Source: an uncultured Bacteroidales bacterium (GTDB lineage Bacteria; Bacteroidota; Bacteroidia; Bacteroidales; GCA-2748055). Taken from it: a stretch of DNA of 64,000 nucleotides. The translations under genes and the position numbers were made by a program. Below the pieces are notes generated by a model, which did not search any database, was not told the DNA's origin, and saw nothing but the letters and a program-made list of their open reading frames with translations. Below, one piece after another: positions 1 through 64,000 of this stretch. Where the stretch lies: the NCBI GenBank assembly GCA_963809925.1, contig CAWELH010000005.1, forward strand, positions 87,196 to 151,195, in the 5' to 3' direction. Each line of letters starts with the position of its first letter. Positions within the stretch are counted from its first letter, which is position 1.

Positions 1-364
1 CGCGGCCTTCCGAAACTTCATTGACGAAGCCGGCTGGCACAGTCCCAAGGGTAATCAGGTCGTGCCTCCAATCATGGTTTCTGAAAAGTCTCAGTGGAAT
101 ATCCCCATACATCCTGCGTATCTCTTCGGAGGTCATCGGAAAGTGCGTTCCAGTGGCAGGAAGGATATCTGTCAGCCGGCTTCCGTAATAATCATAGACC
201 ATCCGGGTGATCTCGCCTGCCTGCGAATGAAAGCGTGTAAAATCGGGAGGGATGACAAGGATTTTTTTTCTGGGGCCTAATGCTTCCAGCACACCGAATA
301 CCGACTCCTCCAGTTCCCTGGTGCCAATGACTGTTTCTGTACCACCCTTTTTAAAAAATAACAT
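1..364 (-). CDS. LarA/lactate-racemase (DUF2088) family protein, probable sugar-acid 2-epimerase (GntE-like); 5' part only, runs off the window start
   Basis: Not in the ORF track. Manual translation from ATG at 364 gives MLFFKKGGTETVIGTRELEESVFGVLEALGPRKKILVIPPDFTRFHSQAG...ILPATGTHFPMT...FRNHDW, open to position 2. The D-x-T-R and ATGTH motifs are typical of the LarA N-terminal domain. Confidence 0.75.
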   Translation of the reverse strand, partial: MLFFKKGGTETVIGTRELEESVFGVLEALGPRKKILVIPPDFTRFHSQAGEITRMVYDYYGSRLTDILPATGTHFPMTSEEIRRMYGDIPLRLFRNHDWRHDLITLGTVPAGFVNEVSEGR

Positions 365-407
365 ATACTGTTGTATTAGAATACCACTTGGTCAGAATGA
401 TTGATGA

Positions 408-1292
408 TCATTTCCATGGAGGCAACTCGGGGAGATAGTTATCAAAAATGCGGATACGTTCATTCTCGTAGGAGCCCTGGTATGTACCGTCAAAAAATTT
501 GTCGAGTGCCTCCTTGTAAAACAGTTCCCAGGATGCTTCTTCATGTCCGGGATTGATTGGGTAAAACAGGACGCCGTTGGATTTCGCAGCTTTAAAATCA
601 CCGGGTGCATCACCGATCATCAGGATCATGTTATCAGGATATTTTCCTTTGGCAGCCAGTGCAAGGTGTTCCCGTTTAGTTCCATACTCCTGTCCGGCAA
701 TTAGCCTGACATATTTTTCGATCTTGTTTTCCTTCCATTCCCTTTCCAGGGCTTCAACAGGAGTTTGTGATACCACAAGGGCATCAGCCCTGTCTGCCAT
801 TTTTTCCAGGGAATCCTTCACAAAAGGGAATGGTGGCATTCCATAAACCATTTCACCGATATCCTGATTTACTTTTAACGACCAGGCATAGGTGCGATCG
901 ATGATGGGATCGTCCACTTCTTGTGCGAAAATCTCCAGTGCAGGATTCCCCAGCTTGCTCTCCTTTTTCGTCCATTCCTCCAAAAGGCTCAGGTCGGGGA
1001 GTTCCATGCCGCGAGCGGTAACCTCTGGTCTTTCAGAGAGCAGACGAAACGTTTCGATCAGGGCAAGAAAGCGATTCACTCCCCTTGTTTTAGAATAAAG
1101 ATTTACAAATTCCCAGGTTTCCCTGGCATATTTGGAAATTTTCTGTAGTTCAAATGTCTGGATGAGGTTAGGGCAAAAACATTCTTTTTGCTTTATCTCC
1201 ATGGTGTCAAAGGCACAACCATCAGAATCAATGCCGATAAAAAATTTTTTTTCCGGCTGAAGTTTTGTGAGTGTATCGTGAGGATTATTCAT
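408..1292 (-). CDS. HAD-superfamily hydrolase/phosphatase
   Basis: Motif I IGIDSDGC (DxD), motif II VVSQT, motif III Lys (GTK), motif IV MIGDAPGD. Confidence 0.85.
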   Translation of the reverse strand: MNNPHDTLTKLQPEKKFFIGIDSDGCAFDTMEIKQKECFCPNLIQTFELQKISKYARETWEFVNLYSKTRGVNRFLALIETFRLLSERPEVTARGMELPDLSLLEEWTKKESKLGNPALEIFAQEVDDPIIDRTYAWSLKVNQDIGEMVYGMPPFPFVKDSLEKMADRADALVVSQTPVEALEREWKENKIEKYVRLIAGQEYGTKREHLALAAKGKYPDNMILMIGDAPGDFKAAKSNGVLFYPINPGHEEASWELFYKEALDKFFDGTYQGSYENERIRIFDNYLPELPPWK

Positions 1293-1343
1293 ATTTTCAA
1301 AGGTTGATTTGTCTACGAATTCTTTTTTGACAGTTTTACTGTT

Positions 1344-2627
1344 CTACTTGTAAGCCTGTGGCTGGTAAGCGACAAGTTTTTTTTCTGCCAATATCATCCT
1401 GAACCGTGTAAACCGCTGCCTACCGTTAATGATGGGTACGCTAACCCAATCTTCGCCAACCAGCGGTCTAAGATAGCCGAGGAATTCATCTGTAACATCG
1501 GTACCCGAAGGTGCAATCCATTTTTTAGGGAATGTACGTTCCGACAACGCTACTTTTTCAAGGGGCACCTTATCGTAGGTAACATTGTAAATAAAACCGG
1601 GAACCCTGAGGATGGTAGCCATCCAGCCATTCCCTTCATTCATGGCAATATCCACAGCTTTCTGTCCAACCTTGTAAGCTTCATCAAGGTCAACGGTAGA
1701 TGCATAGATCATGGCATCTCTCTGATCTGTTCCCATTACCTGTCCCCGGGCTTTCCCCCTGACTCTGAATCCGGCCTTGTTCAGGTGATTCACCACCGAC
1801 TGAAAAACGGATTGTTCACTCGAACCGAAAGAGGTATGACCGAAGGCATCTTTCACTTCGCCTAAAGACCCCACATTAAATCCTTCACTCACAACAACAA
1901 TGCAACGGCCGTCGCGGCTTAGCTGATCATTTACGTTATCGGTCATTTGTTCAAGGGTAACATCCGATTCCGCAAGGTATATCTGCAGTGGAATTTCCCG
2001 CTTTGGATCAGCCAGTCTTGCGGCTGCAGGGATATAGCCGATCTTCCTTCCCATAGCCTGAAGTACGAGAACAGGATCAGCCGGTGAGGATCCCATGTTT
2101 TCTTCATTTGCATTCTGCACAATGTTGGACCAGTACCTGGCCACGCTGCCATATCCGGGAGTATGGTCAATCAGTTTAAACTCACTGTCTCCGACATCAT
2201 TATCAATGGTTTTTGGCACGCCGGTAGCAATGAGTTCGAGACCCTTTTCTTTCGCTATTCCTGCAACTTTATAAGCCGTATGCTGAGAATCGTTACCCCC
2301 GATATAAAAAAAGTAACCAATATCATGCGCTTTAAAAACTTCCATTATCCGTTTGAAATCCTCCTCCTGATGATCCTTTAGTTTATAACGGCATGTTCCG
2401 ATAGAACCAGCGGCTGGTGTGACCCTCAGTAGTGCGATTTCTTCATCATCCTGGGCAGTAAGGTCAAGCAGTTCTTCTTTCAGCACACCTTCTATTCCGT
2501 GCCATCCCGCATAAACCTTTCCAAATATTTCAGGAAACATCCTGCAGGTATCAATGATCCCCCTCAGTGAATTATTGATCACCGGACTCGGTCCTCCTGA
2601 TTGTGCAACAATAACATTTTTTGGCAT
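1344..2627 (-). CDS. pfp: PfkA-family phosphotransferase, pyrophosphate-dependent type (diphosphate--fructose-6-phosphate 1-phosphotransferase-like)
   Basis: QSGGPSPVIN, GGNDS (Asp = PPi-type), PKTIDND (Lys = PPi-type), MGR. ATG at 2627 (MPKNVIV) preferred over the upstream alternative start. Confidence 0.85.
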   Translation of the reverse strand: MPKNVIVAQSGGPSPVINNSLRGIIDTCRMFPEIFGKVYAGWHGIEGVLKEELLDLTAQDDEEIALLRVTPAAGSIGTCRYKLKDHQEEDFKRIMEVFKAHDIGYFFYIGGNDSQHTAYKVAGIAKEKGLELIATGVPKTIDNDVGDSEFKLIDHTPGYGSVARYWSNIVQNANEENMGSSPADPVLVLQAMGRKIGYIPAAARLADPKREIPLQIYLAESDVTLEQMTDNVNDQLSRDGRCIVVVSEGFNVGSLGEVKDAFGHTSFGSSEQSVFQSVVNHLNKAGFRVRGKARGQVMGTDQRDAMIYASTVDLDEAYKVGQKAVDIAMNEGNGWMATILRVPGFIYNVTYDKVPLEKVALSERTFPKKWIAPSGTDVTDEFLGYLRPLVGEDWVSVPIINGRQRFTRFRMILAEKKLVAYQPQAYK

Positions 2628-2884
2628 ACCTAATTCTGTTTTCTTATGATAAAACAATCGCTTTTTTGGCTGGTGTCAACATTTCTTCTTTTCCAATGTA
2701 TTGAAGGAGGCCGAAAACGCCGGTCATCTATTCAAGATGAAGAACCAGCTTCTCGCATCTGAGCCATATCCTTATAATTATTTTTTTACTAATTAATTAA
2801 CAAAAAAGTAGGAGGAAGATCATAAGATTTACGGTGAATAAACCGGTTTTCATTTTGATTGATTCTAATTATTCTCCTTTTTCC

Positions 2885-3733
2885 TCAAACACCTCCAAAG
2901 GCGCTGTATCCACCATCAACAGGGATCACAATACCTGTAACGAATTTTGAAATATCCGAGATTAGGTAAAGGACGGTACCCTGAAGATCTTCCGGTTCAC
3001 CAAATTTCCCGGTGGGCGTATTGGCAATGATCTTCTCTCCTCTTTTTGTTAATTTACCTGTATTTTCATCAATAAGTAAAAATCTGTTTTGATTGGTCAG
3101 GAAAAATCCCGGTGCAATTGCATTAACCCTGACACCTGTTTTTGCAAAGTGAACGGAAAGCCACTCGGTAAAATTATTTATGGATGCTTTGGCTGCCGAG
3201 TAGGCAGGGATTTTGGTCAGCGGCTTAAAAGAATTCATGGATGAAATGTTCAGTATCGCACCTTCGCCACGTTTAACCATTTCTTCGGCAAATACCATGG
3301 TGGGCAGCAAAGTTCCCATAAAATTCAGATCGAAAACCTTCCTGAAGCCTTCCAATTTCAATCCGAAAAATCCTTCATCCAGAGCAGATGTTGCTGAATC
3401 AATCTGCTCAATTTTTGTGGTAGCGTCTGGTGAATTGCCACCCGCACCATTGATTAAAATATCAATCTTCCCGAAGCGCTGAAGTATCACCTCTTTCGTT
3501 TTTGAAAGTATATCCTTGTCCAGAACATTTGATTCCAGTCCTACGCATTCGGTACCTGTCTCCCTGCCAATACTTTCAGCGAGTTCCTCGGCAACGGTTT
3601 TTCGTAAATCCAGGATGATGGTTTTAACACCCACAGATGCAAGTGCTTTTACAATGGCAGTGCCAATAACTCCGGCTCCGCCAGTAATGACGCACACTTT
3701 GTTTTTCAGATCAGAAAAAGAATTATTTCCCAT
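2885..3733 (-). CDS. uxuB: SDR oxidoreductase, D-mannonate oxidoreductase (fructuronate reductase)
   Basis: TGGAGVIG Rossmann motif, NGAGGN, PLTKIPAYSAAK catalytic YxxxK, terminal DGGYSAFGGV; uronate gene context. Confidence 0.85.
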   Translation of the reverse strand: MGNNSFSDLKNKVCVITGGAGVIGTAIVKALASVGVKTIILDLRKTVAEELAESIGRETGTECVGLESNVLDKDILSKTKEVILQRFGKIDILINGAGGNSPDATTKIEQIDSATSALDEGFFGLKLEGFRKVFDLNFMGTLLPTMVFAEEMVKRGEGAILNISSMNSFKPLTKIPAYSAAKASINNFTEWLSVHFAKTGVRVNAIAPGFFLTNQNRFLLIDENTGKLTKRGEKIIANTPTGKFGEPEDLQGTVLYLISDISKFVTGIVIPVDGGYSAFGGV

Positions 3734-3741
3734 GGTTAAAT

Positions 3742-4791
3742 TTATCGGTATTCGTAAAAATCAATATTTTCTCTTGTCAGAATATCGATGGGGATATACT
3801 GAACTTTTTGTACTTCCTTTTTCAGAATGATCATATTGAAAAGTGTCATAATGCCCCGGTAGCCCTGTTCTTCAGGTTTCTGACTGATCAGAAAATCCAC
3901 CAGCCCTTTCCGGAGGTAATCAACATTTTCAGGTAAGAGGTCGTAGCCGATCAGTCTGACATGATTCAGCCCGTGTTCTTCAAGATAGGCGGCCACCCTG
4001 TGAACTCTTGAGTTTGCAACAAATATTCCCTTCACCCTTGCTTTGCCAAAGTAGGAATCTAGTTTCTTTGAGAGCTCATCTCCGGTTGGCTGTCTCATCT
4101 CCACAGTGATCAGGTTAAAATTCAAAGCGGAATTATCACTGAAAAATTTACGGAACCCACGTTCCCTCCTGATGATATCATTATGATTCTCCTTTTTCCC
4201 GACAAGGCTGATAAGAAGAACGTCCCCATCTACAGGAATGCCGTAGGTAAGCAGCTTAGCGCCAAGGTATCCGCTCTGAAGGGCATTCTGGCCTATATAA
4301 CAAACCTTTACCAGCTCATCAATATTCGAATTAAATAGTGCAACCTGAATCCCGGCATTTGTACATTTATTGACAAAATCCATCGATTCAGCGGGAAAAA
4401 TCGGTGCAAAAAGTACCGCATCAGGTGCCTCATTTTGTACTGCCTCCGACTGTGCCAGGAAAGATTCCTTATCGAACTGGTCGAAATAAAAACGGCGGAT
4501 GATAATGCCAAAGGGATTTATCTCACTGCTGGCTCTGTCAATGCCGACGTTCGGCGCATGCCAGAAATCATTTCCGTTTACGGACACGGGCATAAGCACG
4601 GCAAACAACCATGTTTTTTTTGAAGCAAGTGTTCTTGCAAGTATATCAGGTTTATAATCAAGTTCTTGCAATATTTTATCCACTTTCTTCCTGGTCTTCT
4701 CCGACACCTCTCCACGATCATGAATTACACGGTCAACTGTTCCAGGGGAAACCTGGGCAAGCCTGGCGATATCTTTTATCCTAACCTTCAA
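3742..4791 (-). CDS. LacI-family transcriptional regulator of the hexuronate locus (UxuR/UxaR-like)
   Basis: N-terminal HTH RIKDIARLAQVSPGTVDRVIHDRG plus periplasmic-binding-type sugar domain; divergent from uxaE. Confidence 0.9.
   Translation of the reverse strand: MKVRIKDIARLAQVSPGTVDRVIHDRGEVSEKTRKKVDKILQELDYKPDILARTLASKKTWLFAVLMPVSVNGNDFWHAPNVGIDRASSEINPFGIIIRRFYFDQFDKESFLAQSEAVQNEAPDAVLFAPIFPAESMDFVNKCTNAGIQVALFNSNIDELVKVCYIGQNALQSGYLGAKLLTYGIPVDGDVLLISLVGKKENHNDIIRRERGFRKFFSDNSALNFNLITVEMRQPTGDELSKKLDSYFGKARVKGIFVANSRVHRVAAYLEEHGLNHVRLIGYDLLPENVDYLRKGLVDFLISQKPEEQGYRGIMTLFNMIILKKEVQKVQYIPIDILTRENIDFYEYR
4572..4588. promoter_or_regulatory. Putative auxiliary LacI operator inside the regulator coding sequence
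   Basis: TTCCGTTTACGGACACG matches the reverse complement of the main palindrome (TTCCGTGTACGGACACG, 4904-4920) at 16 of 17 positions. Confidence 0.55.
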
Positions 4792-4855
4792 TTATATAAC
4801 TGATTTTCTGTAATTTATTATATTTTACACGGTAAACACACAACGAATATTTCAG

Positions 4856-4863
4856 CAAAAATA
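4856..4863 (-). promoter_or_regulatory. Bacteroidota housekeeping-sigma -7 element for the LacI/uxuB transcript
   Basis: TATTTTTG on the minus strand fits TAnnTTTG and lies about 65 bp upstream of the LacI start. Confidence 0.45.
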
Positions 4864-4898
4864 ATGAATAATTTTTGGAAAAAACAAATTTTGATCTT

Positions 4899-4922
4899 AA
4901 TTTCGTGTCCGTACACGGAATT
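4899..4922. promoter_or_regulatory. LacI-type palindromic operator between the divergent lacI and uxaE genes
   Basis: AATTTCGTGTCCGTACACGGAATT: a CGTGT-n-CG-n-ACACG palindrome with the central CG typical of LacI-family sites. Confidence 0.75.
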
Positions 4923-5054
4923 TTATTTTACTTCAGCACACGTAAAAGCCTGATGTATATTTAGACAAGATTGGAAAACATTTGTTTAGATTATGTATCG
5001 GCATTTTCAGCATTGAAAAATCTTTAGAAATAAGAGCATATATTAAACAGTTAA

Positions 5055-6314
5055 ATGATGGACACAGTAAAGATCAGTAAGTATTCCTTCGGAACAGGCG
5101 ACCGGTTCGGACTTCAAGGAAGAGCACAACTTAGGGCCATCAGGATGGCCAATACAGCTGGCATTCCCCTGACGCCAGTATGGAACAAATCAAACCGGGA
5201 ACATCAGATCATTCATACCTCCCCGGAGGAAACAAGACTTGAAGCGGACCTCGCAGTGAAGGATGCAGGATGGGATGGGGATTATTTTGTCGATGCCGAT
5301 CATATCAACCTTTCCAATGTTGACATTTTCATTGACCATGCCGATTTTTTCACCATCGATGTTGCCGATTTTATTGGTAAAGCGGCTGAGGAGGTTGATG
5401 TCGAACACTTTGTAAAGAGAAATGCAAAATATACGGGCTCCCTCAGCATTCCAGGTTTACAGGAGCCATTTACTGTCACCTCAGACGATCTGAAAAGGAT
5501 AGCCGGGAAATTTTTATACGCGGTTCAGCAGGCTGCCCTCATTTACAGACACATTGAAGCAAAAAAAGGGAAAGGGAATTTTATCACAGAAGTGTCTATG
5601 GACGAAGTTGATCAACCTCAGACACCTGTAGAACTGTTCTTCATTCTGTCAGCTCTTGCTCAGGAGCAGGTTCCTGTTCAGACCATAGCTCCAAAATTTT
5701 CAGGACGATTTAACAAAGGTGTGGATTATGTTGGTGACATTGAGAAATTTGCGAACGAATTTGAGGCCGATATCCTTGTAATTAAAAAGGCTATCAGCGA
5801 ATTCAACCTTCCTGAAAACCTCAAGTTATCGGTACATTCAGGCAGTGACAAATTTTCTATTTATCCGGTGATGGGGCAACTGATCAAAAAACATGACGTC
5901 GGAATCCATGTGAAAACAGCAGGAACAACATGGCTTGAAGAAGTTATCGGTCTTGCTCTGGCAGGTGATGAAGCACTCAGCCTTGCAAAATCAATTTACA
6001 GGAAAGCATTCAGCCGTATGGATGAATTGTGCGGACCCTACGCAACGGTAATCGATATCGATCCGGGAAAGCTTCCGTTACCCGGGGAGGTTGATGGCTG
6101 GAGCGCAAAAAAGTTTACCGATACATTAAGGCATATCCCAGGACATCCTGATTATAATCCGGGTTTTCGGCAGCTGATTCATGTGGGCTACAAGGTAGCA
6201 GCAGAATACAGTAATGTATACCTGAATCTCGTCAGACTCCATGAGGATATCGTGGGAAAACAGGTGGAGGATAATATTTATGAACGGCATATCCGGCGGC
6301 TGTTCAATATATAA
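5055..6314 (+). CDS. uxaE: Tagaturonate/fructuronate epimerase
   Basis: SFGTGDRFG, VDADH, LSVHSGSDKFS and HVKTAGTTWLEE motifs of the UxaE family; next to uxaC. Confidence 0.9.
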   Translation: MMDTVKISKYSFGTGDRFGLQGRAQLRAIRMANTAGIPLTPVWNKSNREHQIIHTSPEETRLEADLAVKDAGWDGDYFVDADHINLSNVDIFIDHADFFTIDVADFIGKAAEEVDVEHFVKRNAKYTGSLSIPGLQEPFTVTSDDLKRIAGKFLYAVQQAALIYRHIEAKKGKGNFITEVSMDEVDQPQTPVELFFILSALAQEQVPVQTIAPKFSGRFNKGVDYVGDIEKFANEFEADILVIKKAISEFNLPENLKLSVHSGSDKFSIYPVMGQLIKKHDVGIHVKTAGTTWLEEVIGLALAGDEALSLAKSIYRKAFSRMDELCGPYATVIDIDPGKLPLPGEVDGWSAKKFTDTLRHIPGHPDYNPGFRQLIHVGYKVAAEYSNVYLNLVRLHEDIVGKQVEDNIYERHIRRLFNI

Positions 6315-6350
6315 ACCCATCAATCACAGAAATATCAATATTCAAAAGTC

Positions 6351-7751
6351 ATGAAAACATTTCTGGACGACAATTTTCTCCTGGATACTCCTGTGGCGGA
6401 GAAACTTTACCATGATCATGCCAGGGATCTTCCGATCATCGACTATCATTGCCACCTTCCCCCGAATGAAATCGCCGCGGGAAGAAAATTTGAGAACCTA
6501 ACCAAGATCTGGCTTGACGGTGATCATTATAAATGGCGGGCTATGAGGGCCAATGGCGTAGATGAAATCTACTGCACCGGGAATGCCCCGGACAGGGAAA
6601 AATTCCGAAAGTGGGCCGAAACGGTCCCCATGACCATCAGGAACCCCCTCTATCACTGGACACATCTTGAACTTAAGCGATATTTCGGCATCGACAAATT
6701 GCTCAACGCTGCCACAGCGGATAGCATTTATGATGAGGCTACTGAAAAACTGCAGTCAGATGATTTCAGCGTCAGGAACCTGTTACAAAAGATGAAAGTT
6801 GAAACGCTCTGTACAACAGATGATCCGGCTGACAGTCTGGAACATCATATTCGTCTGAGGGATGAGAAATTCAGGATAAGGGTTTTGCCTGCCTGGCGAC
6901 CTGACAAAGCCATGGCCGTCGAGGATCCCTTATCTTATAACAATTACCTGGATTCCTTATCCAGAGCCTCAGACATGACTATCACACATTTCGACGACCT
7001 CCTCAAAGCATTAACACAGCGGCAGGAATTTTTTCACGACCTGGGGTGCAAACTTTCTGACCATGGTCTAGAGACCTTCTATGCGGAGGACTTTACTGAA
7101 AAAGAAATCAAAAATATATTTGTTTCAATCCGTAAAGGAAAAAAGCCGGAGAACGCTGAGGTCCTGAAACTTAAATCGGCCCTGCTCCTTCATTTTGCGG
7201 AGATGGATTATGCAAAAAGCTGGACGCAGCAATTCCATATCGGTGCGATCAGGAATAATAATTTCGGGGCATACCGCACACTTGGCCCCGATAAAGGCTT
7301 TGACTCGATCGGCGATTATGAGATTGCCCGCCCTATGTCAAAATTCCTGGATACCCTGGCAAGCAAAAACAAGCTTACAAAGACTATCCTGTATAACCTA
7401 AATCCGCGAGACAATGAACTAATGGCCACGATGGCAGGAAACTTCAACGACGGAAGCATTCCCGGAAAAATGCAATACGGATCAGGGTGGTGGTTTCTTG
7501 ACCAGAAAGACGGGATTGAAAAACAACTGAATGCCCTGTCAAATATGGGCTTGTTGAGCCGTTTCGTGGGTATGCTCACCGACTCCCGCAGCTTCCTCTC
7601 CTACCCCCGGCATGAATATTTCAGACGGATACTTTGCAACCTTCTCGGCAATGATGTTGAAAAGGGCGAATTACCTGCCGATATGGACCTGCTGGGTGAT
7701 ATTGTGGAAGGGATCTGCTATTATAATGCGAAGGAGTATTTTGGGTTCTAG
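6351..7751 (+). CDS. uxaC: Uronate (glucuronate/galacturonate) isomerase
   Basis: IIDYHCHL, GDHYKWRAMR, GSGWWFLDQKDG, GMLTDSRSFLSYPRHEYFRR. Confidence 0.97.
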   Translation: MKTFLDDNFLLDTPVAEKLYHDHARDLPIIDYHCHLPPNEIAAGRKFENLTKIWLDGDHYKWRAMRANGVDEIYCTGNAPDREKFRKWAETVPMTIRNPLYHWTHLELKRYFGIDKLLNAATADSIYDEATEKLQSDDFSVRNLLQKMKVETLCTTDDPADSLEHHIRLRDEKFRIRVLPAWRPDKAMAVEDPLSYNNYLDSLSRASDMTITHFDDLLKALTQRQEFFHDLGCKLSDHGLETFYAEDFTEKEIKNIFVSIRKGKKPENAEVLKLKSALLLHFAEMDYAKSWTQQFHIGAIRNNNFGAYRTLGPDKGFDSIGDYEIARPMSKFLDTLASKNKLTKTILYNLNPRDNELMATMAGNFNDGSIPGKMQYGSGWWFLDQKDGIEKQLNALSNMGLLSRFVGMLTDSRSFLSYPRHEYFRRILCNLLGNDVEKGELPADMDLLGDIVEGICYYNAKEYFGF

Positions 7752-9172
7752 AGTTTGACCGTAAACGAAGAAAACGACTTCGGCTGCATGCCGATAACCA
7801 GGTAATGGTCGCCGATCTTTAGTTGTCGGGCTGTTTTTGTGAATTCGCGGTTAGCGATGATACCCGCAACCTCATTTCCCGGGTTCAGGAAGACCAGCAT
7901 GTCGTCGTAACCGTCGGGTGTTTTAAGCTTCACAGCGCCGGGTTTCACAACGTGAGAGAGCTGTTTAAAAAGATAATATTCGGGATTGTATTTAACGTGG
8001 CCAGTCTGACTGTCGACCGTGATCAGGCTGTTCTGTTTCCAGCCCCAGCGGCTTTTACCCGTCTCATCGAGCACCATATTCCAGTACATGTATGAACTCA
8101 CGCCATTCTCAAGGTAAAGCTTAATCAGTGACCATGTATATTCTGCGGCTTTCCAGTCGTTTGAACCGTCCCCGCATTCCGATTCGGTCTCCATCAGCTT
8201 CATGCCCGGATATTTTTCATGAACGCCTTGCACGGCTTGCTTTCCTGCCCATTGAAATCCCACACCTGCAATATAGGGCATCGCATTGTGGTTCATAAGG
8301 ATAGTATCCACATTTTCGACCCGTGGCCGTTCATAGGTACCATACCAGATCTCTGCATTTACCTGGTTCTCACTAAACGCAGGCCCGAGATACTCACCGA
8401 TAAAGGTTGCCTGGTCTGTTGCAGTCCAGATGCAGCTCGGGAATACCTGGCAGGAGTTTGGCTCATTCTGAACGTGGACTGCATACAGGTTGATACCCTC
8501 ATTCCTGTATGCCTTAACGAATTTTACAAAATACCTGGCATATGACTCAAGATATGGTTTTTCCATGATAAACTGTGTACACCCTTCCATGCCGGCACCT
8601 TCTGTGTCGAGATGGTTTATTTCTGAAGGTTTACATGCATAATGGCCATTTGTTTTCATCCATGAGGGCGGACACCAGGGTGATGCCCAGATTTTCAGTC
8701 CGGGATTGTAAACCATGGCAGCTTTGATGTAGGGTATCAGGGCCTGCCTGTCGCGTACAATACTAAAGTCCTGCAAATTGAAATCCCCGGCTGTTTCATC
8801 GAGCGAATACCAGTCGCGCGAATAGTCGTTGGCACCGATAGGCATCCGGCAGATGGTAAAATTGCAGCCTTCTTCCGAGAAAAAATCCTTCAAAATTGCC
8901 TCCCTGCTGCTGTCGGGAAGAAGATTCAGCGCATCCCAGCCTAATTCATTGAAGCAGGCGCCAAATCCATCTATAAGCTGTTGTCCGGCTTTGATATCAA
9001 TTGTCACAAGGGGTATCCCTTTATGTTCTTCCGGCATCACCGGATAAGATGCTTCAACCCAACGCTCATGGGGGTTGGTGCTTATAAAATTAAACTGAAT
9101 ACTTTTCTTTTCACATGAAGAAAGAATTCCGGCCACAAGCATCAGGTAAACCCACTTATTTTTTATGGTCAT
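7748..9172 (-). CDS. Glycoside hydrolase family 30 lipoprotein (beta-glycosidase/xylosidase-like)
   Basis: GFGACFNE, RMPIGANDYS, ASPWCPPSWMKTN, VQNEP (acid/base), METE (nucleophile), YWNMVLD. Lipobox ILSSC follows the ATG at 9172. Confidence 0.85.
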   Translation of the reverse strand: MTIKNKWVYLMLVAGILSSCEKKSIQFNFISTNPHERWVEASYPVMPEEHKGIPLVTIDIKAGQQLIDGFGACFNELGWDALNLLPDSSREAILKDFFSEEGCNFTICRMPIGANDYSRDWYSLDETAGDFNLQDFSIVRDRQALIPYIKAAMVYNPGLKIWASPWCPPSWMKTNGHYACKPSEINHLDTEGAGMEGCTQFIMEKPYLESYARYFVKFVKAYRNEGINLYAVHVQNEPNSCQVFPSCIWTATDQATFIGEYLGPAFSENQVNAEIWYGTYERPRVENVDTILMNHNAMPYIAGVGFQWAGKQAVQGVHEKYPGMKLMETESECGDGSNDWKAAEYTWSLIKLYLENGVSSYMYWNMVLDETGKSRWGWKQNSLITVDSQTGHVKYNPEYYLFKQLSHVVKPGAVKLKTPDGYDDMLVFLNPGNEVAGIIANREFTKTARQLKIGDHYLVIGMQPKSFSSFTVKL

Positions 9173-11402
9173 CGGCTGATAGTTTAAATGAAGCTTCCTG
9201 AACATCGTTTGAGTTCGTGCCGACAAAGACATTGAAATCACCTGCCTCGGCAACAAAATCCATCTTGTCATTGAAGAAGCGAAGATCGTCAGAGGTCAGT
9301 TCAAAGCTAACCTCCACACTTTCGCCCTTCCTGATCATGACTTTTTTGAATCCCTTCAATTCTTTGACCGGTCTTGTAACGCTCCCAACCAGATCGCGCA
9401 CGTACATCTGAACCACTTCTTCCCCGTCAAAGTCGCCGGTATTGGTAACCTTTACCGATATCGTCAGGGGCTCGCCAAAGCCAATTTCATTTTTACTGAG
9501 GGTAATCGCTGAATAAGCAAATGTGGTATAACTTAGCCCGTAGCCGAAAGGATAAAGCGGATCGTTCGGGATATCCAGGTACCTTGATGTAAAGAACTGA
9601 TCGTCTTCAAATGGTCTTCCTGTGTTTTTATGATTGTAATATACAGGAATCTGACCCACCGTGAGAGGGATACTGACTGGCAATTTCCCTGAAGGAACAT
9701 AGTCACCGAAGATGACATCAGCAATAGCATCACCGCCTTCAGTACCAAGAAACCATGTTTCGAGGATGGCAGGCATATTGTTTGCTGTCCATTCCATCGT
9801 TACCGGCCTTCCGTTCATAAGGACAACGACAACAGGTTTACCTGTTTTATGAATTTCCCTGATCAGGTCAACCTGTACACCGGGAATGTCAATGTAGGCT
9901 CTGGAATGCGCTTCACCGCTCATCATCCCGCCTTCCCCAACTGCAAGGATTACTACATCCGCACTGCGGGCGGCAGAAACGGCTTCGGCAAATCCTGTTT
10001 TTGAATCGCCAGTGATATCGCAGCCTTTGGCATAAATTACCTTTGCATCCGGAACCTTTTTCCCGATCCCGGTCAGGAGGCTTACTGCCTCTTCAGGTCG
10101 CCCCTTGGCACTCCAGTTGGAGAGGAGGTCGGCTTGTGAATCGCCCAGGGGTCCAATTACGGCAATGGTATGCGTCTTTTTTGAGAGCGGAAGTAATTTA
10201 TCCTCATTCTTAAGCAGAACAATAGATTTCCGGGCAATGTCCCTGGCATGATCAACATGTGCCGGAGCAAAAAGCATCTCCTTTTCCCTTTCCGGAGAGC
10301 AATAGCGGTAGGGATCGTCGAACAGTCCCAGTTTAAACTTGATCCGCAGGATTCTCCGCACGGCATCGTCGACCAGTTTTTCGTCCACAACCCCTGATTT
10401 CACGAGTCCAGGCAGGAAATCGAGGTATGATTTCGAACACATATCCATATCACTCCCGGCCTTGATAGCGATCTCAGCTGCACCTTCCCGGTCGGCCGCT
10501 ACCCCATGGTTCACCATTTCGCCAATGCTATTCCAGTCGGAGACTACGAATCCCTTGAATCCCCATTCACCCTTAAGTTTATCCCTTAGAATATACGCAT
10601 TGCCTGATGCAGGAATGCCGGCAATTTCATTGAACGAATTCATGAGCGTACCCACTCCTGCATCCACTGCTGCAAGGAAGGGTCTCAGGTAAATTTCATT
10701 CAGCGTGCGCTCCGACATATCGACTGTGTTGTAATCACGTCCTCCTTCAGCGGCACCATAGGCGGCATAATGTTTAGCGCAAGCCACAATGCTGTTGTTA
10801 TCCGATAGATTTTCACCCTGGAAACCTTCAACCCTTGCTTTTGCAACCATACTTCCAAAGAATGGATCCTCTCCGGCACCTTCCATGATCCTGCCCCACC
10901 GTGGGTCCCTGGCGATATCTACCATGGGTGCAAAGGTCCATTGCACACCCTGGGCTGAGGCCTCTATGGCTGCTATACGTGCCGATTCCCTGATGCCGGC
11001 CGTATCCCAGCTGGCAGCTTCTCCCAGAGGTATCGGGAAAATGGTTCGGTAACCATGGATCACGTCGAGTCCGAAAATCAAGGGAATACCAAGACGGGTA
11101 TCATTCACCGCAATCTCCTGTGCTTCCCTGGTTTTATCGGCGCCCACAAGATTCAGGATCGATCCGATCTTTCCGTTACGAAGATCTTTAAAGTCATCTC
11201 CCGTTCCAAGGACAGGTCCGGTAGCTTCCCCCCCGGTGCTGATCTGGTTCATCTGTCCCACCTTTTCCTCTAGTGTCATTTTTGCAAGAACGGAATCCAC
11301 TCTGCGTTCAATTTCCTGATCGGCTGACGATATTTCAGGGCCTCTGTTACAGGAAATAATGAGGGTCAATAACCCGGTTAAAAGTACATTCTTATTTATC
11401 AT
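9156..11402 (-). CDS. bglX: GH3 beta-glucosidase (BglX type), lipoprotein
   Basis: MTLEEKVGQM, DVIHG, ARDPRWGR, CAKHY, VVSDW (nucleophile), PLYPFGYGLSYT, C-terminal Fn3-like domain, lipobox IISC. Start at 11402 supported by the upstream promoter box. Confidence 0.93.
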   Translation of the reverse strand: MINKNVLLTGLLTLIISCNRGPEISSADQEIERRVDSVLAKMTLEEKVGQMNQISTGGEATGPVLGTGDDFKDLRNGKIGSILNLVGADKTREAQEIAVNDTRLGIPLIFGLDVIHGYRTIFPIPLGEAASWDTAGIRESARIAAIEASAQGVQWTFAPMVDIARDPRWGRIMEGAGEDPFFGSMVAKARVEGFQGENLSDNNSIVACAKHYAAYGAAEGGRDYNTVDMSERTLNEIYLRPFLAAVDAGVGTLMNSFNEIAGIPASGNAYILRDKLKGEWGFKGFVVSDWNSIGEMVNHGVAADREGAAEIAIKAGSDMDMCSKSYLDFLPGLVKSGVVDEKLVDDAVRRILRIKFKLGLFDDPYRYCSPEREKEMLFAPAHVDHARDIARKSIVLLKNEDKLLPLSKKTHTIAVIGPLGDSQADLLSNWSAKGRPEEAVSLLTGIGKKVPDAKVIYAKGCDITGDSKTGFAEAVSAARSADVVILAVGEGGMMSGEAHSRAYIDIPGVQVDLIREIHKTGKPVVVVLMNGRPVTMEWTANNMPAILETWFLGTEGGDAIADVIFGDYVPSGKLPVSIPLTVGQIPVYYNHKNTGRPFEDDQFFTSRYLDIPNDPLYPFGYGLSYTTFAYSAITLSKNEIGFGEPLTISVKVTNTGDFDGEEVVQMYVRDLVGSVTRPVKELKGFKKVMIRKGESVEVSFELTSDDLRFFNDKMDFVAEAGDFNVFVGTNSNDVQEASFKLSADDHKK

Positions 11403-11426
11403 GCTTCTGATTTTTTCTATTGCCGC

Positions 11427-11434
11427 CAAAGATA
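11427..11434 (-). promoter_or_regulatory. -7 promoter element for bglX-GH30
   Basis: TATCTTTG on the minus strand (TAnnTTTG), 25 bp upstream of ATG 11402. Confidence 0.55.
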
Positions 11435-11507
11435 GTAAAGCCGGTGGCTAAAATGAAACAATACTAGTTTACTCTTTTTAATTGTAATTTACGGTCAGTG
11501 TTGTGTA

Positions 11508-13946
11508 TTAACCCATTATAACTTCAACCTCATTTACAGTGTTTTCGGATTGGACCGGGATAATTCCTGATTTCAAAATTTTTCCATTCAGGGTTATCGA
11601 TTTAATGCCTTTGCTGACACCTCCGGGGTTTAAAACTTTGATATGGTAAACTGAACCTCGGAATTTCCTGGTAACGGTAAAACCTTTCCATTTACCGGGG
11701 ATACAAGGATCAATTTTCAGGCCGTCAAAAACAGGCTGAATGCCAAGAATATAACGACTAATCGCATAAAAATTCCAGGCTGCGGTACCCGTCAGCCATG
11801 AGTTTTTTGCTTCTCCGGGACGGTAAGCATCTTTACCGGCGATCATCTGTGAATATACGTATGGTTCTGTTTTATGAAGATCGCTAATCTCCTCGAGGTA
11901 AGAAGGCGCAATCTTGCTGTAGTATTCGAATGCCCTATTTCCGTTGCCAAGTATTGTCTCTGCGATCATGATCCATGGATTATTGTGGCAGAAGATCCCA
12001 GCATTCTCTTTATATCCGGGAGGATAGCTGGTGATCTCGCCCATCTCAATGTGATATCTGGTAAATGCCGGGTTGTTCAAAACGATGCCATATTCACAGT
12101 CGAGGTGTTTTTTGACTGAATCCATTGCTTTTTGTGCCCTTCCATCCTCTCTGCCAATACCGGCCATGACACAGAACCCCTGGGGTTCAATAAATATCTT
12201 GCCCTCCTCATTTTTTGAGGATCCGACAGGTTCACCAAAATGATTATAGGCACGCAGAAACCATTCTCCGTCCCATCCGGCTTCGTCAATGGCAAGCTTC
12301 ATCCTTGCAATCTGTTGTCGTGCTGAATCCGCTTCATCCATCAGCCCAAGCTTTTCACATAACGAAACATATTCCTCTCCATAGAATACGAACATCCCGG
12401 CGATCAATACCGATTCGGCCTTTCCCCCTTCCCTGTTCTCCGTTGTCTGGTAAGACTCATCAGGGTCATTGCTGAAACAGTTCAGATTCAGACAATCGTT
12501 CCAATCTGCACGTCCGATCAACGGCAACTGGTTTGATCCAAGGTTATCCACAACGTGGTTGAACGAACGCTTGAGATGCTCGAGCAAGGGAGCCGCAGTG
12601 GATTCATCATTATTAAAGGGCACGTTTTCGTCAAGAATGGAATAGTCGCCGGTTTCCCTGACATATGCAACGGTTGATCCGATAAGCCAGAGAGGATCGT
12701 CGTTAAAATTTCCGCCGATCTCGCTGTTTCCTTTTTTTGTGAGCGGCTGGTACTGATGCCAGGCTCCGCCGTCTTCAAGTTGCGTGGCCGCCAGATCGAG
12801 GATCCGTTCACGGGCTTTCGCCGGGATCTGATGAACAAAACCAAGCAAGTCCTGGTTGGAGTCCCTGAATCCCATCCCCCGGCCGATGCCGGATTCGAAG
12901 AAAGAAGCGCTTCGCGACATCTGAAAGGTGATCATGCATTGATAGGGATTCCATGTGTTGACCATCCGCATCAGTCTTTTATCCTCATGTACCAGCTGCC
13001 AGGTTGAAAGAATATCATCCCAGTACGACTTCAGATTATTGAATGCCATTTCGACCGCTTTAGCAGATCCATAATCCTTGATGATCTTTTCAGCATTTTC
13101 CTTATTGATCACTCCTTTCGATGCCCATTTCTTTTCCTCATCATTTTCAACATAACCCAAAACAAATACAAGATCGCGGCTTTCCCCTGGTTCGAGGGAA
13201 ATATCAAGACAATGTGATGCGATGGGTGACCAGCCATGAGCGATCGTATCTGAGGATTTGCCGGTAAATACTGAATCCGGACGTTCGAAGCCATTATACA
13301 TACCCATGAATGCATCCCTTTCGGTATCAAAACCCTGAACTGGTGCATTTACCGAATAAAATGCATAGTGATCACGCCGCTCCCTGTATTCCGTTTTATG
13401 ATAAATGACTGAACCTTTCACCTCAACCTCCCCGGTACTGAAATTCCGCTGAAAGTTCGTCATATCATCCTGAGCATTCCACAAACACCATTCGACGAAA
13501 GAAAAGAATTTAAAATCGCGGATCTTTCTTGTATTGTTGGTGAGACGCACCCTCTGTATTTCAGCATCTGTTCCCAGAGGAACCATATACAGCACCTCAC
13601 AGCTCAGACCATTGAGTTCGCTCCTGATTTTTGTGTAACTCAGTCCGTGTCTGCATTCGTAAAAGTCCAACCTGGTTTTCACCGGTTTCCAACCGGGCGA
13701 CCACATTACAAGGTCATTTTCGCGGATGTAGAAATATTTTCCACCGGAATCAACGGGGACATCATTGTACCTGTAGCGTGTTAGTCTCCGGAGCCTGGGA
13801 TCCTTGTAAAAGCTGTATCCCCCGGCCGTATTTGAAATAAGGGAATGAAAATGATCATTCCCCAGGTAATTGATCCAGGGGTAAGGGGTTTCGGGAGTGG
13901 TGATGACATACTCCCGGTTCTTGTCATCAAAATAACCGTATTTCAT
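11508..13946 (-). CDS. cbp: GH94 glycoside phosphorylase, cellobiose phosphorylase-like
   Basis: [27 protein letters not shown]-terminus, [20 protein letters not shown] (catalytic Asp), [22 protein letters not shown]; 812 aa. Confidence 0.92.
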
Positions 13947-13984
13947 AATCTATTTATATTTAGGCATGAGTTAAAATGCTGAAC

Positions 13985-14695
13985 TCAGCGTTCCCCGCTG
14001 AATCCTTTGACTTCTTTCAGGATGTCCTCCAGGTAGTCGGCCTGGATTTGTTGTATCTCGAGCAGCCGCTTGTTCTGATGATCGATGAGATGATCCATCT
14101 TTTCGTTCAGAATACGGATTTCCAGTTCGGCCTTGAGGTTGACCTTATAATCATGCTCGCTTCGCTGACGGTCTTTTTGTTCCTGCCTGTTCTGACTCAT
14201 CATTATGATGGGAGCCTGGATGGCAGCAAGACACGATAGAATGAGATTCAGCAGGATGAAGGGATAAGGATCAAATGCTGAAGTTGTCAGGGCGATAACA
14301 TTAATAGCCATCCAGATAAGGATAAAGGCAAAAAAGATGATGATAAACGTCCAGCTTCCGCCAAAGATGGCGATATGGTCAGCGATGCGCTGACCAAATG
14401 TTAATTTTTCATTTATCGTATCTTCAATGTTTTCTGACAGTATCTTACTATGTGTAATGGCTTCAACAACTTCAGATTCAAGGGCATCCGCCTCCCCGGT
14501 TTCTTCCTTTATCAGACTGGTGAGATATTGCTTTCTGTATACATTCAGCTCAGAAATAGAAATAAAGGATTCCACGGTAAAATCAGGGTAGTCCTTTTTA
14601 ATTAGTTGAAAAATAGTTCCTCGCAGCATGTCGCCACGGTAGGCTTCAGACGCAGGGACACTTTTTTTTGAGATGTGGCTGATTACATTTTCCAT
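13985..14695 (-). CDS. DUF1003-family membrane protein
   Basis: TFGQRIADHIAIFGGSWTFI, FDPYPFILLNLILSCLAAIQAPIIMMSQNRQ...DYKVNLKAE. Confidence 0.9.
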   Translation of the reverse strand: MENVISHISKKSVPASEAYRGDMLRGTIFQLIKKDYPDFTVESFISISELNVYRKQYLTSLIKEETGEADALESEVVEAITHSKILSENIEDTINEKLTFGQRIADHIAIFGGSWTFIIIFFAFILIWMAINVIALTTSAFDPYPFILLNLILSCLAAIQAPIIMMSQNRQEQKDRQRSEHDYKVNLKAELEIRILNEKMDHLIDHQNKRLLEIQQIQADYLEDILKEVKGFSGER

Positions 14696-15219
14696 TATTT
14701 GTATTGCCTATAATTGAGTTCAGGGCTAAAGCAGCTCAAGGAAAAACGAATATTTGCAGGCGAATAAAGATAATGAATTATAGGTAATGAGGAAAGGAGA
14801 TATGTCACTGATATGTGGATTCCTGAACAGCTGTCTGAGGATAAGGATAAATATGAAATCACATCCTGTTCTGTTATTGGACCGGGGGGCCGGCCTCTGT
14901 AGCCCGCGGCGGCAGAGTATATCAGGCCTGTTAATATAAAAAGATGAATAAAGTAGCGATGCTATTGACAATCAATGATCTTCAGATGTACATTTGAATT
15001 CAGTTTCAAAAAATAAATAGCAAAACCACGAATTCAGTGCGTACCTCCACACTGTTCAGGAAGATTAATCAGACATTGTCTGTAATCGAAAAATTGATTA
15101 AATTGTACCTACAACAAACGGTTTTTTTCATATATCGAAAATTATTACGAATTCCTGGAGATAGTTGCAACATATATTGAGAAGTAGTGCCATGAAAAAT
15201 TTCCTGTTTTTTCCATTGT

Positions 15220-15741
15220 ATGAAATATCTTAAATCAAATAGCAGGGTTGTATTGTTTCTGCTGCTGATAGTTGTCTTGCAAAGTGCGTGTCAGAACAGC
15301 CGGAAACTGATGTCGGGGCAGTCGGGGCCTGGTGTCAGTAATGAAGATGCAGGCCCGGCGCAAATAATTTTTCTTATCTATTCTGCCGAAACAACAAATG
15401 ATACCGACATGTTTAGTATCCACCTCATTGAAAAAACGATTTCAGCGGGTAAAATAAAAGAGCCCTACCCGGTGCCTGTTTCACCTTCGATAAATGATCT
15501 TGAATACACTATTTATGATAAAGATGATCATGTCATCTTTCATAACTATTTACCTGATCCGTTAAAGAAAACTGTGGAGTATGCTGATTCATCCGGAGTA
15601 TTGAATCAAAATGAAATTACCTTGAAGAATGCTGAATTTTTCCTGCGTTTTCAGCTGGAACCTGATGCAGGATATATCGTTATCGCAAAATATAACGGGC
15701 CACATGAAGAGAATTTTCATCTCTTAACTACCAAATTATGA
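15220..15741 (+). CDS. Hypothetical lipoprotein, translationally coupled to the M64 peptidase
   Basis: Hydrophobic signal with lipobox LQSAC; ATGA overlap with the next gene. Confidence 0.7.
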   Translation: MKYLKSNSRVVLFLLLIVVLQSACQNSRKLMSGQSGPGVSNEDAGPAQIIFLIYSAETTNDTDMFSIHLIEKTISAGKIKEPYPVPVSPSINDLEYTIYDKDDHVIFHNYLPDPLKKTVEYADSSGVLNQNEITLKNAEFFLRFQLEPDAGYIVIAKYNGPHEENFHLLTTKL

Positions 15742-18386
15742 TTTATCATGTAGTTAGGTCAACATCATGGATTATCCTTTCCATCCTGATTTTTATTCAG
15801 CCTTCTGTTTTCGCACAGGTATTTGATGTTGACACGCTGCTATGGAGCGGTGATACTGAACGGATGATAAATGTTGTCATCCTTGGCGATGGCTATCAGA
15901 GTCAGGAATTAGCCAAATTTAAGGATGATGCAGGAAATGTAAGCGATAATTTCTTTCTGGAAAAGCCGTTCTCAGAATACAAAGATTTTTTTAATGTATT
16001 TGCCATTGAAGTGCCCTCGAATGAATCCGGTGCTGCACTGAGTCCAAATGCGCTGATTGACAATTATTACGGTAGCAGCTTTGGATACGCCGGGATCGAC
16101 CGTCTGCTGTATCCTTCCAAGATTTCAAAAATCGTGAATGTCCTTGCCACGAATTTCCCGATGTACGATGTCGTCATAATGCTGGTAAATTCAACAAAGT
16201 ATGGCGGTTCAGGCGGCTGGTTGGCCACTGCATCCACGCATCCAGCGGTTATTGAACTGGTTCTCCATGAATCAGCCCATTCATTTGCCAACTTGGCTGA
16301 TGAGTATTGGGCTGGTCCGCAGTATGCGAGGGAAGCACTTAACATGACTCAAGAGACGGATCCTGCTATAGTGAGATGGAAAAACTGGTATGGCGATTTT
16401 GGTATCGGAATATACCCTTACGAGGAATCACCCACGTGGTACAGGCCGCATCAGGGATGCAAGATGCGGTTTCTTGGATCTGATTACTGTTCCGTATGTT
16501 GTGAAGCGATCATCGAGCGAATCCATTCCCTGGCTTCTCCCCTTAACTCCTATTCCCCTGATAATCTTAATATTAAAGCACCAGTTTATCCAATGGAATT
16601 CAACATTGACCTGTTGAAACCCGAACCAAACACCCTGCAGATTACATGGAAGTTAAACGGCATGGATCTTAATATCAGAACGGATTCAATTACAATCAAT
16701 TCACATTATAAGACAGGTTATCCGGATACACTTTTAGTTAACATTGTCGATACCACGGTCCTTGTCCGGGTGGAAGATCATGCATCCAAACATTTTCAAT
16801 CATTGACATGGACGATGGATGATCCCTTTGTACCTGAACTGAGTGTCTCTCCTACTTCGCAAACTGTAGCTGCCGCCGCCGGTGAGGCAGTGTTTACGGT
16901 AACATCAAATATTGAATGGGTGGTGAATGAAAATGCGGACTGGCTCGGCGCCGTTAAAAATGACTCAACAGGTATAACCGTGACATGGGATGAAAATCCC
17001 CTGGTTGTTCCAAGATCTGCAGAGATCACACTTTCGGGTGAAAGTGTTACGCCCCGGATCATAACCATTGAGCAGGAAGGTGCTCTGCCAATACTAAGTG
17101 TCTCTCCAGATTTTCTGCCTGTTGGCGCAGAAGGCGGTGAGATTCAGTTCGTGGTGACGTCGAACATCGACTGGGCGGCAATGGATTCTTCAACATGGCT
17201 GACTGCAGCTAAAACCAGTTCTACTTTGCTCACGGTATCTTGTGATGAGAATACCTCGGTAGAGAAGCGTTCTACTGAAATCACACTAACTGGTGAAGGT
17301 ACTGAATCACAAATCATTACAGTTGAACAGGAAGGAGCCACGCCGATACTCGTCGTATCACCGGAGTTACATACTCTGGATGCAGCCGGAGGGCAGGCTG
17401 AATTTATGGTGACCTCAAATATTGACTGGACAGCTGAAGAAAATGCAGAATGGATGACTATTGAAGAAACTGCTCCCGACAACCTGACCGTAACCTGTGA
17501 GGAGAATTTGAGCATTTATTCCAGGTCTGCTGAAATCACGCTTACGGGAGCAGGAGTTGCAAGATTGGTTGTCGCAGTGGAACAGGAAGGTGCCGAGCCC
17601 GTACTGGAAGTTTTACCGGGCATTCAAACAATTAACGCTACCGGGGGACAGCTTGAGTTCCTCGTGAATTCTAATTTTGACTGGACGTCAAATGAATCTG
17701 CACCATGGCTTGAAGTGGTGAAAATCAGTTCTACCCTTCTTACCGTTTTCTGTGATGAGAATTTATCTGTTGAAAAGCGCTCTGCCGGGATTACGCTTAC
17801 CGGAGAAGGTGATTTGTCACGGACTTTATCGGTTGAACAGGATGGAGCATCGCCCTATCTAACGGTGTCTCCCTTTGAAATTACAGTTAGTGCCGATGCC
17901 GGCACGGTGCCAATCACTGTTTCCAGCAATCTACCATGGGAATTCATTGAAACCTCCGACTGGTTGTCCTGTACAAGTGCAGATGACAGTATCCTCACCA
18001 TATCTTATGAAGAGAATCCACTTGCTGCCGAACGAACAACAACGATAGATATTTCGTCTGAAATGACGGATCCGTTATCAGTCCTGCTCACCCAGGAAGG
18101 AAATACCACCTCCACTCAGCCTTCCGGACTGAAAAGCACTCCCGTGAATATTTATCCCAACCCGGTAGATAATATTTTATATATTGTATCAAAAGAAGGC
18201 GTATATTCAAAAACTATCATATCCATATCAAATGCTTCGGGTAAGGTTATGTACATGAAATCTGAAGATTCCATTTTGCCGGAAGAACGGATCGCACTTG
18301 ATATTTCCAAATTTGAAACTGGAATCTACTTCTTGAAAATTGAAAATGCCACGATTATCATCATCCATAAAATAATCAAAAACTAA
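15738..18386 (+). CDS. Secreted M64-family (IgA peptidase-like) zinc metallopeptidase with five BACON-like repeats and a T9SS type A C-terminal domain
   Basis: Signal peptide; INVVILGDGY; YGGSG; HESAHSFANLADEY zinc motif; CKMR...CSVC; five ~85-aa repeats (PxLxVSP...VTSNxxW...WL...N....R...I.....EQEG); IYPNP...GIYFLKI...KIIK tail. Confidence 0.88.
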   Translation: MIYHVVRSTSWIILSILIFIQPSVFAQVFDVDTLLWSGDTERMINVVILGDGYQSQELAKFKDDAGNVSDNFFLEKPFSEYKDFFNVFAIEVPSNESGAALSPNALIDNYYGSSFGYAGIDRLLYPSKISKIVNVLATNFPMYDVVIMLVNSTKYGGSGGWLATASTHPAVIELVLHESAHSFANLADEYWAGPQYAREALNMTQETDPAIVRWKNWYGDFGIGIYPYEESPTWYRPHQGCKMRFLGSDYCSVCCEAIIERIHSLASPLNSYSPDNLNIKAPVYPMEFNIDLLKPEPNTLQITWKLNGMDLNIRTDSITINSHYKTGYPDTLLVNIVDTTVLVRVEDHASKHFQSLTWTMDDPFVPELSVSPTSQTVAAAAGEAVFTVTSNIEWVVNENADWLGAVKNDSTGITVTWDENPLVVPRSAEITLSGESVTPRIITIEQEGALPILSVSPDFLPVGAEGGEIQFVVTSNIDWAAMDSSTWLTAAKTSSTLLTVSCDENTSVEKRSTEITLTGEGTESQIITVEQEGATPILVVSPELHTLDAAGGQAEFMVTSNIDWTAEENAEWMTIEETAPDNLTVTCEENLSIYSRSAEITLTGAGVARLVVAVEQEGAEPVLEVLPGIQTINATGGQLEFLVNSNFDWTSNESAPWLEVVKISSTLLTVFCDENLSVEKRSAGITLTGEGDLSRTLSVEQDGASPYLTVSPFEITVSADAGTVPITVSSNLPWEFIETSDWLSCTSADDSILTISYEENPLAAERTTTIDISSEMTDPLSVLLTQEGNTTSTQPSGLKSTPVNIYPNPVDNILYIVSKEGVYSKTIISISNASGKVMYMKSEDSILPEERIALDISKFETGIYFLKIENATIIIIHKIIKN

Positions 18387-18387
18387 T

Positions 18388-18651
18388 ATGAGAATCATTT
18401 TTTTTAAGAGTAGTACCAAGATTCCGGATCTCTCCAAACCCGGTAAAAAAAGGCTGTTCCGAACCATGAATATCGTCCTGTTTTCAGGAGGCGTAATCCT
18501 TATTGCAAGCCTGCTCCTCCTGCTGAGCAATCTGGAAAATGCCGATCGTATTATTTTTTATATCATACCTGGATTTTTCATAGGAATGGTTCTCATCATG
18601 ATCTACTATTTCGGTTTCCGTAAACTTAACAACAACACAAAGGATCATTAA
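18388..18651 (+). CDS. Small two-TM membrane protein, hypothetical
   Basis: 87 aa with two hydrophobic helices; starts 1 bp after the M64 stop. Confidence 0.55.
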   Translation: MRIIFFKSSTKIPDLSKPGKKRLFRTMNIVLFSGGVILIASLLLLLSNLENADRIIFYIIPGFFIGMVLIMIYYFGFRKLNNNTKDH

Positions 18652-18904
18652 AAGCAAATCTTGCAAAAATCCTGCATTTTCTAATAAAAAGGGCCAGCTA
18701 CTGCGCCTAACCCCGTTCACAGCCAGAGCCCGGCCTTTTCCATTCTAGCCGGCAGAAACAGTCTGCAAATTTTCCCGGAGAATTTTTAAATTCTGTGGTT
18801 CTGTATCCCTACGGGAACAATCGTGAACTTCCCCTGTTACCATCTTTGATAGCCTGTCCAAAACGGGATAATATTTATATGTATCTTGTTTAAACATCAC
18901 AATC

Positions 18905-19699
18905 ATGGATTTAAAGTTGCGCAATAAGACAGCCTTCATCAGTGGCTCGACAAAAGGCATTGGATTTGGCATTGCAAAGAAATTGCTTGAAGAAGGTGCA
19001 AAGGTAATTATCAACGGAAGAAATCCTGAGAGTGTGGAAACGGCCCTTCGGGATCTTCACTCCCTGGGACACACATCTTCCGTTTCAGGAATTTCCGCAG
19101 ATTTTTCAAATGCGGATGATGTGGAAAAACTGGCAAATGAGCTGCCCCAGCTCGACATCCTGGTCAATAATGTTGGTCTTTACGAGCCCAAGGCTTTTGA
19201 AGATATTACCGATGATGACTGGTACAAAGCCTTTGGAATAAATGTTATGAGCGGAGTAAGATTATCGAGACATGTCCTGCCGCAGATGCTAAAAAGAAAC
19301 CAGGGCAGAATCATCTTTATCTCCAGCGAATCTGCCATATTCATTCCCGGGGAGATGTTACACTATGGTGTGACCAAGACCGCCATTCTGGCGGTATCGA
19401 GGGGGCTGGCAGAATTGACCATAAATACAGGTGTCACCGTCAACACGATTCTTCCCGGTCCAACTAAAACCGAAGGCACTATCGACTTTCTAAATGAACT
19501 GGCAAAGACGGATCGGATCACTCCTGAGCAGGCAGAAAAAGAATTTTTCAAAACCAAAAGACCTTCCTCCCTTATTCAACGGCATGCCCTGGTAGAGGAG
19601 GTAGCCAACACGGTTGTATATTTTGCCAGTCCGTTGTCATCTGCCACCAATGGGGCTGTTATTCGGGTTGAAGGAGGAATTCTCAGGTCGGTGGTGTAA
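18905..19699 (+). CDS. Short-chain dehydrogenase/reductase (YvrD-like)
   Basis: SGSTKGIG, LVNNVG, HYGVTK (YxxxK), VNTILPGPT. Confidence 0.9.
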   Translation: MDLKLRNKTAFISGSTKGIGFGIAKKLLEEGAKVIINGRNPESVETALRDLHSLGHTSSVSGISADFSNADDVEKLANELPQLDILVNNVGLYEPKAFEDITDDDWYKAFGINVMSGVRLSRHVLPQMLKRNQGRIIFISSESAIFIPGEMLHYGVTKTAILAVSRGLAELTINTGVTVNTILPGPTKTEGTIDFLNELAKTDRITPEQAEKEFFKTKRPSSLIQRHALVEEVANTVVYFASPLSSATNGAVIRVEGGILRSVV

Positions 19700-19806
19700 G
19701 AAAAATAATAAACGGTCCAAACCGGTCCTGAAATTCGGGAACACCATTATCTTATAATCCTCAAAGGGAATAGCATGCGTACAGCAACCGTAATTGTCCA
19801 GGGTGT

Positions 19807-21564
19807 TTATTTAGATTCTATTGCCCCGGATGAATAAACGATTTTCCCGCCAACAATGGTCAATTCAGCCTTGATGTCCCGGATCCGGTCAACCGGGCAG
19901 GTCAGAATATCATCAGAAAGAATCGCAATATCAGCCAGTTTTCCTGCTTCGAGCGAGCCTTTGATGGATTCTTCGAAAGATCCCCAGGCATTGTTTATTG
20001 TATACGTTTTTAATGCTTCCTGCCTGCTTACAGCTTCCTCCGGTACAACTACATTTCCGTTTTCGGTTGTACGGGTTACCATTGTCCACATAGCCAGGAA
20101 GGGATTGTAAGGGTTGATGGATTTGTCGGCATCAAATTTTACCATATGGTCAGAACCCCCGTTAACCATAACTCCTGCATCCATCAGAGAACGGTAAGGC
20201 ATAAAGGTTTTTATTCGTTCATCGCCAAGAATATACTTCATGGCATCGGCATCTTTGTAGAACCATGCGGCCTGCATATCTGCATATACTCCCAGTTTTT
20301 TCATCCTTTCTATGGCATCAGGGGTAAAGAAATTCCCATGAATAATGGAAAACCGCAAATCTTTGACAGGATATGTTCTGTTCACTTCCTCATAAACATC
20401 CAGTAGCCTGTCCACACCTCCTCCGCCGGTACAATGTGCGGTGAATTTCCATCCCAGGCCGGCGGCGGTCTTTACTATTGGAACAAGGTCGTCATACGAG
20501 TAATTAATAACTCCGCGGTAGGACGGATCTTCTATACCGTATATTTTTGCTGCTCGTGCCCCCCAGGGCTCACGCAGGTAAGCGGTTCCGGTTAGAATGC
20601 CCCCATCGAGAATGACTTTTAACGCACCGATCCTGACCCATTTATCCCCGTCGCCTGTCTTAAAGTCAAGATTTTTCACTTCGTCAACCAGTGTATCTTT
20701 GTTCTGCCCTGAGAACAAGGGCAGGAGGATATTAATAAAAACCCGTGCTGTCAGATCTCCATGGTTCTCCAGTTCCTGGTACAGTTTCCTGGAATTTGCA
20801 TTCCCCGCCCCTTCACATACACTTGTAATTCCATAGCTGTTGTACCGTTTAAGCATGTTAACGAGTGCTTCCTCCTTTTCTTTGTCCGAATACCTGTCAG
20901 AAGTCGGAATCTTCAACAATTCGAAGGCAGATCGTTTCAACAGGCCGGTGAGACGGCCGGTATGTTTATCACGTATAAGCCCCTGATGTCTTGTAGCAGA
21001 AGTAATTCCCGAAATTCTCATGGCTGCCGTATTTATTACACCTCCATATGAACCATCCAGAAACACCGGATTGTCAGGTGCAACAGAATCAAGTTCCTTC
21101 AGGGTGGGCGGCCTCATATCGAGGAGCCGGGTGTAAAAGAATTTCGGAAAGATGATCCACTCCCCGTCGGCTTTCTTACCTGCCTGGTCAGTGATCCAAT
21201 CCAGGAGGGCTTGAATTGTATGAACGTCAGGGATCTCATCGGTCAGTTCACTCAGCGAGGCTGACTGGGGATGAAGATGCCCCTCTATCAGACCAGGGAG
21301 GACAGTCCTTCCACCGGCATCAATAACTTTTGTCTGATTTCCTATATATCTGTTGATCATCTTTGCAGAGCCAACCGCAAGGATACTGTCACCTTTGACG
21401 GCCATGGCTTCAGCGATGTCAAAATCCTGATCGACCGTAACAATCTTCCCATTGATGATCACAAAATCAGCATATTCCCTGGTTATGCATGAGGATGTAA
21501 AAAACAAGGTAAACAAGCTCAGAATTACAATCCGCTTCCAGACATGTTTTTTTATTTCCATCAT
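19807..21564 (-). CDS. Amidohydrolase-3 (YtcJ-like) metallo-hydrolase, lipoprotein
   Basis: Lipobox TSSC; PGLIEGHLH; KVILDG; AHCTG; IIHG; GGSDH; GSLEAGKLADIAIL. Confidence 0.88.
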   Translation of the reverse strand: MMEIKKHVWKRIVILSLFTLFFTSSCITREYADFVIINGKIVTVDQDFDIAEAMAVKGDSILAVGSAKMINRYIGNQTKVIDAGGRTVLPGLIEGHLHPQSASLSELTDEIPDVHTIQALLDWITDQAGKKADGEWIIFPKFFYTRLLDMRPPTLKELDSVAPDNPVFLDGSYGGVINTAAMRISGITSATRHQGLIRDKHTGRLTGLLKRSAFELLKIPTSDRYSDKEKEEALVNMLKRYNSYGITSVCEGAGNANSRKLYQELENHGDLTARVFINILLPLFSGQNKDTLVDEVKNLDFKTGDGDKWVRIGALKVILDGGILTGTAYLREPWGARAAKIYGIEDPSYRGVINYSYDDLVPIVKTAAGLGWKFTAHCTGGGGVDRLLDVYEEVNRTYPVKDLRFSIIHGNFFTPDAIERMKKLGVYADMQAAWFYKDADAMKYILGDERIKTFMPYRSLMDAGVMVNGGSDHMVKFDADKSINPYNPFLAMWTMVTRTTENGNVVVPEEAVSRQEALKTYTINNAWGSFEESIKGSLEAGKLADIAILSDDILTCPVDRIRDIKAELTIVGGKIVYSSGAIESK

Positions 21565-21579
21565 AGATATTATATAAGT

Positions 21580-22446
21580 TTATCCGAATTCTGGTCCGCA
21601 AATGAGATATTGTAGAGCTGGAATACCAGGATAAGGATTATCCCCCATGTACATCCGGGTAAAAGAGCGTTGTCTGGTAAATCCGATGGATTCGAGCCAT
21701 CTGAAAAGTTCTGTCTGTACCGCAGGGACATCCACAACGATCGGGCTGTTGCCAAGGTCGTTCAGGACTGCCATAATCAGATTTTGCGCAGACTGAACAT
21801 CGGGTGCAGATACCGGACCCACCTGAATAAAACGGGAACCTCTTCTCCCGAGAATAAAACCAGTGACATGATCCCCAGATTTCAACACACGGCATAATTC
21901 CTGACTATTTTGGACCAGTTCCCTGATAAGGTCCCCCCTGCCGGCTCCAAAGACGTCGTTATCAAGGGATATTACCGCTTCAATATTTTCATTTTTAACC
22001 GGTTCGGTAGCCATGGTGTTTTCATGTTTTCCCAATGCAGCATCCTTTCCCATCCTGGTCATCCGGTGAATGTCATATTCATCCAGAAAGCCCAGTTTGC
22101 GATAAACCGGGTGACCTGCCGGGGTGGCATCAAGCTTGATGGACGGACAATCGTTAAGGAGGTCAAACGTTTCCAGCAGCAATTTTTTACTTATCCCTCT
22201 TCCTCGGTATTCACGATCAACGAGGACCATCCCAATCCATGCAATCAGGTTTTCGTAAATGACAGCGGTGGTGGTTCCAACAACTTTTTCGTCGACTTTT
22301 GCAACCAGACATATATTTTGCTTACCATCCAGAAGAATCTGCCAGTCTTTTTCTGTCTGGTTCCAGTTTTCCGAAGAAGAGAGTCGTAGACCCTCCGGTA
22401 AATCGGAAATCTGCATACCGGCAATTGTTGTCAGGGAAGCCTCCAT
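21580..22446 (-). CDS. GNAT N-acetyltransferase (YitH/HolE-like, tandem domain)
   Basis: WIGMVLVDREYRGRGISKKL, LDATPAGHPVYRKLGF, C-terminal GPEFG. Confidence 0.85.
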   Translation of the reverse strand: MEASLTTIAGMQISDLPEGLRLSSSENWNQTEKDWQILLDGKQNICLVAKVDEKVVGTTTAVIYENLIAWIGMVLVDREYRGRGISKKLLLETFDLLNDCPSIKLDATPAGHPVYRKLGFLDEYDIHRMTRMGKDAALGKHENTMATEPVKNENIEAVISLDNDVFGAGRGDLIRELVQNSQELCRVLKSGDHVTGFILGRRGSRFIQVGPVSAPDVQSAQNLIMAVLNDLGNSPIVVDVPAVQTELFRWLESIGFTRQRSFTRMYMGDNPYPGIPALQYLICGPEFG

Positions 22447-22822
22447 CTGCCTGTTCCTTACTTCATTTCAACATTCCTGTTTTACTGTCTGTTGAGACAG
22501 CTAATTTACCAATAAGTTTAATAAAAACGAGAACTCGCAGAATTCAATTCCTCGATGTTAAACAATAATTATCTTGATCTGTTAGACTGACTTTCATTTA
22601 TCTTACAACTTATATTACTTTGCGGAAAACAGGAAGCGCTGTCTCCGGCCAAAGAAGCAATCCATTTGCAAACCATCATTAAATGTAATCTGGTAAGTGA
22701 ACACCCATGCCACAATACTGGAGCATTATACTTGGGCGCTATTTACGTTCAAATTACCATGTTTTGTAGCGTCTGAAATAAAAAATTATTCCATATCTCT
22801 TTACATATGGCATGAATTTTCA

Positions 22823-22843
22823 TACATTTGCGCAATCGATTGC
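22823..22843 (+). promoter_or_regulatory. -7 promoter box plus a perfect LacI-type operator for the kdu operon
   Basis: TACATTTG (22823-22830, TAnnTTTG) followed by the perfect palindrome GCAATCGATTGC (22832-22843), which ends 4 bp before ATG 22848. Confidence 0.75.
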
Positions 22844-22847
22844 ACCA

Positions 22848-23867
22848 ATGATCAAGGCAAACATAACCATACATGATATAGCCAGAATTCTCGAGGTATC
22901 ACCTTCAACGGTATCAAGAGCCCTGAACGACAATCCCAGGATAAGTCTGCCTACACGACGTGCAGTAAAGGAGCTGGCTCTTGAGAAAGGGTATCGTCCC
23001 AATAATATCGCAACGTCTCTGAGAAAAGGAACAAGCATGACCATTGGCGTTGTTATACCCAGGATAAACAGGTATTTTTTTTCATGCGTAATCAGCGGCA
23101 TGGAGGAGATCCTGAACGAGGCGGGCTATAACCTGATGATCTGCCAGACACTTGAAGATCAGCACAAGGAAATTGAAGGACTTCGAACGCTGATGAATAT
23201 GCGTGCTGATGCCCTGTTTATTTCCCTCGCTGCGGGGACACGCCATTCTTCATACATTAGTGAACTTGCAACGAGAGGTATGAATATTTACATGTTCGAC
23301 CGTGTTGATGAAACTCTCGGAGTCAGTAGTGTGAAACTCGATGATTACCATGGCGCTTTTGAAACCGTGAAACATATGGTCAGCCAGGGCTATAAAAACA
23401 TCGCCCATATGGCCGGGCCGACGAACCTTAATGTTTACCGCGACCGCAAACAGGGTTATCTCGAAGCTCTTGATGAGGCCGGCCTCGTGCAAAACCGTAA
23501 ATTTATTTTTCCGGATGTCCTCACCCGTGAAAAGTCCTACGAAATCGTTGTGGACCTTTTCCGGTCAGGCAACAGACCAGATGCCATCTTTGCTGCCAGT
23601 GACTTCCCTGCCCTGGGAGCCCTTCTCGCTGCCAGGGAGCTGGGACTCAAGGTGCCTGAAGATTTGGGTATTGCCGGTTTTGCCAATGAACCGTTCACGG
23701 AATTCGTCCAGCCCGGCCTGACAACAACAGATCAGAATCCGGAGGAAATGGGACGCAGAGTCGCATCAATGTTTCTGGAGAATATCGAAAATCCCGGAAT
23801 TAACCGGGAAACCATTAAACCGGAACTGGTAGTCCGGGGTTCAACGTTAAGAACACCTATAATATAA
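22848..23867 (+). CDS. LacI-family regulator of the kdu/TRAP operon (KdgR-like)
   Basis: TIHDIARILEVSPSTVSRALND HTH plus sugar-binding domain. Start moved to ATG 22848, after the operator. Confidence 0.9.
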   Translation: MIKANITIHDIARILEVSPSTVSRALNDNPRISLPTRRAVKELALEKGYRPNNIATSLRKGTSMTIGVVIPRINRYFFSCVISGMEEILNEAGYNLMICQTLEDQHKEIEGLRTLMNMRADALFISLAAGTRHSSYISELATRGMNIYMFDRVDETLGVSSVKLDDYHGAFETVKHMVSQGYKNIAHMAGPTNLNVYRDRKQGYLEALDEAGLVQNRKFIFPDVLTREKSYEIVVDLFRSGNRPDAIFAASDFPALGALLAARELGLKVPEDLGIAGFANEPFTEFVQPGLTTTDQNPEEMGRRVASMFLENIENPGINRETIKPELVVRGSTLRTPII

Positions 23868-23886
23868 ACATTAAATACATATCAAC

Positions 23887-24729
23887 ATGGCAATCAACTA
23901 TGAAATCAGGTATTCGAATCACCCTGATGATGCCCGCCGATACGATTCGGAACGCATCAGAAAAGAATACCTTGTTCCAGGTATCATGAAAAATGATGAA
24001 ATCAATCTGGTATATTCCTTCAACGACAGGCTTATTGTGGGAGGCTGTGTCCCCGTTAGCAAAAAGCTCACCCTTGAACCCATCAAACCGCTTAAATCGG
24101 AACATTTTCTCGACCGTCGTGAACTCGGTGTCATCAATGTTGGCGGCAACGGCGTGATCATCGTTGACGGAAAAGAAATTAAGATTGGTTTCAAAGAAGC
24201 ACTGTATGTCGGCATGGGCGCAAAAGATGTGATTTTCACAAGTACCGATCCCAAACATCCGGCACATTATTATATCAATTCTGCACCTGCCCATACTTCA
24301 TACCCGACAAGGCGGGTCACCCTGGCCGACGCCGATGTGGCTGAACTCGGATCACTTGAAACTTCAAATGCGAGAAAGATTAACAAATTGCTCGTTAACA
24401 GTGTAATACAGACCTGTCAGCTCCAGATGGGGATGACAGAGCTCAAAACCGGCAGCGTTTGGAATACGATGCCGCCACATGTACATAGTCGCCGCATGGA
24501 AGCCTATTTTTATTTTGAGGTCCCGGATGATCAGGCTATCTGCCACTTTATGGGCGAACCTCAGCAGACCAGGCATATATGGATGCAGAATGAGGAAGCG
24601 GTCATCTCCCCACCATGGTCCATCCATGCAGCTGCAGGTACAGGAAAATATTCCTTCATTTGGGGCATGGCCGGTGAAAATCTGGATTATGGCGATATGG
24701 ATGCCGTGAAGATCAATGAGATACGATAA
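23887..24729 (+). CDS. kduI: 4-deoxy-L-threo-5-hexosulose-uronate ketol-isomerase
   Basis: FLDRRELGVINVGG, CQLQMGMT, WNTMPPHVHSRRMEAYFYF, WGMAGENLDY. Confidence 0.96.
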   Translation: MAINYEIRYSNHPDDARRYDSERIRKEYLVPGIMKNDEINLVYSFNDRLIVGGCVPVSKKLTLEPIKPLKSEHFLDRRELGVINVGGNGVIIVDGKEIKIGFKEALYVGMGAKDVIFTSTDPKHPAHYYINSAPAHTSYPTRRVTLADADVAELGSLETSNARKINKLLVNSVIQTCQLQMGMTELKTGSVWNTMPPHVHSRRMEAYFYFEVPDDQAICHFMGEPQQTRHIWMQNEEAVISPPWSIHAAAGTGKYSFIWGMAGENLDYGDMDAVKINEIR

Positions 24730-24771
24730 CCGGAAATAAATGCAGAAATAGTAACCTTAATACACCATCCT

Positions 24772-25560
24772 ATGTCACTTGAATTATTCAGTCTGAAAGG
24801 TAAACGGGCACTGGTCACCGGCGGTACCCATGGCCTGGGCATGGCCATTGCAAAAGGTCTTGCCGATGCCGGTGCGGAACTCATTGTCAATGATATCTTT
24901 TCTGAAAAACTTGAAAAGGCAGCGGCCGGATACAAAGCAGACGGGATCAATGTCCATACTTACCTTTTCGATGTCACAAAGGAAGATCAGGTTATTACCT
25001 ATGTCGCCAAAATGGAGAAGGAAGTGGGCCCCATTGATATCCTGGTAAACAATGCAGGTATCATTAAGCGTATTCCCATCCTCGACATGAAAGTGGAAGA
25101 TTACCGGGACGTTCTCGACATCGACCTTGTAGCGCCATTCATCATGGCTAAACATATTGTTCCTGGTATGATCAAACGCGGACACGGAAAGATCATAAAT
25201 ATGTGCTCTATGATGAGCGAGCTTGGAAGAGACACTGTTTCAGCCTATGCCGCAGCCAAAGGCGGATTGAAGATGTTGACAAAGAACATGGCCACAGAAT
25301 GGGCGAAACATAACATTCAGGCAAACGGTATCGGTCCGGGATATTTCGCAACGGAACAGACGGCACCGATCCGGGTGAATGGACATCCATTCAACGATTT
25401 CATCATCCAGAGAACCCCGGCAGGAAGATGGGGTGACCCGTCCGATCTTGCAGGGACCGCAATATTCCTGGCATCACATGCGTCCGACTTTGTTAACGGC
25501 ATGGTGGTATATGTCGATGGCGGTATCCTGGCCACCATCGGAAAACCTGCCAATGAATAA
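24772..25560 (+). CDS. kduD: SDR: 2-dehydro-3-deoxy-D-gluconate 5-dehydrogenase / gluconate 5-dehydrogenase
   Basis: TGGTHGLG, NNAGIIKR, SELGRDTVSAYAAAKGG, NGIGPGY; directly downstream of kduI. Confidence 0.85.
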   Translation: MSLELFSLKGKRALVTGGTHGLGMAIAKGLADAGAELIVNDIFSEKLEKAAAGYKADGINVHTYLFDVTKEDQVITYVAKMEKEVGPIDILVNNAGIIKRIPILDMKVEDYRDVLDIDLVAPFIMAKHIVPGMIKRGHGKIINMCSMMSELGRDTVSAYAAAKGGLKMLTKNMATEWAKHNIQANGIGPGYFATEQTAPIRVNGHPFNDFIIQRTPAGRWGDPSDLAGTAIFLASHASDFVNGMVVYVDGGILATIGKPANE

Positions 25561-25606
25561 CCGGCAGCATCTTAATACGAAACTTTCAACCTTTAAAATT
25601 AATAGT

Positions 25607-26881
25607 ATGAAATCCAGGCTTTTTCAACTTTTCATCACAGGCATAATTATAATGTTGGCATCCTGCTCAGGGAAAGAAAACCTGACAGCCCGCTTTTTCA
25701 ACCCCCTCGACATCGCCTTGCAGGAGGAAGTCGTTACAATTTCAGCCGAAGCGTATACCGACAGTATAGGCATCATCCCCAAAGGAAAGTTGCCGGTATT
25801 TGTATCGGAAGGCGACACACTGCCATCACAATGCCTCGATTTTGACAATGACGGAAAATCCGACCAGGTACTGGTTTTAGTCTCCATGCCTGCAAAATCA
25901 TCGAAGAAAGTGGAGATCTCATACGTAAGTAAAGACAAATATCCTGCTTTCAAGGCCAGGACAAACATCAGGTTTGCCCGTCACGTAAAAAATGCCACCG
26001 AACTCGACACGGCTACAAGAGCACAGACAGCTGACACTGAGGTGACTTCGACGATCTTCCAGATGGAAGGTCCGGCGTGGGAAAATGACAAAGTAGGCTT
26101 CCGGAATTATTTTGATCTGAGAAACGGTATGGACATCTTTGGCAAGCAAACACCAGAAATGGTGCTCGACAGTGTAGGTCTGAACAGGAGGATTGAAATG
26201 GGAAACGGCCAGGTTGTCGGGGCTAGCTACCACGATATCAGTACATGGGGAATGGACGTGCTGAAAGTTGCGAATTCACTTGGTGCTGGTTCTGTCGCTC
26301 TCCTGAGTGACGATTCACTATATCGTATTGGTGACAATGGTTATGGCACCTTTAAACGACTCTATGAAGGACCGCTGCAAAGTCAGTTTTTATTCAGTTT
26401 CCCGGGATGGAAGGCTGGAAATCAAAGGCATAATATAAGCCAGTATGTTTCAATCACAGCTGGAAAATACCGTTACAAAACCAGTCTCGTCAGCGGAAAA
26501 TCCGGGGAGGGCCTGTCATTCGTCACCGGCATCGTGAACAAACATAGTGATTCACTTTACGTTGAAAAAATCTCTGACCAATACACCCTGCTTCTAACCC
26601 ATGCTGTTCAGTCGGAAGATACCGCGATGCTAAGCATGGCCCTTCTTATCCCCACTGAGGAGCTCGAAAAATACGGGCGAACGCGGGATACCGGTGAAGG
26701 AATTACTGAGACCTTCTATGCGCGGCTGAAAACAAATTCAGGAGTTCCTGTAACATACTGGTTCTACTCGTTCTGGGCAACAGGTGAGCCTGCCTTTGAA
26801 GATTTACAAAATGTCCTGGCTGTGATCAGAAAAGATGTATCCATGATGGAACATCCGGTGAGTATCAGCAGAATTAAATAA
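25607..26881 (+). CDS. DUF4861-like lipoprotein
   Basis: Lipobox LASC after ATG 25607; EGPAWENDKVGFRNY, DIFGK, WGMDVLKVANSLGAG. This family is typically found in uronate/pectin loci. Confidence 0.75.
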   Translation: MKSRLFQLFITGIIIMLASCSGKENLTARFFNPLDIALQEEVVTISAEAYTDSIGIIPKGKLPVFVSEGDTLPSQCLDFDNDGKSDQVLVLVSMPAKSSKKVEISYVSKDKYPAFKARTNIRFARHVKNATELDTATRAQTADTEVTSTIFQMEGPAWENDKVGFRNYFDLRNGMDIFGKQTPEMVLDSVGLNRRIEMGNGQVVGASYHDISTWGMDVLKVANSLGAGSVALLSDDSLYRIGDNGYGTFKRLYEGPLQSQFLFSFPGWKAGNQRHNISQYVSITAGKYRYKTSLVSGKSGEGLSFVTGIVNKHSDSLYVEKISDQYTLLLTHAVQSEDTAMLSMALLIPTEELEKYGRTRDTGEGITETFYARLKTNSGVPVTYWFYSFWATGEPAFEDLQNVLAVIRKDVSMMEHPVSISRIK

Positions 26882-26934
26882 AATTCTTGCTTTCATTTTA
26901 ACTTTAACTATTTTCGAACAATATTTTAAAACTT

Positions 26935-27606
26935 ATGGCACGTTTTAAACGATGGAAGGTTGCCGACACCATGGCTGAACAGGGTTTAATCCCAGTTCTT
27001 TACCACCCGGATGTAAAAATAATGAAGAATGTGCTTGCAGCTTGTTACAATGGTGGGGGCAGGTTGTTTGAATTTACCAACAGGGGCGACTATGCCCATG
27101 AGGTATTTTCAGAAATCAATAAATGGGCGAGCGCGGAATTACCGGAGATGATCCTCGGAGCTGGTTCCGTAATCGATGCAGGAACTGCGAGTCTATATAT
27201 ACAGCTGGGAGCAAATTTTGTGGTGTCGCCGGTATTAAAAGAAGATATGGCCATCACCTGCAATCGAAGAAAGATTTTATGGATGCCGGGATGCGGAACA
27301 CTTTCCGAGATTTCAAGAGCTGAGGAGCTCGGCGCCGAGATCGTGAAAATCTTTCCCGGAGCTGCTGTTGGTGGACCCAATTTTGTAAAAGCGATACTGG
27401 GACCTTCTCCATGGACGTCCATCATGCCCACAGGGGACGTGGATCTATCAGAAGAGAATTTACAGGCCTGGTTCCGTGCCGGTGTATCCTGCGTCGGAAT
27501 GGGATCAAATCTTATCAGTAAAGCGCTGATAAAAGATGAATCCTGGAAAGAACTTGAGCTGAGGATGAGAAACACGTTGTCGCTGATCCGCAAAATACGG
27601 GGTTGA
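26935..27606 (+). CDS. eda: KHG/KDPG aldolase
   Basis: FEFTNRG, GAGSV, FVVSP, PGCGTLSEI, VKIFPG (Schiff-base Lys), IMPTG. Confidence 0.92.
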   Translation: MARFKRWKVADTMAEQGLIPVLYHPDVKIMKNVLAACYNGGGRLFEFTNRGDYAHEVFSEINKWASAELPEMILGAGSVIDAGTASLYIQLGANFVVSPVLKEDMAITCNRRKILWMPGCGTLSEISRAEELGAEIVKIFPGAAVGGPNFVKAILGPSPWTSIMPTGDVDLSEENLQAWFRAGVSCVGMGSNLISKALIKDESWKELELRMRNTLSLIRKIRG

Positions 27607-27622
27607 CAAGGAGGAAAACATT

Positions 27623-28597
27623 ATGAGAAAAATCTTTTTTGTGGTTATCCTTATGAGTATAACACTTTTGTCGTGCTCGCATAAGGAAAAAGCAAAAGTT
27701 CTGAAGCTCGCTCACGGTCTCGACCCCTCTCACCCTGTCCATAAGGCAATGCTTTACATGGCCGAACGTTGCAATGAACTCTCAGGTGGAAAACTTCAGA
27801 TACAAATCTACCCGTCAGGGCAACTCGGTTCAGAACAACAATGTGTTGAACTCCTCCAGATCGGCAGTCTTGCTATTACCAAAGTTTCCGCCGCAGTAAT
27901 GGAAAGTTTTGTCGATGAGTACAAAGTACTTGGTTTACCTTATATATTCAAATCAAAACAACAGGCATTCAGAGTACTTGACGGTGAAATCGGTAAAGAA
28001 CTTCTTGCAGCCCCGGAACCATATTTGATAAGAGGACTTTGTTTCTATGATGCAGGTAGCCGGAGTTTTTACACCATTAAAACCCCTATTAATAGCCCGG
28101 GCGATTTGAAAGGCCTGAAAATCAGGGTAATGAAAAGTATGATCTCCATGGACCTGGTAAAGACGCTGGGCGGGTCACCCACGCCCATCTCATTTGGAGA
28201 ACTATATACTGCTCTTCAAAGTGGTGTGGTGGACGGTGCCGAAAACAATCCTCCGAGTTTCTATACTTCACACCATTATGAAGTCTGTAAATATTACTCT
28301 CTCAATGAACACAGTATGGTGCCCGATGTGCTGATCATAAGCCTCAAAGTTTGGAATGATCTATCCGACCAGGAGAAGGAATGGCTGCAGCAGGCTGCCA
28401 ATGAATCGGTACCAAAAGAACGTGAACTATGGGCTGAATCGGTGAAAGAATCACTGGCAGCAGTTGAAAAAGCCGGTGTAACGGTTATATACCCTGATAA
28501 GGAGCCTTTTGCCGAGAAAGTACAGGGCATGTATGAGATGTTCAGAGATCAGCCTAGAGTATATAACCTTCTAAAACGTATCAGGGCGGCGAAATAA
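27623..28597 (+). CDS. dctP: TRAP transporter substrate-binding protein (lipoprotein), probably for uronates
   Basis: Lipobox LLSC; IYPSGQLG; DLKGLKIRV; ELYTALQSGVVDGAENN. Confidence 0.92.
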   Translation: MRKIFFVVILMSITLLSCSHKEKAKVLKLAHGLDPSHPVHKAMLYMAERCNELSGGKLQIQIYPSGQLGSEQQCVELLQIGSLAITKVSAAVMESFVDEYKVLGLPYIFKSKQQAFRVLDGEIGKELLAAPEPYLIRGLCFYDAGSRSFYTIKTPINSPGDLKGLKIRVMKSMISMDLVKTLGGSPTPISFGELYTALQSGVVDGAENNPPSFYTSHHYEVCKYYSLNEHSMVPDVLIISLKVWNDLSDQEKEWLQQAANESVPKERELWAESVKESLAAVEKAGVTVIYPDKEPFAEKVQGMYEMFRDQPRVYNLLKRIRAAK

Positions 28598-28643
28598 GTT
28601 ACGATATCAATGACCGGAAAATATATAAACGCTGAATCATCAA

Positions 28644-29126
28644 ATGAGTCAATCTATGAAATTCAATTTGATCCTGAATAAAATCCTTGAAGCGGTCCTC
28701 GTCTTTATAATGTCATTTCTTGTAATCGATGTGATTTGGCAGGTTGCAAGCCGTTACGTGCTTTCATCACCAAGCTCATTCACCGACGAACTGGCAGGTT
28801 TCCTGCTTATCTGGACAGGATTGCTTGGGGCCGCATACGTTGCCGGAAGGAAGGAGCACCTTGCCATTGACATACTTCTTCAAAAAACAAGGGAGAGCAG
28901 AAAAAAGCAGTTGGAGCTTCTGATCCATGGCATTGTTTTTTTCTTTGCCTTTTTCGTCATGGTCGTTGGAGGCTCATGGCTTGTCTACACCCGCTTTGCA
29001 CTGGATGTAAAATCAGCCGCACTCGAACTTCCTTTGGGCTATGTGTATACGGTTTTGCCAATAAGTGGTCTGCTGATCATGTATTTCAGCGTTTTTCATA
29101 TATCCTTGATTTTTAAGAAAAACTAA
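28644..29126 (+). CDS. dctQ: TRAP transporter small permease
   Basis: WQVASRY, FTDELAGFLLIW, HLAID; four TM segments. Confidence 0.9.
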   Translation: MSQSMKFNLILNKILEAVLVFIMSFLVIDVIWQVASRYVLSSPSSFTDELAGFLLIWTGLLGAAYVAGRKEHLAIDILLQKTRESRKKQLELLIHGIVFFFAFFVMVVGGSWLVYTRFALDVKSAALELPLGYVYTVLPISGLLIMYFSVFHISLIFKKN

Positions 29127-29146
29127 CCCCAATCGAGTCACTGCTT

Positions 29147-30604
29147 ATGGAAGTTCTTATCCTGGTTCTCAGTTTTGTCATCCTCCTGGCAATAGGTGTA
29201 CCCATCGCTTTTAGCATCGGCGTTTCCGGCATTCTTACAATGCTCGTTTCCATCGATTCTCTGCCCGCAATCACGACCTTTGCACAACGGATGGCTACTG
29301 GTCTTGACAGCTTTGCATTGCTTGCCATTCCTTTTTTCATCCTTGCCGGGAACATCATGAATTCAGGCGGTATTGCCTTAAGATTAATTAATTTTGCAAG
29401 GGTTCTTGTTGGCGGACTACCGGGCGGACTGGCTTTTGTCAATGTTATTGCCAATATGCTTTTCGGGGCCATATCAGGCTCTGCCGCCGCGTCTGCTTCG
29501 GCTATCGGTACCATTATGACCCCTGAAATGAAGAAGGAAGGATTCGACGAAAATTTCAGTGCCGCCGTGAATATCACTTCTGCAACAACCGGCCTGTCTA
29601 TCCCTCCCAGTAATATCCTCATCGTTTACTCGCTTGCCAGCGGTGGGGCTTCAATTACTGCCCTATTTCTTGCGGGATACATTCCCGGAATAATGACAGG
29701 TCTATCCATCATGCTGGTAGCCATGTCGATGCTTGTTTACAAGAACCGCGGAATCCGTGGCGTCGCTTCGGTACTCCTAAAGTTTCTGCTGATCACTGCT
29801 GTGCTGATCGCCATTGCCGCCGGACTGAGAAGCCTATATGAACATGCTTCCAGGTCGGTCAGTCTACCTGTATTTATAGTTTTTGGGATTGCTTTGGCCG
29901 TAATTCTGACCTGGCGAACCATAAAGCATAAGGTACAGGCACTCAACGGACTCCTGAAATTCGTCGACGCCATACCCTCACTACTCTTGCTGGTCATCGT
30001 CATCGGTGGCATCGTTGCCGGCTATTTTACTGCTACTGAAGCCTCCGCCGTCGCGGTCCTGTATGCACTTATCCTGTCATTTATCTATGGCGAGATAAAA
30101 ATACAGGATCTTCCTCAGATTATCCTGCGCTCGGTCAGAACGACGGCCATTGTCCTTCTGCTTGTCGGAACCTCAATCGGACTTTCATGGATCATGTCGT
30201 ACGAAAACATCCCCCAGAATGTTAGCGAAGGATTGCTGTCCATTAGTGACAGCCCCTTCGTCATCCTATTGATTATCAACCTAATATTATTATTTGTTGG
30301 TGTATTTATGGATATGACTCCGGCTGTACTGATCTTCACACCGATCTTCCTGCCGGTTGTAACAGCACAAATGGGGATGAATCCGATTCATTTCGGAATT
30401 ATAATGGTTCTGAATCTGAGTGTAGGACTCTGTACCCCACCAGTTGGGTCAGTGCTTTTTATAGGTTGCAGCGTGGCCAATATCAAAATCGAGAAAGTAA
30501 TTAAGCCTTTGTTACCGCTTTTTGCCGCAATGATTATTGTATTATTACTTGTGACGTATATTCCGGAACTCAGCCTGTGGCTGCCTGGACTATTCGGTAA
30601 ATAA
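29147..30604 (+). CDS. dctM: TRAP transporter large permease (with an internal insertion)
   Basis: LLAIPFFILAG, FGAISGSA, IPPS, FTATEAS, TPPVG; 485 aa. Confidence 0.92.
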   Translation: MEVLILVLSFVILLAIGVPIAFSIGVSGILTMLVSIDSLPAITTFAQRMATGLDSFALLAIPFFILAGNIMNSGGIALRLINFARVLVGGLPGGLAFVNVIANMLFGAISGSAAASASAIGTIMTPEMKKEGFDENFSAAVNITSATTGLSIPPSNILIVYSLASGGASITALFLAGYIPGIMTGLSIMLVAMSMLVYKNRGIRGVASVLLKFLLITAVLIAIAAGLRSLYEHASRSVSLPVFIVFGIALAVILTWRTIKHKVQALNGLLKFVDAIPSLLLLVIVIGGIVAGYFTATEASAVAVLYALILSFIYGEIKIQDLPQIILRSVRTTAIVLLLVGTSIGLSWIMSYENIPQNVSEGLLSISDSPFVILLIINLILLFVGVFMDMTPAVLIFTPIFLPVVTAQMGMNPIHFGIIMVLNLSVGLCTPPVGSVLFIGCSVANIKIEKVIKPLLPLFAAMIIVLLLVTYIPELSLWLPGLFGK

Positions 30605-30869
30605 TCCAATATAGGATTTTTAGAGTGGAATGATGGCATTTCTGCTCATCCCAACTTGCTTAATCAAGGCCTTACCATAAAAGTTATTAAAATGCGTTGA
30701 ATATCCTGAAATGACCGTAAAGAAAAGTTTTGAACAGGATTTTGTTGATGTAAAAAACCGGTCAATAAACCCGTATTAATGATAAAAAAGATATATTTGC
30801 ATGGATTGGACCAGCGAGGGTCTAAATCAAAAAGGATATTTATTTCGAGGATATTAAACTTTCCTGTTA

Positions 30870-33206
30870 ATGCAGGTCAATTTTCTTAACCATATTATAC
30901 TGGAGAGCCTTCCTCTGGTTTGGGCATCCGTGTCCTACCAGTTGAATTTTCTTTCCATTAATTCGTTCATTGCAGATAACTTGTGGATTTACCACATATT
31001 TGCAGCAGTGCTGGTCATTCTCATCGTGATCTTTTTTGTCAAACTTTCATCCATTAACCGGAAGAAAAAGTTCATCGACAATCTGCTGAAACAAGAGGGA
31101 CCCATCAGTCCTAAAAATATCCTTACTACCCTCATCGATACACTGCCTGATTTCATCTATGTTAAAGACCTTGATAGCCGGATTATCGTGGCCAATAAAA
31201 AACTGGCCAGGACCTTCGGAAAAACGTCGGGCGAGGATATCACCGGTATGTCAGATCACGATTTCTACCCGAAAAAACTTGCAGATGAATTCAGGAAGAC
31301 TGAGATCGAGATCATGGCCTCAGGAAACCCAGTGATCAATCAACTGGAAAAAGGACTCGATGAACAGAAGAAAGAAATATGGGTAAGCAGCACAAAGATC
31401 CCCTTCAGGGATGAACAGAATAATGTTATCGGCATTGTTGGTATTGGCCGGAATGTGACTGCGTGGAAGAAGGCTGATGAGGAACTCGGGAAGAAATCGC
31501 TTGCCCTGCATGAGGCAAATTCACTTTTGGAGGAACGCCAGGAAGAAATCCTACAACAACAGGAGGAACTAAGAACGCAGACTGAATTAATCCTGGAGGA
31601 GAAAAAACTGCTCAGGACACTGATCGACAATATGCCTGATCGGATCTATATTAAAGACAGAAAAAGCTGTTTCATCATTGGGAACATCCATGTTGCAAAC
31701 GTGATGAGCGCCAAAAATCCTGAGGAGCTGATAGGAAAGACGGATTTTGATTTCTATGAAAAGAGCCTTGCCGAGGAATATTTCCAGGATGAACAGAGGG
31801 TTATGAATGAAGACATTCCCATCATTACAAAGGAGGAAAGAGGCCTTGACCCATCGGGAAGAAAGATCCTTGTTTCCACGACAAAGGTACCGATCCATGA
31901 CGATAAAGGCGAAGTTATCGGTATTGTAGGCATTGGCAGGGATATCACACCCCAGAAAGAGGTGGAAAAGAAACTTATAGAAAAATCAGAGAATCTTCAG
32001 GAAGCCAATGTCCTGCTCGAAGAAAGACAGGAAGAGATTCAGCAGCAATCGGAAGAATTACAAACACAGGCAGAACATCTAATCAGCATCAATAAGGAAC
32101 TCGAAAAACTCTCACTTGTTGCCAGTAGTACCGATAATGTCATCGTCATCATGGACAGGGATGGTAATTTCGAATGGGTAAACCTCGGTTTTGAGAAACG
32201 GTACCGTATGGGTCTTGTCGAATTCGTCAAGAAAAATGGCCGGAATCTGAGACAATCATCGAAGAGCCAGGAGATCAATCATATACTGGATGAAGTGATC
32301 AGGACAAAAAAACCGGCACTCTATGAGTCTCCCGATACAGACGGTGAAAATAATCAACTCTGGTCTCAGACGACTATTTCACCGGTTCTGGACGACAAAG
32401 GTGAACTCGTCAGGATCATTGCCATCGATTCAAACATCACCAAGATAAAGCTCGCAGAGGAACAAATAAACCTGCAGAAAAAGGAGCTGGAGAAGAACAG
32501 GGACGAGCTTAAAAAGTTAAATGCCACAAAAGATAAATTCTTTTCAATTATTGCTCACGATCTCAAAAATCCTTTCCATTCCATCATGGGCTTCTCCGAC
32601 CTTCTGACGAGAAATTACGATTCTATTGAGGACGATAAGCGACTTGAATTTATTCAGCTTATTAAGGATTCCTCTACCAGCGCTTACGCTTTACTGGAAA
32701 ATCTTCTGCACTGGGCGAGATCTCAGACGAATAAGATTAAGTTCACACCGGCTGAAATAAATCTTACTGAAATTATCAATGAGAATTTCCAGATGTTAAG
32801 TGTGACAGCACAGAATAAAAAAATAAGCATGGTTACTCCTCCTAATGGCAAACTTGTGGCCTACGCTGATTATAATATGGTCAACACCATCATAAGGAAC
32901 CTTCTTAGTAATGCCATTAAATTCACACCGGAGGGTGGGGAAGTCAGCCTTTCCGTTGATAAAAAAGGTGACATGATCATCATAAAAGTAAAGGACAATG
33001 GTATCGGAATGACCGCCGAAGACCAGAAAAAATTATTCAAACTCGATGAATTCCACAGTACGGCAGGAACCGTTGGTGAATCAGGTACCGGCCTCGGCCT
33101 GATTGTCTGCCGTGAATTCGTAAAGAAACATGGTGGCGAACTCCTCGTGGAAAGCAACCCTCAAAAAGGAAGCACATTTACATTCAATCTTCCGGTGACT
33201 AAATAA
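30870..33206 (+). CDS. Membrane-anchored multi-PAS sensor histidine kinase
   Basis: N-terminal TM; three PAS/PAC domains (IDTLPDFIYVKD, IDNMPDRIYIKD, ASSTDNVIVIMD); coiled coils; H-box IIAHDLKNP; NLLSNAIKF; DNGIG; GTGLGL. A TATATTTG promoter box lies at 30792-30799. Confidence 0.93.
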   Translation: MQVNFLNHIILESLPLVWASVSYQLNFLSINSFIADNLWIYHIFAAVLVILIVIFFVKLSSINRKKKFIDNLLKQEGPISPKNILTTLIDTLPDFIYVKDLDSRIIVANKKLARTFGKTSGEDITGMSDHDFYPKKLADEFRKTEIEIMASGNPVINQLEKGLDEQKKEIWVSSTKIPFRDEQNNVIGIVGIGRNVTAWKKADEELGKKSLALHEANSLLEERQEEILQQQEELRTQTELILEEKKLLRTLIDNMPDRIYIKDRKSCFIIGNIHVANVMSAKNPEELIGKTDFDFYEKSLAEEYFQDEQRVMNEDIPIITKEERGLDPSGRKILVSTTKVPIHDDKGEVIGIVGIGRDITPQKEVEKKLIEKSENLQEANVLLEERQEEIQQQSEELQTQAEHLISINKELEKLSLVASSTDNVIVIMDRDGNFEWVNLGFEKRYRMGLVEFVKKNGRNLRQSSKSQEINHILDEVIRTKKPALYESPDTDGENNQLWSQTTISPVLDDKGELVRIIAIDSNITKIKLAEEQINLQKKELEKNRDELKKLNATKDKFFSIIAHDLKNPFHSIMGFSDLLTRNYDSIEDDKRLEFIQLIKDSSTSAYALLENLLHWARSQTNKIKFTPAEINLTEIINENFQMLSVTAQNKKISMVTPPNGKLVAYADYNMVNTIIRNLLSNAIKFTPEGGEVSLSVDKKGDMIIIKVKDNGIGMTAEDQKKLFKLDEFHSTAGTVGESGTGLGLIVCREFVKKHGGELLVESNPQKGSTFTFNLPVTK

Positions 33207-33292
33207 GCAGTTAGCTTGTATTTTGCGATCTGAAAAGAATTTTCCACGGAAGCGACGCATGAGACAGCTTGCCCGGAATAATACTGCACGTC

Positions 33293-34639
33293 CTAGTTGC
33301 TAAAAAGCTTCATACAGCAATTCTTATATTTTTTACCACTGCCACAGGGACATGGATCATTGCGACCTACTAATGTTTTCGGTCCGGCTTTCTGTTCCTT
33401 TTGCCGGTCAATCCGCTGAACCCATTGCATTACACCGGCAGGTGCCCGTTTAGCTCTCAGCTCATCGGTCATGAATTGCATATACGGATGGACATGACTG
33501 AAAAAGGATTTATACGCCGCACACAAATAATTTAAACCCGGATCACCATCGGCAGTCTGCAATATCCTGTTTTTGGGACATTCTCCGTGACAGGCAAAGC
33601 GGTAATCACATTCGAAGCAATACCTGGGCAGGTGGTCTCGTTTGTCGTGACCGAACTTCACCTGACGATCCGATTTGATCATCTCCTTCAGTGGCGTTTT
33701 CATAATGTTTCCCAGGAGGAAATCTTCATAAACAAAATGGTCGCAACTATAAAGATCACCATTATGCTCCATGACAGTCGCATCACCACAGGTTTCGGTA
33801 AAAACACACAACCCGGGGTTCTCCCCTACCCAATTCGCCAGTGTGACATCAAAAATCTGTACAAAGTAACGGCCTACATCCTTTCGTACCCATTCATCAA
33901 ATATCGCATTCAGAAAACGACCATATTGAAGCGGCTCTACTGACCAGTCGGTCACGCTAGCCTCCTCGCTATAATTGGGTGCCACCAGATTTGGCGCATC
34001 CGACCTGATCTGGCCGGCAATCCGCTCCACGATGGGAATGAACTGGATAAATCCGCTACCAATCTCTTTCAAAAACCGGTACACCTCAAGGGGGTAATCA
34101 CCATTCTCCCGATTAACCACGGAAAGAGTGTTGAATTCAACGTTGTATTTATGAAGCATCTCGATGCCCTGCATCACCTTGTCAAAAGATCCGTCATTGG
34201 AATTGGTGACACGGTGATGATTATGGAGGGCTTCAGGACCATCGATTGAAACCCCTATAAGAAAGTTATTATCCTTGAAAAATTTACAGTACTCCTCAGT
34301 GAGCAAGGTACCATTCGTCTGGAAAATATTATCTATGCGTTTCCCTAAACTATGCTTTTCCTGGTATTTCAATGCTTTCCGGAAATAGTCAAGCCCTAAT
34401 AACGTGGGCTCGCCGCCCTGCCAGACAAAACTAACAGCAGGCACTTCCTGAGCGGCAATATATTGTTTGGTGAACTCTTCCAGAACATCATCCGGCATAC
34501 GGAAATTCCTGGTATCCAAATACAAGTTTTTCTTTTCAAGGTAATAGCAATAGGTACAGTTCAGGTTACAAACCGGACCTATCGGCTTAAGCATCACATT
34601 GAATGCAGTGGGTTTATGTCCCGGAAACAAAACATCCAT
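33293..34639 (-). CDS. Anaerobic sulfatase-maturating radical SAM/SPASM enzyme with a C-terminal SEC-C motif
   Basis: CNLNCTYC (CxxxCxxC), WQGGEPTL, YSCDH, CxxC...CHGECPK SPASM domain, GRNDPCPCGSGKKYKNCC. A TAATTTTG promoter box lies at 34666-34673 (minus strand). Confidence 0.92.
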   Translation of the reverse strand: MDVLFPGHKPTAFNVMLKPIGPVCNLNCTYCYYLEKKNLYLDTRNFRMPDDVLEEFTKQYIAAQEVPAVSFVWQGGEPTLLGLDYFRKALKYQEKHSLGKRIDNIFQTNGTLLTEEYCKFFKDNNFLIGVSIDGPEALHNHHRVTNSNDGSFDKVMQGIEMLHKYNVEFNTLSVVNRENGDYPLEVYRFLKEIGSGFIQFIPIVERIAGQIRSDAPNLVAPNYSEEASVTDWSVEPLQYGRFLNAIFDEWVRKDVGRYFVQIFDVTLANWVGENPGLCVFTETCGDATVMEHNGDLYSCDHFVYEDFLLGNIMKTPLKEMIKSDRQVKFGHDKRDHLPRYCFECDYRFACHGECPKNRILQTADGDPGLNYLCAAYKSFFSHVHPYMQFMTDELRAKRAPAGVMQWVQRIDRQKEQKAGPKTLVGRNDPCPCGSGKKYKNCCMKLFSN

Positions 34640-34784
34640 CAGGATTTCCTCCTTCTCTTTGATCTCAAAATTAGAAATAAATTGAACGAGAGAGGGGAAA
34701 AGTGAAATAATATAGAATATTTAAAAATAAGAGGTGAAAAAGTGAGAGATGTTCCTTAAATCACTCTTCAATTCACCCAACATT

Positions 34785-35059
34785 GTCTACCGAGCTTTAG
34801 CGTAAGAAGACTGTGTCTACCGAAGCTTTAGCGTAGGAAGACTGTGTCTACCGAAGCTTTAGCGTAGGAAGACTGTGTCTACCGAAGCTTTAGCGTAGGA
34901 AGACTGTGTCTACCAAAGCTTTAGCGTAGGAAGACTGTGTCTACCGAAGCTTTAGCGTAGGAAGACTGTGTCTACCGAAGCTTTAGCGTAGGAAGACTGT
35001 GCCTACCGAAGCTTCAGCGTAGGTAGGCCGCGTCCACCGAAGCTTCAGCGTAGGTGGAT
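34785..35059. repeat. Tandem array of nine 31-bp hairpin (REP-like) units
   Basis: Unit GTCTACCGAAGCTTTAGCGTAGGAAGACTGT at 34785 (30-bp variant), 34815, 34846, 34877, 34908, 34939 and 34970, with divergent copies at 35001 and 35032. No spacers. Confidence 0.95.
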
Positions 35060-35067
35060 CAATGATT

Positions 35068-35123
35068 ACTAAGCGTAATATTGACGCTAAGTTTGGATTT
35101 CAAAAAATCATTCCCTAATTTTG
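35068..35123 (+). promoter_or_regulatory. NrtR-type operator and Bacteroidota promoter of the xylose operon
   Basis: Palindrome ACTAAGCGT-AATATTG-ACGCTAAGT (35068-35092) has the GT-N7-AC core of NrtR sites. -33 TTTG at 35092-35095 and -7 TAATTTTG at 35116-35123 are 20 bp apart. Confidence 0.75.
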
Positions 35124-35143
35124 GATAAATAATTTTTGGAAAA

Positions 35144-35878
35144 TTGAAGCTAAACCCACATATATCGGTCGACTGTGTTGTTTTTGGTTTCGACGGTGAG
35201 CACCTGAAAGTACTGCTAATGAAGCGGAAATACAGCCTATCACAGCAGTCAGAAGGTTTTGCTTCCGATTACAAGCTGCCGGGTGATTTCATTACCGATG
35301 AAGAAGATCTTGATTCGGCGGCCAACAGGATACTTCAGGAGCTGACCGGCCTGAATAAGATTTACCTCCGACAGTTTCACGTTTTTGGTGCCCCGGGCAG
35401 GATAAAGAAGGAGCGCGATTTGCGCTGGCTCAGGGATACTACCGGCTTGCCCGTTGAGCGAGTTGTAACGGTAGCTTATTATTCTTTAATAAAAATAGAC
35501 GAAAGCCGACAGGAACTTGCTGAGAAAAATAACGCAGGCTGGTTCAGTATCTCTGACACCGGCGAGCTGGCTTTTGATCATTCATTGATCCTTAGCGAAG
35601 GCTTAAAAAATCTGAGGAGGAAGCTCCAGTATGAACCTGTTGGCATGCAGCTGTTACCGGGTAGATTTACAATCAGGCAATTACAGAATTTGTATGAGGT
35701 CATCCTGGGAAAGCCTCTTGATAACCGAAACTTCAGGAAAAAAGTTCTGAAGGCAGACTATCTTGTGCCTATGGATGAGAAGGAAGAAGGCGTCTCTCAC
35801 AAACCGGCAAGGCTCTTTAGATTTGACAGAAAATTGTATCATGACCGGTTTAATCAATTTGAAGGATTTCAATTCTGA
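35144..35878 (+). CDS. xylR: Nudix-related (NrtR-family) transcriptional regulator of xylose genes
   Basis: SVDCVVFGFD, degenerate Nudix box LPGDFI..EEDL..AANRILQELTG, C-terminal wHTH (FTIRQLQNLYE.IL...LDNRNFRKK). TTG start. Confidence 0.85.
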   Translation: MKLNPHISVDCVVFGFDGEHLKVLLMKRKYSLSQQSEGFASDYKLPGDFITDEEDLDSAANRILQELTGLNKIYLRQFHVFGAPGRIKKERDLRWLRDTTGLPVERVVTVAYYSLIKIDESRQELAEKNNAGWFSISDTGELAFDHSLILSEGLKNLRRKLQYEPVGMQLLPGRFTIRQLQNLYEVILGKPLDNRNFRKKVLKADYLVPMDEKEEGVSHKPARLFRFDRKLYHDRFNQFEGFQF

Positions 35879-35894
35879 ACTAACCAAAAGCAAC

Positions 35895-37379
35895 ATGTAC
35901 CTCCTTGGATATGATATTGGAAGCTCTTCTGTCAAAGCCTCGGTTATAGAGGCGGGCACAGGTAAAACTATTGGCGCTGCGTTTTACCCTGCTGAGGAAA
36001 TGCCCATCACCGCCTTGAAGCCGGGATGGGCGGAACAGGACCCGGAACTTTGGTGGACGAACCTGCGACTGGCTACGGCTGAGGTATTGAAGAAGTTCGA
36101 TGCCGAAAAGATTGCTGCCGTAGGTATTTCTTACCAAATGCATGGCCTGGTGATGATCGGCAAAGACAGGCGCGTCCTCAGACCCTCAATTATTTGGTGC
36201 GACAGCCGGGCAGTACCTTACGGTGATCGGGCATTTGCGGATCTGGGTCCGGAAAAATGCCTTTCCCACCTTCTCAATTCTCCTGGAAATTTCACTGCAT
36301 CCAAACTGAAATGGGTAAAAGAAAACGAACCCGCCCTCTTTGAAGATACCTGGAAGATCATGCTGCCCGGGGATTATATCGCAATGAGACTGACAGGGGA
36401 AATCAACACCACCATTTCCGGCCTGTCTGAAGGGATTTTCTGGGATTTCAGGCAGGGTGAGGTGGCCGATTTTCTTCTCGATTACTATGGTATTGAAAGG
36501 TCGCTAATCCCTGAGATTGTTCCGACTTTCGGTGTACAGGGCAAGATCACTGCCGCAATTTCTTCAGAACTGGGCCTCAGGGCGGGCATACCTGTGGCCT
36601 ATCGCGCCGGCGACCAGCCAAACAATGCCTTCTCACTGAACGTACTCCATCCCGGTGAAATTGCGGCGACAGCAGGCACCTCCGGTGTCGTATATGGCAT
36701 CAGCAACGAAGTAAAATATGATCCCGGCTCCAGGGTAAATACTTTTGCCCATGTAAATCACTCCCCGAAGGAAAACAGGCTGGGCGTACTGTTATGCATC
36801 AACGGCACTGGAATTCTGTATTCGTGGCTGAGAAAGAATATGGCTCCTGAGCTGGATTACAATTCTCTGAACGATATGGCTTCGGGCATTCCGATCGGAT
36901 CAGATGGTGTTTGTACCCTTCCTTTCGGAAACGGTGCGGAACGCATGATTGGAAATCGTGATCCGGGATGCAGCATTCACGGACTCAATTTCAATTTGCA
37001 CCGCCGGGAACATCTCATCCGTTCAGGCCAGGAGGGCATTGTTTTCGCCTTTCATAATGGTATGGAGATCATGAAAAATACCGGCATCGATCCGTCTGTG
37101 ATACGGGCAGGAAAAGCCAATATGTTCCTGAGTCCTGTATTCAGGGAGACACTGGCTGGAATTTCCGGTGCTACAATAGAACTCTATAACACTGACGGGG
37201 CGCAGGGTGCTGCCCGTGGTGCCGGTCTGGGCTCCGGCATATACCATTCCGACCAGGAGGCGTTCAGAAACCTTGAGAAAATTCAGGTTATCGAACCTGA
37301 TCTGACACGCCAGAATGAATACAAAGAAGCCTATGGAAAGTGGCTGACATTTTTTGAAACAGTAACCAATAACACATAA
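35895..37379 (+). CDS. xylB: Xylulokinase (FGGY family)
   Basis: [40 protein letters not shown]; ATG at 35895. Confidence 0.93.
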
Positions 37380-37384
37380 AAAAA

Positions 37385-38716
37385 ATGGAATATTTAACAG
37401 GAGATAAGGCATTCTTTCCCGGCATAGGGAAAATCGTTTATGAAGGCAGGGGTTCTGACAATCCCCTGGCATACAAATACTACAATCCAGAACAGATGAT
37501 CAGGGATGGCAAAACCATGAAGGAATATTTTCGCTTCTCCATGGCCTACTGGCATACTCTTACCGGCAAAGGGGGTGATCCGTTCGGACCCGGGACCAGA
37601 GATTTTCCATGGGATGCTAAAACCGACAGCATAGGAAGAGCAAAGGACCGGATGGATGCCGCTTTCGAACTCACAACCAAGCTTGGCCTCCCCTTTTATT
37701 GTTTTCATGATATGGATATTATCGATGAAGGTACACGTATCAGTGAAACGGAGCGAAACTTTGGTATTATGGTTGATTATGCAAGGCAGAAACAAAAAGA
37801 CTCAGGCGTAAAATTACTCTGGGGGACGGCAAACCTGTTCTCACATCCACGATACATGAACGGAGCTGCTACCAATCCTGATTTCCAGGCGATCACCTGG
37901 GCGGCAACACAGGTGAAGAATGCAATGGATGCTACCATAGCCATGGGCGGTGAGAATTATCTTTTCTGGGGTGGCCGTGAGGGATATATGTCATTACTCA
38001 ATACCAATATGAAAAAGGAGACCGACCACCTGGCCAGATTTCTGCATATGGCGAAGGATTATGCCAGGCAAAACGGTTTCAAAGGAACATTTCTTATCGA
38101 ACCAAAACCCATGGAACCAACAAAACACCAGTATGATTATGATACTGCAACAGTCATCGGATTCCTAAGGCACTACGGACTTGACAATGACTTCAGACTC
38201 AATATTGAAGTCAACCATGCCACACTCGCCGGGCACACATTTCAGCATGAATTGCAGGTTGCTGCCGACGCTGGATTATTTTGCAGTATTGATGCCAACC
38301 GTGGTGATTACCAGAACGGATGGGACACAGACCAGTTTCCAATCAATGTTTACGAACTGGTCGAGGCCATGCTGGTAATCATTGAAGCAGGTGGTTTCAA
38401 ATCCGGGGGCATTAACTTCGATGCAAAAGTAAGAAGGAACTCCACCGACCTTGAGGATCTGTTTATTGCTCATATCGCCGGGATGGATGCCTTTGCCAGG
38501 GCATTTCTGGTCGCCAGTGAGATCATAGACAAATCACCTTACCTCACGTGGCGCAATAACCGGTATGCTTCTTTTGATTCGGGTGACGGGAAGAAGTTCG
38601 AAGAGGGAAAATTCACCCTCGAAGACCTCAGGAAAATTGCCATAAGCAAGGGCGAACCTGCACAGTTGAGCGGCAAGCAGGAAATGTACGAGGCGCTGAT
38701 TAACCAGTACCTATAG
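37385..38716 (+). CDS. xylA: Xylose isomerase (class II)
   Basis: [49 protein letters not shown]. Confidence 0.98.
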
Positions 38717-38815
38717 CAGCCCTAAGCCAGGCAGTTCTACCTGCACGTGTGTAAAAAATGTATGCAGGCAGAATATCAAACCGGTAAATCATTACTACTG
38801 ACTAATACTATTCCA

Positions 38816-40417
38816 ATGAATTCATCCAAACAAAATTTTGTGCTAATTATTATCCTGACGCTCGTGGCGACACTTGGCGGCCTCCTGTTCGGATACGATA
38901 CCGCCGTGATCAATGGCGCCATCAAAGCACTCGATAGTTTTTTTATTCAGCCGTTACACGACAACCTGGAGCTTTCGGTGAAGGTGATCATAGAATTTAA
39001 GGTGGCTGCGACAATTTGCTTCGGCATTGTTGCGATTCTGGTAAGCAGCTTCTTCTACCGTCTGTTTGGCACAGGTAGAGGTAGCCTTTACAGCCTTATC
39101 TTCCTGGTAGTTGTTGGTGCAGTTGTTTATTTCAAATTCCTTGCGCTACCGAATGAACTCACTGAGAATATGGCCAATTCAATTAGCGGTTTTACGATTG
39201 CCAGTGCACTGCTTGGATGTATTATCGGGGGTTCTTTAGGAGGCTACATTAGTCAGACTGCCGGTCGTAAAAAAGGACTGTTATTGGCTGCGGCACTGTT
39301 TCTCATTTCCGCTGTGGGCTCAGCCATCCCCGATAGAATGAATTTTCTTGGTGCAGAGGTCATAAGCAGCTTCATCTTTTATCGGGTAATTGGAGGTATC
39401 GGTGTCGGCCTGGCATCAATGCTCTCCCCCATGTATATTGCAGAAATAGCTCCGGCAAATATCAGGGGCAAGCTCGTCTCCTGGAACCAGTTTGCCATTA
39501 TCTTCGGAATGTTGGTTGTCTATTTTGTTAATTTTTTCATCGCCAGAGGCCGGGAGCCCTCGTGGATCATTCAGACAGGATGGAGATGGATGTTTGCATC
39601 CGAAACGATACCTGCCACACTCTTTTTTATTCTTTTGTTCCTCGTACCCGAAACACCAAGGTTCCTTGTAATGAAGAACAAGGAAGACCAGGCCCTGCAG
39701 CTGCTTAATCGTCTGACAGGACCATCAAGAGCCGGTGAAGTCCTGGAAGATATCAGGAAATCTCTGGTCAATAAGAAAACACCCTGGTTGAGCTACGGAG
39801 GCATGGTCATTGTTATCGGGATCTTTCTGTCTGTCTTTCAGCAGTTCGTTGGGATAAACGTGGTCCTGTACTATGCCTCCAGTATTTTCAGCAACATGGG
39901 AAGCGATACCGATGCATCGCTTCTTCAAACCATCATCGTTGGTGCGGTTAACCTGGTCTTTACCGTCCTGGCCATTCTTACCGTCGATAAATTTGGCCGG
40001 AAACCACTTCAGATCATCGGGGCGCTTGGAATGGCAGTCAGTATGATATGTCTTGGATTCAGTTTCTACTTCAATAATATCGGAATCGTATCCTTGATAT
40101 TCATGCTTTTTTATACCGCCTTTTTCGCAATGTCATGGGGGCCGGTAACCTGGGTGCTGCTCTCGGAGATTTTCCCGAACTCCATCCGTGGTGCGATGTC
40201 GATTGCTGTGGCCGCTCAGTGGATAGCAAATCTCGTAATTTCGTGGACCTTTCCCATAATGGATGGAAACCCCTGGCTCACTGAGACCTTCCACAAAGGC
40301 TTTGCCTACTGGATTTATGGTGTGATGGGATTACTCGCCGCCTTGTTCGTTTGGAAGCTGGTACCTGAAACAAAGGGGAAAACGCTTGAGGATATGGAAG
40401 GGATGTGGAAAAAATAG
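38816..40417 (+). CDS. xylE: D-xylose:H+ symporter (sugar porter MFS) with a 2-TM insertion
   Basis: VATLGGLLFGYDTAVI, PMYIAEIAPA.IRGKL, GWRWMF, PETPR, QQFVGINVVLYYA, PETKGKTLE; ATG at 38816. Confidence 0.93.
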   Translation: MNSSKQNFVLIIILTLVATLGGLLFGYDTAVINGAIKALDSFFIQPLHDNLELSVKVIIEFKVAATICFGIVAILVSSFFYRLFGTGRGSLYSLIFLVVVGAVVYFKFLALPNELTENMANSISGFTIASALLGCIIGGSLGGYISQTAGRKKGLLLAAALFLISAVGSAIPDRMNFLGAEVISSFIFYRVIGGIGVGLASMLSPMYIAEIAPANIRGKLVSWNQFAIIFGMLVVYFVNFFIARGREPSWIIQTGWRWMFASETIPATLFFILLFLVPETPRFLVMKNKEDQALQLLNRLTGPSRAGEVLEDIRKSLVNKKTPWLSYGGMVIVIGIFLSVFQQFVGINVVLYYASSIFSNMGSDTDASLLQTIIVGAVNLVFTVLAILTVDKFGRKPLQIIGALGMAVSMICLGFSFYFNNIGIVSLIFMLFYTAFFAMSWGPVTWVLLSEIFPNSIRGAMSIAVAAQWIANLVISWTFPIMDGNPWLTETFHKGFAYWIYGVMGLLAALFVWKLVPETKGKTLEDMEGMWKK

Positions 40418-40503
40418 GCGTCTACCGAATGTGTATTTAACCGGGAGGGTATTTCTTAAGACCATAGTAAAACGGCTTAACCCTTTAGATTGCAAGTACC
40501 AAA

Positions 40504-41829
40504 CTATTTTTTATTGAGTTCCCTCTGCCTGGTGATCACGGATTTAACAGGATTAACAATCCGTTCCAACAACCTTGCATCGTCGGTGATGATCTCTGCT
40601 TCACCCTGCATTTCCTGTGTGAAGCTAACTTCGTTTCCATAGGTAGTTTTCAGTCCCCCGGGTAAGCCAACCAGAACAGAATAGGCATTATCACTCGCCA
40701 CAAGGGAGATATTCCTTATCTTTCCCTTCACGATACCGTATTCCATATAAGGGAAATTGGCAAATTTAATATTGACATCCTGGCCCGGTTTTACCCTTCC
40801 TGATCCTGAGATGGGCAGTTCCATCTTCCCGATGATCTCTCCGGCATCTTCAGGTATCACGGTCATAACCACGCTTCCTTCCCTGACATTCTGATTGGCG
40901 CTCCAAAATTGGGTGAAACTGACAATACCGTCAATACTGGATCGGAGAACATATTTCTGGTCCCATGAATCAACGGATGCAGTTAGATTATCGAACGCTT
41001 CGATGACTTGCAGCTGAAGTTTTCCCGTTTCATCATTTTTTTGAAGTTCAAGGTCAAGGATGAGCTGTCCAAGTTTAGATATCTCTATCTCATTGTTCAT
41101 CAAAACGCTCCTGGATTCTTCATAAGCTCGTTGTTTAACCAGAAAAGCCGACTTGGAGCGTTCAAAATCAGCCTGCGGGATTACCCCCTGGTTATGGAGT
41201 GTCGAATCACGACTGAACTGGTTCTGAGCCAGGCTCACCTCATCGCTTATGATTTGGCTTTGCTTTTTAAGGGTCCAGGAATAGGCGCGGTATCTTTTAA
41301 TCTCCTCCCTTACCGATTCGATCTTCTGATCATGGTAATCGAGTTTGATAAAATTCAGCAGGTCTTCATATTGCTTCAGAAAGTTGGCATACACCGACTG
41401 GATATCTCCCAGCTTCAGGTTTCCCGGAAAGTGAAATAGGGTATCGCTGCCTGGCGCATCAAGGAGAAGGCGGTAGGTATCAAGACTGCTTCTAAGACGT
41501 TCAAGATCGGTAAAATCGGTTGTAGATTCTATAAGTGCCATGATCTGGCCAGCGGAAACTTTCTCATTGTCTTCAACAAGAAGTGTCGCAATACGGCCGT
41601 CGGTCCTGGCTACCGCGCTGTAGGGTGGATTTTCGGTCGTAACATAGATCTTTTTCGCCTTGATAATGTATGGATATTTGAAAACCCAGCTGCCTAGCAG
41701 GATGAGAGAAATGGTAAAGAACAACAGGAGGATACCCCATCTTACAATCCAATGCGGGATATGGCCGAGAATTTCCTGTACTTCTTCACTTCTTAGATCC
41801 ACGGAATTTTTCAGATTGTCGTCAGGCAT
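40504..41829 (-). CDS. HlyD-family type I secretion membrane-fusion (adaptor) protein
   Basis: LRSEEVQEILG.IP.WIVRWG N-terminus, single TM, long coiled coil, FPYMEYGIVKG, GEAEIITDD..LLERI. Own TAAATTTG box at 41886-41893 (minus strand). Confidence 0.88.
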   Translation of the reverse strand: MPDDNLKNSVDLRSEEVQEILGHIPHWIVRWGILLLFFTISLILLGSWVFKYPYIIKAKKIYVTTENPPYSAVARTDGRIATLLVEDNEKVSAGQIMALIESTTDFTDLERLRSSLDTYRLLLDAPGSDTLFHFPGNLKLGDIQSVYANFLKQYEDLLNFIKLDYHDQKIESVREEIKRYRAYSWTLKKQSQIISDEVSLAQNQFSRDSTLHNQGVIPQADFERSKSAFLVKQRAYEESRSVLMNNEIEISKLGQLILDLELQKNDETGKLQLQVIEAFDNLTASVDSWDQKYVLRSSIDGIVSFTQFWSANQNVREGSVVMTVIPEDAGEIIGKMELPISGSGRVKPGQDVNIKFANFPYMEYGIVKGKIRNISLVASDNAYSVLVGLPGGLKTTYGNEVSFTQEMQGEAEIITDDARLLERIVNPVKSVITRQRELNKK

Positions 41830-41970
41830 AGGATCACTGTTCAGTATTAGAGGGTATTAAATTACACATTTTTTTATTCCGGATCCAAATTTAAGGAAAA
41901 ATGGCCTCTGAATGTCAGGTGGAGACGATAACATAGCCAGCCATCGACTGCGCAAAAACGGTCGGAAGCG

Positions 41971-41997
41971 AAAAATCTCCCCATAATGGGAAGATTT
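41971..41997 (-). terminator. Probable intrinsic terminator after gyrB
   Basis: Minus-strand hairpin AAATCTTCCCA-TTA-TGGGGAGATTT ending in a T run, about 60 bp after the gyrB stop. Confidence 0.45.
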
Positions 41998-42059
41998 GAA
42001 TAGGTATTTATGGATTGACTCGTTCCGGTAACTATGTTACCTCCACTGCCATTCGCTCA

Positions 42060-44105
<2,046 letters not shown>

Positions 44106-44477
44106 TTAATGAAGACATAAGCATCCGGTAAGAATCATCATAGTTTGATCCTGCTGGTTCATATTCCGGCTTGTGATTTTGGTAGTTTGAAACTGCCTTC
44201 CGGGCAGTTGTTTATGAAGGCCTTCCCAAGGCCGCTGAATCTTATATAAAACGGTCTGAATTTCAAAGTTTTACATTAACCATCCAACATCACTAAATTT
44301 CATATCAAAGGTACAAAAATCCGATGGCTTTTCCTCGATAAAAATAAAGTATTTTGAATGGTTTTTCAACAAAGAATTAACAACGTAATATCCTAAAATT
44401 CAGTTGTTTATAAATAAATTTTTGGAATGATTTCTTCCCTGCGTTTTACGAATTCGTAAATGTTTGTAATACACTGA

Positions 44478-46124
44478 TTACAAGGCGTATGTAAATCCGA
44501 TCATGGCCTGGAAACGCTGAGCAGGGTACTGATTCCATATCTGATATTTGGATGCTGTGAGATTATTCAGTCTGAGAAAGAAAGAAAGAAGCTTCGTGTA
44601 GCGGTATTCCACCGAAAGATTTGCATCAAGAAAGGGCTTTAGTTCAATATCGTCGGGAATACCGGGGGCAAAGCGGGTACCGGTAAGAAAGAGTCCGGCA
44701 TCAACGAGTATTTTGTCACGCAGATTATAGGATGCACCCAGCGTAGCATCGAAATCGGGTCTGTGCCAGGGATGCGCCAGGCTGTCAAGATTGTAATGAT
44801 AGTAATTCCCCCTGAGAACGATCTGTAGCTTGTCGTTTTGGTTCCATGTGACCTCCGCAGAGGGATTCAGCAAGCCGGCATTGTCGTACTGTACGGTGTA
44901 CTGATTCTGTAAAACAGAGCTCGTGTCCGGTACGAAAAAGTACATATCGCTCACCTGTGAATAGGACAGCTTGAAATCAAATGACATCTTGGAGCTGTAC
45001 TTTCCCTTTAGTCCGAAATAGCCGTTCATCCCATAATCACTGTTCATAACAGAGAGACCGGGAACGATGTATGGATTTTCAAACAGAATTTTCCTGTAGC
45101 TGTTGATTTCACGGTATCCGTCAATACCCATATAAGGGATAAGAACATTTTTTACAATAGTGAACTGAAACCGTGCTTTCGGGTAAATGTGTATGGCGCC
45201 TCCATCCCGGATATCCGTTGTAGTATTTAATCCCAGCATGAAGGTCCATTCATCGCCCGATTTGGATACGAATGGGTTAACCCTGACCACCAGGTTATCT
45301 GAAGAGTCAATGGTGACAGATTTCCCGTAATAGTCCACACCCATGTCAAGTCCTGAATACCAGTCACCAATGAAATCCTCGAGCTTTGCATTGATACTGA
45401 TCGCATTCTCCGTATTTTTGAAAGCATCATGGGTAAGCTGATAATCCAATCCGAAATTATACTTAAAATGCAGCGAATCGGGATAGCTTGAATACCATGA
45501 TACGCCGGCACCCGCTGAATAAATTTTCTGTCGTATATCTTTTTTATTAAGAATGGTATCCAACTCAGGATTGTAACCATAGTATAACACTGAATTGTAC
45601 CCACCGGTGACATGACCCTCAACCACTGATCTATAGAACATATGTCTCCCGTAAAGCTCCCCGATATTGTCGCTATAGGAGGCCGGTACTCTCACGTCAT
45701 TCTCCAGCTTTACTTTTCCCGCCGACGACTGATGATTCAGGTAAAGGCCGAACGCATTTTTCCTTGATCTCAACTGATTAACAGTTAGTTCCGCAAATGG
45801 AGTGAAGTAATTTCCGAGGCCCAGTGACAGTTGACTTTTGTATAACCTTTCAAGGGGAAGTCCAACCATCCTTGCCGGCTGAATTGGCCTGACACTGAAA
45901 TGGGTACCGTAGCGTTTTGGTGTGATGGAATAGTCAAAATTGGTTGAAATGCGGGTTGAGTCGCTAAATTTTGGCAACAGGTTTATCTTTTGAGCATCCG
46001 ACAATGTTGGGTTATATGGTTTTACCACCCTGACTTCCTTGTCGATCTGCTCCTGCGAAAAAGCTCCGAATGATAGTAGAGCCAGAACTGTCAAAATGTA
46101 TATGCGCTTAAGGTATGATTTCAT
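44478..46124 (-). CDS. Outer-membrane beta-barrel protein (TonB-dependent-receptor-like C-terminus)
   Basis: Signal peptide, VRVVKPYNPTLSDA.KI, alternating aromatic beta strands, LNNL...Y, terminal GFTYAL. Confidence 0.7.
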   Translation of the reverse strand: MKSYLKRIYILTVLALLSFGAFSQEQIDKEVRVVKPYNPTLSDAQKINLLPKFSDSTRISTNFDYSITPKRYGTHFSVRPIQPARMVGLPLERLYKSQLSLGLGNYFTPFAELTVNQLRSRKNAFGLYLNHQSSAGKVKLENDVRVPASYSDNIGELYGRHMFYRSVVEGHVTGGYNSVLYYGYNPELDTILNKKDIRQKIYSAGAGVSWYSSYPDSLHFKYNFGLDYQLTHDAFKNTENAISINAKLEDFIGDWYSGLDMGVDYYGKSVTIDSSDNLVVRVNPFVSKSGDEWTFMLGLNTTTDIRDGGAIHIYPKARFQFTIVKNVLIPYMGIDGYREINSYRKILFENPYIVPGLSVMNSDYGMNGYFGLKGKYSSKMSFDFKLSYSQVSDMYFFVPDTSSVLQNQYTVQYDNAGLLNPSAEVTWNQNDKLQIVLRGNYYHYNLDSLAHPWHRPDFDATLGASYNLRDKILVDAGLFLTGTRFAPGIPDDIELKPFLDANLSVEYRYTKLLSFFLRLNNLTASKYQIWNQYPAQRFQAMIGFTYAL

Positions 46125-46150
46125 AACACAAACGTTCAGGTTTTAATCGA

Positions 46151-49100
46151 CTAATTCAATCTATCCGGTTCACTGTTGAGGCTGTCTGATGGTGCCGGTT
46201 TATTTTCCTCATCAACACGGTTGGTGATTGCCTTCTTTCTTTTGATGGCTTCAGACTTGATGCCGTCATCATCTGCCGTATAATAATTAATTATGCTCTC
46301 CAGGGTTTGTACAGCCTGAAAATCATCATTTTTCGACAGGTAGATATCTGACAAGAGCAAAAAGGCTTTCCCCATCCAGAACTGATGCGGTGTGTTCATA
46401 TCGATGAACTCGAAAATCTCTTTCTCAGCCTTTGCAATATCCTTGCGATTATAATCGATTTCTGCAGTGCGGTATTTTGCTTCAGCGCCCTGTTCACTAT
46501 TCACTTCACCCGATATTCTAGTGTACCAGTCGTAAGCCGCAGGCATATCATTCTGTTTAAAATAGGCATCGGCGATAAGGTACCTCGCTTCTCTTGCTAC
46601 GGATGGTTCAAGCTTTGCCTGAAGAAGAACCTGGTTTGCAGCGTTGATGGTATTCTGATATTCCCCAAGTTTGGCATAAGAACGCATCAGTCCTGTCTCT
46701 GCTTCATTGATGTTGGCCTTATTCTCCCCCAGAGTGACGAGTTTTTGATAAATACCGGCGGCCCGGTTATAATCTTCCTTGCCGTAAGCAATCCGTGAAG
46801 CCGCCACCAGGGCAGGTTCAGTAAACATGTTAGCAGGCTGATCGATAATATACAGGAGGGAACTGAAGGCATCATCGGGCCTCTTGAGTTTTAAAAGGCA
46901 GTCGGCTCTGTAGTAGTTGGCATTGAGGAGGAAAGCCCCGTTCGGGAAACGCCCGATGTAATTATTAAGGTCGCCCACAGCCTTTTCGCAGTTCCCTGCC
47001 AGGTAGGTATTTTCAGCGGAGGCATAGAGCAGGGAATCCTGTTCTGTTATAGAGACTCCCTGTCCGATCTCCTTTACATAGCTAAGATAGCCATCCACAT
47101 CATTCAGATCGACATAAATATCCTTGACGGATTTCAGAGCATTGGATGATTCAGGCGAACCCGGATAGTCATTGATCACCTTTTTGTAATACTTCAGCGC
47201 TTCATCGTTACGTCCGGCATTCCGTAAGATCAGCCCGAGCTGAACAAGTGTCCTGCTAAGATAATTGCTGCCGGGATAATCAGAAACGATCATCGAATAA
47301 TTCTGCTCAGCCTGAATCGGATTGTTCAGCAGTAAATAAGTCCTGCCCAGTTCATACAATGCATCATCGTAATATGCTGACTGGGGATACTTCGACCGCA
47401 GTTCATTGAGAGTCTCGATCTTTCTCTCTGGCCTGTCGACCAGGCCAAGTGTGAATGCTTTCTGGTAGTAGGCATAGTCTACATCGGCTTTACCAAGACC
47501 AATAACCTTATCGTAATAATCGATGGCCTGCCAGTAACTCGACTGAACAAAGCGGCAATCACCCAGCCGGTTGTATGCATCGGCAAGTGTCACTGAATTG
47601 CTTCGCTGTTCCAGATTCACATATTTCATGAACCAGCCTTCCGCCTTTTGATAGTTCTTTCTTGAAAATTCCAGGTATCCCATACTATAGTTTACATTCC
47701 GGTATTCGTCTGTACTCACCGATACAGGCTCATCAATAAAAAGCTGATAATAATCTTCCGCCGTACCCGGATCGTTCATCCTGTAGTAGGCTTCAGCCAG
47801 CCAGTAGTACGTCCTGGCCTTGATAACCGCATCATACTTTGCATACTTCAGGGCTTTATCAAGTACCGAAATAACATCATTAAACCTTAGGTTGGTGAAT
47901 AGTTCAAGACCCCGGAAGAAGGCTACTCTTTGGTACGCCTTCTCAATTTCACTGTCCTTGTCCTTTATCTTCTCCAGTGATTCCAATGCCATGCGATAAT
48001 TCCTGGTATTCATATAAGCCATCACAAGGTAATGGTAGGCTTCGTCGATGCGTCTGGACGCGGGATACTGGGTGATATAGGCGTTGAATCCGCGTATCGC
48101 TTCATTGAAAGGTGTGTACGACAGTTCATACGTTACCTTTGCATAATTGAACAGGGCATCTTCCTTTATCGTCTGGTCAAAGTCAAGTCTTGCGGCCGAA
48201 GCAAATGCAGCGCGGGCTTTATTTTTTTCACCAAGTTTAATATAACACCCGGCAAGGTGATAGAGGGCACTCTGACTTATTTCTGAATTATTCAGCGATA
48301 TCCGCTCAAAAATTTCCGAAGCTTCCTGGTATTTACCGTTCATGAAATAGGCATAAGCCAGCTGATATTTATCTTCGATGGATATCTTTCCCACGGCGTC
48401 CCGGTATTGCTCAAGGAAAGGCACAGATTCTTCGTAACGCCCGAGGTAAAAGTATGATTCGCCAATGATCTTTGACATTTCCGCAGCCCGCTTTTCACTA
48501 ACGGTTTCCATCAGGGGTGGCGCAAACTCAATCACTTTTTCAAATTTTCTCTGTAAATAATAGATCTGTGCGATATAGTAAGGAGCCACCGGTGAGAAAG
48601 TCTCATCATCAAGAAGTTTCAAAAATCCCTGCAATGATGTCTCGTAATTCTCCTGGATGTAGGCAATATGTGAGTAATAATAGAGCGCAGGTGCAGAATA
48701 TTTAGTATCCGTATCTTTTATCTCGTAGAAGTCGACACGGGCATTCTCATAATCATTACGCATATAATAAGCATAGCCTCTCTGGAAATAAAATTCTGAA
48801 AGCTCTTCGGCATTCAGAAAAAATCGATCAACTTTATTGTAGTAAGTGATGGTTTTTGGCCAGTCTTTCTTGATATACATATAGTTGGCCAGTCTGAAAT
48901 ACGCACGGTTTATAAGCTGGCTCTCAGGGTTTTCCTTAACAAAACGGTAAACCAGGTATTCGGCATCGAGATTTTGCAGTTCAACGGAGCACATTGCCAG
49001 GTAATACTGCGCCTCCGCCTTCAGTTCCGATTTCCCGTTCTCTGAACTCTCCAGTGATTTCTCAAAAAATTTTTTCGCTGCACCGTACTTCTCCTTTTCA

Positions 49101-49231
49101 TACAATCCCTTACCCTTGTCAAAATTCTCGCCCGTGTAGGTATATATCTCCGATTTTTGCGAAAAAACAATTTGAGCCCCTGATAACACCATAAAAACCA
49201 CCAGGGAAATCAGATATTTTTGTTTAATCAT
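46151..49231 (-). CDS. Large exported tetratricopeptide-repeat protein
   Basis: Signal peptide; many TPR-like helical repeats (A.Y.LG..Y..., YP.S.Y...A); 1026 aa. Confidence 0.88.
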   Translation of the reverse strand: MIKQKYLISLVVFMVLSGAQIVFSQKSEIYTYTGENFDKGKGLYEKEKYGAAKKFFEKSLESSENGKSELKAEAQYYLAMCSVELQNLDAEYLVYRFVKENPESQLINRAYFRLANYMYIKKDWPKTITYYNKVDRFFLNAEELSEFYFQRGYAYYMRNDYENARVDFYEIKDTDTKYSAPALYYYSHIAYIQENYETSLQGFLKLLDDETFSPVAPYYIAQIYYLQRKFEKVIEFAPPLMETVSEKRAAEMSKIIGESYFYLGRYEESVPFLEQYRDAVGKISIEDKYQLAYAYFMNGKYQEASEIFERISLNNSEISQSALYHLAGCYIKLGEKNKARAAFASAARLDFDQTIKEDALFNYAKVTYELSYTPFNEAIRGFNAYITQYPASRRIDEAYHYLVMAYMNTRNYRMALESLEKIKDKDSEIEKAYQRVAFFRGLELFTNLRFNDVISVLDKALKYAKYDAVIKARTYYWLAEAYYRMNDPGTAEDYYQLFIDEPVSVSTDEYRNVNYSMGYLEFSRKNYQKAEGWFMKYVNLEQRSNSVTLADAYNRLGDCRFVQSSYWQAIDYYDKVIGLGKADVDYAYYQKAFTLGLVDRPERKIETLNELRSKYPQSAYYDDALYELGRTYLLLNNPIQAEQNYSMIVSDYPGSNYLSRTLVQLGLILRNAGRNDEALKYYKKVINDYPGSPESSNALKSVKDIYVDLNDVDGYLSYVKEIGQGVSITEQDSLLYASAENTYLAGNCEKAVGDLNNYIGRFPNGAFLLNANYYRADCLLKLKRPDDAFSSLLYIIDQPANMFTEPALVAASRIAYGKEDYNRAAGIYQKLVTLGENKANINEAETGLMRSYAKLGEYQNTINAANQVLLQAKLEPSVAREARYLIADAYFKQNDMPAAYDWYTRISGEVNSEQGAEAKYRTAEIDYNRKDIAKAEKEIFEFIDMNTPHQFWMGKAFLLLSDIYLSKNDDFQAVQTLESIINYYTADDDGIKSEAIKRKKAITNRVDEENKPAPSDSLNSEPDRLN

Positions 49232-49298
49232 GCCAGTTTCTTTGAAGTATCGCGTAAAATTAAGAATAAATAGGCTTCACATCTGTCCTGCATTTTTT

Positions 49299-49326
49299 TT
49301 TAATTAACAAGGCCCTGTTAATTAAA
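49299..49326. promoter_or_regulatory. Perfect 11-bp inverted repeat between the divergent TPR gene and ftsE
   Basis: TTTAATTAACA-AGGCCC-TGTTAATTAAA. Confidence 0.45.
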
Positions 49327-49414
49327 GATTTTAATATTAGGTTCAGAAGACTGATATTTGTACCATTGAAATTTTAGATAAAGAACGAAAGAATAACACT
49401 AAAATTGCTTATTC

Positions 49415-50131
49415 ATGGCTCTCGACAACATCATTGAATTCCATACCGCATCAATACTCATTAAAGATCACCTCGTTTTATCCGATCTTGAATTTACTAT
49501 TCAGAAAGGTGAATTTGTTTATGTGATCGGAAAAGTCGGAAGTGGTAAAACCAGCCTGATCAAAACAATCAACGCCGAGATCCCGCTTAAGGAAGGCAGT
49601 GCGGTGGTCACCGGATTTAACCTTGAGTCAATAAAGCAAAAACAGGTCCCCTTCCTGAGGCGCAAACTGGGTATAGTCTTCCAGGATTTTCAATTGCTGA
49701 CCGACAGAACGGTAAATGAAAATCTTTCTTTTGTTCTGAAAGCTACGGGTTGGAAAGCAAAGGAAGATATCAACACCCGAATTGGAGAAGTGCTGGAGAA
49801 GGTCGGATTGGGTTTCAAAGGATACAAAATGCCACACCAGTTATCGGGAGGTGAACAGCAAAGGGTTGTAATCGCCAGGGCTTTACTCAATGATCCTGAA
49901 ATCATTCTTGCTGATGAGCCTACCGGAAATCTCGACCCTCAGACTTCCGAAGGCATTATGAACATCCTTACCGATATCAGTAAAAATGGAAGAGCCGTGG
50001 TTATGGCCACACATAACTACAACCTGTTGAAAAAATTTCCGGCAAGGATCTTTAAGTGTATCGATGGGAAAATCGTGGAAACAGATATGGATGATCCTGA
50101 AATTAAATTTTTAACCGGTCAGATGTCCTAG
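49415..50131 (+). CDS. ftsE: FtsE-like ABC ATP-binding protein
   Basis: GKVGSGKT, LRRKLGIVFQDFQLL, LSGGEQQR, ILADEPTGNLD, MATH. Confidence 0.85.
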   Translation: MALDNIIEFHTASILIKDHLVLSDLEFTIQKGEFVYVIGKVGSGKTSLIKTINAEIPLKEGSAVVTGFNLESIKQKQVPFLRRKLGIVFQDFQLLTDRTVNENLSFVLKATGWKAKEDINTRIGEVLEKVGLGFKGYKMPHQLSGGEQQRVVIARALLNDPEIILADEPTGNLDPQTSEGIMNILTDISKNGRAVVMATHNYNLLKKFPARIFKCIDGKIVETDMDDPEIKFLTGQMS

Positions 50132-51246
50132 GTGAAAAGGTAATCGCCGTCCCCATCCTGCATCACAAAATCTTTTCCACTGATCTTGGCAATCTGTTCA
50201 TCTATAGCAGTATACCTGATTTTCTCCAGGGAAGTGCGATACATTTTTGGATTAGCTTTGATAAACCTGACAAAAGCTTCATGAAAACTGACGATGACTT
50301 TATAGTTATCGTTGCGGAGAATGAAACGGTAGAGTTCGGAAAAAAATTCCTCTTCAAATTCGTGAGTATACCAGAGATAGGACGTTTTCACCGTACCGTC
50401 GCGGTATGTAAGAAGCGCGATACCTGCCCTGGTATCTGACTTCCGTATCTCCAGCCAGGAGTAACGGAAGTCAGATGCGTAAATGCTGAAGAAATAATGA
50501 GGTCGCAGCGCTTTGTATTCATTCTTATCCTGGGTCAGCCAGTGACTGTCCATCCACCATTCAATCTGCGATTTATCGGGTCTGGTAATGTCATGATGAG
50601 AATGCTCCTGTATAAACTTGATTTGGCTGTCAGAGGGAAAGTCGCTTTCAAGGGTGCTCCAATCCGTACTGGCTTGAATAAAAGCCCTGTGCCGTTTCTT
50701 TACCGATAGATTTAGCATCAGGTCATAAAGTCGAAACAAGCCTGTCACGGCCATGATATTCACCATTCGGCCGGGGAGTGATGTTTTCCTTATATTGACG
50801 GCTCGCTCGTGCATCGATGATCTCAGGCGTACAAGCACACCCTGCCTTTTCCTGATGATAAAACCTCCCAGGCTCTGAATTATAAGCATAGTCTGATGGC
50901 TCAGATCTGAAAACAGGACACGCCGGTTTGTAATTCTAAGAAATTCCATCAAAAGCGGCACCGAGACCTGGCCGCCATAGCGCGGGTCTGCATACCAGCA
51001 GGAATTCCAGAAAATTTTCTGATCAGGCCTTCCGTTTAGCAGCCCCGGAAGGATACCGGCAAATCCGCAAACATTGCCGGATGCGTCTTTTACGTATAGA
51101 AGAAGGATATCATCTTTCGCGGCAACGGGATTCAACGCCTGTCCACGGGCCCGCCAGGGTGTAATCGCAATGCCTGTACCGGGAGCTGCGGCCATGTCAT
51201 CTGCAACCTGAATGAGTTCATGTTGTTTTATCCTGATCAGTTCCAT
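50128..51246 (-). CDS. Hypothetical protein with a probable GNAT-like fold
   Basis: GFAGILP...WNSCWYADPRYGG resembles a GNAT motif A region. ATG 51246 overlaps the ACP stop by 1 nt. Confidence 0.55.
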   Translation of the reverse strand: MELIRIKQHELIQVADDMAAAPGTGIAITPWRARGQALNPVAAKDDILLLYVKDASGNVCGFAGILPGLLNGRPDQKIFWNSCWYADPRYGGQVSVPLLMEFLRITNRRVLFSDLSHQTMLIIQSLGGFIIRKRQGVLVRLRSSMHERAVNIRKTSLPGRMVNIMAVTGLFRLYDLMLNLSVKKRHRAFIQASTDWSTLESDFPSDSQIKFIQEHSHHDITRPDKSQIEWWMDSHWLTQDKNEYKALRPHYFFSIYASDFRYSWLEIRKSDTRAGIALLTYRDGTVKTSYLWYTHEFEEEFFSELYRFILRNDNYKVIVSFHEAFVRFIKANPKMYRTSLEKIRYTAIDEQIAKISGKDFVMQDGDGDYLFT

Positions 51247-51488
51247 CAGGCATGATGATTTTTCTCCACCGCCCGGCATATATCGCCGTAGGTCCTCATT
51301 GTAAGCATATCATCAAGACCAAACCTGATCCCGAATTCCTTTTCTATCCCGGTGATCAGCATGATATGTTTCAGGCTGTCCCACTCACGGATATCCTTTG
51401 GACTGGTATTGTCATTGATATCATCTTCAACTGTAAATGTATGTGTAAATACAGTCAGGACCCGTCGTTTTATTTCTTCCATTTCCAT
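51246..51488 (-). CDS. Acyl/aminoacyl carrier protein
   Basis: 80 aa, acidic; WDSL phosphopantetheine Ser motif; IEKEFGIRF. Confidence 0.9.
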   Translation of the reverse strand: MEMEEIKRRVLTVFTHTFTVEDDINDNTSPKDIREWDSLKHIMLITGIEKEFGIRFGLDDMLTMRTYGDICRAVEKNHHA

Positions 51489-51499
51489 AACGCGTACAT

Positions 51500-52270
51500 T
51501 CAGAATTTCCCCACCATCCAGAAAATGCCAAAGTGGCTGTTTTCAGTGAATCCCAGCTTTTTATAAACAGGGTAACCCGCAGATGTGGAGTGAAGCACAA
51601 ATTTACGAAACCCTTTCCGGATAAAATAATCCATAGCCTCCGAAGTGATCCAAGTTCCATACCCCTTACCTCTGAATTCACTCTTTGTTGACACCATGTA
51701 AATGCCTGTCGTATCACCATTCCGGAATCCCAGGAGGGTGGCCACAGTTTTCTTCTGTCTCAGTATTCTGAAGAATTCAAATTCAGGAGCATTGAGTGCT
51801 GGACGAAATAACCGGTAATCAATGGTCTTTCCGCTCATTACCTCATGATTCACTACATCAAGCCATTCCCGTAGTTCCCTTTCGCCTGTGATCCGTTCAA
51901 TGGTTATGTCCCTAGACGGAGCCAGACGGCCAAAGATCGTTTCCTTCACCATCTCCATCCCAGACCATAAATTGATTTGTCGAATCCCATATTCTGCAAC
52001 TGACGCTGCAAACTCATCCCCTGGTACTATTTCTCTCAGCCAGAAGGCGGGCAACTCGCGGTTGCGCATTTTTTCACAGATCTCCCCGATGATGTCTGTG
52101 GAAAGCTTACCGCCACCGAACACATAAGAAGGCCAGCTGCCGTCGGGATTCAGTACATAGCTGATGCCGTTTGCTTCGCCTGTTGGGAGTCCGGAGAGCA
52201 TGGCAATCCTTTTATAAAAACTGGTGAGATTGGATCCGGTTTCTGTTTCCAGGCTCATTTGCTGATCCAT
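51500..52270 (-). CDS. GNAT acyltransferase
   Basis: GIYMVSTKSEFRGKGYG, LHSTSAGYPVYKKLGF. Confidence 0.85.
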   Translation of the reverse strand: MDQQMSLETETGSNLTSFYKRIAMLSGLPTGEANGISYVLNPDGSWPSYVFGGGKLSTDIIGEICEKMRNRELPAFWLREIVPGDEFAASVAEYGIRQINLWSGMEMVKETIFGRLAPSRDITIERITGERELREWLDVVNHEVMSGKTIDYRLFRPALNAPEFEFFRILRQKKTVATLLGFRNGDTTGIYMVSTKSEFRGKGYGTWITSEAMDYFIRKGFRKFVLHSTSAGYPVYKKLGFTENSHFGIFWMVGKF

Positions 52271-53763
52271 TTATAAAGTTCCCTGCGATCGATCTTACCA
52301 CTCACAAGCTTCGGGAGTTCATCCAGGTTAATGATGCGTCCTGGAATCATATATGAAGGCAGTTTTTTTCTTAAATACTCAAGCACCTCCTTTTCATGAC
52401 CCTTGCGGTCTTCAGTAAAAAGGCATATTTCCATTGTACCGGCTTCTTTCTCGGCTGCGATTGCGATAACATTTGGTTGTGAGAGAACATCGCGGGCATG
52501 CTTCTCAATTTCACCGAGTTCTACCCTGAAGCCATGAATCTGAACCTGATTGTCCATTCTTCCGCAATACATCACATCTCCTTCATCGTCGACGTATACA
52601 AGATCTCCTGTACGATAATAACGGCGTGATTCACCGTTATGGTCCAGGTCAAAAAAAGCTTCCGCGGTCTTCGCAGGATCCTTCCAATAGCCACGGGTAA
52701 TCTGATCACCGGAGATGCATAATTCACCCTGCCTATGAGCTTGCACAGGTTTTAGTTTCCGGTCCACAACCACCATAATGTTTTCTCCAAAGACCTTCCC
52801 TATGGAAACGATACCCCCATGTGATTTTTGTGACGAGTTTTCAGCACTCCAGCTATAGATGAGGCAATTTATGGTGGCTTCCGTTGGACCATATACATTT
52901 TGTATCCTTGCATTTGGGACCGATGCGGCCCAGGCTTCAGCAAGGATTGATGGAAACGCTTCTCCCCCAAGCAGACAATACCGCAGGCTATCCAGCCTGA
53001 TGGAACTAAAATACGGCTTAAGATATGCCAGTGTTGATGGCGGCATTTTCACAAACGTAAGCTGTTGCTCCTGCATAAGTTTGTATGCGTACAGGTATTT
53101 TATTTCTTTCTGGGGTACCGTGTATACACAGCCTCCCACGGTCAGAGGTACGGTGTAGCAATGCACAGAAGCATCGAATGACAAGTCGTATATCTGTAAA
53201 AACCGGTCCTCAGGAGTGAAATTGTACCCTGCCGAAATGAAAGAGCTGACGAAGGAATTCAAATTTCTTCTGCTTATGGGCACCCCTTTGGGTTCTCCTG
53301 TGCTGCCAGAGGTGAAAAGCACATAAAAATCGTCGTCGGGATTTGCCGGTACTTGCGTTGGATCTGCTTTTACCGATATGCCGGTGGTCCGCCGGAATGT
53401 GACAGTGCAACCCTCCGGCAATGCAGACAAGGGAATATCCATGGAATGAAGGATATGTGTTATCCCAGTCTGCTGAAGGATATTTTCATTTCGTGAGGAC
53501 GGATTCATGGGATTAAGCGGTACGAAAGCCCTGCCGCTGAACCAAGTGGCAAATATCGTCGCATAGGTCTCAAGATCATCAAAAGTATAGATCGCCAGAT
53601 ATCTCTTATCCGGTGGAACATCGTTGGAGATAAGTGCCTGAATAGATCCGGTTTTCTTCCTCAATTCCTCATAAGAGTAACTTACTCCCTGAATGTAAAA
53701 GGCATTCCTTTCAGGATATTGCTCAAAATTTTCAAGTAACCTGTCAAGAAAAGAAAAATGCAT
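52255..53763 (-). CDS. Stand-alone amino-acid adenylation enzyme (DltA-like carrier-protein ligase)
   Basis: A3 YVLFTSGSTGEPKG, A4 SFDASV, A5 NVYGPTEAT, A7 YRTGDL, A8 GR.D.QV...GFRVELGEIE, A10 SGKIDR. Confidence 0.92.
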   Translation of the reverse strand: MHFSFLDRLLENFEQYPERNAFYIQGVSYSYEELRKKTGSIQALISNDVPPDKRYLAIYTFDDLETYATIFATWFSGRAFVPLNPMNPSSRNENILQQTGITHILHSMDIPLSALPEGCTVTFRRTTGISVKADPTQVPANPDDDFYVLFTSGSTGEPKGVPISRRNLNSFVSSFISAGYNFTPEDRFLQIYDLSFDASVHCYTVPLTVGGCVYTVPQKEIKYLYAYKLMQEQQLTFVKMPPSTLAYLKPYFSSIRLDSLRYCLLGGEAFPSILAEAWAASVPNARIQNVYGPTEATINCLIYSWSAENSSQKSHGGIVSIGKVFGENIMVVVDRKLKPVQAHRQGELCISGDQITRGYWKDPAKTAEAFFDLDHNGESRRYYRTGDLVYVDDEGDVMYCGRMDNQVQIHGFRVELGEIEKHARDVLSQPNVIAIAAEKEAGTMEICLFTEDRKGHEKEVLEYLRKKLPSYMIPGRIINLDELPKLVSGKIDRRELYKWISK

Positions 53764-53787
53764 ATCATTCTGAATTTGAATATTATA

Positions 53788-54834
53788 TCACTTATTCGAA
53801 GTAGTCTGCCTGATAATTCTGTTCCGACCGGCTAATGATTTCAGTATGTAATAAAAGTACTCTGATTTAAGATATTTCTCAGCATTTGGACCTGATTTTT
53901 CCAATGGTATCCTCTGGTAGTGAGGATAAGGCTCATCCTCCTTCAACCCTGATGTGCCGAAAGAAGCATCAAGAAAGCCTGATTTGCTATCGTACAACCG
54001 ACGGAAAACATCGCTGCCCGTACCTGTATCGCTGAATGGAAAGGAAAACAGGGAATAGCTTAAATCAAACCTTTCCTTTATACCCTTCACACTACGTTCA
54101 ATCTCTTCAATCTGTGCCCCATCATCCAGGCTGTGAAATGACGGATGGTCAAGGCTGTGTCCCCCAACAAAGAATCCCTTTTGAATGAGGCGGCTTATTT
54201 CCTCATCATTCATATAGGGTCTGTGTACAGATAAATAATTTTCGAAATCGACTTCAAGATAGGTGGCCAGTACTGAAATGATGGCATTCGAATCATACCC
54301 AATCTTAAGTATTGCAGCCGCCAGACTTTCCCTGTCAAACTTTGGCACTCCCATTGCACCCGATATTTTTTTAAGGGTTTCTGTCCCAATGCCCGGCTTT
54401 TTCAAGGCTTCGAGGAGCAATGAAACCTTGTATCGGTAAAAAAGTCCCTGATTTCCAATGAAATTATTATTCAGAAAGAAAATGGCATTAATTCCCTTTG
54501 ACTCAAGAATAGGTGCAACGATTCTTTTTACTTCGGAAAGCCCGTCGTCGAAACTGAGGATAAAAGCCGGCTTTTGATGTTGTTTTGGAGGATTATTATT
54601 CAGCAACAGCTCTGGTGATGCCGGTTCAAAATACCTGAGCAGGTCCTCAATATCCTTTTTAAATTCAACGATGCCCTTAACCCGGTAGAGATGCCTGATA
54701 TGCGGAGGAGGAGCGTCGCTGATCAAATGATAGAACGGAAAAATAAGAACCTTCCCGGTCCGGCGAATCATCCTCTCCAATGAAAATAATGAAGCCAGCG
54801 GCAAAATTAAGTTTCGCAGTTCAGCCATGCTCAT
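53788..54834 (-). CDS. Polysaccharide deacetylase (CE4/NodB-like)
   Basis: PFYH, LSFDDG, GGHSLDHP, FSFPF motifs. Confidence 0.85.
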   Translation of the reverse strand: MSMAELRNLILPLASLFSLERMIRRTGKVLIFPFYHLISDAPPPHIRHLYRVKGIVEFKKDIEDLLRYFEPASPELLLNNNPPKQHQKPAFILSFDDGLSEVKRIVAPILESKGINAIFFLNNNFIGNQGLFYRYKVSLLLEALKKPGIGTETLKKISGAMGVPKFDRESLAAAILKIGYDSNAIISVLATYLEVDFENYLSVHRPYMNDEEISRLIQKGFFVGGHSLDHPSFHSLDDGAQIEEIERSVKGIKERFDLSYSLFSFPFSDTGTGSDVFRRLYDSKSGFLDASFGTSGLKEDEPYPHYQRIPLEKSGPNAEKYLKSEYFYYILKSLAGRNRIIRQTTSNK

Positions 54835-55736
54835 TTTTTTAAAAAGCGGAGAAGTAAAGGTAACCGATTAATTGTAAGTGTATTATATTTAATTTCCCTG
54901 GCTCCGAAGCCGGTAAAAAACCGGGCTATTCCCGGGATATTTGATCCCTCAAAATCGAGTAACATACCTGTACCGGCATACAAGCCGATCAGGTAATCGA
55001 CGATGCCGAACATGGCACGGGAAGCCTTGCCTTCTTCATCCGATACCGGGATCAGGTAGTTGATCCTTCCGTTGGACACAGTAAAAAATGCAGCAGCCAC
55101 CAGCCTGTCTCCGATCCTGGCACCAATAAGACGCCCCCGACCCATGGAAATGACCTTATCTGCAAAACAGTTCATCCATTCATAATGATCGACAGGATAT
55201 TTGACCACGGCATTTTCCCTTTTCAGACGCACCAGATCAGGAATCGTCAATTTCTCGGTAAGCTCCACGAATGGAAGTGACTTTTGAATATTTCGTTTCG
55301 TATTATCAGAATAATTGTCCTTAATTTCCTGATACTTCCTTCCAAGCCTGAGTTCATAATTTGAATTACCGGTGAAGTGGTAGGATGTTCCACCAAGGTC
55401 ATTGGTGAAATTCATGTTAATCTTTGCATATCGGACGAAAGGCGGGATGGCTTTCAGAAATTCATCCACCCGGGCAGCATTGACCCAAGATCGTGAGAAA
55501 ATACCCAACTGCTGACTGTAATATGGCTGAAAAAGGTAAGAGATGCCGGCCTTTTTCTTAAATGTCAGCGGCATAACGGTCCGGTAATCATCTTCAACAA
55601 GCCCTCCCCATCCGGGAGCCGTTAGGTCGAGGTACCACGATAAGGCATAAATCAGTCCAGCCTTTGAACTACTGATACATTCGTCCCATTTTTTACGATC
55701 GATCTTACCTTGTCCGATATAGCTTATCATTGCCAA
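54831..55736 (-). CDS. GNAT/FemAB-like (BioF2-like) acyltransferase
   Basis: IDRKKWDECI, IYALSWYLD, QPYYSQQLG, LDFEGSNIPGIARFF..FGA. Confidence 0.75.
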   Translation of the reverse strand: MAMISYIGQGKIDRKKWDECISSSKAGLIYALSWYLDLTAPGWGGLVEDDYRTVMPLTFKKKAGISYLFQPYYSQQLGIFSRSWVNAARVDEFLKAIPPFVRYAKINMNFTNDLGGTSYHFTGNSNYELRLGRKYQEIKDNYSDNTKRNIQKSLPFVELTEKLTIPDLVRLKRENAVVKYPVDHYEWMNCFADKVISMGRGRLIGARIGDRLVAAAFFTVSNGRINYLIPVSDEEGKASRAMFGIVDYLIGLYAGTGMLLDFEGSNIPGIARFFTGFGAREIKYNTLTINRLPLLLRFLKK

Positions 55737-57048
55737 ATGTTTCTGTTAGCCATCCGTACATTTTTTCATAAACAATCCTCCACCCTTCCCATTCCCCGGT
55801 GTCACAGAGGGAATCGTTATGCCAGACAGGGATGAAGCATCCACCCTCTTCCTTAACCACCGAAGCCAGAAGTTTAATTTTCTTGAAGGCTTCATCCGGA
55901 TTCAGCTTTAAATAGTCTTTAAGTGTCCTGTCCATTACAGTAAATGGAAATATTTTCAATTTAGTAACATCTTCTTTTTCAAGATCATAGAAATAAAATG
56001 GTGAGGAAGTCCCGGCTCTGAATCCCGTTTTATCGGCGTATCCCATGGAGTAATCCTCGGTCAACCCTGCCCCGGCAAAATGACGGTAGGTAGATGGAAA
56101 TGCCAGCCGTAAAAAATGCTGACGGACCCTGGTCAGTGGTTTTCCCGTAAGCTGTTCGATAGTCTGTTTTTCATTTCTGAACACCTTGGGTTTCTCTCCG
56201 GAGTGGTACGAGGGATGAAAACCGATGTTGTATTTTTCTGAAAGGTTGCGGACGAGGGCTTTCCATTCCGGGTTTGTTACCGGATTGTTCAGATCATATT
56301 TTCCACCCTGACCGGCAAGCATGAAGATGATGAGGTTGGCGTTATGGCTTTCTACTATATAATCGTAAGTATCATACGGATCAGGTTCTGAGCCTGCAAG
56401 AATCGAAAATCTCGAAATAAGGTTTTTAAGATCAGCCTTAAGCACTTGTCGTCCTATTCCACCGATCGTCCTGTAAAGCCCCTTGTTCCTTACTGACCAC
56501 GCCACATCGATGTCAATGGTTGGAAGGAAGGATGAAGCCGGGAGAGTAAGAACCAGGGAGGGAAATTTTTGCTTCAGTTTACGGCCAAGTTTGTTTGCCC
56601 AACGGTTTATCACCGGAATTTCGAGAAAGCCATTCCGATATGCCAGGCTCTCAGTTGCCGGGAAACGCCCATGGTGATCGCTGCCGAACGGCAGGTATTC
56701 CTCATATCTCGACATAAGGTAAAACGCTGCGGAAAAAATATCAAAGTCTATATTTCCACTATCGGCAGGAAAAATGTGAATCTCCTCATTCTGCTTTCTG
56801 ATTATCGGATTTAGGGCACGAATCCCATGTTCGGCAAGAAAACCGGAGTCCAAAATATGAAACGAGTCCCGGATTAACTCATGGGAGTAATTAATAACAG
56901 GGCCTTGATATGAAACGCCTTCCTCTTTTACGTTTGAAAATATGATCTTTAATCCCAGCAGTTCGCCAAGGATGAATGAGGCGGCATACCGGAGTCTGGG
57001 GGTGATATTTTCAGCGTAGATCAGCACGGTGTCAGGTTTCAAGTTCAA
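55705..57048 (-). CDS. Polysaccharide-deacetylase-like protein (DUF7033/WbmS-like)
   Basis: DIFSAAFYLMSRYEEY, TIDID, GFHPSY, RQHFLR, DYSMGY...GFRAGT, WHN. Confidence 0.8.
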   Translation of the reverse strand: MNLKPDTVLIYAENITPRLRYAASFILGELLGLKIIFSNVKEEGVSYQGPVINYSHELIRDSFHILDSGFLAEHGIRALNPIIRKQNEEIHIFPADSGNIDFDIFSAAFYLMSRYEEYLPFGSDHHGRFPATESLAYRNGFLEIPVINRWANKLGRKLKQKFPSLVLTLPASSFLPTIDIDVAWSVRNKGLYRTIGGIGRQVLKADLKNLISRFSILAGSEPDPYDTYDYIVESHNANLIIFMLAGQGGKYDLNNPVTNPEWKALVRNLSEKYNIGFHPSYHSGEKPKVFRNEKQTIEQLTGKPLTRVRQHFLRLAFPSTYRHFAGAGLTEDYSMGYADKTGFRAGTSSPFYFYDLEKEDVTKLKIFPFTVMDRTLKDYLKLNPDEAFKKIKLLASVVKEEGGCFIPVWHNDSLCDTGEWEGWRIVYEKMYGWLTETFGNDKLYRTR

Positions 57049-59527
57049 TAATTGTAATCCCGGAACCGCCCCTTTCTACATGTTCATCGGCGTAAGATTT
57101 TACCAGATCGACACCGGAAAGGTACTGGCGAACCAATTCCCGGAGTATGCCGTTTCCCTTCCCGTGCAGAACCCTTAGATGCCGTGCCTGTACCATTACC
57201 GCCTGATCAATGAAATCGGTGAGCATTGCCATGGCTTCATCGGCACGTTTTCCGCGCAGGTCGATGTCGGGGTGAAAATTCATTCTTCTACGGCCAATGT
57301 TCCAGTCGTTGTCAGATGCCTGCATTTGAACAGGGCGGTCCAGTTTTTTATATTTCTCACTGCTGATCTTTTCCAGGGAGGTGATACCAACCACGGTATG
57401 CAGGCTGCCAAAAGCCACAGTGGCTTTTCCTGCACGCATACTGACAACCTCACCCGGTGTCTCCTGCCCTTTCATCAGCACAAAGTCTCCTGCCTTGATT
57501 TCTGTATCTGTTATTTCCTGTCCTTTATCCGGATTCTTTCGCAGTGCCGGATTTCTGGCTTTAATTTTCTCACTGGTTTTCCTGATTTCAACCAGCCGCT
57601 GTTTTAACACATCGCCCTCATTCACCGAGGTTGTATCTGCATTAACTTTCTCACGAAAGGCGTCAAGCCGTTTCCGGGCCTCCCTGGTCTTGTCTTTCTC
57701 AGCCTCCGTCTCCCGGATCTCCCGGATGGTATTCTCGATCTGTCGATTGGTATCTGCAAGCAACCGCTTGGCTTCGTCCCTGGCGTCATGAATGATCTGC
57801 TTTCGCAACTTATCCGTATCACTGAGTTCTACATCATATTTATCCACGATCTCTGTAAGTCGTTTCTCAGCCAGCCTGATGCGCTGGCGTTTGTCTTCCC
57901 AGTATTTTTTATCACGGATTATATCTTTCAGATGCTTTTCAAAATCAACATGATCTTTTCCGATCCTCGACTCCGCTGATTTCAGGATATTTTCAGGCAG
58001 CCCGATTTTTCTGGCGATTTCAAAGGCAAACGATGAACCGGGTCTTCCCGGTGCCAGTTTGAATATCGGCTGCATTTTATTTGTATCAAACAGCATAGCG
58101 CCGTTTATGATGCCATCTGCTGATGCTGCAAAATGCTTAAGATTTGTGTAATGTGTAGTAATAACACCGAAAACTCCTGCTTCATTAAGGTCTTCAAGCA
58201 CCGATTCCGCGATTGCCCCACCCAGCATTGGCTCTGTACCACTTCCGAATTCGTCAATAAGTACCAGGCTGTTTTTTGTGGCATTCCTGGTAAAATATTT
58301 CATATTAATAAGATGGGAACTGTACGTGCTGAGATCATTTTCGATCGATTGTTCATCACCCATGTCCAGGAATATACGCTCGAAGCAGCCGCAAACAGAG
58401 CTCTCATCAATGGTGACGAGAAATCCACATTGCAACATATATTGCAGTAGACCTGCTGTCTGGAGACACACAGATTTACCGCCTGCATTCGGACCCGAGA
58501 TCAGCAGGATCCTGTTTTTCACATCAAGCTTCAGATCTAATGGAACAACCTCATGCTCTTTATTCAATTCACGGAAAGACTGGAGCAGGTTTGGATGTAT
58601 AGCTTTGTGCCAGTCTATTTCAGGATCATTTTTCACAAACGGCATGGTAGCCCCGATGTCAAGCGCAAACCGTGCCCTTGCCCTTACCGAATCGATTTGG
58701 GCCAGAAAGTGATGTGAGTGCTGAAGATCTTCAATATAGGGACGGATAAAATCGGTGAGAGCAATAAGAATTTTAACCTTTTCCCGTCGTTCCGCTATTT
58801 CCAGTTCCCTGAGTTCATTATTGGCTTCCACAACTTCGGCCGGTTCTATAAAAGCGGTTTTACCGGTAGCCGATTCATCGTGAACATACCCTTTGATCTG
58901 CCGCTTATTTATGGCCGGTACCGGGATTACCGGCCTCCCGTTTCGGATCGTCAGACTGGCATCCTCATCAACCAGTCCCTGCTGACGTGCCGTTTCAAGC
59001 AGCCTGTTGATCTTCTTTGATATGGCAGCTTCTTTGCCATTGATCTCACGGCGTAACCGCTGGAGGTCGGGCGAAGCATTATCACGGATCTTCCCGTGTT
59101 TATTCAGAATATTGCCGATCCGGTCAATAACTGCAGGGTAAACCATTACGACAGAAGCCATAGCCAATAACCTTGGATAGCCTTCTTTTGCCCCTGATTT
59201 TAAAAATGTCAGAATGGCTCTGACAGATTCCAGTGTCCGTTTGATATCAAAAAATTCCTGCTCCTCAAGAAAACTACCCTCTACCTTAGCCTTTTTTAAT
59301 GGTTCTGAAATATCGATGAAATAGCCGATAGGAAATTCAGTTTCGCCAAGGATAATACCGCGAAACTCACTTACCTCTTCAAGCCGGCTGCGAATGATGT
59401 CCGGATCGGCAGAGAACGGTGTATTCATAATTTCTTCCCTGCCGGGATCAAAAAGGCAGAATTTTGACGCCTGTTCCCTGATCTTGTCAGCACCGATCTT
59501 TTTCTCGAAATTTTCAGGATATATCAC
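57032..59527 (-). CDS. mutS2: MutS2 (MutS ATPase plus C-terminal Smr domain)
   Basis: ISGPNAGGKS, LSTYSSHL, LIDEFGSGTEP, TTHY, Smr IDLRG...LHGKGNG...GGSG. GTG start; TACCTTTG box at 59546-59553. Confidence 0.95.
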   Translation of the reverse strand: MIYPENFEKKIGADKIREQASKFCLFDPGREEIMNTPFSADPDIIRSRLEEVSEFRGIILGETEFPIGYFIDISEPLKKAKVEGSFLEEQEFFDIKRTLESVRAILTFLKSGAKEGYPRLLAMASVVMVYPAVIDRIGNILNKHGKIRDNASPDLQRLRREINGKEAAISKKINRLLETARQQGLVDEDASLTIRNGRPVIPVPAINKRQIKGYVHDESATGKTAFIEPAEVVEANNELRELEIAERREKVKILIALTDFIRPYIEDLQHSHHFLAQIDSVRARARFALDIGATMPFVKNDPEIDWHKAIHPNLLQSFRELNKEHEVVPLDLKLDVKNRILLISGPNAGGKSVCLQTAGLLQYMLQCGFLVTIDESSVCGCFERIFLDMGDEQSIENDLSTYSSHLINMKYFTRNATKNSLVLIDEFGSGTEPMLGGAIAESVLEDLNEAGVFGVITTHYTNLKHFAASADGIINGAMLFDTNKMQPIFKLAPGRPGSSFAFEIARKIGLPENILKSAESRIGKDHVDFEKHLKDIIRDKKYWEDKRQRIRLAEKRLTEIVDKYDVELSDTDKLRKQIIHDARDEAKRLLADTNRQIENTIREIRETEAEKDKTREARKRLDAFREKVNADTTSVNEGDVLKQRLVEIRKTSEKIKARNPALRKNPDKGQEITDTEIKAGDFVLMKGQETPGEVVSMRAGKATVAFGSLHTVVGITSLEKISSEKYKKLDRPVQMQASDNDWNIGRRRMNFHPDIDLRGKRADEAMAMLTDFIDQAVMVQARHLRVLHGKGNGILRELVRQYLSGVDLVKSYADEHVERGGSGITIIELET

Positions 59528-59635
59528 GGATCATAGATTTACCGGCAAAGGTAATAAAATTATAGTTTCGCGCCTTTCGCCAGATGGCGGATACCAGGCC
59601 ACGTGCTATGCCTGGCAAAGGAAAAATGCAAGGCA

Positions 59636-60643
59636 TTACTGTGGAGGTGCGTACATTAGCGAATCAAGTACAACACCCAGACTGGCAGGGTCAGATTTAA
59701 AGACAATATAGTAATCCTTACCCTTCGGATCATCGATCCACAGGTTCCTGCTCTTTATCCTTTCACCGGGAGCTTTCGGATCTGTCACCTCCATGCGGTT
59801 GGTGCCTCTTATGAGATCAAAGTAGGGGTCGGTTCCCATCACGGCGATGTAGGACGAAATTTCATCCCAGCTGTACCGGTCGCTACCCCCGGTATATATA
59901 CTAAATGCCATGGCCACCGGGTTACTGACACTCGTATAAAGTTCATCAAATTTTCCCCCTGTCATCACCTGCCATCCAATCTCAAATCCGCCATAGATCA
60001 CCTTGACCGGCCAGTGGCTCATTACGTACTCAGCTTCATGTGGGTATGTATTAAGGTTAAACTCTTCGTTTCCCTGAGGAAATTGTCCTCCCATACATGA
60101 CCAGAATTTTACCTTCATTTTCACCAGCTCCGATCCGCTCAGATTGCTGAACTCGTCCGGACCTGATTTAAGCAGATCATCAAGATTGGTCAAAAAACCA
60201 ACCGTGACAATGGTTACTGAATGATCTGGCTGACCAGCAAGTATCTTCCTGTAGAGCTTATACCCTTCCGGAGCAAAACTGCCATTCTGAAGATCATGAG
60301 GGAACGATTCTGCAATCTGTTTGGAGAAACTACTTACCCTGTCGGGGATATTATGACAACCTTTGTAAATGCCAATGGGAATATCGCCGCGGTTATAATA
60401 AGTGTTGATAGCATCAACACAAGCTGCACCCCAGTAACCATCATACGATCTGGAACTTGAAGAGACAACCACCCCAAGAATCTCACACTTTCCCAGCGTC
60501 TGAAGCCTGTGTAACATGGCCAGGGCACCGGCATCATCCACGTCGAGTGCTATATCCGTATCAAAGATAATCCTTGCCGGCTGTGCCGAAGCAAAAGAAT
60601 ATACGGTAAGGAAAACCAACAGGATAATCAGATTTTTTTTCAT
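59636..60643 (-). CDS. Exported inosine/uridine-preferring nucleoside hydrolase family protein
   Basis: Signal peptide after ATG 60643; IIFDTDIALDVDDAGAL; VGFLTNL; MGG; EFN; SWD. Confidence 0.82.
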   Translation of the reverse strand: MKKNLIILLVFLTVYSFASAQPARIIFDTDIALDVDDAGALAMLHRLQTLGKCEILGVVVSSSSRSYDGYWGAACVDAINTYYNRGDIPIGIYKGCHNIPDRVSSFSKQIAESFPHDLQNGSFAPEGYKLYRKILAGQPDHSVTIVTVGFLTNLDDLLKSGPDEFSNLSGSELVKMKVKFWSCMGGQFPQGNEEFNLNTYPHEAEYVMSHWPVKVIYGGFEIGWQVMTGGKFDELYTSVSNPVAMAFSIYTGGSDRYSWDEISSYIAVMGTDPYFDLIRGTNRMEVTDPKAPGERIKSRNLWIDDPKGKDYYIVFKSDPASLGVVLDSLMYAPPQ

Positions 60644-60782
60644 CGAACAATTCTTTTTAATTCTACAATGTTTGTGCAGCCACTCTATTGTGATATACAA
60701 ATATCGTAAAAAAATAATATTTAATATTGAACGCTTGATCTCCCAATGTGTAATCAGGTTATAAAGTTAAACTTAAATCGTC

Positions 60783-61949
60783 ATGAAACACTGTTTTCGT
60801 ATAGTTCTGATTTCCTTGCTGGCGACTGCAATGTGCCCGGCTCAGCAGCCTGAAAAAATTTATTCTGTAGCGAAGGTCAGGAAAACACATGAGTACTATG
60901 TTTCTCAGGCCGGATTATGGTGGAATATTGTGAATGAACATCGCCAAGACGAGGATGGCTGGTATAACTATTTTGCAGCCTGCAGGATGGCAGGCCTGAC
61001 TAACCAGGATAATGTCGATTGGCTGAGCGAAAGTCCTGCACTGAAAAAAGGGGATGATATCGTGGCGCTCATCGAAAAAAATATACCCGGAACCTTTACC
61101 GCTCATTACGTCAAATGGTGGAATCATGGTGCGGATATTGCCATGTTCGATGAATTAAAGAAAGCAGCAGAAATTGACCCTGACAGGGTTGAAATCTATG
61201 ATGGCTTTGTCGTTTATGGTGAAGTAACCGGGAATCCCGCAATGAGAAAAGAGTATAACCTGAAATGGTATGCATCAGAAACGATGTCAACAGGACTGTT
61301 ATACTTCAATTACAATGTGTTACAATCGCTCGACAAGGATGCCGTCCTGCTCACCGGAGGAGATAATGATACATTACCAATCTGGATGTTGCAGGACGTC
61401 AAAGGGATCCGAAAGGATGTTATTGTTCTGAATATAAGCCTGTTGTCTATCCCCTCCTATAGACACGAAATGTTCGGAAAGCTTAAAATGCCAGATCTGA
61501 ATGCAAGCTTTGATGACGGTTCATCGCCGTCAAATCTCAAGGAAATCGTTGATTTTTTTATCCTGAATCATCCCGTTGACAGACCGGTATACTTCACCTT
61601 AACTTCGTGGAAACAGTTTAATGAATATTCGGACAAGCTGTACCTTACCGGATTGGTATCCAGGTTTTCAGAAGAAAACATTGATAATATAGCCACATTG
61701 AGAAATAATTTTGAAAATAAATATTTACTCGATTACCTTAAAATGCCACTCGCTCACGATATTTCTGAAAGTGTTGTTAATTATATCAATGTAAATTATC
61801 TGCCCGGAATGATTAAATTACATGACCACTATCTCCGTAGTGGTGATACCGCCAGTGCAGGACGAATCCGCGATCTTGCAATGATTATCGCAAAACGGGC
61901 CGGTGATGACTGGACAGAAAAAACAATGGAAATGTTCAATACTCCATGA
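60783..61949 (+). CDS. Exported hypothetical protein with a DUF2723-like GDNDT segment
   Basis: Signal peptide; helical N-half; FNYNVLQSL...LLTGGDNDTLPIWMLQDVKGIRKDVIVLNISLL. Confidence 0.65.
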   Translation: MKHCFRIVLISLLATAMCPAQQPEKIYSVAKVRKTHEYYVSQAGLWWNIVNEHRQDEDGWYNYFAACRMAGLTNQDNVDWLSESPALKKGDDIVALIEKNIPGTFTAHYVKWWNHGADIAMFDELKKAAEIDPDRVEIYDGFVVYGEVTGNPAMRKEYNLKWYASETMSTGLLYFNYNVLQSLDKDAVLLTGGDNDTLPIWMLQDVKGIRKDVIVLNISLLSIPSYRHEMFGKLKMPDLNASFDDGSSPSNLKEIVDFFILNHPVDRPVYFTLTSWKQFNEYSDKLYLTGLVSRFSEENIDNIATLRNNFENKYLLDYLKMPLAHDISESVVNYINVNYLPGMIKLHDHYLRSGDTASAGRIRDLAMIIAKRAGDDWTEKTMEMFNTP

Positions 61950-62494
61950 GGTATAACGGGTATTCGGATGAACAACTGATGCAGATACTGTCCGGCTATG
62001 GTCGCGGACAGCGGTCAAGGGCATTCGACAGCCTTTACGATCGCTATTCACGGCTTCTTTACAGGTATTTTTACCATTCCCTGGGCAGGGACGACGAAAA
62101 ATCAAAAGATTTTCTGCATGACCTTTTCCTGAAGATCCTCGAACGTCCTGAATCCTTCGATGGAAACCGCAATTTCAGACCATGGATCTTCAGTGTAGCG
62201 GCGAATATGTGCAAAAATGAATACAGGAAAATGACTGTCAGGAGTGAACATGCACGACGTGAGATCCGGAACGGAGAAGAGAATCCGGCAGCCGAACCTG
62301 TAAAAAAAACCGCTGATCTCAGAGAAGTGTTCAGAAATATCTCTGAAGAACACCGGACCGTGATCGTAATGCGTTTTAAAATGAAAATGAGTATAAAGGA
62401 AATCGCAGATGTACTAGAAATCCCTGAAGGGACTGTTAAATCAAGGTTGTACTACAGCCTGAGAGAACTGAGAAAATATATGAATTCACAATAA
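61946..62494 (+). CDS. ECF sigma-70 factor
   Basis: AFDSLYDRY, D.LHDLFLK, FRPWIFSVAANMCKN, SIKEIADVLEIPEGTVKSRL. Confidence 0.93.
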   Translation: MRYNGYSDEQLMQILSGYGRGQRSRAFDSLYDRYSRLLYRYFYHSLGRDDEKSKDFLHDLFLKILERPESFDGNRNFRPWIFSVAANMCKNEYRKMTVRSEHARREIRNGEENPAAEPVKKTADLREVFRNISEEHRTVIVMRFKMKMSIKEIADVLEIPEGTVKSRLYYSLRELRKYMNSQ

Positions 62495-62504
62495 TAAGCA
62501 TATC

Positions 62505-63125
62505 ATGACGAAATCAATTATTCCTGAGAAAATATATGAACTTCTCGAAAATTTTGATTTTCAGGAGCTTGAACCCAAAGATCAGTCCATGATTGAGAGC
62601 CAGATTGGGAGGAATGAATATGAGAACCTGCGAAAGACGTATTTGAAGGTTGCGCTGGCGAGCGAAAATCCTTCTGCCGACGGGCCGGTAAATGAAGTTC
62701 ATTTTAGATTGAACAAACGGAAATCATTAACCCGCCGAATCTTCGTCGTACCGGTATGGCAGGCAGCTGCTTCAGTGGTAATCCTGCTGGGAACGGGTTT
62801 TATGTTCGGCTTTATACCGGTTAGTATGAAAAGTTCCACGCTCATCAACACCAAAGATACCGTGTATATTTCACTTGCAGATACCTTCGAAATGCTAAAA
62901 ACCGACACTGTCTGGATGTATCGGGATGCTCCGGTGCAGGCAAGCGTCAAACAGCAGGCGACACGGGAGGTTAAGGTCCCCACAGCTGTGAGTCGCGATC
63001 TGCCGGTTTACGACTGCCGTACCAACCTTTGCCCTAATGACCTTAAAAACACCAATCTTGTGGGTGACAGAAAACTTCCCGGGGGAAGTGAACTGGTAAA
63101 TAAATTTGCAGTGAGGAACTATTGA
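62505..63125 (+). CDS. Single-TM protein, probable anti-sigma factor
   Basis: Follows the ECF sigma gene; WQAAASVVILLG TM segment; DTVY/DTVW motifs. Confidence 0.6.
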   Translation: MTKSIIPEKIYELLENFDFQELEPKDQSMIESQIGRNEYENLRKTYLKVALASENPSADGPVNEVHFRLNKRKSLTRRIFVVPVWQAAASVVILLGTGFMFGFIPVSMKSSTLINTKDTVYISLADTFEMLKTDTVWMYRDAPVQASVKQQATREVKVPTAVSRDLPVYDCRTNLCPNDLKNTNLVGDRKLPGGSELVNKFAVRNY

Positions 63126-63135
63126 AATTCACCAA

Positions 63136-64000
63136 CTAATCGTCAATACTAATCGCATTGCCGGCTCCCTTAAGAGGGTATTCCTTATTGTCCCAAATAA
63201 AAGTCCCGCCTACATTCTCCGGTAGATCAATGCTGTACATCCTCTTGCCCTCAGCATGCTCGTACCTGAATCTTATGATACCCTGGGGATGAGGCATCGC
63301 TGCTTCAATCCGCTGTAAATGACCAGGTGCAGGCCGGATCACAACAGATCTGAATCCCGGTTCGGCAGGCCTTATTCCGCAAACGGTTGCAAGAAATTCA
63401 TAGTTAGGAGAGGCGCTCCATCCATGGCAGTCGGACCGCGTCGGTTCCTCTTTTTCGGCAAAGGTGGTCAGACCCAGCTTTAGCATATCCTTCCAGGGAT
63501 CGAGAAGCTGTAAGTAAAGATCCCCACGGCCGGCGATCTCGAGAGCCCTGTTCAGATAAAACCTATAGTATATCGTTGCCTGGATCAACTCCCTGTCGGT
63601 CGCAATACGCTCTATGAAGGCCCCTGCTTCATACGCCGGTACCAGACCGGTAAGAACCGCCAAAATATTGGCATGTTGACTGAATTCTGTTTTCTCCGGT
63701 GTATCAGCCAATAAATTCTTTTTATCGTCCCAGCAATTAACGAAAGTTCCGCGAATTACATCCCTGGCAATTTCCAGATAGTCTTTTGCTTCCTCTTCTC
63801 TTCCGGCAGCAGCGAACAGCGTTGATGCGGATTTAAGTGCCCAGGCGTACTGCAGACTTAGAATGGCCGAGCGGCCGGAGGAACCTCCTTTTGGTACACC
63901 ACCGGTATGTTGCTCAGGAATCCATGGCCATTGCTGCGACCAGTCGACAAAATTCCAATACGGGACATTATTCAGCATCCCGCTCACCGGGTCGAGGTAT
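63136..64000 (-). CDS. GH78 alpha-L-rhamnosidase-like protein, C-terminal part (start is outside the window)
   Basis: FVDW, SQHANILA, GLTTFAE, RSDCHGWSASP, GIRP..PGF..V.I.P; the frame stays open to the window end. Confidence 0.85.
   Translation of the reverse strand, partial: YLDPVSGMLNNVPYWNFVDWSQQWPWIPEQHTGGVPKGGSSGRSAILSLQYAWALKSASTLFAAAGREEEAKDYLEIARDVIRGTFVNCWDDKKNLLADTPEKTEFSQHANILAVLTGLVPAYEAGAFIERIATDRELIQATIYYRFYLNRALEIAGRGDLYLQLLDPWKDMLKLGLTTFAEKEEPTRSDCHGWSASPNYEFLATVCGIRPAEPGFRSVVIRPAPGHLQRIEAAMPHPQGIIRFRYEHAEGKRMYSIDLPENVGGTFIWDNKEYPLKGAGNAISIDD

Follow-up and report, generated by a model that had tools for sequence, protein, structure and literature searches.

A uronate operon of a soil Bacteroidota with a phosphofructokinase-like protein and a HAD protein in the kinase position

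At the start of the window, by which we mean the whole analysed stretch of 64,000 nucleotides, lies most of an operon from a soil Bacteroidota, which most likely converts plant uronic acids to 6-phosphogluconate via a nickel-dependent epimerase. Where sister operons carry a PfkB kinase, this one encodes a PFK-A-family protein (hereafter PFK-like) and a HAD protein. To the whole reading, a uronate to 6-phosphogluconate operon in which PFK-like and HAD form a sugar-acid kinase cassette, we give a probability of about 0.5. The route is known in outline, from Thermotoga GntE and from Lactobacillus suebicus. The literature searched holds no description of a PFK-like and HAD kinase module, and the sugar-acid kinase role is putative for both families.

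In the proposed route, UxaC would isomerise galacturonate or glucuronate, UxaE would epimerise tagaturonate to fructuronate, and the SDR would reduce fructuronate to D-mannonate. The nickel-pincer LarA homologue would invert C2 and C6 would be phosphorylated, in either order, to give 6-phosphogluconate, which Gnd would convert to ribulose-5-phosphate. The cassette would supply the phosphorylation step, with PFK-like most likely a PPi-dependent kinase on mannonate or gluconate, possibly also on KDG, and not on fructose-6-phosphate. HAD would be its obligatory partner, at a working guess a phosphatase or phosphotransferase whose substrate is a phosphorylated sugar acid. We infer all substrates, the phosphoryl donor and the step order from the genes.

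Operon structure and gene identities

The layout described in the earlier note for positions 1..7751, with uxaE-uxaC diverging from lacI, uxuB, pfk, HAD and LarA, holds, and all seven genes are in place. On the plus strand are UxaE, the tagaturonate/fructuronate epimerase (5055..6314; a short form of 419 aa, PF16257 201.1 bits, single copy in the genome), and UxaC, the uronate isomerase (6351..7751; PF02614 689 bits, NF002794 640.7 bits). The minus-strand operon runs in the order lacI, SDR (uxuB-like), PFK-like, HAD, LarA homologue, PdxB-like and gnd. It begins with the LacI-family regulator (3742..4791; PF00356 and Peripla_BP_4), followed by the SDR-type fructuronate reductase/D-mannonate oxidoreductase (2885..3733; NF006132 383.7 bits, cut-off 281), whose UxuB-like subfamily is present as a single copy, the next tblastn matches being at most 32% identical. 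The PFK-like ORF (1344..2657, minus strand; PF00365 120.3 bits, NF010675 373.2 bits against a cut-off of 273) probably starts at the ATG at 2627, giving 427 aa (1344..2627), because its homologues begin with MPKNV. After it come the HAD-IA type phosphoryl-transfer protein (408..1292, minus strand; 294 aa, HAD_2 22.6 bits, slightly below cut-off) and the N-terminal 121 codons of the LarA-superfamily epimerase (2..364, minus strand; Lar_N 25.9 bits, NF052594 1e-37), whose gene extends past the start of the window. Between the divergent lacI and uxaE genes, the palindrome TTCGTGTCCGTACACGGAA (4902..4920, no strand assigned) is a candidate LacI operator, and a palindrome of the CCGTGTnnnnACACGA type was found in 18 of 20 equivalent intergenic regions of related loci.

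Past base 1 of the window, the operon continues with the remainder of the LarA gene, the PdxB-like gene and gnd, whose product matches TIGR00873 with 767.9 bits (cut-off 426.7). The full LarA homologue has 421 aa (L002 14099-15364, minus strand) and scores 653.2 bits, against a cut-off of 500, with NF052594, NPN_18_hexonate, a “putative hexonate epimerase” in NCBIfam. GntE2 (4NAR) is the only solved structure that it matches by sequence (E 1.6e-39). The residues listed for GntE2 in the available part of PMC7583248 align as D41/D38, R44/R41, H74/H73, H151/H154, K161/K164, H177/H180 and K280/K287 (LarA homologue/GntE2). The cofactor genes larE, larC and larB, which the earlier note had proposed searching for along with gnd, lie together at C4:268681-271390, each above cut-off, and the operon's LarA homologue is the sole Lar_N protein of the genome.

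Conservation and displacement of the PfkB kinase

The conservation set comprised 80 loci from Bacteroidales, Cytophagales, Chitinophaga, Melioribacteraceae, Ignavibacteria, Rhodothermaceae and one Fibrobacterota MAG; related genomes in the counts are non-independent observations. HAD directly follows the PFK-like gene in 73/74 loci, a LarA homologue is downstream in 65/71, Gnd is present in 57/62 and an SDR lies upstream in 62/70. UxaC or UxaE is found within 10 kb in 31 of the 40 fully flanked loci, so that the link of the module with uronate genes, for which a neighbourhood survey had been suggested, is supported. Two other architectures, uxaC-uxaE-eda-uxuA-PFK-like-HAD-TRAP-kduI-kduD (L068, L070) and GFO/IDH/MocA dehydrogenase-PFK-like-HAD-gnd (L048, L054), likewise need a sugar-acid kinase.

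In a phylum sample of 401 genomes, NPN_18 was above cut-off in 25, and the PFK-like gene occurred in only seven. A PfkB-family kinase of 358-362 aa (six were checked by Pfam) sits between SDR and LarA in 16/20 NPN_18 loci without PFK-like, and 15 of the 20 fetched loci have this kinase and no HAD. These sister Bacteroidota operons (L112-L129), SDR-PfkB kinase-NPN_18 LarA-(PdxB-like)-Gnd, have the same gene order as the PFK-like operon and share with it the SDR, the LarA subfamily (59-70% identical), Gnd and the flanking uxaC/uxaE/kduI/kduD/eda, but carry a single ATP-type PfkB kinase in place of PFK-like and HAD. Their kinases belong to three subfamilies that are 30-45% identical to each other, and HAD is also present in just one of the 16 PfkB-bearing operons (L121). 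PFK-like and HAD thus replace the PfkB kinase position for position.

A slot-type PfkB kinase was found within 10 kb of PFK-like in none of the 80 loci. The slot-kinase profile reached at least 490 bits in only one of 23 distinct PFK-like-bearing genomes, and 22/23 are therefore without that PfkB; 16 of the 23, the source genome included, gave no match at E<=1e-10. The positive score in 10/10 PFK-less genomes is true by construction, since the profile was built from those operons. The placement of PFK-like and HAD in the kinase position, already proposed in the earlier note, is strengthened by these comparisons. TIGR01313 gluconokinase at cut-off was absent from all 33 distinct genomes, and KDPG aldolase was found in 22/23 PFK-like-bearing ones.

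The PFK-like and HAD proteins

The motifs GGNDS, PKTIDND and ARGQVMGTDQR, pointed out previously, are present in PFK-like and invariant in 120/120 close homologues. GGNDS and PKTIDND are, however, widespread in a large and diverse clade and do not serve as distinguishing marks. In E. coli PfkA numbering, R72, T125, D127, D129, M169, G170, R171, E222, R243 and R252 are kept, G104->D and G124->K are PPi-type changes, and R162->P, H249->T and I250->D are further changes. By these alignments, PFK-like has kept the catalytic residues and PPi-type signatures and has lost two of the four ligands of the fructose-6-phosphate phosphate. R162 and H249 also vary across the wider PFK clade and in other PFKs of the same genome (N162 in L006; Y249 in L005 and L006).

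The closest solved structures, 3K2Q and 3HNO, are structural-genomics entries named PPi-PFK. These PRK14072-type enzymes have a common fold and length with PFK-like (E 1e-72 and 8e-69) and share its PKT(I/V)DND and MGR motifs, Asp at 104 and Lys at 124. PFK-like differs from 3K2Q at 103 (N vs G), 162 (P vs K), 243 (R vs H), 249 (T vs Y) and 250 (D vs L), and carries five additional residues behind its TIDND motif. Its gene context is sugar-acid catabolism and not glycolysis. The genomes that bear PFK-like have 3-9 PFK-family matches in 23/23 cases, thus at least two others each, and the source genome has four other PFK genes, including a PfkA at 437 bits. As all carriers have other PFK genes, PFK-like is not the housekeeping PFK.

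In HAD, D22, D24, S175, K206, D228 and D232 are invariant among 43 sequences, as are K34, R70 and R74 of its large, Arg/Lys-rich cap. All matches of a Foldseek search with the AlphaFold model (pLDDT 95.7) were generic HAD-IA phosphatases, beta-PGM or a pyrophosphatase, at TM <=0.5. In the 401-genome sample PFK-like was accompanied by HAD in 7/7 genomes, and HAD occurred without PFK-like in seven of the 14 HAD-bearing genomes. Several HAD-LarA-gnd modules have no recognisable kinase nearby (L163, L200, L180, L199, L173, L215), for example SDR-HAD-LarA-gnd (L180), SDR-HAD-LarA (L199) and DeoR | HAD-LarA-gnd (L163, L200), and the same is true of a HAD-gnd-GFO/IDH/MocA module (L202). The suggestion that HAD is simply a phosphatase dedicated to the PFK is not supported, as HAD is more widespread. 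Since PFK-like always comes with HAD, and HAD also occurs without PFK-like and sometimes with no kinase nearby, HAD may itself take part in phosphoryl transfer. Fusion proteins combine this HAD family with Gnd (P0243, 14 member sequences), with a mannitol-dehydrogenase-family reductase (P0283) or with a PFK's C-terminal half (P0284).

Comparison with known routes

A galacturonate route for Thermotoga maritima was reportedly proposed by Rodionova et al. in 2012. The operon gnd-uxaR-uxaE-uxaD-gntE-gntK is listed in the available part of PMC3750489, and GntE2 (LarAH20) is described as a shown D-gluconate/D-mannonate 2-epimerase in that of PMC7583248. As far as these sources go, both systems unite UxaE, a fructuronate reductase, a LarA-superfamily C2 epimerase and Gnd in one regulon, and both would end in 6-phosphogluconate and the pentose-phosphate pathway. 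The T. maritima kinase is GntK, whereas the Bacteroidota operon is without GntK and has the PFK-A-family protein and HAD in the kinase position. Furthermore, the regulator is LacI-type instead of GntR-type, and the epimerase falls into another LarA subfamily, NPN_18, which the T. maritima control genome matches only below cut-off.

A second parallel is the hybrid isomerase/phosphoketolase pathway of L. suebicus (Valk et al. 2020, PMC6978723, cited here from excerpts). Like the route proposed for Bacteroidota, it leads from uronate via mannonate to 6-phosphogluconate, bypasses UxuA/KdgK/Eda and is redox-neutral to ribulose-5-phosphate. The step order, mannonate kinase and then 6-phosphomannonate 2-epimerase, comes from extracts, while in the Bacteroidota route the two steps may run in either order. 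The L. suebicus kinase candidates are FGGY gluconokinase homologues, with the structural genes left open in these excerpts, and the Bacteroidota candidate has another fold.

Alternative explanations

Some observations count against the sugar-acid kinase cassette. A self-sufficient kinase would need no HAD, yet HAD almost always accompanies PFK-like. The approximately 80% identity of PFK-like homologues across phyla would be expected rather of a central enzyme, and three PfkB kinases of the source genome that have no assigned function could supply the phosphorylation. PFK-like could therefore be an ordinary reversible PPi-PFK on fructose-6-phosphate, perhaps sedoheptulose-7-phosphate, co-regulated with uronate genes for processing the hexose and heptose phosphates that arise from ribulose-5-phosphate in the pentose-phosphate pathway, or for gluconeogenesis. 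The sugar-acid kinase would then be elsewhere, for example one of the three PfkB genes, and HAD a sugar-phosphate phosphatase or pyrophosphatase. The NF010675 score and the retention of the catalytic residues, R243, R252, E222 and the MGR motif make either acceptor possible; sedoheptulose-7-phosphate is listed as a known second PFK acceptor in the accessible part of a review (PMC12203962). Every homologue with a source name is annotated as PPi-PFK or 6-PFK, and a transketolase gene follows gnd in L026 and in four sister operons without PFK-like (L112-L114, L117). We nevertheless consider this explanation unlikely, given that PFK-like occupies the exact slot of a PfkB kinase that 22/23 carriers lack and that all carriers have other PFK genes. 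Moreover, in L068/L070 the cassette lies in a uxuA-eda operon, whose products, pyruvate and triose phosphate, need no PFK, and the source genome has an ORF read by eye as transaldolase, so that a transaldolase bypass is not needed there.

More doubtful still is that HAD transfers a phosphoryl group onto the sugar acid via an aspartyl-phosphate, with PFK-like only regenerating the donor, which might be fructose-1,6-bisphosphate made from fructose-6-phosphate and PPi, and a housekeeping supply where PFK-like is absent. HAD phosphotransfer has precedents in ThrH, a phosphoserine:homoserine phosphotransferase, in beta-phosphoglucomutase, which is primed by bisphosphates, and in cytosolic 5'-nucleotidase II. 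The asymmetric occurrence of the two proteins, the modules without recognisable kinase, the fusions, the invariant phosphoryl-transfer motifs and cap residues, and the fructose-6-phosphate ligands mostly kept in PFK-like would all fit. However, most NPN_18 operons have PfkB without HAD, so HAD is not needed given a kinase, and the two occur together in L121, L158 and L205. Many loci without a kinase lie on short contigs, and their kinase may be elsewhere. The candidate donor is hypothetical, and Firmicutes carry the HAD family as a fusion with a Cof-type phosphatase, next to an ABC importer and NagA/NagB-like genes, an arrangement that points to simple phosphatase chemistry. We hold it improbable, finally, that PFK-like phosphorylates the C1-OH of a keto-uronate, fructuronate or tagaturonate, instead of a hexonate, and that SDR and LarA use phosphorylated intermediates (6-phospho-5-keto-mannonate, 6-phosphomannonate, 6-phosphogluconate). 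The PFK family phosphorylates the C1-OH of a 2-ketose furanose carrying a distal anion, and fructuronate is a close analogue of fructose-6-phosphate, with a carboxylate for the phosphomethyl group; the loss of the distal-phosphate ligands at 162 and 249, with R243 and R252 kept, fits a smaller anion. L. suebicus extracts, according to the excerpts of PMC6978723, epimerise 6-phosphomannonate and not mannonate. Yet L048 and L054 have no obvious fructuronate source, and the UxuA of L068 would need a phosphorylated substrate, although its score of 571.7 bits is that of a canonical mannonate dehydratase. The PfkB kinases of three subfamilies that fill the same slot show no sign of keto-uronate use.

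Other sugar-acid genes of the source genome

The earlier note had seen no uxuA, altronate enzymes or gluconate kinase in the window. This agrees with the genome (97% complete), where UxuA is on a different contig and searches for altronate dehydratase (PF04295) and TIGR01313 gluconokinase found none. The epimerase bypass that it proposed gains support at pathway level from gnd, larE-larC-larB and the conservation with uxaC/uxaE, but it does not stand alone, as canonical UxuA and Eda exist. The canonical route, raised as a competing explanation, is thus partly in place, but no KdgK-type kinase (profile A4) was found in the genome. A second operon in the window, lacI-kduI-kduD-DUF4861-eda-dctPQM (22812..30601, plus strand; Pfam matches and tblastn), is predicted to make and cleave KDG/KDPG without a KDG kinase of its own. 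The five FGGY kinases of the genome are GlpK, two XylB-like proteins, one rhamnulokinase-like protein and one ribulokinase. Next to the extra XylB-like gene lie genes for an aldolase-like protein and a DeoR regulator.

Operon layout and regulation

The seven genes at bases 1-7751 of the window (G000:C5:87196-151195) were confirmed as earlier described. On the minus strand lie a LacI-family regulator (3742-4791), a UxuB-like fructuronate reductase (hereafter SDR; 2885-3733, 383.7 bits against a cut-off of 281 for the D-mannonate oxidoreductase subfamily NF006132), a PFK-A-family protein (PFK-like; 1344-2657, start likely at 2627), a HAD-like protein (408-1292) and the first 121 codons of a LarA-superfamily protein (2-364). 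UxaE (5055-6314) and UxaC (6351-7751) are encoded on the plus strand. Upstream sequence revealed three more genes of the operon strand beyond the window start, namely the full LarA gene, a PdxB-like gene and a decarboxylating 6-phosphogluconate dehydrogenase (gnd; TIGR00873, 767.9 bits); the next gene is esterase-like and unrelated. This gives a unit of lacI-SDR-PFK-like-HAD-LarA-PdxB-like-gnd that diverges from uxaE-uxaC.

The PdxB-like 2-hydroxyacid dehydrogenase (12946-14094 of the fetched locus L002, minus strand, immediately outside the window on its upstream side; score 434.4 bits, cut-off 434) is the sole PdxB-type gene of the genome and sits between the LarA homologue and gnd. It occupies the same place in 19 of 62 PFK-like loci and in six of the 20 fetched sister loci, which have the LarA homologue without the PFK-like gene. 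It may serve as the housekeeping pdxB or act as a dehydrogenase on one of the pathway's phospho-2-hydroxy acids.

A perfect 19-nt palindrome (4902-4920) lies in the lacI/uxaE divergent promoter region, and CCGTGTnnnnACACGA-type palindromes recur in 18 of 20 equivalent intergenic regions of related loci. Judged from sequence, it is a candidate LacI operator, and its recurrence fits a single LacI regulon over both arms. An Rfam scan of bases 1-9500 gave one sub-threshold match at chance level, and promoter- or terminator-like sites were not above shuffled expectation. The SDR/PFK-like gap (2658-2884) is AT-rich and unusually long (about 230-260 nt), being far shorter in most related loci, and it includes an imperfect 27-nt palindrome at 2769-2816.

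Epimerase and genomic context

The rest of the LarA gene, whose retrieval the earlier note had proposed, was obtained. It yields a 421-aa protein scoring 653.2 bits over residues 11-416 on NF052594 (cut-off 500), NCBIfam NPN_18, a 'nickel-dependent putative hexonate epimerase'; the in-window fragment alone reaches 129.7 bits. Its sole PDB sequence match is 4NAR, GntE2 of Thermotoga maritima. As given in PMC7583248, the cofactor-binding and catalytic residues of LarA are R75, K184, H200, D72, H108, H174 and K298, and the GntE2 equivalents of the cofactor-binding residues are R41, K164 and H180. Counted from the printed 4NAR alignment, D41, R44, H74, H151, K161, H177 and K280 of our protein pair with D38, R41, H73, H154, K164, H180 and K287 of 4NAR. 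Two substrate-loop positions differ from GntE2 (V153 for S156, N279 for G286). With the SDR upstream and Gnd downstream, the LarA homologue is a putative C2 epimerase of D-mannonate/D-gluconate or of their 6-phosphates.

The genome, which is 97% complete, also encodes LarB (306.4 bits, cut-off 175), LarC (227.8, cut-off 90) and LarE (278, cut-off 150), adjacent at C4:268681-271390, so that all three of the larBCE genes for which the earlier note suggested a search were found together on contig 4, each above its curated cut-off. As the operon's LarA is the sole Lar_N match in the genome, the cofactor pathway exists for this protein alone. On the metagenome contig L184 (3417-9789), larE-like, larC and larB run straight into uxaE, the HAD and a second-subfamily LarA homologue, uniting cofactor synthesis and pathway genes in a single cluster.

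Among the other genes proposed for that search, gnd (two copies) and a canonical uxuA (contig 4, adjoining an unrelated SDR) are present, and neither gntK nor kdgK was found. AAA-type gluconokinase (TIGR01313) had no match in the genome, and a profile search detected no KdgK-type kinase. The five FGGY kinases are GlpK, two XylB-like proteins, one rhamnulokinase-like protein and one ribulokinase; none lies in the operon, and the best gntK_FGGY score in the genome is 273.9 against a cut-off of 648.55. The second XylB-like kinase is an unlikely hidden gluconokinase, adjoining an aldolase-like gene and a DeoR regulator (names assigned by eye). Three PfkB kinases have no assigned role. Altronate dehydratase was not found in the genome, and tagaturonate must therefore go via UxaE.

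A conserved cassette with variable surroundings

Relatives of the PFK-like protein are abundant: 7999 of 8000 scored candidates reach E<=1e-20. We fetched 80 loci from species-representative genomes; being the best matches to the query, they represent one orthologue group and not the whole PFK family. They span Bacteroidales, Cytophagales, Chitinophaga, Cyclobacteriaceae, Roseivirgaceae, Melioribacteraceae, Ignavibacteria, Rhodothermaceae and one Fibrobacterota MAG. Counting only loci with sufficient flank, the HAD is the next gene after the PFK-like one in 73 of 74 (median gap 38 nt, 70 loci counted), the LarA homologue lies downstream in 65 of 71 and Gnd in 57 of 62, the SDR lies upstream in 62 of 70, and UxaC or UxaE is found within 10 kb in 31 of 40. 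The association of PFK, HAD and LarA with uronate genes, for which the earlier note suggested a neighbourhood survey, is thus conserved, and the module is a real, conserved variant of a known pathway.

The PFK-like gene and the HAD, together the cassette, also occur in other architectures. Two Melioribacteraceae loci (L068, L070) read GH88-lacI-GH28-BT3233 family-uxaC-uxaE-eda-uxuA-PFK-like-HAD-TRAP-kduI-kduD, with no LarA, gnd or PfkB kinase at the locus. This is the classical KDG pathway, and the cassette is the sole kinase candidate there. Two further loci (L048, L054) lack LarA and combine a GFO/IDH/MocA dehydrogenase with PFK-like-HAD-gnd, and genome G344 has the order HAD-second LarA subfamily-gnd-PFK-like. 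What unites these variants is that a hexonate or KDG must be phosphorylated, and all of these acids are identical at their C4-C6 end.

Displacement of a PfkB kinase

In a sample of 401 genomes of the phylum, NPN_18 scored above cut-off in 25 genomes and was split across contigs in one more, the second LarA subfamily occurred in 16, and the PFK-like gene in only seven. Among NPN_18 loci fetched from 20 genomes without the PFK-like gene, 16 have an ORF of 358-362 aa between the SDR and LarA genes. Six of these 16 were scanned, and all six are PfkB-family carbohydrate kinases (slot kinases), belonging to three subfamilies 30-45% identical to one another. None of the 80 loci has a slot kinase within 10 kb of its PFK-like gene, and slot kinases used as tblastn queries found no match in our genome at E<=1e-3.

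A profile built from the slot kinases (A4) was run over 35 genome handles, two of which are duplicates (G402 = G277, G418 = G325), leaving 33 distinct genomes (23 PFK-like carriers and 10 controls). All ten controls score 570-613 bits, by construction. Among the 23 carriers, a high-scoring slot kinase is confined to G407, six others have a PfkB of lower score (255-341 bits), and 16, including our genome, have no match at E<=1e-10. In three of the six the PfkB lies beside eda and is probably a true KdgK. KDPG aldolase is present in 22 of the 23 carriers, and none of the 33 genomes reaches the TIGR01313 gluconokinase cut-off. In one carrier, a KdgK-like gene beside eda (G165:C35:125886-126929) has an in-frame TGA and is possibly a pseudogene.

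Active site of the PFK-like protein

The PFK-like protein scores 120.3 bits on PF00365 (cut-off 30.9). We aligned it with E. coli PfkA and the other PFKs of the genome, with positions numbered after E. coli PfkA. D127, R171, R72, T125, D129 and E222 are aligned and conserved, and the full set of residues kept is R72, T125, D127, D129, M169, G170, R171, E222, R243 and R252. In PFKs, Asp for Gly104 together with Lys for Gly124 is the PPi-donor signature known from mutagenesis. Both are present here, in the motifs GGNDS and PKTIDND, with Asn in place of Asp103, and all 120 close homologues carry the motifs unchanged.

R162 is replaced by Pro, H249 by Thr and I250 by Asp. In E. coli PfkA the 6-phosphate of fructose-6-phosphate is bound by R162, R243, H249 and R252, so that of the four ligand positions R243 and R252 are kept and R162 and H249 replaced. 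Positions 162 and 249 are also variable in the genome's other PFKs and in the wider clade. The closest solved proteins are 3K2Q (E 1e-72) and 3HNO (E 8e-69); compared with 3K2Q, the PFK-like protein differs at 103, 162, 243, 249 and 250 and has a five-residue insert that 3K2Q lacks.

A library-wide search returned 510 cluster representatives at E<=1e-30. In the 90 full-length representatives examined, GGNDS and PKT(I/V)DND are common, most share the Asp104/Lys124 signature, and the acceptor segment varies greatly. The donor-type motifs therefore characterise the clade at large. The PPi-type reading of these motifs in the earlier note stands as far as the signature goes, but the signature does not single out this orthologue group. 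It is in the acceptor pocket that the clade appears to diversify, which would fit an altered acceptor and is no proof of one.

The HAD as the more constant partner

Motifs I-IV of the HAD (D22, D24, S175, K206, D228, D232) and the cap residues K34, R70 and R74 are invariant in 43 sequences. By these motifs, a Rossmannoid core and a C1 cap, the protein belongs to the HAD superfamily of phosphotransferases, with a Pfam HAD_2 score (22.6) just under the cut-off of 23.8. The structure model has a pLDDT of 95.7, and its best Foldseek matches are generic HAD-IA enzymes. Database names are restricted to 'HAD family hydrolase' or 'phosphoglycolate phosphatase-like', an ESM Atlas search returned only 'HAD family hydrolase' clusters, and a PDB sequence search gave no meaningful match.

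The earlier note had inferred a dedicated HAD alongside the PFK-fold enzyme. Instead, of the 14 genomes with the HAD in the phylum sample only seven carry the PFK-like gene. With the HAD present at nearly every PFK-like locus and often found without that gene, the dependence is one-sided. In G097 (locus L121) the HAD follows the PfkB kinase in the operon; in two sampled genomes it lies beside an MFS transporter and eda-galT-galK, and another four have it next to a xylose-isomerase-like TIM-barrel gene, an IlvD/Edd dehydratase and GntP. When metagenomes were scanned with a Firmicutes fusion of the HAD as seed, 80 HAD loci were obtained, many of them short. Among the neighbours assigned by local BLAST, Gnd occurs at 24 of these loci, LarA homologues at 22, the SDR at 18, UxaE at 16 and the PFK-like gene at 12.

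Longer relatives are fused to Gnd (P0243), a mannitol-dehydrogenase-family reductase (P0283) or GH88 (P0279), and in P0284 about 45% of the HAD is joined to a PFK domain's C-terminal half. In Firmicutes, relatives are fused to a Cof-type phosphatase (P0244-P0278). Gene-calling artefacts may account for some of all these fusions. At five such loci (L141, L143, L144, L146, L150) the fusion follows a LacI-SBP fusion regulator; an ABC importer adjoins four of them, in place of which L146 has TctC/TctA genes, and NagA/NagB-like genes are additionally present at L143 and L144. A uronate context for the Firmicutes fusions was not borne out by these neighbours, and the wider HAD family probably includes phosphatases.

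Possible mechanisms

We give even odds (about 0.5) to the cassette supplying the C6 phosphorylation, with the PFK-like protein as a PPi-dependent sugar-acid kinase and the HAD in some accessory role. Phosphorylation at C6 would link either mannonate or gluconate with Gnd. A less likely alternative is an ordinary PPi-PFK whose co-regulation serves the sugar-phosphate traffic downstream. Database names speak for it: the best 120 relatives are all at least 81% identical, and the named ones are called PPi-PFK or 6-PFK. On the other side, all 23 carriers have 3-9 PFK-family matches, and the operon copy is therefore never the sole PFK; our genome has four besides it, including a classical PfkA at 437 bits. 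A role in a transaldolase bypass, as sedoheptulose-7-phosphate kinase, was downgraded on an apparent transaldolase ORF (C10:95786-96808), a weak reading made by eye.

Somewhat less probable is that the HAD itself phosphorylates the sugar acid in the kinase's stead, the PFK-like protein using PPi to recharge a sugar-bisphosphate donor such as fructose-1,6-bisphosphate. The two enzymes would then form an ATP-free 'PPi:hexonate phosphotransferase' relay, a scheme to which we give the same low weight. Bearing on it are six metagenome loci (L163, L200, L180, L199, L173, L215) with SDR-HAD-LarA-gnd or DeoR | HAD-LarA-gnd modules, where no kinase could be recognised within about 5 kb. That the phosphate is added to the keto-uronate seems the most doubtful of the alternatives.

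Relation to known pathways

In T. maritima, the uronate route is encoded by gnd-uxaE-uxaD-gntE-gntK (PMC3750489), and GntE activity has been reported (PMC7583248). Unlike this Thermotoga-type route, which pairs the epimerase with a gluconokinase of FGGY or AAA type, our operon has none. Extracts of L. suebicus follow the same overall uronate route, and that 2020 study left open the structural genes for mannonate to 6-phosphogluconate (PMC6978723). The epimerase family has already been named by NCBI. Our literature search, covering neither supplements nor subscription journals, found no paper placing a PFK-family or HAD gene in the uronate-mannonate-6-phosphogluconate route, and the parts consulted of a 2025 PFK review (PMC12203962) contain neither 'gluconate' nor 'uronate'. 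New here are the counted PfkB displacement, the lack of the slot kinase in carrier genomes, two further architectures (uxuA-eda and GFO), the map of active-site residues, and the HAD as a more constant partner than the PFK-like protein.

The module is a defined, widely conserved candidate gene set for the conversion of mannonate to 6-phosphogluconate, open to expression and assay. If the PFK-like protein does phosphorylate a sugar acid with PPi, the PFK-A fold would gain a new class of acceptor, and thousands of 'diphosphate--fructose-6-phosphate 1-phosphotransferase' entries would be mis-named; if the HAD carries out the transfer, the kinase would have been replaced in a rarer way. In both cases a missing step would be filled in genome-scale models of Bacteroidales, Ignavibacteria and Melioribacteraceae without KdgK or GntK. 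Soils, sediments and guts have pectin and other polymers rich in uronate among their major carbon sources, and a redox-neutral route from uronate to ribulose-5-phosphate is sought for engineering.

Other loci of the genome

Adjoining uxaC on the minus strand are three glycoside-hydrolase/phosphorylase genes (7748-13946): a GH30 (7748-9271), a 757-aa ORF that by eye looks like a GH3 beta-glucosidase (9156-11429) and a GH94 (11508-13946). They suggest beta-glucan, not pectin, as the substrate. Farther along, the plus strand holds a lacI-kduI-kduD-DUF4861-eda-dctP-dctQ-dctM (TRAP) operon for unsaturated uronates (22812-30601), which has no KDG kinase gene. A probable xylose cluster (35144-40417, plus strand) comprises an NrtR/Nudix-type regulator, a XylB-like FGGY kinase (288 bits, under the XylB cut-off), a 443-aa ORF with no Pfam match at 1e-6 and a sugar transporter. 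This cluster and a histidine kinase flank a lone Radical SAM/SPASM protein with a C-terminal SEC-C motif (33293-34639, minus strand). Elsewhere in the genome, two adjacent PFK-family paralogues of 406 and 403 aa (G000:C3:296800-299444) both score under the equivalog cut-offs; one is nearest the Thermotogales PPi-PFK model, and the pair is possibly a two-subunit or duplicated PPi-PFK.

Follow-up and report, generated by a model that had tools for sequence, protein, structure and literature searches.

Which product would require two deacetylases, three transferases, an amino-acid adenylation enzyme and a carrier protein to be encoded side by side? This question is raised by a co-directional seven-gene cassette (g1 to g7; 50128–57048, minus strand) in a soil Bacteroidales bacterium, which we analyzed within the 64-kb stretch of DNA that surrounds it (hereafter the window). 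We lean slightly toward the reading that the encoded proteins form a cytoplasmic three-module cassette, which would take N-acetyl groups off a nucleotide-activated amino sugar and put N-acyl or N-aminoacyl groups in their place, the sugar being bound for a surface glycan. The substrate, amino acid, donors, order of steps and destination described below are those that we infer.

A tightly coupled seven-gene cassette

All seven open reading frames lie on the minus strand (Table 1) and each junction is either an overlap or a gap of at most 24 nt, matching the coordinates and tight coupling reported in a preliminary description of this DNA. There are overlaps of 32 nt (g1/g2), 4 nt (g2/g3), 16 nt (g4/g5), and 1 nt (g6/g7), and gaps of 24 nt (g3–g4) and 11 nt (g5–g6). 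The longest reading frame of g7 extends to 51279, but MELIRIK is the start of the database protein and of all 14 homologues, which makes g7 372 aa long; the true start of g2 is probably the Met two codons in. Upstream, the 3' end of mutS2 overlaps g1 by 17 nt, so that the tight block comprises eight genes; mutS2 is possibly co-transcribed with the cassette, though we treat it as context only. Downstream, the cassette ends at an ftsE-like gene that is convergent with g7, their 3' ends overlapping by 4 nt.

Table 1. Cassette genes and immediate neighbors, with window coordinates.
Feature	Coordinates	Strand	Assignment
g1	55705–57048	-	VimE-family deacetylase, DUF7033 domain, 447 aa
g2	54831–55736	-	VimA-like, Fem-type transferase (modeled), 301 aa
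g3	53788–54834	-	CE4 (NodB-type) deacetylase, 348 aa, soluble
g4	52255–53763	-	Free-standing amino-acid adenylation enzyme, 502 aa
g5	51500–52270	-	Classical GNAT with N-terminal extension, 256 aa
g6	51246–51488	-	Acyl/aminoacyl carrier protein, 80 aa
g7	50128–51246	-	Tandem-GNAT acyltransferase, unnamed family, 372 aa
mutS2	57032–59527	-	Endonuclease MutS2 (TIGR01069, 797.8 bits; MutS_V and Smr domains)
ftsE-like	49415–50131	+	ABC ATPase (TIGR02673, 235.5 bits, under cut-off)

Across the seven proteins, Kyte-Doolittle hydropathy stays at or below 1.6 in every 19-residue window, no membrane segment is predicted, and all seven look cytoplasmic. A Pfam scan of the cassette detected no MBOAT, condensation, thioesterase or glycosyltransferase domain. 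On both counts, the preliminary description was correct.

g1 and g2 as predicted counterparts of VimE and VimA

In the Wbp/Vim pathway, as outlined in PMC7468200, an N-acetyl group is removed from a nucleotide sugar and an amino acid is placed on the freed amine. The linking-sugar pathway of Porphyromonas gingivalis and Tannerella forsythia is described as using the deacetylase VimE, the aminoacyl transferase VimA and the glycosyltransferase VimF (PMC7468200; PMC13086638). The first cassette protein, g1, contains a DUF7033 domain (113.8 bits) and matches the VimE model NF053580 across residues 100–431 with 176.9 bits. This score is below the model's cut-off of 440 bits, which is reached in none of 301 genomes of the class (the closest two score 278 and 314 bits). 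Residues D179, D181, H278, H311, and H410 are invariant across 19 family members, including the sequence nearest the VimE model. g1 is the sole VimE-family gene of its genome, and a g1-like match is present in 272 of the 301 class genomes.

The second protein has a single weak match, to Acetyltransf_6 (20.1 bits; cut-off 22), and no significant sequence match to Fem families (Pfam, including FemAB, and NCBIfam) or to solved structures in the PDB. Its AF2 model (pLDDT 93.9) nevertheless yielded four best structural matches that are all aminoacyl-tRNA-dependent transferases: FemX (6snr, Z = 22.8), Sbb17 (9wqx, Z = 22.7), FemA (1lrz, Z = 22.4), and FemXWv (4ii9, Z = 21.2). The next match is more than five Z units lower (Z = 16.1). 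Sbb17 was solved with an amino-sugar substrate and its chain of 286 residues is similar in size to g2, whereas the solved FemA and FemX chains comprise 400–402 residues. g2 hence models as a Fem-type, aminoacyl-tRNA-dependent transferase and, because its fold is that of aminoacyl-tRNA-dependent Fem enzymes, probably acts independently of the carrier protein. The cassette was previously said to contain three GNATs, which replace an MBOAT. Three transferases are indeed present, but they are of three different kinds (Fem-type g2 beside the first deacetylase, classical GNAT g5 and tandem GNAT g7), and the proposed replacement is not supported.

Comparative evidence is consistent with g1 and g2 working together. 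Among 12 other Bacteroidia loci, 7 have a g1-like gene followed by a g2-like one, and in one Bacteroidia locus the two come after, with an overlap, a UDP-GlcNAc 2-epimerase-family gene. In a genome carrying a near-VimE gene, the sole g2 homologue shares 24% identity with g2 (E = 4e-15). In our model, these two proteins would constitute module 1, the counterpart of VimE/VimA: g1 would take one N-acetyl group off a UDP-amino sugar and g2 would load an amino acid from aminoacyl-tRNA onto the amine thus freed. The deacetylate-then-aminoacylate chemistry put forward earlier therefore largely survives as the logic of the Wbp/Vim pathway, which was not named there, with g1 and g2 as homologues of the pathway's two enzymes, while the Dlt framing in which it was put forward does not.

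Conservation and genome context

The cassette arrangement is syntenic at 18 loci from genomes and 8 from metagenomes, with protein identities of 26–80%, and because of this recurrence it is more than chance. mutS2 lies directly upstream in 11 of the related loci and the ftsE-like gene occupies the same position in related loci. Elsewhere in the genome, a run of four genes encodes a DegT aminotransferase, a hexapeptide acetyltransferase, a GFO/IDH/MocA oxidoreductase and a UDP-GlcNAc 6-dehydrogenase, i.e., a WbpE/D/B/A-type set; the genome also carries a PorU sortase (1328.7 bits), one PPTase and one Epimerase_2 gene. The Wbp-type genes most likely provide the sugar, as 2,3-diacetamido-glucuronic acid. 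More tentatively, it may serve as the linking sugar between type IX secretion cargo and lipopolysaccharide, a proposal we consider rather doubtful. The tie between g1-like genes and type IX secretion is loose: PorU occurs without a g1-like gene in four genera and in all eight genomes of one family, and four genomes have a g1-like gene without PorU above cut-off. Glycan-assembly genes, including a flippase or a glycosyltransferase equivalent to VimF, are absent from the cassette and from the whole window.

The lack of a glycosyltransferase or flippase in the cassette would also suit a product other than a cell-surface glycan precursor: a small metabolite, either an aminoacyl-amino-sugar or an N-acyl amino acid, assembled on the carrier protein or from it by chemistry of the streptothricin or mitomycin type. 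Fem-type enzymes are reported to aminoacylate antibiotic amino-sugar intermediates (Orf11/BD-12) and carrier-bound peptides (PacB) (PMC12945691), and for mitomycin a route tethered to an ACP and involving a sugar deacetylase has been described (PMC8621148). We nevertheless regard such a product as unlikely, given that the same housekeeping neighbors (mutS2, ftsE, and a TPR gene) are retained across loci diverging by up to ~70% in protein sequence, that the GC content of the cassette equals that of its surroundings, and that it contains no exporter, regulator or additional tailoring gene. The spread of g1/g2-like pairs across Bacteroidia, and of g1-like matches across most genomes of the class, likewise speaks against a metabolite.

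g3 and g7 as a proposed second pair

g3 matches Polysacc_deac_1 (49.9 bits) and its CE4 catalytic motifs are intact, the FDDG motif (F95–G98) and H226/H230 being invariant in 15 orthologues. It is present in all 16 related loci whose coverage extends far enough upstream of g7; it immediately precedes g7 in five loci (L005, L014, L016, L018, L022) and does so across a deletion scar in two others (L008, L009). g7 itself has no Pfam or NCBIfam match, though its family profile gathers 1298 representatives at E ≤ 1e-3. The AF2 model (pLDDT 89.4) has a tandem-GNAT fold along its whole length, matching N-myristoyltransferases (8fbt, Z = 16.5; 2p6e, Z = 16.1) and the tandem GNAT 7q3a (Z = 15.5), followed by Eis2 (Z = 14.2) and Fem enzymes (Z = 11–12). 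As modeled, this fold is nearer to acyl-CoA-dependent tandem GNATs and N-myristoyltransferase than to Fem enzymes. Inspection by eye did not reveal a canonical CoA loop. The family has a conserved C-terminal motif, QDGDGDxxFT, with T as the last residue in 122 of 147 sequences, and we liken this fixed C terminus to that of N-myristoyltransferase. In the latter, the C-terminal carboxylate is the catalytic base. We propose that g3 and g7 form a second deacetylase/transferase pair (module 2), with predicted roles in which g3 would free another amine and g7 would re-acylate it.

Editing of peptidoglycan precursors would assign these proteins differently: the Fem-type enzyme would attach a branch amino acid to UDP-MurNAc-peptide, and the substrates of the deacetylases would be muropeptide or UDP-sugar intermediates in the cytoplasm. 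We judge this quite improbable. FemX and FemA, among the top structural matches of g2, are peptidoglycan enzymes, but g2 is without their extra length. CE4 enzymes include peptidoglycan deacetylases, but the NCBIfam matches of g3 to PdaA/PgdA are weak and it has no signal peptide or membrane segment; known peptidoglycan CE4 deacetylases work outside the cytoplasm. The cell-division gene ftsE adjoins the cassette, but is convergent and outside the operon. Finally, g1 falls in the VimE family, for which the assigned substrate is a UDP-diacetamido-uronic acid according to PMC7468200.

An optional carrier-protein arm

The remaining proteins, g4, g5, and g6, make up module 3. g4 exceeds the cut-off of the amino-acid adenylation model TIGR01733 (327.6 vs. 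317.4 bits), among solved structures it is closest to the LgrA A-domain (193 bits) and DltA (3e7w, 189 bits), and D235, K278, G301, and K517 are invariant in eight orthologues. Its motif-anchored specificity code, DAHKLGVINK, matches no specificity known to us and the code differs between two subclades. FDASV and LGGE, noted in the preliminary description, are both found in g4; it thus has Gly where FCGE of DltA has Cys, a residue with a role in D-Ala selection, and this difference speaks against a Dlt-type function. g6 matches PP-binding (22.7 bits; cut-off 20.8) and, under cut-off, the ACP model NF006031 (42.9 bits), and contains the DSL serine. g5 is a GNAT (Acetyltransf_1, 35.2 bits) with a pantetheine/CoA-binding loop, R-G-x-G-x-G, conserved in 11 orthologues; compared by eye, it is the only cassette transferase with this canonical loop. 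Its gene adjoins the ACP gene in all 16 loci covering both positions. We envisage that g4 adenylates an alpha-amino acid and loads holo-g6, whereupon g5 would bind the pantetheine arm and transfer its aminoacyl load to the sugar or onto an amino acid that the sugar already carries.

This arm is intact in the window and in eight related loci (L006, L011, L013, L017, L019, L020, L044, L045). In L008 and L009 a remnant of the ACP is all that is left of it, while L007 has lost both the A-domain and the DSL serine that is kept in the other 10 of 11 g6 orthologues. The A-domain/GNAT/ACP trio behaves as a unit and is an optional part of the cassette, dispensable because it is absent or decayed in eight related loci that retain g3 and g7. 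This runs counter to the earlier Dlt/Alm framing, in which A-domain and ACP were the core.

That dispensability is among the reasons why we consider it highly improbable that the A-domain and carrier charge an amino acid for a Dlt/Alm-type MBOAT or AlmG-like enzyme encoded elsewhere, modifying a membrane or wall polymer with the other genes as accessories: AlmEFG is described as such a trio working without DltB/DltD (PMC4278540), g4 aligns end to end with DltA models, its relatives are named 'D-alanine--poly(phosphoribitol) ligase subunit 1' in databases and the genome has three MBOAT genes elsewhere, but g4 scores 264.7 bits against the DltA cut-off of 559.85 (TIGR01734), a search that recovered DltD from Bacillus subtilis and Lactococcus lactis as controls did not detect it in this genome, which is 97% complete, no MBOAT homologue is present in the window or 18 related loci, and the three MBOAT genes have type IX cargo genes, unknown ORFs or a GDSL protein as neighbors, with no carrier protein beside them. 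The preliminary description was thus right that this is not a standard Dlt system, and its caveat that an MBOAT might simply be encoded elsewhere is not borne out by these searches.

Comparison with known systems

g7 shares its full-length two-GNAT fold (Z = 13–16.5) with N-myristoyltransferase and bacterial tandem GNATs (Eis, MAB_4324, MshD, glucosamine N-acetyltransferase), but at 7–13% identity. In Vibrio cholerae O1, the VC0248–VC0252 set includes an ACP and an AMP-forming ligase. These genes are described as responsible for tetronate acylation of perosamine (PMC3441752) and, like the cassette, form a dedicated supply of an unusual N-acyl group for an amino sugar, in that case of the O-antigen; the acyl group, however, is a hydroxy acid built on the carrier rather than an amino acid, and the set has no deacetylase step or Fem-type enzyme.

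AlmEFG of V. cholerae and DltABCD of Gram-positive bacteria are described as systems in which an amino-acid ligase and carrier feed an envelope acyltransferase (PMC4278540). The cassette similarly unites a free-standing A-domain, a small DSL-serine carrier and a transferase in one operon, but its transferase candidates are soluble GNATs rather than an MBOAT, DltD or lipid A acyltransferase, a soluble sugar precursor is proposed as acceptor, and the arm is an optional supplement to deacetylase/transferase pairs. With FemABX enzymes, including the streptothricin-type Sbb17/Orf11 (PMC12945691), g2 shares a double-GNAT Fem fold and, in the case of Sbb17, size; it differs in its lack of a significant sequence match to Pfam FemAB or the PDB and in being shorter than FemA/FemX, and its tRNA dependence is predicted.

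The closest resemblance is to the Wbp/Vim pathway, in the adjoining DUF7033/VimE-family deacetylase and VimA-like transferase of ~300 aa, the predicted exchange of N-acetyl for an amino acid on a UDP-amino sugar, and a genome that carries both Wbp-type genes and PorU. The cassette differs in that g1 and g2 share only 24–30% identity with the closest VimE-like and VimA-like genes found, that no VimF-type glycosyltransferase is included, and that five genes (CE4 deacetylase, A-domain, GNAT, ACP, and tandem GNAT) are without a published counterpart. On our reading, the cassette would add to the known Vim pathway a carrier-protein arm that has not been described and a transferase family that has no name.

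Cassette layout and genomic surroundings

The seven ORFs of the cassette (g1 to g7) follow one another on the minus strand with overlaps of 32, 4, 16 and 1 nt and gaps of 24 and 11 nt, junctions that bear out the tight coupling claimed in a preliminary description made from the sequence alone. The lack of multi-TM regions noted there was also confirmed, as no 19-residue window in any of the seven proteins exceeds a Kyte-Doolittle value of 1.6. All seven genes are single copy in the genome and their GC content (0.43-0.47) matches the remainder of the window, which holds genes for the catabolism of hexuronates and xylose, along with a TRAP transporter, a histidine kinase, GyrB, and the like. Domain annotation found no glycan-assembly genes elsewhere in the 64-kb window, and a domain search of g1-g7 and the flanking genes found no glycosyltransferase domain.

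The upstream gene mutS2 ends inside g1 and is also the upstream neighbor in related loci (L006, L008, L009, L011, L013, L014, L017, L019, L020, L044, and L045). Given this overlap and recurrent position, the cassette may be co-transcribed with this DNA-repair/ribosome-rescue gene. At the other end, g7 and the convergent ftsE-like gene share 4 nt across their stop regions, so that a terminator has no space between the two genes. Scans for sigma-70 promoters and terminators gave counts near those of shuffled sequence (24 versus 21.0 ± 4.3; 15 versus 9.7 ± 3.3) and were uninformative.

Table. Features of the cassette, the surrounding window, the same genome (G000), and related loci (L-numbers). 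Positions without a prefix are those of the window.
Feature	Position (strand)	Length	Assignment and remarks
Cassette g1-g7	50128-57048 (-)		seven ORFs
g1	(-)	447 aa	predicted VimE-family deacetylase; DUF7033, 113.8 bits; VimE model NF053580, 176.9 bits (cut-off 440)
g2	(-)	301 aa	predicted Fem-type transferase; Acetyltransf_6 match below threshold
g3	(-)	348 aa	CE4 deacetylase, 49.9 bits
g4	52255-53763 (-)	502 aa	adenylation (A-) domain; amino-acid adenylation model, 327.6 bits (cut-off 317.4)
g5	(-)	256 aa	classical GNAT; conserved R-G-x-G-x-G loop
g6	(-)	80 aa	carrier protein (ACP), DSL serine; PP-binding, 22.7 bits (cut-off 20.8)
g7	(-)	372 aa	tandem GNAT by model; no Pfam/NCBIfam family
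g7 C-terminal motif	50128-50160 (-)		QDGDGDxxFT; fixed end position across family
mutS2	57032-59527		upstream gene; TIGR01069, 797.8 bits; overlaps g1 by 17 nt (57032-57048)
ftsE-like gene	49415-50131 (+)		downstream, convergent with g7; overlap 4 nt (50128-50131)
Window ORF	44478-46124 (-)	548 aa	no Pfam/NCBIfam family
Window ORF	60783-61949 (+)	388 aa	no Pfam/NCBIfam family
Window ORF	62505-63125 (+)	206 aa	no Pfam/NCBIfam family; candidate anti-sigma factor, as it comes after an ECF-type sigma factor gene (61946-62494)
Wbp-type run	G000:C8, L042:7720-11829		aminotransferase, hexapeptide acetyltransferase, oxidoreductase, UDP-GlcNAc 6-dehydrogenase; assigned by domain family
Wbp-type run and following genes	L042:7720-14058		run, then galE and dTDP-glucose 4,6-dehydratase
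MBOAT	L001 (G000:C4:52933-56616)		small type IX C-terminal-domain protein before it
MBOAT	L002 (G000:C6:385884-389507)		small type IX C-terminal-domain protein before it; match holds one TAA
ACP, altered	L007:2579-2818		serine lost, RDKRK instead of WDSLK
ACP 3'-end remnant	L008:5780-6032		no open frame
ACP 3'-end remnant	L009:9777-10000		no open frame
Insert	L017:5175-7316		GH67 alpha-glucuronidase, whole
Insert	L019:6611-7411		GH67 alpha-glucuronidase, fragment
Insert	L020:3577-4707		ATPase
Insert	L021:2193-3272		SAM methyltransferase, between g5 and ACP
Type IX cargo gene	L016:11229-12821		CHU_C or Por_Secre_tail domain
Type IX cargo gene	L018:8990-9802		CHU_C or Por_Secre_tail domain

Conservation in related loci

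We scanned species genomes with an alignment of g7 (17 loci, plus one from an earlier search) and metagenomes with an alignment of g5 (8 loci), and placed eleven window proteins in the related loci by tblastn. Complete copies of the block, in the order mutS2-g1-g2-g3-g4-g5-g6-g7 and with convergent ftsE and then a TPR gene beyond g7, recurred in L006, L011, L017, L019, L020, L044, and L045, the last five of which carry unrelated insertions. Other loci are reduced: L013 is without g1, L014 has g1, g2, g3, and g7, L022 has g2, g3, and g7, and L005, L016, and L018 contain just g3 and g7. The gene g4 is missing from L007, where the ACP has lost its serine, and both g4 and g5 are missing from L008 and L009, where only an ACP remnant persists. 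The g3 gene accompanies g7 in all 16 loci whose contig extends far enough, g5 and the ACP gene co-occur in 16 of the 16 loci covering both positions, and every metagenome locus extending past g5 (6/6) continues with the ACP gene and then g7. We read this pattern of presence and absence as three modules, i.e., g1+g2, g3+g7, and an arm of g4+g6+g5, the arm being the one subject to loss.

The inserted genes for a GH67 alpha-glucuronidase, an ATPase, and a methyltransferase were considered as parts of the pathway and rejected; they are treated as insertions. In two of the loci containing g3 and g7 only, L016 and L018, type IX cargo genes are present downstream, at distances of a few hundred to a few thousand bases; given how many such genes there are, this may be coincidence.

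The probable VimE-family deacetylase g1 and the Fem-fold transferase g2

The only gene of VimE-family type in the genome, g1, aligns with the VimE model NF053580 over residues 100-431 (model positions 86-426), its score falling below the equivalog cut-off of 440 bits. Residues D179, D181, H278, H311, and H410 are invariant among the 19 members of its family alignment, and the DUF7033 domain is common to g1 and the sequence closest to the VimE model. Searches of g1 against sequences of solved structures gave no match at E<=0.01.

The g2 gene overlaps g1. A confident structural model of its product (pLDDT 93.9, 19 homologues) best matched FemX (6snr; Z 22.8, 286 residues aligned, rmsd 3.7), then Sbb17 with streptothrisamine (9wqx; Z 22.7, 263 aligned, rmsd 3.4), FemA (1lrz; Z 22.4), and FemXWv (4ii9; Z 21.2), before a drop to 16.1. 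All four top matches are aminoacyl-tRNA-dependent transferases, and the Fem fold of this VimA-like protein therefore points to aminoacyl-tRNA as its donor. The g2 family profile found nothing among PDB sequences (best E 0.6).

The CE4 deacetylase g3 and the tandem GNAT g7

The FDDG motif and H226/H230 of g3 are invariant in 15 orthologues; as with g1, comparison with sequences of solved structures gave no match at E<=0.01. For g7, Foldseek, which the preliminary description had proposed for the GNATs, was run and concurred that the model (pLDDT 89.4) is a tandem GNAT. This model shares its two-GNAT fold with N-myristoyltransferases (8fbt, Z 16.5, 285 residues aligned, rmsd 4.5; 2p6e, Z 16.1) and also matches other tandem GNATs, i.e., MAB_4324 (Z 15.5), Eis2 (Z 14.2), and glucosamine N-acetyltransferases (Z 14.1 and 13.1), and Fem enzymes (Z 11-12).

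Searching with the single g7 sequence detected it in two of 301 genomes of the phylum, and a word-based search returned 14 proteins. Nevertheless, we rejected extreme rarity, as a profile of 14 homologues retrieved 1298 representatives at E<=1e-3, of which 399 remain at E<=1e-30, and almost all of the sequences retrieved are full length (about 365 aa). Ten sampled members are all unnamed or "hypothetical." Among the best 147 of the family (P0135-P0281), 122 end in T within the C-terminal motif. Such a conserved C terminus in a fold resembling N-myristoyltransferases suggests that the terminal carboxylate has a catalytic role.

The adenylation, carrier, and GNAT arm

In a PDB search, g4 scored about the same against DltA (189 bits) as against the A-domain of the NRPS LgrA (193 bits). 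We extracted ten specificity positions anchored on core motifs, with PheA numbering. The code reads DAHKLGVINK in the window, L006, and L013 and DAHKLGVVNK in L011, while L017, L019, L020, and L021 have DGPK(L/I)G(V/A)I(D/I)K; the DAHK and DGPK groups track subclades. D235, K278, G301, and K517 are invariant in all eight sequences covering the region. Retention of the Asp and Lys argues for an alpha-amino acid as the probable substrate, and the codes indicate that the amino acid loaded may differ between lineages.

The carrier protein g6 keeps its DSL serine in 10 of 11 orthologues, and the genome has one PPTase gene. Among the three cassette transferases (g2, g5, and g7), g5 alone has the pantetheine/CoA loop; in the ESM Atlas, it fell only into generic GNAT clusters of 250-260 aa.

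Relation to the Vim pathway and type IX secretion

Excerpts of two accounts describe the Wbp enzymes as making UDP-2,3-diacetamido-glucuronic acid, whose 2-N-acetyl group VimE is proposed to cleave off before VimA adds serine or glycine, the product joining type IX cargo to LPS; the donor of VimA is not named in these excerpts (PMC7468200, PMC13086638). Enzyme families corresponding to WbpA, B, E, and D appear to be encoded by four adjacent genes in the genome under study. A VimF-type glycosyltransferase is absent from the cassette operon. The Wbp-type run adjoins metG and glmS, with no obvious O-antigen locus there.

Across 301 genomes sampled from the class, the VimE model matched in 272 and reached its cut-off of 440 in none. 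The highest scores came from G119 (314 bits) and G075 (278 bits), both across the whole model; the other matches resemble g1 (150-190 bits, model positions about 86-428). In 7 of the 12 loci retrieved, the gene immediately after the g1-like one is g2-like, and in one locus it is g3-like. In L037, the g1-like/g2-like pair comes after, and overlaps, a UDP-GlcNAc 2-epimerase family gene. G119 and G075 each encode one distant g2 homologue; that of G075 (297 residues aligned, 24% identity, E 4e-15) has a GT4 glycosyltransferase gene directly after it. As this homologue from a near-VimE genome carries no name, g2 is a putative counterpart of VimA.

PorU is present in the genome (1328.7 bits) and scores above its cut-off in 280 of the 301 class genomes. 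We rejected a strict association with g1-like genes, there being exceptions both ways: PorU without a g1-like gene in G012, G022, G047, G051, and all eight genomes of family f15, and a g1-like gene without PorU above cut-off in G001, G007, G039, and G043. These tallies take in two unpublished genomes, G382 and G454, as two data points. The authors describing an N-alanyl linking sugar of Prevotella intermedia call its pathway unknown and expect several pathways across Bacteroidota (PMC11969387). We also considered the arm as the source of the N-alanyl sugar in VimE-less, PorU-positive genomes. The five genomes of genus g10 gave no support: g4 as query retrieved only A-domains of multi-modular NRPSs in two (27-36% identity) and nothing in three.

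Proposed pathway

With confidence only slightly on the favorable side, we propose that the three modules act on a nucleotide amino sugar bound for a surface glycan, replacing its N-acetyl groups with N-acyl or N-aminoacyl groups. In this pathway, g1 would deacetylate the sugar and g2 would then aminoacylate it from aminoacyl-tRNA; a second site would be deacetylated by g3 and re-acylated by g7; and g4 would load an amino acid onto g6 for transfer by g5. Among the candidate destinations is the type IX linking sugar, albeit a rather doubtful one.

A more specific and, in our judgment, unlikely version is that the product of the cassette is a sugar bearing two or three N-substituents, which anchors type IX cargo. 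One amino acid would come from aminoacyl-tRNA via the Fem-type enzyme and another from the dedicated adenylation enzyme and carrier via a soluble GNAT, and members of the g7 family would be N-myristoyltransferase-like enzymes of bacteria, with the conserved C-terminal carboxylate serving as catalytic base. If true, a carrier protein (NRPS-like) would for the first time be the donor in nucleotide-sugar N-aminoacylation.

Comparison with known systems

A small metabolite as the product is an improbable alternative to the sugar pathway. The A-domain and carrier are shared with non-ribosomal peptide synthetases, but no condensation or thioesterase domain accompanies them: the domain search of g1-g7 upheld the preliminary description's statement that these and glycosyltransferase domains are missing. 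No amino-acid A-domain besides g4 was found in the genome. Editing of peptidoglycan precursors seems less probable still. The g2 model has the double-GNAT Fem fold of the FemABX transferases; g2 does not match their sequence family (Pfam FemAB, PF02388), to which one orthologue scored 22.4 bits against a cut-off of 24.

Dlt- or Alm-like envelope aminoacylation, the framing of the preliminary description, was not sustained and is highly improbable: a small carrier protein with a phosphopantetheine serine is common to Dlt and the cassette, but g4 falls below the DltA equivalog cut-offs (TIGR01734, 264.7 versus 559.85 bits; NF003417, 261.5 versus 476), and the cassette lacks an AlmG-like membrane lipid A acyltransferase, with neither such a domain nor a hydrophobic segment in g1-g7. 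The absence of DltB and DltD noted in that description does stand: there is no MBOAT domain in the cassette, and PF04914 (DltD) found nothing in the 97%-complete genome, while control searches were positive in B. subtilis and L. lactis. Nor did the loci examined support a partner MBOAT that is simply encoded elsewhere, a possibility that the description had raised against its own reading. Homologues of the three MBOATs of the genome were found neither in the window nor in 18 related loci, and the three lie on other contigs, flanked by cargo genes of type IX secretion together with unknown ORFs or by a GDSL protein. The L001 and L002 MBOATs are each followed by an unknown ORF (319 or 332 aa).

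The favored sugar-modifying pathway is closest to Vim. N-aminoacyl amino sugars are known from O antigens and from the sugars that tether type IX cargo, and to our knowledge Vim is the only described route to them. In the open-access literature, we found no description of such a cassette, nothing on DUF7033, and no work that brings an adenylation enzyme and a carrier together with nucleotide sugars, or these two and a deacetylase together with type IX secretion. The cassette offers a testable enzyme set that includes a Fem-fold relative of VimA pointing to an aminoacyl-tRNA donor, and a second deacetylase/transferase pair that rests on an unnamed family of about 1300 representatives. Because even close relatives differ in whether they carry the arm, natural strains that have it could be compared by glycan mass spectrometry with those that lack it. 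The logic of deacetylation followed by aminoacylation is already known; to it, the cassette adds three elements not found in the open-access literature: a Fem fold for the VimA-like enzyme, a second pair with an unnamed family, and an optional ligase/carrier/GNAT arm.
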